From Archangiaceae bacterium (GTDB taxonomy: Bacteria > Myxococcota > Myxococcia > Myxococcales > Myxococcaceae), in NCBI GenBank assembly GCA_043750125.1, contig JAYVCD010000389.1, positions 1 to 21,838 on the forward strand: a stretch of 21,838 bases of DNA. The letters are read 5' to 3'. Positions within the stretch are counted from its first letter, which is position 1; every line of letters starts with the position of its first letter. The notes under the pieces were generated by a model. It saw only the letters and a list, made by a program, of their open reading frames with translations. It searched no databases and was not told the origin of the DNA. A program made the translations under genes and the position numbers. Below, piece by piece: positions 1-21,838 of this stretch.

Positions 1-12
1 CTTGTCACTCAT
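1..12 (-). CDS. 5' end (MSDK...) of probable SctU/FlhB export switch protein, truncated by window edge
   Basis: Reverse complement of 1-12 is ATGAGTGACAAG. The ATG overlaps the sctT stop (ATGA). MS(D/E)K resembles the start of FlhB/SctU proteins, and this position follows fliR/sctT. Only 4 codons are visible. Confidence 0.55.
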
Positions 13-797
13 CGCGCCCGCCCGATGAAGGAAGTGAGATCCAGTGCGACCCCGTGCGAGAGCAGGCGTTCCATCACCACTCCAATCCCCAGCCACGTCA
101 CGGCGCCGCCGGCCAGGATGCGCAGCGGCGCCCCGGTGTCTTGAAGGTTCATCGCCGGCGAGCCGCGAGAGATCAGCCCAAGCAGACAATCGACGGCCAG
201 CGAGGCCGCGGCCACCGGAGCGCCGACCGCGAGACCCACCGCGAAGGCCGTCCCAACCAGGGCCGCGATCTGCAACACGACCGATTCACCCGAGACGTAC
301 GCACCCAGGGGAACGAGCGCAAAGCTCTTGAAGATCGCGCTCAGGATGAGGGGCATCACGGTTCCGCCCGCGGCCATGGCGATCAGCAATTGGTAGAGCA
401 CATCGCCGGTCGCAGATTCCTTGCTGTTCGCCCAGGGCAGCGCGGCTTCCGCTGAGCTGCCGCGGAAGAGATCGATGAATCGGCCGCCGATGCGAGCGGC
501 ATCGAAGGGAAGGGCCGAGATCAAACCCAGGGCGAGGCCGAACGTGACTTCTTTTCCAGCCCGCTGAGCAAACGTCAGCACGTCGGGTACGGGGCCTTCG
601 CCGCCGACGCCCGCCGAAAAATGAAGGAAGCCCGCCAGCGCCAACACCAGGGAAAGTTTGACGAAGGTGGGCGCCGACGACCCGCCCAGCAGGGGGCAAC
701 AGAAGGCGATCGGCAACAAGCGCGCGCTGCACAACGCAATCGCGACCAGGTGCGGCGCGAACGCTTTCAAATCGCCGTCAAAGTTGATCGGGTTCAT
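9..797 (-). CDS. sctT: Type III secretion export apparatus protein SctT (FliR/EscT/YscT family), ~262 aa
   Basis: Hydrophobic multi-TM protein with ARLLPIAFCCPLLG, KEVTFGLALG, GRFIDLFRG, KSFALVPLG and LLGLISRGSPAMN segments typical of FliR/SctT. Start moved to ATG 797, which overlaps the sctS stop (ATGA). Confidence 0.9.
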   Translation of the reverse strand: MNPINFDGDLKAFAPHLVAIALCSARLLPIAFCCPLLGGSSAPTFVKLSLVLALAGFLHFSAGVGGEGPVPDVLTFAQRAGKEVTFGLALGLISALPFDAARIGGRFIDLFRGSSAEAALPWANSKESATGDVLYQLLIAMAAGGTVMPLILSAIFKSFALVPLGAYVSGESVVLQIAALVGTAFAVGLAVGAPVAAASLAVDCLLGLISRGSPAMNLQDTGAPLRILAGGAVTWLGIGVVMERLLSHGVALDLTSFIGRAR

Positions 798-1063
798 GAG
801 ACCACGCTGGGCAACGCCATCAACAGTTGGGTCGTGAACCGGGTCAACTGGTCCGCGATCCATGGGCCCGCAATCACCAACCCCAGCACCGAGGCGCACA
901 GCTTCGGCACCACCGACAACGTGCTTTCCTGGATCTGGGTGGTGGCCTGAAACAGGCTCATCACGAAGCCGACCGCCAAGCTCGACAGAATCGGGGGCAA
1001 CGAAGCCAGCACCATCAGCAGCAGCGCTTCGCGACCCAGGCTCAGCAGAATCTCTTGACCCAT
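794..1063 (-). CDS. sctS: Type III secretion export apparatus protein SctS (FliQ/EscS family), 89 aa
   Basis: Signature SLFQATTQIQESTLSVVPKL, size, and position between sctR and sctT. Confidence 0.95.
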   Translation of the reverse strand: MGQEILLSLGREALLLMVLASLPPILSSLAVGFVMSLFQATTQIQESTLSVVPKLCASVLGLVIAGPWIADQLTRFTTQLLMALPSVVS

Positions 1064-1786
1064 CTATCGGTAGCCGAGGATCAGACCGCGAGAGAGCAGC
1101 GCCCAGCCGTCGACGGCAACGAAGAGCAGAATCTTGAACGGCATGCTCACCTGGCTCGGTGAGAGCGTTTGCATTCCGAGCGCGAGCAGGACGTTCGCGA
1201 CCAGCATGTCGAGCACCAGAAACGGCAAGAAGATCAAAAAACCGATGATGAAGGCTTCTTTGAGCTCGGTGAGCACGAACGCGGGGATGATCACTGTCAA
1301 ATCTTCTTCGGACACCGACTGGGCGTCCGACTCGGGCCGAAGCTCGCGGGCCATGTCGGCGAACCGGACCCGCTCATCGGGGTTCCCGTGCTTGATCAGG
1401 AATTCGCGCATCGGCAGCGCCACGGTGCTCGCCGATGAGATCAATTCTTTCGTGGTCGCGCTTTCGCTGTAGGCGTCTTTTCCCGCTGCGTACATCCGTT
1501 CCATCACCGGGGCCATGATGTGGGCGCTGAGCACCGCGGCGAGCCCGGTCAGCACCATTGTCGGCGGCGCCTGCTGCGTGCCCAGTGCTGAGCGCGCAAT
1601 CGAGAGCACCACCACAATCTTCGAGAAGCTGGTGAGCATCACGATCGCGAACGGAATCAGGGCCATCAACGCCAGCAGGCCCATCATCGGAAGGGGCGAG
1701 CTGGCCATCGACATCGGCTCGACTTCCACCGCCTTCGCAAGCGCCACCGAAGGGCCCAGAACGCCCATGATGCCCAGGGCTTTCAT
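1064..1786 (-). CDS. sctR: Type III secretion export apparatus protein SctR (FliP/EscR family), 240 aa
   Basis: Motifs TSFSKIVVVLSIARSALGTQQAPP, PAFVLTELKEAFIIGFLIFLPFLVLDMLVANVLLALGM and PFKILLFVAVDGW. ATG overlaps the upstream stop. Confidence 0.96.
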   Translation of the reverse strand: MKALGIMGVLGPSVALAKAVEVEPMSMASSPLPMMGLLALMALIPFAIVMLTSFSKIVVVLSIARSALGTQQAPPTMVLTGLAAVLSAHIMAPVMERMYAAGKDAYSESATTKELISSASTVALPMREFLIKHGNPDERVRFADMARELRPESDAQSVSEEDLTVIIPAFVLTELKEAFIIGFLIFLPFLVLDMLVANVLLALGMQTLSPSQVSMPFKILLFVAVDGWALLSRGLILGYR

Positions 1787-2196
1787 CGATCACCTTCCGG
1801 GACGAACTTTGGCAGGCTGTCGGTCACCCTCTGAGCCCGGCCTGACTTCTTGTCCTGCGGTGCGGAGATCACCGCATAGCCCTCGCCATGGACCACCAGA
1901 AACGAAGTGCCGTCGATGTCGACCAGCGCCAGCCCGGTCTTCGGAGCCAAACCCTCGCGGCAGACGACCGACATTCGCGGCGCGATCTGAAACCGGGCCA
2001 CCGCGGACCCCTTCTGCGTGCGCAACCACCAGAATCCGAGGCCGGCGAACGCGGCCACGGTGAGTGCCGCGCGGGCCACCGCCGCTGCAGAAATGCCGTG
2101 CGTGGTGGCGATCGCCAGCAGGCAGGCCAGCGCGATGCAGGCGAGGAGCAACTTCTTCCTCGGGCTCATTTTCGTCTCTGCCCCAAAGGCGCTCAT
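1783..2196 (-). CDS. fliO: FliO-like membrane protein, 137 aa
   Basis: N-terminal TM segments, then MSVVCREGLAPKTGLALVDIDGTSFLVVHGE, resembling the FliO cytoplasmic beta domain (l.vle...Lg.k..l.lv.v.g..fLvg). Occupies the fliN-fliO-fliP position, with ATGA overlaps on both sides. Confidence 0.7.
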   Translation of the reverse strand: MSAFGAETKMSPRKKLLLACIALACLLAIATTHGISAAAVARAALTVAAFAGLGFWWLRTQKGSAVARFQIAPRMSVVCREGLAPKTGLALVDIDGTSFLVVHGEGYAVISAPQDKKSGRAQRVTDSLPKFVPEGDR

Positions 2197-2432
2197 TTCA
2201 GGAGCCCAATGATCCGAGCGCCAATCTCGCCCTCGATGTCCACCAGCTCGGCGCGCGCCACCGCGCGATCACCGACGCGGAGCGTCACCGGTTCGGTCGC
2301 TCCAATGCGCAGTGACAGAACCGCGCCGGGACGCAGGGTCGCCAGCTCGCTCACACTGATGCGCAGCCGGGTGAGCTCGACTTCGACCTCGACCGGAAGG
2401 GAAGGGAAGCTGGCGTCGTCTTTGAGTTTCAT
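2193..2432 (-). CDS. Putative internally initiated SctQ C-terminal product (FliN-like SPOA2, 79 aa)
   Basis: In-frame ATG at 2432 preceded by AGGAG (2439-2443) with a 6-nt spacer, just before the last SPOA domain. Confidence 0.55.
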   Translation of the reverse strand: MKLKDDASFPSLPVEVEVELTRLRISVSELATLRPGAVLSLRIGATEPVTLRVGDRAVARAELVDIEGEIGARIIGLLK

Positions 2433-3371
2433 TTTCGGCTCCTGGGGAAGAGAGGTGGCTTCGGTTTCTGCGCGGGTCAGGGTGAAGCCCTGAGGCGAAA
2501 AGTGGCCATGCAGCTCGAAGGTAGACGTCACCAGCCGGGCGGGGCCGGACAGCGGGCCAGCGCCGGCTGCGACCGCGCCGAGCATCACTACGTCGCCCAA
2601 TTGCAGATGTGACAGGTCGCCGGCATCGAGCACGCACCGGCCGAAGAACGTGCGCATCGTGATTCTTGCCGCCAAAATTTCGGGGGCAATCTCCGTCGGC
2701 AGGTGTTCTTCGAGTGAAGCGATGGCGCTGTCACACCCAGGCGCCGGGAGCAACAGTCGGGCAGTTCCGAGGCTCTCGCCCACCTGCACCGTCAGCTCGA
2801 CCGCAACGTGGCGCACCCGGCAGTCGACGCGCTCGAGAATTTCGCCTCGCTCGATGTACACCGCGAGCAGCCGGGGCCCAAAGTGCTTGTGCAACAGCTC
2901 GACCTTGCGAATGCACGCCAGGCTCAGCAAACACAGCCAACCCAAAGCCGCCTCTTCGACCTGGGTCAGGCGGGTGGGAACCGACGTCCGCGCAGGGCTT
3001 CCCGCAACTTTTGCCAGCAGGACGTTGAGCGTGAGCAGGTCGAGCTCGACGACTGCCAGCTGCCCGAGCGTTCCCAGCTCGATCAACGCGAAGGCAGAGA
3101 AGCGCGACAGCCCTCCAAACGGATTGATCGCCGCGTCAACCACCCGGGCCTGCACCCGGACTTCCGCGCCCAACGACAAGGTCAGCTGTGCCGCGATCTT
3201 CGCCAGGGCGTCCTGACCTGCCTGCCCGACCGAAGGGCGGCGTGCGAGGTTCAGATGCGCCCGGGTCAAGCGACGGGCGGTGTTGCGCTTGAACAGCGAA
3301 ATTCGGCGCGTCGATGTGACGCGTTTGCTGTTCTGGCTCGATTGGGTGGTGACCGTCTGCGCTTCGAACAT
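2193..3371 (-). CDS. sctQ: Cytoplasmic ring / sorting platform protein SctQ (FliM/FliN SPOA domains), ~392 aa
   Basis: Two SPOA-like regions (FGRCVLDAGDLSHLQLGDVVML; VEVELTRLRISVSELATLRPGAVLSL...VARAELVDIEGEIGARI) and a FliM-middle-like segment (RLTQVEEAAL). ATG 3371 preferred over 3443; the start is uncertain. Confidence 0.88.
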   Translation of the reverse strand: MFEAQTVTTQSSQNSKRVTSTRRISLFKRNTARRLTRAHLNLARRPSVGQAGQDALAKIAAQLTLSLGAEVRVQARVVDAAINPFGGLSRFSAFALIELGTLGQLAVVELDLLTLNVLLAKVAGSPARTSVPTRLTQVEEAALGWLCLLSLACIRKVELLHKHFGPRLLAVYIERGEILERVDCRVRHVAVELTVQVGESLGTARLLLPAPGCDSAIASLEEHLPTEIAPEILAARITMRTFFGRCVLDAGDLSHLQLGDVVMLGAVAAGAGPLSGPARLVTSTFELHGHFSPQGFTLTRAETEATSLPQEPKMKLKDDASFPSLPVEVEVELTRLRISVSELATLRPGAVLSLRIGATEPVTLRVGDRAVARAELVDIEGEIGARIIGLLK

Positions 3372-3379
3372 GCCTGGCT

Positions 3380-3406
3380 CCACTTCACGGGGCTTGCCAG
3401 ACTCAA
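3380..3406 (-). promoter_or_regulatory. Sigma54-like (-24/-12) promoter motif upstream of sctQ
   Basis: Minus strand TTGAGTCTGGCAAGCCCCGTGAAGTGG: TGGCAAG-N4-GTGA, i.e. GG-N10-GA. 21/27 identical to the motif at 5798-5824. Confidence 0.5.
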
Positions 3407-3456
3407 CCCCGGGCAACGATGGACAACCCGCCCCACGAGGCATCCGCTCTTACGGA

Positions 3457-3909
3457 CTACCGGGTGGCTTCGCGGATGAGGCGCTGGGCGAGCTCTTCCA
3501 TCGCCGGGGCCACGGTGAGCTCGCTGCGCAATTCGAGGCTCGGGAAGAGCGAACGCTGCCAGGGGGCCAATCGGCGGTAGATCGCCAGTCGCATCGTAGG
3601 GCTGGCTGCGAACAGCAGGTCCTTGAGCCTGTTCGCCGCGTCGGGCTGGACGCCAAACGCGACGGCCATGCGGCCCTGGCGGGTTGCAGAGTCCCAGCTG
3701 CGGGCATCGACGGCGCAGGCCGTCGCGCGCTTGAGCGACCCGCCGCTCAAACCTGAAAGGAGCTCGGCCGAGTTGACCCGATCGACTCCGCTGACGAACA
3801 ACGCGAGCCGTTCGGCGAACCCTCGCGAGGCCGAATCAGCCCACGCAGGCCTGGGGCTTCGAATGACGAACGTCGGCTCGGGGTGGGTCGGCTCGTTGTC
3901 GCGGGCCAT
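3457..3909 (-). CDS. Hypothetical T3SS protein at the sctK/fliG position, with a FliG armadillo-motif-like segment, 150 aa
   Basis: Directly downstream of sctJ in the operon. LALFVSGVDRVNSAELLSGLS resembles the FliG ARM pattern (IALILSYLD...AA.IL..LP). Confidence 0.55.
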   Translation of the reverse strand: MARDNEPTHPEPTFVIRSPRPAWADSASRGFAERLALFVSGVDRVNSAELLSGLSGGSLKRATACAVDARSWDSATRQGRMAVAFGVQPDAANRLKDLLFAASPTMRLAIYRRLAPWQRSLFPSLELRSELTVAPAMEELAQRLIREATR

Positions 3910-3917
3910 GACGGCTT

Positions 3918-4745
3918 TTACGCCACCCGGCGCTGCACGCTGGGATTCACCACCAGCCGCTGCGGCGTGGTGATGGCCTTCGGGGTGAGCACCGGAAGCG
4001 TGGGAACTGTCGGCTCGGTGAGTCCGGTCGGCCGCGCAGGCTTGCGCCGCAGCTTCAGACCCATCACCACCAGCGCAGTGGCGAGGGCACTGAGCGACAA
4101 GCCCATCGCGACCACCACCACCCGAAGCTTGTCGCCCGTGGCCGCCAGGACCACCGGGGCGCTCACCTGGGTCGTGACGGGGTCAATCAGCACCACCACA
4201 TCGTCGGCCTTCAGCCCTTCGACCGAGGCCGCAATCAACGCGCGGATGGCACCGGTCTGTTGCTGAAGCCGCTCGAGAGCGACCGGATGAGCGCGAATCA
4301 ACGCCGAGGCTTTGGATGGCAGCAGCGCTTGACCCGGACGGCTGGGCGCGGGGACCGCCAGCTCGATTCCCGCCGATGCGACCCCGTCCATTCCTTCGAT
4401 CATCTGCTCGATGTCCCCCTCGAGCGCTTCCATCTGGCGCAGCCTTTCGGCGCTCGGGGTCTCGATCAACGCGGTTTGCGACGTGACTTCACGGGTGGTG
4501 GTCCGCGGGGGCCTCGGCAATTTCAGCTCGGTCAGAACCCGCAGAGCGTCGGTGGCGTGATCCTCATCCAGCTCGATGGCCCAGGTGGGCTTCTTGCTTT
4601 TTTCCAGCACCTTCCTCGCATCGAAGCCGCGGCTGACCAGCGCCGAGATGGCTTCATTGGCATCGCGCTCGTCGAGCCCATGTTGAATCTGAGACCGGCA
4701 ACCACTGGCGAAGAGAACGAGGACGGCGATTGCGCAACGGTTCAT
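3918..4745 (-). CDS. sctJ: Inner-membrane ring lipoprotein SctJ (YscJ/EscJ/PrgK family), ~275 aa
   Basis: Lipoprotein signal MNRCAIAVLVLFASG-C; IQHGLDERDANEAISAL, ETPSAERLR, LEGDIEQMIEGMDGV, SKASALI and LIAASVEGLKADDVVV; C-terminal TM followed by KLRRK. GAGG RBS before ATG 4745. Confidence 0.92.
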   Translation of the reverse strand: MNRCAIAVLVLFASGCRSQIQHGLDERDANEAISALVSRGFDARKVLEKSKKPTWAIELDEDHATDALRVLTELKLPRPPRTTTREVTSQTALIETPSAERLRQMEALEGDIEQMIEGMDGVASAGIELAVPAPSRPGQALLPSKASALIRAHPVALERLQQQTGAIRALIAASVEGLKADDVVVLIDPVTTQVSAPVVLAATGDKLRVVVVAMGLSLSALATALVVMGLKLRRKPARPTGLTEPTVPTLPVLTPKAITTPQRLVVNPSVQRRVA

Positions 4746-4762
4746 TGAAGGCCTCTGGAGGA

Positions 4763-5236
4763 TCAAATCTGGGTCTGGAGGATCTGCTTCACGCCGCCGG
4801 TCGCCTTCTCGATCACCTTTCCGGCCAGGTCGAGCTCCTGGCTCGCGCGGTACATCTGCGACTGCAGTGAAAGAAGCTCACCCGGCGTAAACGACTTTCC
4901 CGATTGAGCCAGCTGCAGCACCGATTCCATGCGCTTCTGCGCCGCCGCCACCTGGTCGATCATCTGCGTCGGCTCGAGCGCTTTGAGCGGCTGGCTCACC
5001 TGCAGTGCCCCCGCCCCGTGCACTCGGGACTGGCCCGCGGCCGCCCTCGTCTTTGCGTCGGCCCGTTGCGAAGTCTGGACCTTGAGCACTGCCCGCTCGC
5101 CCCGGGGCTGGGCCACCGGCGGCCCCTGCGTCGAGGCTTTGAACGTCTTGCTGAACTGCGGCGGGCCTGACTTCTGCGAAGGGCCGGACCCGCTGATGCC
5201 TCTGAAGCTCGCCGCGCCTATGCCCTGGATGGCCAT
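4763..5236 (-). CDS. Putative T3SS inner rod / needle adaptor (SctI, YscI/PrgJ/HrpB2-like), 157 aa
   Basis: C-terminus FTPGELLSLQSQMYRASQELDLAGKVIEKATGGVKQILQTQI fits the SctI pattern (P..LL..Q........eL..K...K....v..L...Q). Lies immediately upstream of sctJ. Confidence 0.7.
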   Translation of the reverse strand: MAIQGIGAASFRGISGSGPSQKSGPPQFSKTFKASTQGPPVAQPRGERAVLKVQTSQRADAKTRAAAGQSRVHGAGALQVSQPLKALEPTQMIDQVAAAQKRMESVLQLAQSGKSFTPGELLSLQSQMYRASQELDLAGKVIEKATGGVKQILQTQI

Positions 5237-5246
5237 GGTGGGCCCT

Positions 5247-5762
5247 TCAGCGGATGTTGTTGATGGCGGCCTTCGCCGAGTCGTGACGCAGCTTCAAGAT
5301 GTTGGTGAGGGTGTTGTACTCACGGCTCTCGGTCTGCATCTGCATCTGCACCATCATCGAGCGGTCGGCCTCGGCCCGCATTCCCGACAGCATGTCGGTC
5401 ATTCCCGCCGGCTCGACGCCCGAGGTTGCTGCGGACCCGCCCATTGACCCGCCGGCGACCGTACTGCCGACCGCCATGCCCCCCGCTGCGCTACCCGACC
5501 CATGGCTCGAAGATCCGCCGGTGAGGTTGAGCAGTCCACTGGCGGCTGAGCTGCTGCGAACGGACGAAGGGCTGTTGACCAGTGAAGAGACCGCGGACAC
5601 TGCGCTGCTGATGATCGGCATTCCGGTCAGCCCGCCGACCACCGACCCCGCGCGCAGAACCCCGCTCAGCGAGTTGTTGAGCACCTGGCCGAAGTCGTTC
5701 TTCGGAGTCTGACGCGCGAGCGTCGGGGTGATGGAAATGCGGGCGAGGTGGGTGTTGTCCAT
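5247..5762 (-). CDS. Putative T3SS needle/filament subunit (SctF-like C-terminus) with Ser/Gly-rich extension, ~171 aa
   Basis: C-terminus MVQMQMQTESREYNTLTNILKLRHDSAKAAINNIR resembles needle-protein C-terminal helices (PrgI ends ...SNTVKVFKDIDAAIIQNFR). First gene of the F-I-J-K order. GGAG RBS 7 nt before ATG 5762. Confidence 0.6.
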   Translation of the reverse strand: MDNTHLARISITPTLARQTPKNDFGQVLNNSLSGVLRAGSVVGGLTGMPIISSAVSAVSSLVNSPSSVRSSSAASGLLNLTGGSSSHGSGSAAGGMAVGSTVAGGSMGGSAATSGVEPAGMTDMLSGMRAEADRSMMVQMQMQTESREYNTLTNILKLRHDSAKAAINNIR

Positions 5763-5797
5763 TTGCGGGCTCCGGTGAAGTGGGTTGTGGCAGGGAC

Positions 5798-5824
5798 CCA
5801 TTTCAGGAGGCGTGCCGCACTCAA
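5798..5824 (-). promoter_or_regulatory. Sigma54-like (-24/-12) promoter motif upstream of the T3SS operon
   Basis: Minus strand TTGAGTGCGGCACGCCTCCTGAAATGG: CGGCACG-N4-CTGA, i.e. GG-N10-GA. Lies in the 100-bp intergenic gap and is repeated at 3380-3406. Confidence 0.55.
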
Positions 5825-5862
5825 GCGGCCGAGAACACGGCAACTGGCGAGGCGGGGGAGTC

Positions 5863-7101
5863 TCAGGGGGGAGATGGACGGGGCGGCGAATTCGGATCGA
5901 AGAAGTCGATCAACCCTTCGCGCTGGGCGTGAGCGTCTTCCATCGCCAGGTCGATCAACGCCCGCGCGTAGTCCCCATCGAACAGCAGGTAGCTGGCCAG
6001 ATCGGCCGACGAGAACAGCTGGCTGCGGGTCAGCCGCTGCAACATCCGGGTGGGAAAGCCCGACTTGTCGTTCACCAGGTTCTTGGCTTTGGCCTGTACC
6101 GCAGCCAGCTCGCCGAGATCTTTCGAAGGTCGAATCACCAGGTCTTTCACCCGCCGGTAGGGCTGGCCACGCATCTGGCTGACGGTCTGGTTCATCTTGG
6201 GCAAGAATTCGGGGCCGAAGGTCTGCGCGCCAGTGTCGAGAATCGCGTTGAACCGCCGCATTCGATCGAGGTCGTACTCGGTGTGATCGAGCATCAGGGC
6301 ATTGAGTACTTTGCCCATCAGCACCGGAGTCGAAGGGTAGCTGGTCATCGGCGCAGGCGCAGCCATCGGGCCCGGCGCGCGGTACCGCAGCGATAAGATC
6401 AGCACCCTTTCGGCCCCCAGGCGCAGCGCAGGCGACAGCGGGGTGTTCTGCCGGACGCTGCCGTCGCAGAAGTACTCCTCGCCGATCTTCACCGCCTTGA
6501 AGAGCATCGGAATCGCGGCAGAGGCCAGCGCATGCTCGGGGCCCAGGACCGCCTCTCGGGCCTCGGTGAAGGGGTCGCGGCTCCAGGGAGGCACGCCTCC
6601 TTCCTTCCGCTGCACGAAGACGACGGTCTTCCCATCGACAATGCGGGTGGTCGAGACCGACAGCGCGCTGAAGTTTCCGCGCGCGAGGTTGGCCGAGATG
6701 CGCGGCCAGGAAATCTGGGTGCGCACCATCTCTTCCAGCGGCGCCAGGTGCAGCAGGTCGTAGATTCTCCAACCGTCCGGGCGATCTTCTTCGCGCGCCA
6801 GGTTCCAGATTTTCCGGGTGATGGTCCACAGGTCTTCCCCGTCGACCCGGTAGACCTTCTCGAGCTGAAGCCCGGTCCAGAACGACGAGAGGATTTTCCC
6901 CTGCTCGCTGGGGATCTCGGCGCTGGCAGCCAGAAAGCAATTGGTGATCGCTCCGACCGAGGTGCCGCACAGCACGTCGAAATGAACGTGGGGCCGCACC
7001 GACGCGGGCAGCTCTTCGCGCAGGTACCGAATGATCCCGGCCTCGTAGGCGCCGCGGGCACCTCCGCCAGAGCAGACCAACGCAGTCGTAGGAGCGGGCA
7101 C
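5863..7101 (-). CDS. Patatin-like phospholipase family protein, 412 aa
   Basis: Oxyanion motif SGGGARG, nucleophile elbow GTSVG (GxSxG), ASAAIP and catalytic DGS. Confidence 0.92.
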   Translation of the reverse strand: MPAPTTALVCSGGGARGAYEAGIIRYLREELPASVRPHVHFDVLCGTSVGAITNCFLAASAEIPSEQGKILSSFWTGLQLEKVYRVDGEDLWTITRKIWNLAREEDRPDGWRIYDLLHLAPLEEMVRTQISWPRISANLARGNFSALSVSTTRIVDGKTVVFVQRKEGGVPPWSRDPFTEAREAVLGPEHALASAAIPMLFKAVKIGEEYFCDGSVRQNTPLSPALRLGAERVLILSLRYRAPGPMAAPAPMTSYPSTPVLMGKVLNALMLDHTEYDLDRMRRFNAILDTGAQTFGPEFLPKMNQTVSQMRGQPYRRVKDLVIRPSKDLGELAAVQAKAKNLVNDKSGFPTRMLQRLTRSQLFSSADLASYLLFDGDYARALIDLAMEDAHAQREGLIDFFDPNSPPRPSPP

Positions 7102-7114
7102 CGGCCGTCTTTAA

Positions 7115-7131
7115 GTCAAGAAACGCGCCCT
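7115..7131 (-). promoter_or_regulatory. Possible sigma54-like motif upstream of the patatin gene
   Basis: Minus strand AGGGCGCGTTTCTTGAC: GGGCGCG-N4-TTGA, again GG-N10-GA. Confidence 0.35.
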
Positions 7132-7155
7132 GCGACCGCAAAAGTTGCGACCGCA
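7131..7155. repeat. Perfect 10-bp direct repeat TGCGACCGCA x2 (5-bp spacer); each copy is quasi-palindromic
   Basis: TGCGACCGCA at 7131-7140 and 7146-7155, in the divergent patatin/PilZ intergenic region. Confidence 0.8.
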
Positions 7156-7210
7156 CCCTCGTGATCCACACTGCTTCAGGCCTGTCACTTCATTCCCAGG
7201 AGTCGCACCG

Positions 7211-7534
7211 ATGCAGACGATGACCGGAACCGCCGTTTCCACCCGCTATCACCCCCGGGTGGGCGCGCACCTGATGGTGAAGCTGAAGCTCAACGGGCGA
7301 GCGGTCTCAGCCCGGTCGACCGACCTTTCGATGGCGGGGCTGTGCCTTCAAGGCGAGTTCCCCGAGCTGGCCGACTTGGTGACCCTGGCCATTCCCCTGC
7401 CCGACGACAAGCAGCTCGTCACCGAGGCGAAGGTGAAGTGGCGCGAAGCAGGAAGGGTGGCGCTCGAGTTCGCCGAGCTCGACTGGGAAGACATGTTCGC
7501 CCTCGCCCGGTTTCTGCACCCGCTGCTGCCCTAG
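7211..7534 (+). CDS. Stand-alone PilZ domain protein (probable c-di-GMP receptor), ~107 aa
   Basis: RxxxR (RYHPR) and DxSxxG (DLSMAG) motifs; AGGAG RBS before ATG 7211. Confidence 0.88.
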   Translation: MQTMTGTAVSTRYHPRVGAHLMVKLKLNGRAVSARSTDLSMAGLCLQGEFPELADLVTLAIPLPDDKQLVTEAKVKWREAGRVALEFAELDWEDMFALARFLHPLLP

Positions 7535-7923
7535 TCTTTGCCGACCCGCGCGGCCCGAAGCCCGGCGACCAAATCGAGCAATTCGGCGCCCCGAAACGGC
7601 TTGTGGATGTAGCCGTTGGCGCCTGCGCGGGTCGCGGCTTCCACGTCGGACTTCTTCGCCTTGGCGGTGAGCATGTGCAGGGGCACGGCCGCCGTCGAAG
7701 GGTCGGCCTTGAGCAGGCGGCACACGGTGATTCCGTCCATCTGGGGCAGCACCACGTCGAGCAGAATCAAATCGAATCTCGAGGTGCGGGCGAGCTTCAG
7801 GCCTTCGATCCCGTTGGCCGCACACTCGACCTCGACTCCGTCTTCGGTGAGCATGCTCCGCACGAGCTCACGAATGACTGGCTCGTCCTCGACCACGAGG
7901 ATGCGGAAAGGCTCAGAGCTCAT
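7531..7923 (-). CDS. Single-domain response regulator (CheY-like receiver), 130 aa
   Basis: ILVVEDE, phospho-acceptor LILLD, MLTA and KPF motifs; no output domain. Confidence 0.93.
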   Translation of the reverse strand: MSSEPFRILVVEDEPVIRELVRSMLTEDGVEVECAANGIEGLKLARTSRFDLILLDVVLPQMDGITVCRLLKADPSTAAVPLHMLTAKAKKSDVEAATRAGANGYIHKPFRGAELLDLVAGLRAARVGKD

Positions 7924-7954
7924 CGAAGCGGCCGACTATAGCGCTTCGCCGGGG

Positions 7955-10519
7955 TCACTCGTAGGCGAGCGCTTCCACCACGTCGAGGCCGGCCGCCCGG
8001 CGGGCCGGGTAGATGCCGGCCACAATGGCGCACACCGTCGATGCGGCGAGCATCTGCAGCGCCAGCTCGGCCGGGAAGATGAAGGGGAAGTTCCAGCCGG
8101 TGGACTGCACGCCGACGACCTTGGTCAGCGTGTACCCCAGCGCGTAACCAAGCGCGGTGCCGATGGTTCCTCCAGTGAGTCCAATCAACGCGGCCTCACC
8201 GATGAAGAGCTTGAGGACGTGGGTCGAAGACGCACCGATTGCCCGCAGCAGCCCAATCTCGCGGGTGCGGTCGAGCACCGCGGCGAGCAGGGTATTGATC
8301 ACCCCGAGCAGGGCCAGCAGCACCGCCACGCCTTCCATCGCGTAGGTCACCGCGAAGGCGTTGGAGACCAGGTCGTAGGCCTCTTTGCGAAGCTCGAGGT
8401 TCGAGAGCACGTAGAGGTCATGCTTGGATCCGAACCGCGCGTTGATCTCGCGGCGCACGTCTTCGATCTTCGAACGGTCCTTCATGTAGACCTGAAAAGT
8501 GTCGACGAGGTGATCGTTGAAGTCCCGGGTGAAGTAGCGGCGGTCCATGAAGACCGTGCCCTGGTCCGAGCTGTAGTCGGTGATCACCGCAGCGACCTTG
8601 TAGGTGTGGTCTCCGGTCGGAGTTTCCATCTTGAACGCTGAGTCGCGATGCAGATCTCTTCGGCGCGCCAGGTTCTCGCTGACCGTCACGTAGCCCGCGG
8701 CGCGCTCGTCCGGGGTGGGAAGGTGGCCTTCCATCACTTCGGGCTTGCCGCGCAGGTGATAAATCTCGGGGTCGAGCGAGACGATGTAGATCCGCAAACC
8801 GAGGACATCGGCCGGGTAGATGCGAACCATGTCGACCTTGTCGACCCCTGCCATCGCCTCGATCGGTTCACGCAGCTCGGCGTTCATCGGAGTGTTCTGG
8901 ACTCCACCCACTTTCGCCGACGAGGTGACGAACAGATCCGCGGGAATCGCCTGATCAATCCACTTCTCCGAGCTTTTCTGAAACGAGCCCACGAAGCCGG
9001 CGATGCAAATCGTCATCCCCACCCCAATCGCCAGCGCCGAGACCGGGACGGCAGTTCGCACCGGAGCGCGCGCGAAGTTGTCGGCGGCCAGTCTTCCGGC
9101 AATGCCCAGCGCCTTCTCACTGGGCCATTGGTAGACCCGCTGAAGCCCTCGCAGCAGCAGGGGTGACATCAACGTCGTCACCATCATGATCAAAAACATC
9201 GCCACGTAGCCGCCGAGGGGAAAGTTCTCAGTGGGCGGAGGAATTAACGTCGCGGGGTAGATCGCCGCGGCGAAAACGATCGCCAGCATCGTCGGCCACG
9301 ACTTGAGGCTGGCCAGGTCGGCGCCCGCCGCCACGTCACGCCGCAGCGCCTCGACCGGTTGTACCCGCGACGCGACGATCGCCGGCCGAAGCGCCGCAAA
9401 GACGCTGCCCAGAATTCCCAGGGCCGCACCCATCAACATCTGCTGGGGCCCCACGAAGACGTCCTTCGCATTCACCTGGATGTAGATGGACGAGATGGTG
9501 CCCGCGACCCAGCTGATCGCCAGCCGCGCCACCAGGGTGCCGAGGGGAATTCCAACCACGGTGCCGAACAGGCCGAGCACCGCTGCTTCGAGAGTAAAAA
9601 GCGCGCGAATCCGAAAGCGGGTCGAGCCCAACGCGCGCAGGGTGCCGATCTCGCGGCGGCGCTGGACGACGCCAATCGCGACGGTGTTGTAGACGAGGAA
9701 GACGCCGACCAGCAGCGCGACCCCCGAGCCGAGGTTGAGGCCCAGCTGGAAGCTGCGAATCATCTTCTCGACGCTCTGGCCCCGCCGCTCGGGGCGATCG
9801 ATCTTCATCCCCATGCCGCTCATCGCTTCCAGGCGGGGCTTCATCACGTCGATGCCCACCTTCGGGTCGATCGCCACGTCGATGCGATCGATGCTGCGGC
9901 CACGCCCGAAGGCCGCCTGGGCCGAGCCCAGGTACATCACCCCCACCGAGCCTCCAAACGCCTTGATCGGGCCCGTCTCTTTGAGCAGCCCGTGAATCAC
10001 GAAGTCGGCCGCCCCATGGGACGTGAGCAGGGTGAAGCTGTCGCCGGTCTTCAGCTTGTGCTCGCGCGCAAACCGCTCGCTCACCAGCATCCGGTCGGTC
10101 GAATTGAGGAATTCGAGATCGTCGGCCATCTGGCCCACGTCGCGATCTACGCCCTCGTAGGTCCGAAAGAACCCGTCGTCGAGCAGGTCGACCCCCATCA
10201 CGTACAGGCTCTCGCCGGGGGAGCCCTTGACCGGAGCAATCGCGGTCAAGCTGGCGGCAGCGTGACTCACCCCTTCGAGCTTCTGGACCTTCTCGAGCAG
10301 CGCATCGTCGAAGCCGACCTGCGTCCCCGCGATGGTGAGGTCGGCCTTCCCGGCGATGGTGTCGATGGTGGAACGAAACGCATCCATCACCGAGGTGTTG
10401 ATCGCCGCGATGCCGACCATGGTCGCAACGCCCACCGCAATGCCAAGCACGGTGATGCTGCTGCGCAAGGGCGAGCCAAAGATGTGCCGAATCGAGATCA
10501 GCCGCAGCAGGGCGAGCAT
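7955..10519 (-). CDS. ABC transporter permease, duplicated MacB/FtsX (LolC/E-like) architecture, ~854 aa
   Basis: Two FtsX repeats (VVQRRREIGTLRALG; VLDRTREIGLLRAIG) with periplasmic domains; ends YPARRAAGLDVVEAL. Start set to ATG 10519, 4 nt after the ATPase stop. Confidence 0.92.
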   Translation of the reverse strand: MLALLRLISIRHIFGSPLRSSITVLGIAVGVATMVGIAAINTSVMDAFRSTIDTIAGKADLTIAGTQVGFDDALLEKVQKLEGVSHAAASLTAIAPVKGSPGESLYVMGVDLLDDGFFRTYEGVDRDVGQMADDLEFLNSTDRMLVSERFAREHKLKTGDSFTLLTSHGAADFVIHGLLKETGPIKAFGGSVGVMYLGSAQAAFGRGRSIDRIDVAIDPKVGIDVMKPRLEAMSGMGMKIDRPERRGQSVEKMIRSFQLGLNLGSGVALLVGVFLVYNTVAIGVVQRRREIGTLRALGSTRFRIRALFTLEAAVLGLFGTVVGIPLGTLVARLAISWVAGTISSIYIQVNAKDVFVGPQQMLMGAALGILGSVFAALRPAIVASRVQPVEALRRDVAAGADLASLKSWPTMLAIVFAAAIYPATLIPPPTENFPLGGYVAMFLIMMVTTLMSPLLLRGLQRVYQWPSEKALGIAGRLAADNFARAPVRTAVPVSALAIGVGMTICIAGFVGSFQKSSEKWIDQAIPADLFVTSSAKVGGVQNTPMNAELREPIEAMAGVDKVDMVRIYPADVLGLRIYIVSLDPEIYHLRGKPEVMEGHLPTPDERAAGYVTVSENLARRRDLHRDSAFKMETPTGDHTYKVAAVITDYSSDQGTVFMDRRYFTRDFNDHLVDTFQVYMKDRSKIEDVRREINARFGSKHDLYVLSNLELRKEAYDLVSNAFAVTYAMEGVAVLLALLGVINTLLAAVLDRTREIGLLRAIGASSTHVLKLFIGEAALIGLTGGTIGTALGYALGYTLTKVVGVQSTGWNFPFIFPAELALQMLAASTVCAIVAGIYPARRAAGLDVVEALAYE

Positions 10520-10523
10520 CGCT

Positions 10524-11219
10524 TCAGGCCGCCGTCGCAGAACGGAGCAGTTCATCGCCGATCATCGCCCCGTCGGCGAGCCGAACGATCCGATCGCCGA
10601 CCTCGGCCGCCCGCGCGTCGTGGGTCACCATCACCACGGTCAGGTTTCGCGCCGCGGTCGCTTCGCGAATCAACTTCAGCACTTCACTGCCGGTGCGCGA
10701 GTCGAGGTTTCCCGTCGGCTCATCGGCCAGCAGCAGCGCCGGCTCGGTCAGCAGCGCGCGCGCCACGGCCACCCGCTGCATCTCGCCTCCTGACAGCTCG
10801 TCGGGACGGTGGTGATCTCGGCCGGTGAGGCCGACCGACTCGAGCAACGCGTGCGCGCGGGGAATCATCTCGTCACGGCTCTTGCCGGACAGCAGCGCAG
10901 GAAGAATCACGTTTTCGATCGCCGTCAGCGTCGGCAGCAGGTTGAAGAACTGAAAGATGTAACCCAATCGATCGCGTCGAAAACGCGACAGCTGGTCATC
11001 GGGAAGCTTCGCGATGTCGCGGTTTTCAATCGTGATGCTGCCGCTGGTCGGCACGTCCAGCGCGCCCAGCAGGTTGAGCAGCGTCGATTTCCCCGAGCCC
11101 GAAGCCCCCATCACCGACAAAAACTGGCCCTTGGGGACGACGAGCTTCTCGAGGCACAGCGCCCGCACTTCGGTCTTCCCGCGGCGATACACCTTGGTTG
11201 CGTTTCGGACTTCGATCAC
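10524..11219 (-). CDS. ABC transporter ATP-binding protein (LolD/MacB/SalX-like), ~231 aa
   Basis: Walker A GASGSGKS, signature LSGGE, Walker B LLLADE and VTHD. GTG start overlaps the upstream stop (GTGA). Confidence 0.95.
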   Translation of the reverse strand: MIEVRNATKVYRRGKTEVRALCLEKLVVPKGQFLSVMGASGSGKSTLLNLLGALDVPTSGSITIENRDIAKLPDDQLSRFRRDRLGYIFQFFNLLPTLTAIENVILPALLSGKSRDEMIPRAHALLESVGLTGRDHHRPDELSGGEMQRVAVARALLTEPALLLADEPTGNLDSRTGSEVLKLIREATAARNLTVVMVTHDARAAEVGDRIVRLADGAMIGDELLRSATAA

Positions 11220-11953
11220 AGCTGGGTCACTCCGTCGATTTGGGTCCACCCTTCGAGCCCGTTGGGTAATCGAATCCGCGCGAACTTGCCTGACTCTTCC
11301 ATCAGCCGAACCTTGAGGCCACTGTGGACCTCGAAAGCGACCTTCGCATTTTCACCGGGGAACTCACGCACCTGGGCGGTCGCAGGAAGCACCACCCCCT
11401 CGATGATCGTGCGGGCCACCCACGCATGGGCCGCCACCGCGGCTCCAGAGCTCGCTCCCAGAAACAACAGCCCTCCGCCCAACGTGGCCGCGAGCAGGCG
11501 ACCGCGCACCAACCACCGCCGCGCCACGAGCAGCGCGAAGCCGCCCCACCAGCAGATGAGGAACGTCAGCGAGAGCTCTCGTTCGTCGGTGGCCCGAACC
11601 AGGCGCTCGAAGAAGGCTTCGTCATTGCCGGCTCCGACCACCTGGTCCACCCGCAGCTTTCGCGCGTAAGAGAGGTTGGCCTCGATGTCGTCTTCGCGCG
11701 AGAGGCGACGGGCCCGCTCGAGGTACACCACCGCCTCGCCCAGCTCTCCGGCAGCCAGACAGGCGGTGCCGAGGTTGAAGAGCACGTCGGGTCCACCCAT
11801 TCCGTGGTCGAGCAACTTCAAATATCCGACCTTCGCCGTCGAAAAATCTTGTTTGTAATAGGCGTCGTTGGCCTGGGCAAAGACGCTCTGGGCTTCCTGC
11901 GGCGTGTAGTAGGTCGCCTGGCTCAACGCCAAAGAGAGAAGGGCGGCGATCAT
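11216..11953 (-). CDS. batE: BatE-like TPR + TM + SH3b-like protein, ~245 aa
   Basis: Signal peptide; TPR (FAQANDAYYKQDF...LFNLGTA...AVVYLERARRL...DIEANL); two TMs; SH3b-like end (FEVHSGLKV...IRLPNGLEGW). ATGA overlap with batD. Confidence 0.75.
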   Translation of the reverse strand: MIAALLSLALSQATYYTPQEAQSVFAQANDAYYKQDFSTAKVGYLKLLDHGMGGPDVLFNLGTACLAAGELGEAVVYLERARRLSREDDIEANLSYARKLRVDQVVGAGNDEAFFERLVRATDERELSLTFLICWWGGFALLVARRWLVRGRLLAATLGGGLLFLGASSGAAVAAHAWVARTIIEGVVLPATAQVREFPGENAKVAFEVHSGLKVRLMEESGKFARIRLPNGLEGWTQIDGVTQL

Positions 11954-13767
11954 TTCGAGTCCCACGCTTCCATCGCGGCCGCGGCGTCATCGAGCGCCCG
12001 ACTGCGTGCGGCCGCCTCGCCCATGCCCGGCGCAAATCGGCCCATGTCACACGTCTCGAGCACCGCGAGCACCCGGGCGCGAATGTCAGCTGCGACGCTG
12101 CCTTGCACCATCAGCGCCTCGAGCTGGCTTCGCTGCAGGCCGGTAATCGGTTCCGACAGCTTCGCTTCGAGGAAGGACGCCAGCGCCTTCTCGACTTCGG
12201 CGTAGAAGTCGGCCGCCTTGCCCGTGCGCTGGATCTTCACCGCTTCGGCCAGCCGGGCGCGTGCGGCCTTGGCCTGGCGCCGGCGGTTGGCCACCGGGTC
12301 GTTCTTGGTCAAGCTGCGCCGCGCGAGCCCGAACAGGCCAAAGCCCAGGGACAGACCCAGGGGCGCCAGCGCCAGCGGCAGGAAAAAGGGCTGACTGAAC
12401 AACGGGGGCGCAGGCGCACGGAAGCTTCCGGTATGGCGCAGCGACTTGAGGCCGGTGGCGACGAGTTGGTTCTTCTGGCCGGGATCCACGTTGGCCGAGT
12501 TGGGGACCGTGACGACGGTGCTTCCGCCCGGGCCCGGGGTGACGGTCAGGCTGATCGGGTCGGTCTTCGAGTCTTCGAAGCGCTTCGTTTCGGGGTTGAA
12601 GAACGCGAAGGTCAGGCCGGGCAGGGTGACGGTGCCGGTCTGCTGGGCGAGGATCACGTATTCCATCGTCCGCTTTCCACCGAGCATCCCCTTGGTCGAG
12701 GTCAGACGATCTGAAGTCTGAGGTTCGTAGATCTTCAGCGACGAGGGGCCGACCAGAGGCGGCAAGACGGCGTTCTTCAGGTTCCCTTTCCCCTCGAGAA
12801 TCACCTTCACCTGCACCGGCTCACCGAGGGCGATCTTAGTCTGCGAGACCTCGGTCGACAGGCGCCAGTGGCCGACGTTGGTGGTGGATCCTCCCTTGGG
12901 CAGCGGCTTGACCTTCAAGGTCAAGGCATTGCCGCGGCGGTGAGTCCGATGCCCCGCGAAGAGGTAGCCGGTGGTGATGTCTGCTTCGGCTGCATCAATG
13001 GTGAGAACTCCGCCCTTCACCGGAAAGAGCGCCCGGCGGCGAAGCAGGTACGACCGGTACGGAACCCCTCCGATGATCTTCTGCTCGGGGCTCAGCTGGG
13101 TGGGCGATTCGATGTCTTCGCTCCAGAAGCCTTCGAGCTTCGGCATCGTCACCGAGTCCACGCTGGACAGCTCGCTGCGCGAGTAGATGGTCAACGACAG
13201 CGTCACCTGCTCACCCAGGTAGATTTCGTCGCGATCGATCGCGGCGCGCAGAAAAAGGTCCGAGTCCGAGTGCGGAATCTCGGGCTCGTCTTGTCCGGGG
13301 AAGGCCCCTCCGAAGGGATCGCCGCCGAAAGGAGAGGGAAACGCCGTCCGCGGGTTCTGCGCCTGCGCCGGGGGGTTGACCCTGCCCTTGCTCACTTCGA
13401 CCTTCACCACCTCGGTCTTGTAGGTCCGCCCACCCGCCGAGAGGACCGAGGCGGGGATGGACAGGGTCCCGACCCGGTTCGCGCGCAGCACCAGCGAGTA
13501 CTTCTGGACGTTCTTGATGTTGCCCGCGCCGGCCGAGCCAATCGAGTAGCTCATCTGCGTCGACTGGGTGCGCGAGAGGACTTCGAGGTCGGCCGGAGCC
13601 GGGAACTGAACCGTGGCCCCATCGGGTGCGCCCGCGACCACGATCGTCAGCCGAAAGGTGTCTTCGGTGCCGACCTTGTCCCGGTCGACCGTCTGGTAAA
13701 ATTCGACGTCCGCCAGCGCCGGCGTCGCCAGAAGCAGCATCGCGAGCGCGCTACCAATCCTTGCCAT
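11950..13767 (-). CDS. batD: BatD family protein, 605 aa
   Basis: Signal peptide; repeated Ig-like BatD units (TVDRDKVGTEDTFRLTI; IDRDEIYLGEQVTLSL; ALFPVKGGVLTI; GEPVQVKVILEGKGNL; FAFFNPETKRF); C-terminal TM and RFAP helical domain. Confidence 0.85.
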   Translation of the reverse strand: MARIGSALAMLLLATPALADVEFYQTVDRDKVGTEDTFRLTIVVAGAPDGATVQFPAPADLEVLSRTQSTQMSYSIGSAGAGNIKNVQKYSLVLRANRVGTLSIPASVLSAGGRTYKTEVVKVEVSKGRVNPPAQAQNPRTAFPSPFGGDPFGGAFPGQDEPEIPHSDSDLFLRAAIDRDEIYLGEQVTLSLTIYSRSELSSVDSVTMPKLEGFWSEDIESPTQLSPEQKIIGGVPYRSYLLRRRALFPVKGGVLTIDAAEADITTGYLFAGHRTHRRGNALTLKVKPLPKGGSTTNVGHWRLSTEVSQTKIALGEPVQVKVILEGKGNLKNAVLPPLVGPSSLKIYEPQTSDRLTSTKGMLGGKRTMEYVILAQQTGTVTLPGLTFAFFNPETKRFEDSKTDPISLTVTPGPGGSTVVTVPNSANVDPGQKNQLVATGLKSLRHTGSFRAPAPPLFSQPFFLPLALAPLGLSLGFGLFGLARRSLTKNDPVANRRRQAKAARARLAEAVKIQRTGKAADFYAEVEKALASFLEAKLSEPITGLQRSQLEALMVQGSVAADIRARVLAVLETCDMGRFAPGMGEAAARSRALDDAAAAMEAWDSK

Positions 13768-14665
13768 TGGCTCTCTTGGATCGCTTCTGCTGGAAGCGCC
13801 ACAGTTGAAGATTTTTCTCGCTGTTCTTCATCGAATCCAACAGCTTTTCGGCTTCGGCCCGGGACAACGAGTTGCCTCCATCGCGCTCTTCTCCAGCCTC
13901 GCCACTGACCCCGCCGTCCTCGTCCATTCCGCCGCCGTCGCTGCCTCCATCGCCCGTCTGAGTCCCCTGCTGTCCCGCATCGCCTTGCTTCTCGCCTTCG
14001 CCGTTGCCGCCGTCGCTGCGCCCGCCGTCGCTGCCACCATCCCCGTTGCCCTTGCCAGCGTCCAGCCCACCGTCCCCCGCCGCCGGCTTCCCGCCATCCG
14101 TCCCCGCATCGCCGCGGCCCGCATCGGCCGTGCCTGCGTCCCCCGGTTTGCCCCCGTCGGTGCCCCCGTCGGGCCGGCCGGCGTCGGCTTTTCCCCCGTC
14201 GGGAGTGCCGCCGTCTGGGCCCGGGGGCTCCTGTTTGGGAGGAAGATCGCGCAGCATCACTTCGAGGTTGTGCCGCGCGAGCGCGTCTTTGGGGTCCAGC
14301 CGCAGCGCGCGGCGGTACTCGGCGACCGCTTCCTTCTTGTTGTTGAGCGCCGCCTGCACGTTGCCCAGGTTGTAATGAATGCGCTCAGTAAGCTCGCCCT
14401 TCCGATCGAGGCCCAGCGACTGGTTGAAGGCTTTGATCGCTTCTTCGTTTTGCCCGAGCTTGTGAAGGGCAGCGCCGCGGTTGAAATGAATGGTCGCGTT
14501 GTTCGGCAGCTCTTTGTCCGCCGCATCGAACTTCTCGACCGCCTTGTCGTATTCGCCCCGCTCGAACGCTTCCATCCCCTGGTCCACCAACGGGTGATTC
14601 TTCTCCAGCGGCCCCATCGCCAGCGCGGAAGTCGCAACCAGCAGTGTCAGCGCGAACCCCTTCAT
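13751..14665 (-). CDS. batC: BatC-like TPR protein with acidic Gly-rich linker, 304 aa
   Basis: Signal peptide; TPRs (HFNRGAAL, HYNLGNV, YRRALRLDPKDALARHNLE); low-complexity linker; LSRAEAEKLLDSM..E and terminal KDW, typical of BatC. Confidence 0.8.
   Translation of the reverse strand: MKGFALTLLVATSALAMGPLEKNHPLVDQGMEAFERGEYDKAVEKFDAADKELPNNATIHFNRGAALHKLGQNEEAIKAFNQSLGLDRKGELTERIHYNLGNVQAALNNKKEAVAEYRRALRLDPKDALARHNLEVMLRDLPPKQEPPGPDGGTPDGGKADAGRPDGGTDGGKPGDAGTADAGRGDAGTDGGKPAAGDGGLDAGKGNGDGGSDGGRSDGGNGEGEKQGDAGQQGTQTGDGGSDGGGMDEDGGVSGEAGEERDGGNSLSRAEAEKLLDSMKNSEKNLQLWRFQQKRSKRANGKDW
13874..14215 (-). repeat. Coding low-complexity repeat: about 19 D(A/G)G tripeptides
   Basis: PDGGTPDGGKADAGRPDGGTDGGKPGDAGTADAGRGDAGTDGG... 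in the BatC-like protein. Confidence 0.85.
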
Positions 14666-15720
14666 GACAGCGCTCGGCGCCAGGACGGGACGACCAGGAA
14701 GGCCAGGGCGAGGATCAAGATCCCCGCCAGCACGAAGGGCTGGAACATCTCGGCGTACTTCACCGTCAGGCGGCTCTCGAGCTCGCTCTTCTGCATCTTG
14801 TCGATGATCTGCACCACTTCGCTCATCGCCACCGACTTCGGCTGATAGAAGAACTCGCCCCCCGTCGCCTCGGCGATGCGTTGCAGGCCGGCGCGGTCGA
14901 GCCGGGTCATCACCGTCGCTCCGTTCTCGTCCTTCTTGTAGCCGACCAGCTCGTTGCGCTTGTTGAGAATGGGAATCGGCTCGCCGCTCTCGCTGCCGAT
15001 GCCCACCGCGAGCACCTTCACGTTGGCTTCTTTGAGCGTGTCGACGCCCTCGCTGATTTCCCCCTCGAGGTCTTCACCGTCGGAAATCAGCACCACCACT
15101 TTGTCTTTGGCGCCGCGGTCCGCGCTGTCGAGGACCTGACGCGACAGCAGCAGCGCCGCGCCGATGTTGGTTCCACCCTGCGGCATCGCCTCGGGGTCAA
15201 TCGCACGCAGGAACATCTTCGCCGCGGCGTAGTCGCTGGTCAGGGGACATTGAATGAAGGCGTCACCTGCGAAGGCCACCACCGCCACGCGATCGCCCTT
15301 GAGCTCGTCCAGCAGCGTCGACAGCTCGAGCTTGGCACGCTCGAGCCGCGAGGGCTGAACGTCGCGGGCGAGCATCGACTTGCTCGCGTCGATCGCCACC
15401 ACCACGTCGATTCCCCGGCGCTTGGTCAGCTCGGAATGGCTGCCGCACTGAGGTTGGGCCAGCGCGAAGCCGAAGCAGAGCAGCGCCAGCATGTAGAGCG
15501 AAGACTGAATCGCCGGCAGCGCCACCGAGACCCCCGGCGTCAGCCCGGCGAGCCGTGACGGAATCGCCTTCGCCAGCCGCGCCCGTCGATTGAGCGCCAG
15601 ACCGAACGCCAATGCTCCCAGCAGCACCGCGATCGCCATCGAGGCCAGGTACAACGGGTGGGCCAGCCCCAGCTGGTAGCCGAGCAGGGTGAAGCGCCAC
15701 GGCAGCTGGGCGGCGATCAC
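14662..15720 (-). CDS. batB: BatB-like VWA domain membrane protein, ~352 aa
   Basis: ALAQPQ, MIDAS DASKSM, PSRLERAK, FAGDAFIQCPLTSDY, SDGED. GTG 15720 overlaps the batA stop (GTGA) and is in frame with the track ORF 14662..16569. Confidence 0.85.
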   Translation of the reverse strand: MIAAQLPWRFTLLGYQLGLAHPLYLASMAIAVLLGALAFGLALNRRARLAKAIPSRLAGLTPGVSVALPAIQSSLYMLALLCFGFALAQPQCGSHSELTKRRGIDVVVAIDASKSMLARDVQPSRLERAKLELSTLLDELKGDRVAVVAFAGDAFIQCPLTSDYAAAKMFLRAIDPEAMPQGGTNIGAALLLSRQVLDSADRGAKDKVVVLISDGEDLEGEISEGVDTLKEANVKVLAVGIGSESGEPIPILNKRNELVGYKKDENGATVMTRLDRAGLQRIAEATGGEFFYQPKSVAMSEVVQIIDKMQKSELESRLTVKYAEMFQPFVLAGILILALAFLVVPSWRRALS

Positions 15721-16730
15721 GGAAACACCCGGAACACCGTGGCGCGCAGCAGCAATTCGAGCGCGAGCAACACGAAGGCCCACACCAGCAGGTCGTGAAA
15801 GTCTTCCCGGTAGGTGGTGGTGGCTCCGCCGTCCATCAGCTTGGTGCGCTCGAGCGAATCGAGAATTTCCTGCAGCCCCTTCTTCAGGCTCTCGCGATCC
15901 GTCGCCCGGAAATACTGCCCCCCGGTCTGTTTGGAGATGGTCTGCAGCAGCTCGGGGTTGATCGGAATGTCTACGTCCCGCCAGCTGGTGTTCCCGAACA
16001 GATCCAGCCCGGCGGGGAAGGGCACCTTGCCTCCCTTGCCCACGAGAATTGTGTAGATGGGAATCTTCAGCGCCTGGGCCATCGCCGCGGCGTCCAGGGG
16101 CGAAATCTTGCCGGCGTTGTTGTCGCCATCGGTGATCAGCACCACCACCCGGCTCTTCGCGTCCGAGTCGCGCAGCCGGTTGAGCGACGTGGCGAGCGCG
16201 TCCCCAATCGCCGTGCCGTCTTCGAGCACCCGGGTGCGCAGCTGCTTGACGACTTCCTTCAGCACCGAATAGTCGAGCGTCAACGGAGCCTGGGTGTACG
16301 CGGCCCCCGAAAAGACGACCAGGCCGATTCGGTCGTTGCTGCGGGCGCCGAGAAACTCGACCAGCACTTCCTTGGCGACGTGAAGCCGGTTCTGAGGCCG
16401 GAAGTCGGCGGCTTCCATCGAGGTCGACAGGTCGAAGGCGATCATGATGTCGATGCCTTCGACCGAGAGATCTCTCACCCGGGCGTCGCGTTCCTGGGGG
16501 CGGGCCAGCGCGAGGATCGCCAGGCCGATTCCCAGCGCCCGCATCACCGGCAAGAGCCACATCAGCCACGGACGAATTCCCCGCCCGTGGGCCACCAGCG
16601 CCGCGGCGGCAGAAAACCTAAGCACCGCGCGTCGCTTCCGCTCGACCAAAGCCCAGGCGAGGATCAGCGGGACCCCCAGCAACAGCCAGAGCGCCTGCGG
16701 GCTATTGAAGTGGGTCAGGTCGTTTGGCAT
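15717..16730 (-). CDS. batA: BatA-like VWA domain membrane protein, ~337 aa
   Basis: FNSPQALWLL N-terminus, ALARPQ, MIDAS DLSTSM, PLTLDY, GTAIGDAL, LITDGDNNAG, TGGQYFRA. Confidence 0.9.
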   Translation of the reverse strand: MPNDLTHFNSPQALWLLLGVPLILAWALVERKRRAVLRFSAAAALVAHGRGIRPWLMWLLPVMRALGIGLAILALARPQERDARVRDLSVEGIDIMIAFDLSTSMEAADFRPQNRLHVAKEVLVEFLGARSNDRIGLVVFSGAAYTQAPLTLDYSVLKEVVKQLRTRVLEDGTAIGDALATSLNRLRDSDAKSRVVVLITDGDNNAGKISPLDAAAMAQALKIPIYTILVGKGGKVPFPAGLDLFGNTSWRDVDIPINPELLQTISKQTGGQYFRATDRESLKKGLQEILDSLERTKLMDGGATTTYREDFHDLLVWAFVLLALELLLRATVFRVFP

Positions 16731-17682
16731 TGGCCGGCGCAGGCGCAACGAGGGCAGGGGTGGTCGCGGTGACGGCGCGATAGGCGAATTCCAGCGAAGC
16801 TTTGCACTCGTCCGGGGAAGGGGTCGCTTTGGCGTACTTGGCCAGGTCTGACTCGAAGACGAACGCGGTCAGCTCTTTCATCTGCAGCCCGGGGGTGTGC
16901 AGCGTGCGCAAGCTGTCGAGCAGCTCGGACGAGGTGCTCTCGAGCGCTTCGAACGCGTACCGTTCGCCGAGGTAGCTGCGCAGAATTTCCGAGAGAAAAA
17001 AGTAGAATTCGCGCGAACGGCCGGCACCGGGAAGATCTTGTGCGCGCAGCCCATCGAGTGCGGCGATCGCGCGGACGTGCAGGGCCTCGGGCGCTTTCGT
17101 CGCGACCCCTGCAATCGGCCGCGGTCGTTTCAGATATTTGTAGAGCGCGTACCCCATCGCGGCGCCGGCGATCAGCCCGGCGAGAATCACCACCAGGCGC
17201 CAGGTGCGAATCGGCACTTCCTGGGGAGGACGCACTTCGAACAATCCGGCTCCTTTCTGGGCCGCGTCGGCGGGCAGAGTGCTGAGCACCTCGAGGTTCA
17301 CCCCGGGCGCGGTGAAGTTCCCGACCGTCGCGCCTTCGAAGACTTCGAAAATGAAGGGCGGCGTCTTCTGCTTGCCCATCGCGAAGGCGGCCATCTTCAA
17401 ATCGAAGGTGGTGGTTGAAGACTCCGGCCCGTCGACCCGCGAGCGCGCAGACTCGAGCAGATCGAAGTCCCCCAGGTCGCCCGGGGTGCGCAGATCGACC
17501 CGCTGTCCTTTGTCGTGGGTGATCACCGCCTGCACCACGAACGGCTCTCCCAACTGCACCTGCTCGGGAATCGCGCGCACCAGCACCTGGCGGGGGGGCG
17601 CCAATGTCCCCGCGTCGGTCTGCGCGAAGGCAGCCATGGCGCTGAGCAGAAAAACGAGGAGCGGGGCCTTGACGGACGACAC
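16702..17682 (-). CDS. Bat-operon membrane protein (Ig-like domain + TM + helical DUF4381-like C-terminus), ~326 aa; start uncertain (17682 or 17718)
   Basis: Signal peptide, VQLGEPF Ig-like start, TM, then FYFFLSEILRSYLGERY...ALESTSSELL...SDLAKYA, the pattern of the conserved gene that precedes batA. Confidence 0.75.
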   Translation of the reverse strand: MSSVKAPLLVFLLSAMAAFAQTDAGTLAPPRQVLVRAIPEQVQLGEPFVVQAVITHDKGQRVDLRTPGDLGDFDLLESARSRVDGPESSTTTFDLKMAAFAMGKQKTPPFIFEVFEGATVGNFTAPGVNLEVLSTLPADAAQKGAGLFEVRPPQEVPIRTWRLVVILAGLIAGAAMGYALYKYLKRPRPIAGVATKAPEALHVRAIAALDGLRAQDLPGAGRSREFYFFLSEILRSYLGERYAFEALESTSSELLDSLRTLHTPGLQMKELTAFVFESDLAKYAKATPSPDECKASLEFAYRAVTATTPALVAPAPANAKRPDPLQ

Positions 17683-17786
17683 GTGCGACCCCGCGCATAG
17701 CAGGCCCCAATGCCTCATTCCCACCTACATCGGGTGCGATCCGCGCCTTGATCTTTCGACTGCGAGGGTGTGACGCTCTGTCGCAC

Positions 17787-18398
17787 ATGAGCCTGATGCC
17801 AATTGATCTCGATGCCGAGGCGATACTTTTCGACGGCCAATGGAGTACCAAGGACGACCTGGCCCGCCGCATCAAGGCCATGCTCGACGGGGGCGACTAT
17901 TCGATTACCCGGCAGAGCACCGCGCTCGAACAGCTCAGTCAGACCGTCTCTTCCGTTCGGACGCTGGCGTTCCGCGCCACGCCCGACCTGGTCGAGGCCC
18001 TGAACATGGCCGCCGCCCGCTCGGGAAAATCCGTCGGCGGCTTCATTCGCGACACCCTGATCGACAGCATCGCAGGCGTTCCGGAGGTGCCCCAGGCGCA
18101 CCCTAGCCAGGCGGCCGCTGCTGCTGGAGCCCTCGAGGCCCCCCAGATGCCCGCGGTCGCGACGCCCGAAGTGGTTTCCAGCTCGGTGGCGATTCCTCTT
18201 CCCCCCGCGGCACTCCCGCAGCTGTTTGCGGGGCCCGGTGCGCTCAAAGCCGCCGGTCTGCCCGGCCCGGTCAAAGACACCAGCAGCCCCAACGTGGTGG
18301 TCGAGCCCGCCCTGGCCAACGAAACAGCCATCGAGCTGACCAACCCGAAAAAGAAGGAAAAAGAAGACGAGAACGAGCGGCGCTGGTTCAACCAGTAG
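17787..18398 (+). CDS. Ribbon-helix-helix (CopG-like) domain protein with Pro/Ala-rich tail, ~203 aa
   Basis: RTLAFRATPDLVEALNMAAARSGKSVGGFIRDTL fits the RHH strand-helix-helix pattern. Start could be 17787 or 17796. Confidence 0.65.
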   Translation: MSLMPIDLDAEAILFDGQWSTKDDLARRIKAMLDGGDYSITRQSTALEQLSQTVSSVRTLAFRATPDLVEALNMAAARSGKSVGGFIRDTLIDSIAGVPEVPQAHPSQAAAAAGALEAPQMPAVATPEVVSSSVAIPLPPAALPQLFAGPGALKAAGLPGPVKDTSSPNVVVEPALANETAIELTNPKKKEKEDENERRWFNQ

Positions 18399-18446
18399 CC
18401 CGCCGTTCCGCCGAGAGGTATTGCCCGCCGAGAATGAAGACGCTAC

Positions 18447-19682
18447 TTGGGAGCGGTGCTTTCATTCGTCGTCGCGGCGCTGCTGAGCCAGTCGGTTCCC
18501 TGGGGCGCTGACGAGAGTCGGGGTGAAGATCTCGCCATCACCCTGGCCACCTTCGGGCCGGGCGAGAGCCTCGAGAGCTGGTGGGGACATTCGGCGATGG
18601 TGGTGGAAGACCGACGGCTGCATCAGGCCCGGCTCTACAACTACGGAATGTTCGATTTCAGCACCGGCTTCGTTCACAAGTTCGTGCAGGGCCGGCTCGA
18701 GTTCTGGGTCGAGGACACCGAGTACGTCACCGGCACCTACGAGGCGTATCGGCGGGGAAATCGCGACGTCCGGCTGCAGGAATTGAATCTGACTCCCGAC
18801 CAGCGGCGGGTCCTCGCGAAGTCCCTGGCCGACAACGTTCTGCCCGCCAACCGCGACTACCTGTACCACCACTACAACGACAACTGCTCTACCCGGCCCC
18901 GAGACCTGATCGACCGCGCCCTGGGCGGGCAGCTGCTCAAAGCCACCTCGCGCCCCGCCCGCATGTCGCTTCGAGAGCAGACCCGGCGCTATTCCTACGT
19001 CAGCCCTCCGATGAGCCTCGTGCTCGACTACCTGCAGAACGACGAGCTCGATCGCCCGATTACCGAACGGGAAGAGGCGTTCTTACCCGACGAGCTCGAG
19101 CGTCAGCTCGACCGGTTGAAGGTCGTGGGGTCCGATGGAACCCTTCAGCCCGCCGTCGCCCACAAGACTCTGTATTACGTGGCGAAGGACGGCCCGAAAG
19201 TTCCCGAGCAGCCTCCCGAATGGACATGGAACCTGCTGGCCGTGGGGTGCGCGTTGGGCGCCGCCGGTTTTGCGCTCAGCGCGTGGAATGCGCGGGGCGG
19301 TCGACTGCCCCGATTGGCCTGGGGCAGCTTCAACGCGTTGATCGGGCTCTTGTGGGGCTCGCTGGGCGTTTTCTTGTTCCTCGTCGGGCTGTTCACCAAC
19401 CACAGCGTCGCGCACCGAAACGAGAACCTGTTCTTGATCAACCCGTTCACCTTCGCCGCGCTGCCGTTGGGCGTGATGGTGATCTTCGGCAGCTCCCGTG
19501 CGCGCACCGGTCTGCGTTGGATCTGGACCGCGCTCGCTGCGACCGCGGTGCTCGGCGTGCTCGCGAAAGTTTTGCCGATGTTCGACCAGCAGAACTGGAA
19601 CCTGATCGCGCTGGTTCTTCCGGTGTCGGTAGCGATGGCGGCCAGCACCTGGCTCGACCATCGCCGCCGACCTGCCGCCTGA
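18447..19682 (+). CDS. DUF4105 / Lnb-like (lipoprotein N-acyltransferase-type) membrane protein, ~411 aa
   Basis: TFGPG...WWGHSA, YNYGMFDF, LQELNL, YLYHHYNDNCSTRPRD (His and Cys catalytic candidates), then about 5 C-terminal TMs with NENL. Confidence 0.8.
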   Translation: MGAVLSFVVAALLSQSVPWGADESRGEDLAITLATFGPGESLESWWGHSAMVVEDRRLHQARLYNYGMFDFSTGFVHKFVQGRLEFWVEDTEYVTGTYEAYRRGNRDVRLQELNLTPDQRRVLAKSLADNVLPANRDYLYHHYNDNCSTRPRDLIDRALGGQLLKATSRPARMSLREQTRRYSYVSPPMSLVLDYLQNDELDRPITEREEAFLPDELERQLDRLKVVGSDGTLQPAVAHKTLYYVAKDGPKVPEQPPEWTWNLLAVGCALGAAGFALSAWNARGGRLPRLAWGSFNALIGLLWGSLGVFLFLVGLFTNHSVAHRNENLFLINPFTFAALPLGVMVIFGSSRARTGLRWIWTALAATAVLGVLAKVLPMFDQQNWNLIALVLPVSVAMAASTWLDHRRRPAA

Positions 19683-19685
19683 CGG

Positions 19686-20267
19686 TTACTTGAAGTTCGC
19701 GGACGCGAAGTCCCAATTCACCAGGCTGTTGAGGAACGTCTCGACGTACTTCGCCCGCAGGTTCCGGTAGTCGATGTAGTACGCGTGCTCCCAGACATCG
19801 CAGGTGAGCAGGCAGGTCGCTCCCTTCGCCATCGGGGTCTCTGCGTTCGAGGTGGTGGTGATCTCGAGCTTCCCGCCGTTGTTCACCAGCCAGGCCCAGC
19901 CGGAAGCGAACTGCTTCACCGCGGCGTCCTGAAACTTGCCCTTGAACTCGGCGTAACTGCCGAAGTCCTTCTTGATCGCCTCGAGCAGCTTACCGGTCGG
20001 CTCACCCCCGCCATTGGGCTTCATCGAGGTCCAGTAGAAGTCGTGGTTCCAGACCTGCGCGGCGTTGTTGAACAGCGGGCCCGGGCTCGCAGTCTTGACC
20101 AGCTCTTCAAGCGACTTGTCGGCTTCGGGCTTGCCCGCCAACAGGTTCTTCAAGTTCGTCATGTACGTCTGGTGGTGCTTCTCATAGTGGAACGAGAGCG
20201 TCTCGCCCGTGAGGTGGGGCGCCAGCGCGTCTTTTGCGTACGGAAGGGGGGCGAGCTCGAATTTCAT
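19686..20267 (-). CDS. sodB: Superoxide dismutase, Fe-type, 193 aa
   Basis: LPYAKDALAPH, HYEKHH, FNNAAQVWNH (AAQ indicates the Fe type), SGWAWL and DVWEHAYY. Confidence 0.95.
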   Translation of the reverse strand: MKFELAPLPYAKDALAPHLTGETLSFHYEKHHQTYMTNLKNLLAGKPEADKSLEELVKTASPGPLFNNAAQVWNHDFYWTSMKPNGGGEPTGKLLEAIKKDFGSYAEFKGKFQDAAVKQFASGWAWLVNNGGKLEITTTSNAETPMAKGATCLLTCDVWEHAYYIDYRNLRAKYVETFLNSLVNWDFASANFK

Positions 20268-20364
20268 GGTGTCGACCTTTTTTGGGAGGCAGTGCGGGTT
20301 GGAAAGGGGGCTTTCTAAACCAAGCGAATCCTGAGTGACGCAATGATTGTGCTAGGGAACGGCC

Positions 20365-21484
20365 ATGGCGAAGGACACGCAGGAAATGATCGCAGATCTC
20401 CAGGGGCGCCTCATGGGCCTCCGGGGGAGTCTTTGACCTCGATCGCAAGAAAAGCCGCATCGCGCTGATCGAACGCGACTCGACACTGCCCAACTTCTGG
20501 GACGACAACGTCAAGGCGCAGGGGCTGCTCAAAGAAAAGACGCTGCTCGAGCAGTCGCTGGCGTCGTGGGAAAGGTCCCAGCGCGGGTTGGATGACGCGA
20601 AGACGCTGTTCGAGCTCGCCACCGAGGCCAACGACGAGGCGACCCGTCTCGAGGCCTTCGCCGCCCTGTCCGACGTAGAGCTTCAGGTCAAAGGGCTCGA
20701 GCTGGCGAAGATGCTCTCGGGCGAAAATGACCGACGCAATTGCTTCATGGACATCAACGCTGGCGCAGGTGGCACCGAGTCGATGGACTGGGCCGCAATG
20801 CTTTTGCGCATGTACACCCGGTATTGCGAGAAGCGCGGGTGGAAGGTCGAGATCAGCGACGCCGTCCCGGGCGAAGAGGCGGGGTTCAAGAACGTCTCGC
20901 TGCACGTGCAGGGCGACTTCGCGTACGGCTACTTGAAGGCCGAAGTGGGCGTGCACCGCCTGGTGCGCATCAGCCCGTTCGATTCGAACGCCCGCCGCCA
21001 GACGAGTTTCGTCTCGGTCGACGTGTATCCAGAGATCGACGACGAGGTGAAGATCGAGATCCCCGAGTCGGACTACGAGCTGAAGTTCATTCGGGGAAGC
21101 GGCGCCGGCGGTCAGAAAGTGAACAAGACGTCCTCGACCGCCCAGCTGCGCCACATTCCCACCGGGATGATGATCACCACCCAGACCGAGCGATCGCAGA
21201 CCGCGAACCGCGACATGGCTTTTCAAATTCTGCGGTCCAGGCTGTACGACCTGGAAATGAAGCGGCGCGCCGACGTGCGCAACGCGGCCGAAGATCAGAA
21301 AAAAGACATCTCGTTCGGCTCGCAGATTCGTTCCTACGTTCTGGCTCCGTACCGGATGGTGAAGGATCTGCGCACCGGAATGGAAACCGGCAACGTCGAC
21401 AAGTTTCTCGATGGCGACGTCGAAGACTTCATCACCGCGCAGTTGATGGGCGTGAAGAACCCGTCCCGCGCGCCGCCCGAATAG
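20365..21484 (+). CDS. prfB: Peptide chain release factor 2 (join 20365..20433, 20435..21484; programmed +1 frameshift), ~372 aa
   Basis: ORF1 MAKDTQEMIADLQGRLMGLRGSL-stop. The +1 frame DLDRKKSRI...NFWDD continues into the 20588 ORF, which has GAGGTES.DWA, SPF and GGQ motifs. Confidence 0.97.
20422..20437 (+). other. RF2 programmed +1 ribosomal frameshift site
   Basis: CGGGGG-AGT-CTT-TGA-C: internal SD-like run, 3-nt spacer, then the canonical CTTTGAC. Confidence 0.95.
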
Positions 21485-21501
21485 AGCGGGGGCGGGGGCT
21501 G

Positions 21502-21838
21502 ATGCGACTCGTGCTCCTCGGTTGTTTGCTGTCTTTAACCGCGCTGGCCCGAGATCGCGTGGCCACCGCCCGCGAGACTCAGGCCCTGCCGTTGAAGAAG
21601 CTCTTCGCGGACGCCGGACTGAAGTACCCGCCCGAACAGCTCTACCTGCGGGCGTTCAAGCAACAAATGCAGCTCGAAGTCTGGTCCGGCCCCCGGGCAA
21701 AGGCGCTGAAGCTCATCGCGCGCTACCCCATCTGCGCGGCGTCGGGGCTCCTGGGCCCGAAGCGCGAAGAGGGGGACCTGCAGGTTCCCGAGGGGTTCTA
21801 CGAAATCAAGAGCTTCAACCCGACCAGCAACTTCCACC
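21502..21838 (+). CDS. YafK/DpaA-type L,D-transpeptidase-family protein, 5' part (runs off the window; absent from the ORF track)
   Basis: Manual translation: MRLVLLGCLLSLTALA...LYLRAFKQQMQLEVW...YPICAASGLLGPKREEGDLQVPEGFYEIKSFNPTSNFH, matching the family signature GPK..EGD.Q.PEGFY...NP.S.FH. Confidence 0.88.
   Translation, partial: MRLVLLGCLLSLTALARDRVATARETQALPLKKLFADAGLKYPPEQLYLRAFKQQMQLEVWSGPRAKALKLIARYPICAASGLLGPKREEGDLQVPEGFYEIKSFNPTSNFH

Follow-up and report, generated by a model that had tools for sequence, protein, structure and literature searches.

Two candidate sigma-54-type promoters with an altered -12 base precede the halves of a compact type III secretion-like cluster in Myxococcaceae

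Introduction

In plant pathogens, sigma-54 (with HrpR/S) drives the regulator gene hrpL, and HrpL then reads hrp-box promoters. Sigma-54 is involved in how type III secretion genes are expressed in Pseudomonas syringae, Erwinia, Chlamydia trachomatis and Yersinia, according to the excerpted text of PMC12316311. Promoters of this type follow the consensus TGGCACG-N4-TTGC(T/A), as given in excerpts of two reports (PMC7910581, PMC9765219). The excerpt of the former describes the GC at -13/-12 as typical, not obligatory, and includes the characterized sigma-54 promoters of asgE, spi and nla6 of Myxococcus xanthus, which differ by one base in the GC or the GG, as well as MXAN3778, where an M. xanthus sigma-54 promoter carries GA at -24 (PMC7910581). 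Many sigma-54 promoters of M. xanthus are internal to operons, as stated in the same excerpt (PMC7910581).

M. xanthus also harbors the needleless T3SS* (MXAN_2434-2464), with SctD, SctN, SctL and LcrH-like chaperones, the effectors of which are called unknown in the available sections of a review (PMC10433427). These sections describe no regulation of the T3SS* genes (PMC10433427), and the available parts of PMC11804543, PMC12075869 and PMC10433427 do not mention a sigma-54 promoter for myxobacterial type III-like systems. In the literature searched, nothing was found on how predatory myxobacteria regulate their type III-like systems.

Here we analyzed a window of 21,838 nucleotides (contig JAYVCD010000389.1, assembly GCA_043750125.1, from an Archangiaceae bacterium), which carries a compact type III secretion-like cluster on the minus strand. 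Two sites, termed P1 and P2, precede the two halves of this cluster, and we consider both to be sigma-54-type promoters, one per half, with a probability of about 0.8 on the evidence of the sequences. They resemble known sigma-54 promoters in the GG at -25/-24, the GGCAC(G) element, the T at -14, the G at -13 and the fixed spacing; moreover, the genome encodes rpoN and many activators. However, they differ from the consensus in having A for C at -12 and A for T at -11, both conserved family-wide, and the start codon downstream of P2 sits at the predicted transcription start. Like the one-base deviants of M. xanthus, a member of the same bacterial family, they fit the notion of a working promoter with a change in one hallmark base. 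By contrast, the M. xanthus example spelled out in the excerpt has a changed GG at -24, whereas the GC at -12 is changed here, and none of the examples given there concerns a type III secretion-like cluster (PMC7910581). Unlike in the hrpL scheme of plant pathogens, the structural genes are here directly preceded by the sigma-54-type sites, and nothing resembling an hrp box is present. The two sites hint at the sigma factor by which the compact cluster is read and at its division into two transcription units, and they offer a concrete and testable entry point to its regulation. In addition, the natural family-wide swap of the hallmark -12 C, found beside orthologous canonical versions, provides a comparison for the role of the -12 base.

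Organization of the compact cluster

The first half of the cluster follows a patatin-like phospholipase gene (5863..7101, minus strand; PF01734), the position of which directly upstream of P1 is conserved in relatives by synteny. The first gene after P1 is geneA (5247..5762, minus), encoding a protein of 171 residues without a Pfam family, the C-terminal part of which is conserved in relatives. It is followed by an SctI-like inner-rod gene (4763..5236, minus), by sctJ (3918..4766, minus; PF01514, E 7.4e-17), which encodes a YscJ/FliF-family lipoprotein, and by geneK (3457..3909, minus; 150 residues, no Pfam family), the last gene before P2. The SctI assignment comes from a weak PF17001 match (E 0.0094), below the curated cut-off. 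Among 35 related loci compared by tblastn, the SctI-like gene is present in 34 and geneK in 28.

The second half starts with sctQ (2193..3371, minus; PF01052), which encodes a FliN-type C-ring protein, and the remainder (9..2196, minus) consists of a gene for a 137-residue protein (1783-2196) and the Pfam-assigned genes sctR (1064-1786), sctS (794-1063) and sctT (9-899). This operon continues onto contig C381 with sctU and sctV. Neither the window nor the orthologous 20-kb locus annotated in one relative contains an ATPase gene for the compact cluster. The genome has a second T3SS-like cluster, on contigs C132 and C284, which encodes SctN, YscO-like, FliK-like and TPR proteins. Matched by content and not by MXAN numbers, the T3SS* outlined in the available part of PMC10433427 fits this second cluster, whereas the cluster of the window is compact and lacks an ATPase gene.

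Two intergenic gaps stand out, one of 100 nt from the patatin stop codon at 5863 to the geneA ATG at 5762, and one of 85 nt from the geneK stop codon at 3457 to the sctQ ATG at 3371. At all other junctions between 9 and 5862 the genes overlap or are separated by at most 10 nt. These junction lengths confirm the original prediction that P1 and P2 occupy the only two sizeable gaps of the cluster.

Two matching 27-mers and their core

P1 (5798-5824, minus) has the sequence TTGAGTGCGGCACGCCTCCTGAAATGG, and P2 (3380-3406, minus) the sequence TTGAGTCTGGCAAGCCCCGTGAAGTGG. On re-reading, the two 27-mers are indeed identical at 21 of 27 positions, and both have the predicted sense orientation and GG-N10-GA layout. 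This identity exceeds the best ungapped 27-mer match in all of 2000 mononucleotide shuffles of both intergenic regions, among which the maximum of 19 was reached in seven. Over both strands of the 6.17-Mb assembly, only P1 and P2 match all 21 shared positions; the runners-up reach 17/21 at one site and 16/21 at 14 sites, compared to 25 sites at 16 and none above for a reversed-pattern control. Given that no third copy exists, the full 27-mer was rejected as a genome-wide motif; the suggestion that it could serve to find a regulon and its effectors did not hold up, and no effector carrying the motif was found.

The upstream TTGAGT, described earlier as part of the shared motif, does exist in this genome, but the relatives keep no more than its first two T's, and these in part. 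T at -33 and T at -32 are each present in 36/57 relatives at P1, and in 20/41 and 29/41 relatives, respectively, at P2; in the 19 canonical TGCT sites of the genome they occur in 3 and 5. Judged from sequence conservation, the putative functional core is a stretch of 16 bases, YGGCA-N7-TGAA, in the sigma-54 layout (GG-N10-GA), rather than the whole 27-mer.

Conservation of P1

The core of P1, CGGCACG-CCTCC-TGAA, spans 5802..5817 (minus), with the GG at 5816-5815 (-25/-24) and the TGAA at 5805-5802, the -12 A being base 5803. It lies about 40 nt past the patatin stop codon. Among 60 distinct related loci, 57 carry the pattern GGCA-N7-TG[AC] at 30-40 nt ahead of the first gene; like the other counts over related loci, this one overstates the independent support, for the loci are kin. 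In the other three regions this strict pattern is absent. Among the 57 orthologues, 48 have TGAA and nine the canonical TGCT, so that the -12/-11 pair is AA or CT, respectively. Eight other -12 tetramers were searched at the same spacing, of which seven occur in no locus and TGGA in three. With TGAA at the wrong spacers of 5, 8 and 9, the count drops to 0-2 loci; matches at spacer 6 in this control proved to be coding sequence, conserved in the patatin C-terminus and in geneA. Outside the selection pattern, the relatives also keep the C at -21 (48/57) and the G at -20 (47/57).

A textbook CGGCACG-N4-TTGCT or GTGCT is present at the orthologous place in all four loci of another family from the same order (L155, L156, L157, L159). 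The hallmark GC at -13/-12 of the TTGCW box, absent from both window sites in favor of GA with the T at -14 and the G at -13 in place, is thus found at P1 in nine of the 57 family loci and in 4/4 of the other family.

Downstream of the -12 tetramer, a start codon preceded by a Shine-Dalgarno sequence follows after 33-43 nt in 48/57 loci. In the window, a GGAG at 5773-5770 precedes the geneA ATG at 5762-5760. From sigma-54 geometry, we infer a transcription start of the first operon at 5791 (minus), 12 nt past the -12 base, with a leader of ~29 nt.

Conservation of P2 and the start of sctQ

The core of P2, TGGCAAG-CCCCG-TGAA, spans 3384..3399 (minus), with the GG at 3398-3397 and the TGAA at 3387-3384, in which base 3385 is the -12 A. 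Of 51 related regions, 41 have GG-N9-TGAA in sense orientation ahead of sctQ, and the other 10 lack it. Control spacers of 7, 8, 10 and 11 gave 2, 3, 2 and 4 loci, the antisense strand 5, and twelve other tetramers at the P2 place 0-8. Positions outside the selection pattern are conserved as well, namely the T at -26 (37/41), the C at -23 (37/41) and the G at -20 (31/41); many relatives have a weak -24 box, in which A at -22 is kept in just 16/41. TGAA before sctQ was also found in three loci from two further families (L153, L154 and L158).

The original prediction had named translation of sctQ from 3443 as an objection, by which the second copy would be only coding sequence. Instead, the SctQ N-termini of relatives align from residue 1 of the ATG at 3371, and in 10/34 relatives an in-frame stop codon lies at most 45 nt upstream of this ATG; the motif therefore cannot be sctQ coding sequence there.

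The sctQ ATG follows the TGAA by 12-15 nt in 33/41 relatives, an offset that predicts a leaderless sctQ mRNA. In the window, transcription of the second operon would start at 3373 (minus), two bases ahead of the ATG, giving a leaderless or nearly leaderless message. Where the ATG is farther from the TGAA, a GGAG leader is present instead (L018, L022, L025, L063). By eye and untallied, several aligned rows have no visible Shine-Dalgarno-like sequence between TGAA and ATG.

A similar geometry recurs elsewhere in the genome. Among 84 canonical GGCA-N7-TGC sites no more than 150 nt away from a called start, 12 have the GG 27-29 nt before the start codon, where P2 has exactly 27; the gene starts in this and the other genome-wide counts were taken from a rough GC3-based caller that failed to detect geneA and sctS in the window. 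This start-codon geometry suggests that sigma-54 promoters in the family often yield leaderless mRNAs. A literature search on leaderless transcripts found no M. xanthus study, though the point may still be published.

Sigma-54 machinery and the -12 base

The genome has one rpoN, with a single Sigma54_DBD match (C457), and 50 Sigma54_activat matches at E <=0.001 that mark enhancer-binding protein (EBP) genes, of which 41 are strong (E <=2.8e-40). All 41 family genomes searched have a full-length rpoN match. Only three of them have an additional, partial match, and the idea of a second sigma-54 specific to type III secretion was rejected. An EBP gene is present neither in the window nor in the one 20-kb orthologous locus of a relative that was annotated. 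Over 42 loci, the stretches upstream of P1 and of P2 shared no 7-mer beyond the level of a coding-region control; these stretches are themselves coding sequence, which hides weak motifs.

A sigma-70 consensus scan of 3200-6000 gave no promoter-like site. The conserved blocks of P1 and P2 are 5-6 nt apart, a distance that fits sigma-54 and not the 16-18 nt of sigma-70-type promoters, ECF and HrpL types included, and there is little information at positions -10 to -5. The terminator scan of the same region revealed one terminator-like site, on the plus strand; on the minus strand, none separates the halves of the cluster. No RNA sequencing run was found to contain the DNA of the window.

Genome-wide, the two -12 tetramers behave differently. 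In upstream regions TGCT is enriched after GGCA (41 observed vs 16.2 expected) and after GGCAC (22 vs 4.3), while TGAA is not (12 vs 13.9 and 6 vs 3.7, respectively); the general sigma-54 signal of the genome therefore gives no warrant for TGAA. The reading of P1 and P2 as sigma-54-like promoters is instead upheld by the conservation of GG and TGAA at the exact spacing, together with the canonical TGCT at nine plus four orthologous P1 loci. The check by conservation in orthologous loci proposed with the original prediction thus came out positive at both sites (57/60 and 41/51), and the central idea of two sigma-54-like promoters with GA at -12 finds qualified support, in that GG, TGAA and their spacing are kept in dozens of loci.

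Proposed mechanism and alternative explanations

The conserved layout provides insights into how the cluster might be transcribed, for which we infer sigma-54 binding, the points where transcripts begin, a requirement for an activator and the role of the -12 A. We propose that the sigma-54 holoenzyme binds GG at -25/-24 together with TG at -14/-13, and that an EBP, an enhancer-binding ATPase, then opens the complex. From P1, an mRNA starting at about 5791 would carry geneA, sctI, sctJ and geneK behind the ~29-nt leader, with the GGAG as ribosome-binding site. P2 would act as an internal promoter, with a start at about 3373, two bases before the sctQ ATG, and its leaderless mRNA would carry sctQ, the gene for the 137-residue protein, sctR, sctS, sctT, sctU and sctV. 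At both promoters TGAA would replace TGCT, placing an A at the hallmark -12 C position, and this variant was probably kept by selection in the family and is not a product of decay.

An unlikely alternative is that P1 is a real sigma-54 promoter and P2 an inactive one, so that a single operon runs from P1 and the site before sctQ is a sigma-54 binding site or relic that, for example, pauses or insulates read-through. The minus strand free of terminator-like sites between the halves would fit such a long mRNA, from which the GGAG 6 nt before the sctQ ATG could serve translation, and the -24 box of P2 is weaker in relatives than that of P1, as its A at -22 illustrates. However, 41/51 loci retain TGAA at the exact distance from GG, and the 12-15-nt offset of the ATG in 33/41 relatives is the geometry of the canonical promoter-like sites of the genome near start codons. 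The rows without a visible Shine-Dalgarno-like sequence, and the GGAG leaders where the ATG is farther, point in the same direction. Quite improbable is the idea that the motif, read as TTG-N5/6-GGCA-N7-TGAA, is the operator of a dedicated DNA-binding regulator, with a partial and coincidental resemblance to sigma-54 promoters. Such an operator would account for the missing -12 C, for the TT at -33/-32 partly conserved at both sites and not in the 19 canonical TGCT sites, and for the absence of genome-wide TGAA enrichment. It is hard to reconcile with the full canonical sigma-54 promoter at orthologous P1 in nine loci of the family and four of another, and with the finding that the conserved positions are the sigma-54 contacts (GG, C at -23, A at -22, T at -14 and G at -13) at the exact sigma-54 spacing; moreover, unlike most operators, the motif is neither palindromic nor repeated.

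Very improbable, in our view, is an action of the motif in mRNA, where it would form a structure or bind a protein and so control the downstream gene's translation or stability. Both copies are in sense orientation and would be transcribed from a promoter farther upstream, and the gap with P1 folds somewhat better than shuffles (z -2.19). Nevertheless, the gap with P2 does not outdo its shuffles in folding (z -0.45), the two predicted folds put the motif in different places, and neither site has an Rfam match at E <=1, the sole match (E 0.25) lying on the other strand at 5574-5631. In addition, the distance from motif to start codon differs (~40 vs 12 nt) while the internal spacing is fixed. 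Finally, a functionless chance match of two GC-rich gaps, or a local duplication, would agree with the presence of only two copies in the genome, but its probability is negligible: none of the 2000 shuffles reached 21/27, many genera share the core at both sites but differ in the flanks, and SctJ identities of 40-80% speak against the loci being recent copies of one another. Altogether, two sigma-54-type promoters are the best explanation of the two sites.

Other genomic sites with the reduced core

The reduced core led to two further conserved putative promoters with a non-C base at -12, one before the gene of a giant protein and one before that of a PilT-like ATPase. At the giant-protein gene, TGAA occurs in eight and TGTA in three of 11 loci. 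At the PilT-like ATPase gene, 13 loci comprise TGTA in five, TGCG in two, one each with TGAA, TGAT and TGCT, and three without a site. C, A and T interchange at -12 across these orthologous promoter sets of the family. The giant protein has no Pfam family, and the protein atlas returned only weak look-alikes carrying Zn-ribbon domains; nothing was found that links the giant-protein or PilT-like ATPase genes to secretion.

A speculative and rather unlikely extension of the preferred reading is that any base but C at -12, combined with A at -11 (TGAA, TGTA), defines a distinct subclass of sigma-54 promoters in Myxococcaceae. The altered contact at the -12 fork junction might have been selected for special control, either through an activator or co-factor of its own with an additional contact to the TT at -33/-32, or through a lower need for an activator. 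Such promoters would often be fused to the start codon and yield leaderless mRNAs, and the compact ATPase-less cluster would share one regulon with at least the conserved giant protein and the PilT-like ATPase.

A position weight matrix (PWM) of the TGAA core gave 14 hits of at least 18 bits over the genome, most in coding sequence, compared to 4 in a reversed-genome null. Two matches were discarded, one on C431 before a response-regulator/histidine-kinase gene, which is not conserved at that place in the seven relatives checked, and one at the head of contig C132, which lies inside or at the edge of an sctN-like ATPase open reading frame. Further matches to the matrix precede genes for a CBS-domain protein, a Zn-peptidase and a PEGA-domain protein.

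Two putative sigma-54 promoters within the secretion-like cluster

The minus strand of the window, which is the entire contig C389 of a 6.17-Mb assembly (460 contigs, 65% G+C, 89% complete), carries a compact cluster of type III secretion-like (Sct) genes. Downstream of a patatin-like phospholipase gene (5863-7101), it consists of geneA (5247-5762), an SctI-like gene (4763-5236), sctJ (3918-4766), geneK (3457-3909), sctQ (2193-3371), a gene encoding a 137-aa protein (1783-2196), and then sctR, sctS and sctT in that order; geneA and geneK have no Pfam family. The cluster continues with sctU and sctV on contig C381, and its gene order is retained in the related loci compared.

The two 27-mers originally predicted as sigma-54-like promoters, site 1 upstream of geneA (5798-5824, minus strand) and site 2 upstream of sctQ (3380-3406, minus strand), are identical at 21 of 27 positions, compared to a best 27-mer match of 19 in 2000 shuffles of the gaps. 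They indeed sit in sense orientation in gaps of 100 and 85 nt, and the cluster has no other gap of notable size. Both have the layout GG-N10-GA, with TGAA at the place of the canonical TGCT and thus an A at position -12. A genome-wide scan for a third copy gave at best 17 of the 21 shared positions, and no motif common to the regions upstream of the two sites was found. Overall, the reading of the two sites as a variant of the known sigma-54 promoter kind is well supported by comparative evidence: the motif is conserved at both places among relatives, and canonical forms occur at the orthologous site 1.

Site 1 interchanges with the textbook promoter

Loci gathered around the SctJ homologues of related genomes gave 62 distinct loci after eight duplicates were dropped. 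Of the 60 loci covering this region, 57 have the strict pattern GGCA-N7-TG[AC] at site 1; the exceptions are L017, L033 and L079, the last of which (Citreicoccus inhibens M34) also lacks the strict pattern of site 2. Eight other tetramers at the same spacing served for comparison, of which seven are absent from all loci and TGGA occurs in three. At -12/-11, 48 loci have AA and nine have CT. Conservation also extends to positions outside the search pattern, with C at -21 in 48 and G at -20 in 47 of the 57 loci, within mostly variable flanking columns. A start codon preceded by a Shine-Dalgarno (SD) sequence follows the -12 tetramer at 33-43 nt in 48 of the 57 loci and at 19-31 nt in five, and the examined stretch of the remaining four has no such pair.

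In four loci of another family of the same taxonomic order, the orthologous place is occupied by CGGCACG-N4 followed by TTGCT or GTGCT, a textbook sigma-54 promoter. That site 1 is probably a sigma-54 promoter is supported most strongly by this interchange of TGAA with the textbook form.

Site 2 predicts a leaderless sctQ transcript

At site 2, 41 of 51 regions carry a sense-oriented GG-N9-TGAA in the interval from geneK to sctQ; another four, in which this interval exceeds 700 nt, were skipped. By contrast, spacers of 7, 8, 10 and 11 nt were found in 2, 3, 2 and 4 loci, the antisense orientation in five, and twelve other tetramers in 0 to 8. The match reaches into the sigma-54 -24 box, with T at -26 in 37, C at -23 in 37 and G at -20 in 31 of the 41 loci, although only 16 of them have A at -22. 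Moreover, GGCACG-N5-TGAA is found upstream of sctQ in three loci from two further families.

The original prediction had left open that sctQ might start at 3443, which would place site 2 within its coding sequence. However, the alignment of SctQ from relatives begins at residue 1 of the version starting at ATG 3371, and 10 of 34 relatives have an in-frame stop within 45 nt upstream of the sctQ ATG, so that the motif is not sctQ coding sequence.

In 33 of the 41 loci the sctQ ATG lies 12-15 nt past TGAA, so that transcription, by the usual sigma-54 geometry, would begin on the start codon or 1-3 nt ahead of it. Loci with a more distant ATG (L018, L022, L025 and L063) have a GGAG-type leader. 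Genome-wide, 84 GGCA-N7-TGC sites have a called start no more than 150 nt away, and in 12 of them GG precedes the start codon by exactly 27-29 nt, compared to about two under a uniform spread, a count that is indicative only as the starts come from a crude GC3-based caller that missed some genes. The corresponding distance at site 2 is 27 nt, and canonical examples include C2:555(+), C112:38361(+), C208:4537(+), C290:2222(+) and C401:4621(+). These crude gene calls suggest that one class of sigma-54 promoters in this genome may yield leaderless mRNAs. The predicted leaderless transcript is noteworthy, as is the family-wide conservation of A at -12.

Alternative readings of the motif

The blocks conserved at the two sites lie 5-6 nt apart, which does not fit a promoter of the sigma-70 or ECF type, and a scan of 3200-6000 with the sigma-70 consensus gave no site. 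The motif is also unlikely to be an RNA element: neither site has an Rfam match, the distance from motif to start codon differs between the two sites, and the fold z-scores are -2.19 for the gap of site 1 and -0.45 for that of site 2. An operator of a separate regulator is improbable, given that the conserved positions and their spacing equal those of sigma-54 and that relatives carry canonical sigma-54 versions at this location.

Many sigma-54 promoters of Myxococcus xanthus are intragenic or internal to operons, according to the sections covered of PMC7910581 and PMC9765219. For M. xanthus DK1622, start sites mapped across the genome by Cappable-seq are available (data set E-MTAB-11042, cited in PMC8844925). 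That site 2 binds sigma-54 but does not fire appears improbable too, with the conserved distance to the start codon speaking against it. We thus favor two sigma-54-type promoters with A at -12, which provide a handle on this uncharacterised secretion-like cluster.

Substitutions at -12 and the upstream TT

TGAA is not the genome-wide consensus. In upstream regions, TGCT is enriched after GGCAC-N6 (22 observed against 4.3 expected), and TGAA is not (6 against 3.7). The genome has one full-length rpoN. All 41 family genomes searched (40 of 40 without the unpublished G074) have a full-length match, and three of them an additional partial one. This makes a second, dedicated sigma-54 unlikely, so that one sigma-54 would have to read TGAA and TGCT sites alike. 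The M. xanthus consensus is TGGCACG-N4-TTGC(T/A), and the characterised promoters of asgE, spi and nla6 deviate by one base in GC or GG, as described in the same sections of PMC7910581 and PMC9765219.

Two further sets of putative orthologous promoters show that C, A and T interchange at -12 in the family. Upstream of a conserved gene for a giant protein without Pfam family (C380:12124-13257, plus strand, and downstream; L137:3125-8450), GGCA[CT]G-N5-TG[AT]A stands 12-16 nt ahead of the ATG in 11 of 11 loci, with TGAA in eight and TGTA in three. The orthologue in G012 is a single ORF of 2408 aa (L136:2466-9692, minus strand), and the protein here is split into 377 aa and, in a different frame, 1327 aa, which may reflect a frameshift or an assembly error. 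The other set precedes a 397-aa ATPase gene (C346:1946-3139, minus strand), called PilT-like from its N-terminal sequence only. Among the 13 loci compared (L140-L152), GGCAC-N6-TGNN is present in ten, with TGTA in five, TGCG in two, and TGAA, TGAT and TGCT in one each. The ATG follows 12-14 nt past the site in nine loci, and L149 (TGCG) has a 23-nt SD-bearing leader.

The TTGAGT extension included in the original prediction held only in part. Its TT at -33/-32 (5823-5824 and 3405-3406, minus strand), about 6 nt upstream of GG, shows partial conservation (36/57 for either base at site 1; 20/41 and 29/41 at site 2), and the remainder is not conserved among relatives. The TT is not a feature of the 19 canonical TGCT sites of the genome, where T occurs at these positions in 3 and 5 of 19. 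The pair may represent a class-specific upstream contact. A similar TTG lies ahead of the C380 promoter in this genus.

Genomic neighbourhood and the second type III-like cluster

No gene for an enhancer-binding ATPase (EBP) activator was found near the cluster in the window or in the annotated 20-kb orthologous locus of one relative. The upstream flank contains a PilZ-domain gene (7145-7534, plus strand) and a stand-alone response-regulator receiver gene (7531-7923, minus strand). The neighbourhood in the relative locus L037 includes a Ser/Thr kinase joined to a solute-binding domain, two PilZ genes and, convergent to sctV, a gene for an HU-like DNA-binding protein. The PilZ, receiver, kinase and HU-like genes, none of them an EBP, are possible regulatory partners of the cluster. 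In addition, the patatin-like gene of the window is the immediate upstream neighbour of site 1, and 18 of the 35 related loci compared show a patatin match ahead of the cluster; many of these loci are too short to extend that far.

The genome has a second, larger type III-like cluster (C132 12900-24554; C284 1-7000) that encodes an SctN-like ATPase, YscO-like and FliK-like proteins, a FliM/FliN-type SctQ, SctR, SctT, SctU and SctV, together with several TPR proteins, a second SctJ and a FliG_C-like protein. As described in the part of PMC10433427 covered, the needleless T3SS* of M. xanthus (MXAN_2434-2464) includes SctD, SctN, SctL and LcrH-like chaperones. By gene content rather than MXAN numbers, this published system is better matched by the C132/C284 cluster than by that of the window, so that the window carries the other cluster, a compact one lacking an ATPase gene. 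The gene starts of the second cluster showed no convincing TGAA-type site. In the portions of the literature searched, which include PMC12316311, PMC11804543, PMC12075869 and PMC10433427, sigma-54 promoters are not described for either of the two myxobacterial clusters. In the second cluster, the full-length sctU-like gene (C132:16443-17462, minus strand) is closely followed downstream by a second, short FlhB/SctU-family match at C132:16141-16380 (minus strand), which covers the C-terminal part of the profile (positions 255-335).

Follow-up and report, generated by a model that had tools for sequence, protein, structure and literature searches.

[quoted passage not shown] Work on prey lysis and work on injectisome history both rest on the statement that T3SS* has no needle subunit. 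The locus described here raises the question of whether a small gene directly before the inner rod gene encodes a divergent form of that subunit, SctF.

The sections of Abby and Rocha (2012) that deal with the Myxo systems present them as lacking SctF, which "should have been found" if present, infer that an ancestral SctF was lost, and consider it conceivable that the ancestor had a periplasmic SctF structure (PMC3459982). For the same T3SS cluster, the relevant passages of two reviews and of a 2025 paper on the Kil pilus list SctD, SctJ, SctI, SctQ, SctRSTUV, SctN and SctL, and no needle, translocon or secretin (PMC10433427, PMC10849154, PMC12075869). A preliminary description of the locus had placed the gene in a lineage usually described as needleless, which is indeed what these parts of the four publications state. 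In the literature searched, no paper names a myxobacterial SctF homologue.

The candidate gene and its neighbourhood

The window, that is, the whole stretch of DNA analysed here, comprises 21,838 nt of contig JAYVCD010000389.1 from an Archangiaceae bacterium (assembly GCA_043750125.1). Its T3SS genes all lie on the minus strand and, in reading order, follow one another as patatin, candidate, SctI-like gene, sctJ, a 150-aa gene, sctQ, a FliO-like gene, sctR, sctS and sctT, with the export-gate genes extending to the contig end (Table 1). The candidate thus directly precedes the rod-like gene and sctJ, as first described and as recognized here through PF17001 and PF01514, and the order candidate-SctI-like-sctJ is the same as that of mxiH-mxiI-mxiJ and prgI-prgJ-prgK. 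A survey of open reading frames (ORFs) and Pfam matches in the window found no adjoining gene for a YscE/YscG-type chaperone, and no sigma factor adjoins the candidate in the window's cluster. An ORF at 7307-7825 on the minus strand, considered as a conserved neighbour, was discarded as a wrong-frame artefact over PilZ and response-regulator genes.

Table 1. Features of the T3SS cluster in the window, with the basis of each assignment
Feature	Coordinates	Strand	Basis and remarks
Patatin-like phospholipase	7101-5863	minus	directly before the candidate in reading order
GGAG ribosome-binding site of the candidate	5770..5773	minus	7 nt 5' of the ATG at 5762; sequence reading
SctF-like candidate gene	5247..5762	minus	ATG at 5762, stop codon 5249-5247; 171 aa plus stop
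Candidate residues 1-62	5577..5762	minus	conserved N-terminal part; alignments A1 and A2, AF2
Candidate residues 63-120	5403..5576	minus	variable linker, predicted disordered; AF2 pLDDT 41-57
Candidate residues 121-171	5250..5402	minus	nearly invariant C-terminal helix; AF2, hhalign, conservation counts
Candidate residues 128-171	5250-5381	minus	aligned to SctF helix 2 through the final residue; hhalign
SctI-like (inner rod/adaptor), 157 aa	4763..5236	minus	start 10 nt past the candidate stop; PF17001 E 0.0094, NF038054 E 0.035, both under cut-offs
sctJ (inner-membrane ring lipoprotein)	3918..4766	minus	PF01514 E 7.4e-17; TIGR02544 E 1.4e-39, under cut-off
150-aa conserved gene between sctJ and sctQ	3457..3909	minus	without Pfam or NCBIfam family; in 67/80 loci
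sctQ (cytoplasmic ring)	2193..3443	minus	TIGR02551 E 1.2e-32, over cut-off
137-aa gene at fliO position, weakly FliO-like	1783..2196	minus	TIGR03500 E 0.0019, PF04347 E 0.13, both under cut-offs
Export gate sctRST	9..1786	minus	sctR 1786-1064 (PF00813 E 6e-64), sctS 1063-794 (PF01313 E 7e-26), sctT 899-9 (PF01311 E 2e-35)

The start codon assigned to the candidate is supported by alignment, the same Met beginning the homologues. Its N-terminal part begins unstructured, with an RQTP..FG motif, and continues with a helix predicted at residues 24-39 and a PG..V.SAAVS segment; there is no Sec-type hydrophobic start. The linker is 72% Gly, Ser, Ala and Thr by composition, and the ORF bears out the earlier reading of a 171-aa protein with a Ser/Gly/Ala-rich linker, about twice the size of SctF; the segment GMPIISSAVSAVSSLV and the C-terminal peptide on which that reading drew are both found in the translation.

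Structure prediction with AlphaFold2 (AF2) and the family alignment produced a C-terminal helix at residues 121-170, with block-mean pLDDT of 86-97 over 121-160 and 81 at the C-end, together with the shorter helix 24-39 and a disordered middle (pTM 0.31), and a 138-aa homologue gave the same picture (pTM 0.33). A Foldseek search of the PDB with the two AF2 models gave nothing at E<=0.001 and listed just one entry, vimentin at E 6.4; for a model made of one long helix and disordered regions such a search carries no information. Given the low pTM values and the empty Foldseek search, a helical hairpin of the needle type is therefore not supported; the P-x-x-P turn directly before the C-terminal helix is also absent. 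A four-copy complex prediction with the family alignment, run without controls, scored 0.01 against a mark of 0.42 and therefore counts neither for nor against assembly.

Conservation and distribution of the family

Relatives of the candidate numbered 499 proteins at E<=0.001 among 1344 candidates, or 376 cluster representatives at 50% identity, and the family was confirmed at 425 places among 566 pattern matches in contigs from one genome per species. Every named relative is labelled "hypothetical protein". Complete short forms of SctF size were not found among them: proteins of 74-122 aa proved to be ORF fragments or N-terminally incomplete, and the shortest complete homologues have 133-138 aa.

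Conservation was assessed in a family alignment of 83 sequences (A2). The linker varies between 37 and 65 residues and has almost no conserved columns, and the C-terminal helix is nearly invariant, with Q139, N154 and N169 identical in all 83 homologues and Q143, E145, K157, D161, K164 and I167 each conserved in at least 90%. The protein ends at the residue aligned with R171 in 82 of the 83 members and one residue later in the remaining one. Conservation of the C-terminus, on which a needle-type assignment had been made to depend, is thus nearly complete across the alignment.

The gene neighbourhood is conserved as well. Synteny, analysed in the best 80 of the 425 loci, placed an SctI-like gene downstream of the candidate homologue in 78, directly adjacent in 76 and a few kb away in a different module in 2; in the 2 loci without such a gene the contig ends within about 200 bp of the candidate. 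Also present were sctJ (76/80), sctQ (67/80) and sctR (64/80), so that the homologues are linked to T3SS loci. A patatin gene lies upstream in only 41 of the 80 loci and therefore represents an insertion in part of the lineage.

Among 401 sampled Myxococcota genomes, a tally that includes one unpublished genome (G196), the family profile matched 337 and SctR/FliP (PF00813) 345; as related genomes are not independent, these counts express co-occurrence and are not a statistical test. Within the window's own taxonomic family, the candidate family and SctR/FliP each occur in 163 of 171 genomes, and the same 8 genomes are without either. The M. xanthus orthologue (L066:1800-2258, 152 aa) is a "hypothetical protein" in all sources, and the gene downstream of it in M. 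xanthus DK1622 (ABF85834.1) is annotated as "type III secretion apparatus protein, YscI/HrpB family".

Comparison with needle, rod and other axial proteins

We compared the family alignment with known T3SS proteins using hhalign. Against SPI-1-type SctF only, it gave P 2.7e-4 (probability 42%); with YscF and AscF added, P 6.5e-5 (64%); and with EscF further added, for a total of three subfamilies, P 1.1e-5 (82%). EscF of the LEE system was used for this widening, a search seeded with YscF, AscF and MxiH having returned only SPI-1-type needles among the best 120 of 747. The best match spans 44 columns and pairs residues 128-171 with positions 43-86 of 86; it covers helix 2 completely, starting at the turn and running C-end to C-end. 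MxiH alone was aligned C-end to C-end as well (P 1.1e-3) and, with EscF (9.4e-4), was one of the best two of 34 single-sequence templates, among which were four SctF and four SctI sequences, ten flagellar axial or cap proteins, and also chaperones, translocators and regulators; P was 0.11 for YscF and AscF alone. For calibration, P was 7e-11 between SPI-1 and Ysc needle families and 2.4e-4 between SctF and canonical SctI.

The similarity extends over only about 44 residues of one amphipathic helix, and the N-terminal 65 residues show none to SctF (P 0.66). The same value led us to drop a resemblance seen by eye between an N-terminal Phe plus P-G-x-P spacing and helix 1 and the turn of MxiH. 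The needle-type interpretation of the preliminary description consequently stands for the C-terminal helix and does not extend to a hairpin or to the N-terminal part. Its other suggestion, an EspA-like filament, found no profile similarity (P 0.25, with the single sequence of E. coli O157 Sakai EspA and hence at low sensitivity).

The paired residues include those that shape the needle lumen. According to the portion of the structural work on the Salmonella needle that concerns the lumen, Lys66, Lys69, Asp70 and Arg80 of PrgI form the raised edge of the lumen groove, and the terminal Arg80 contacts two neighbouring subunits, one at Gln77 and Asn78 and the other at Lys66 (PMC6155069). With residues paired through the hhalign alignment and a three-residue offset to MxiH, PrgI Lys66 corresponds to candidate K157 (kept in 80/83 members), Lys69 to H160 (73/83), Asp70 to D161 (76/83), Gln77 to N168 (49/83), Asn78 to N169 (83/83) and Arg80 to R171 (68/83); K157, H160, D161, N169 and R171 align to MxiH K69, K72, D73, N81 and R83.

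SctF needles (MxiH/PrgI, EscF, YscF; PF09392, "EscF/YscF/HrpA family") thus resemble the candidate in the C-terminal helix and in polar lumen and network residues, and the C-end of SPI-1-type SctF falls at the same aligned residue as that of the candidate family. The two differ in length, SctF having 73-87 aa and the candidate family 150-191 aa, and neither the Gly/Ser/Ala-rich insert of 37-65 residues nor the conserved N-terminal motif has a counterpart in SctF. SctF systems also differ from this one in that the candidate lacks an adjoining YscE/YscG-type chaperone in the window and its system lacks a secretin. Our favoured reading, held with moderate rather than high confidence, is that the candidate is a divergent, enlarged SctF-type axial subunit, polymerising or assembling, in the myxobacterial "needleless" T3SS.

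SctI (MxiI, YscI, EscI; PF17001) is another small axial protein of the T3SS whose C-terminal helix is conserved, and the flagellar axial proteins (FliE, FlgB/C/F/G, FlgE, FlgK/L, FliC) share with the candidate an architecture of conserved terminal segments around a variable insert. The candidate did not match SctI, either as a four-member alignment (P 0.77) or as single sequences (MxiI 0.48, YscI 0.33, AscI 0.059, EscI 0.15), nor was any comparison with flagellar axial proteins significant (P 0.063-0.83; FliE 0.24, FlgC 0.62), the best of them being a weak one with the FlgB C-terminus (P 0.063). The SctI-like neighbour family behaved in the opposite way, matching four-member SctI at P 2.6e-5 and SctF at 0.12, with MxiI (2.6e-4), AscI (2.7e-3) and FlgC (4.8e-3) as its best single templates. 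Three other conserved ORF families of the same loci did not match SctF (P 0.70-0.94). By profile comparison, then, the C-terminal helix of the candidate is specifically SctF-like, and the support for this assignment equals that for the neighbour as SctI, which the field accepts.

These comparisons also bear on a reading that we regard as unlikely, namely that the protein belongs to the SctF/SctI superfamily of axial proteins and does not polymerise, serving instead as a few-copy adaptor or cap that sits on SctI in the periplasm and closes or extends the export gate, in effect another "rod" layer akin to flagellar FliE or FlgB. The same sequence and synteny evidence applies to it; the faint secondary likeness to FlgB and AscI and the conserved N-terminal motif, which is absent from SctF and suggests a specific docking contact, speak in its favour, and the relevant passages of two publications (PMC3459982, PMC10433427) report neither a secretin nor a tip or ruler in these clusters. 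Against it, the best matches are needle subunits and not SctI, FliE or FlgC, and the conserved residues align to the C-terminal network through which PrgI subunits contact one another in the filament.

Curated models were less informative. The window protein had no match in Pfam or NCBIfam even at E<=10, and PF09392 found nothing over its cut-off in a six-frame scan of the whole genome; the expectation that standard SctF profiles would miss the candidate was therefore correct. When the 83 members were scanned against Pfam at E<=10, the three families with most member matches were T3SS_needle_F (PF09392, 17/83), HrpF (PF06266, 13/83) and HrpA_pilin (PF09589, 10/83), each of them a T3SS needle or pilus family, all located in the C-terminal helix and all under threshold; this line of evidence is weak but independent of the profile comparison, and it agrees with it. 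The best member scores were E 0.0021 for PF09392, which has a gathering score of 29.4 bits, and E 0.0014 (19.7 bits) for PF09589, with a threshold of 25 bits; 66 of the 83 homologues had no PF09392 match, and among ten distant members inspected PF09392 appeared in one (E 0.26) and HrpA_pilin in two (0.0014, 0.57). Because single members match unrelated families at similar E-values (IATP 3.5e-4, FAM199X 6.6e-4), the Pfam argument rests on recurrence and on no single match. The 25 families listed of the 44 matched by the 83 members include no Flg or FliE family. Residues 112-171 queried against the ESM Atlas gave, as a lead only, three nearest named clusters that carry PF09392 (scores 0.85, 0.83, 0.83), and a profile hmmsearch of PDB sequences gave 8 matches (E 0.11-5.7) with no T3SS protein among them, the top one being a phage tail-fibre protein aligned to the N-terminal and linker part of the candidate.

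HrpA/HrpY-type pilins offer a further comparison: they exceed needle subunits in length, vary in their N-terminal part and have a conserved helix for polymerisation at the C-terminus. HrpA-type pilins (PF09589) and HrpF (PF06266) were compared through their Pfam models and gave sub-threshold matches only; the N-terminal motif of the myxobacterial candidate is conserved, whereas the N-terminal part of HrpA is variable. EspA of the LEE T3SS is of similar size (192 aa) and has a C-terminal helical polymerisation region.

Curated searches that all stay under threshold, empty fold searches and the shortness of the similarity would fit a likeness to SctF arising by chance or by convergence of amphipathic helices, in a T3SS-associated protein that is specific to the lineage and unrelated to SctF in origin and function. 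We consider this very improbable. Not one of 300 permuted SctF profiles, 150 with columns permuted and 150 with only the helix permuted, reached the observed score of 30.8 (mean 11, sd 2.5, maximum 20.6), and a reversed SctF profile scored 8.5; together with the invariant and at least 90% conserved positions, these controls place the C-terminal Q...N..K...D....I.N.R pattern, originally noticed in one sequence, beyond chance. The signal also grows as SctF subfamilies are added, the specificity of the candidate and its SctI neighbour is reciprocal, and the prgI-like position is kept in two paralogous modules.

Possible roles and related proteins in the same genome

As a divergent SctF-type subunit, the candidate might work as follows. 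It would be exported through the SctRST/SctV gate, a route we propose because it has no Sec-type hydrophobic start, and would then build onto SctI, the adaptor that the following gene encodes. The invariant helix at its C-terminus would form the lining of the channel in the manner of SctF helix 2, the variable Gly/Ser/Ala-rich insert would face outward, and the protein would polymerise. Since these clusters are without a secretin, the resulting structure would probably be a short periplasmic tube and not an extracellular needle. We infer export, assembly on SctI, polymerisation and periplasmic location from the roles of SctF and SctI in injectisomes.

A conserved SctF-like gene at the prgI position, present in M. 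xanthus beside an annotated SctI, contradicts the repeated statement that the system is needleless. It offers a concrete and easily deleted candidate for the missing periplasmic conduit, and the evolutionary reading shifts from "SctF lost" to "SctF retained in divergent, enlarged form". Judging from sctQ = MXAN_2445 and the gene order, the M. xanthus orthologue probably lies inside the published delta-mxan_2438-2451 deletion.

A bolder and, as a whole, unlikely extension is that T3SS* is not needleless. The candidate would polymerise on SctI as a periplasmic SctF-type conduit and pass lytic effectors on to a co-recruited Kil/Tad secretin-pilus machine; the patatin-like phospholipase, whose gene lies just upstream in this clade, would be one such effector. 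The enlarged form of the candidate, with terminal helices plus insert, would be a surviving intermediate on the path from flagellar axial proteins to the minimal injectisome needle. If true, this would overturn the inferred loss of SctF in the basal "Myxo" lineage.

The same genome encodes a 194-aa paralogue (G000:C284), which heads a second module in the order paralogue, TPR protein, 125-aa protein, FliA-like sigma factor, SctI-like, SctJ-like and FliG-like; modules of this type occur in two other genomes as well. The TPR protein showed no similarity to YscG, AscG or IpgC (P 0.3-0.9).

This arrangement, with a TPR protein and a FliA-like sigma factor adjoining the paralogue, would suit a secreted T3SS substrate or regulator, such as a gatekeeper, an anti-sigma-like factor that is exported, or an HrpF-like protein that partners or chaperones another protein, whose C-terminal helix is SctF-like only through binding the same gate or chaperone surfaces. 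The sub-threshold HrpF matches in 13/83 members and the largely disordered predicted structure are consistent with such a role, which we nevertheless judge quite unlikely. The candidate is unlike FlgM (P 0.21), YopR (0.28) and SepL (0.99) and shows no similarity to YscE or YscG in the hhalign comparisons; the window's cluster contains no adjoining sigma factor; and last residues that are near-invariant phylum-wide over a length of 45, with both C-termini anchored in the alignment, are better explained by a packed structural helix.

A second full export-gate cluster of this genome (C132) encodes a 212-aa protein between sctU and sctV, flanked by TPR proteins. A single-protein search detected no relatives of it in 60 other genomes of the order. 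Its C-terminus has sub-threshold matches to Flg_bbr_C (E 0.0013) and PF09392 (E 0.013), and the protein links the two families, matching the candidate alignment at P 5e-5 and SctF, across 58 columns with the turn among them, at P 3.9e-4. In view of this protein and the C284 paralogue, myxobacterial T3SSs seem to hold several cryptic SctF-like proteins.

Neighbourhood of the SctF-like gene

The immediate upstream neighbour of the SctF-like candidate on the same strand encodes a patatin-like phospholipase, with a weak, below-cut-off match to a CBASS-lipase-like NCBIfam model. Because the myxobacterial 'needleless' T3SS is required for prey lysis, this phospholipase is plausible as a secreted lytic effector, and may be comparable to ExoU, a patatin-type T3SS effector. 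The patatin-like gene lies upstream of the candidate in only 41 of the 80 related loci used for synteny (the best 80 of 425), and the FtsX gene of the ABC transporter pair neighbours the T3SS cluster in 45 of these 80. The TPR/SH3, BatD, TPR and VWA proteins encoded beyond the cluster constitute a Bat-like operon. A long ORF at 7307-7825 (-) was rejected as a wrong-frame artefact over the PilZ and response-regulator genes; in the first synteny scan it still 'matched' across genomes.

The gene in the position of flagellar fliO was kept in 65 of the 80 related loci, with weak matches to FliO models (TIGR03500, E 0.0019; PF04347, E 0.13).

Features in the window, on other contigs of the same genome (C1, C132, C284) and in M. 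xanthus
Feature	Location	Strand	Remarks
137-aa gene	window 1783-2196	-	between sctQ and sctR (flagellar fliO position)
Patatin-like phospholipase	window 5863-7101	-	PF01734, E 2.8e-23
PilZ-domain gene	window 7145-7534	+	flanks T3SS cluster
Response-regulator receiver gene	window 7531-7923	-	flanks T3SS cluster
MacB/FtsX-type ABC transporter pair, then TPR/SH3, BatD, TPR, VWA proteins	window 7955-16569	-	
Second module with candidate paralogue	C284 (locus L089) 494-5688	-	
212-aa protein	C132 (locus L092) 9404-10042	-	second export-gate cluster, between sctU and sctV
Region of a 782-aa open frame	C1:16563-16859		same C-terminal domain as 212-aa protein, 63% identity
SctI-like protein, 161 aa	M. 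xanthus locus L066:2274-2759		

Related modules elsewhere in the genome

The C284 module is headed by a candidate paralogue of 194 aa. Next come one TPR and one 125-aa protein, a FliA-like sigma factor, and SctI-like (PF17001, E 0.0037), SctJ-like and FliG_C-like proteins; the module's gene order is repeated in two further loci (L070 and L077). The 212-aa protein of C132 is flanked by three TPR proteins. At the level of profile comparison, its C-terminus resembles SctF (hhalign P 3.9e-4 over 58 columns, turn included; sub-threshold PF09392 hit, E 0.013) as well as the candidate family (P 5e-5), and it also gives a sub-threshold hit to Flg_bbr_C (E 0.0013). With this single sequence as query, no relatives were recovered from 60 further genomes belonging to the order.

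Annotation and domain architecture of homologues

Most NCBI and UniRef records of the M. xanthus SctI-like protein carry the name 'ATP-dependent helicase HrpB', evidently a name collision with the HrpB of T3SSs; the DK1622 record reads 'YscI/HrpB family'.

One 744-aa protein (P0224) has a signal-peptide-like start; in it the N-terminal motif region of the candidate family occurs seven times in tandem, and the family's C-terminal motif stands at the end.
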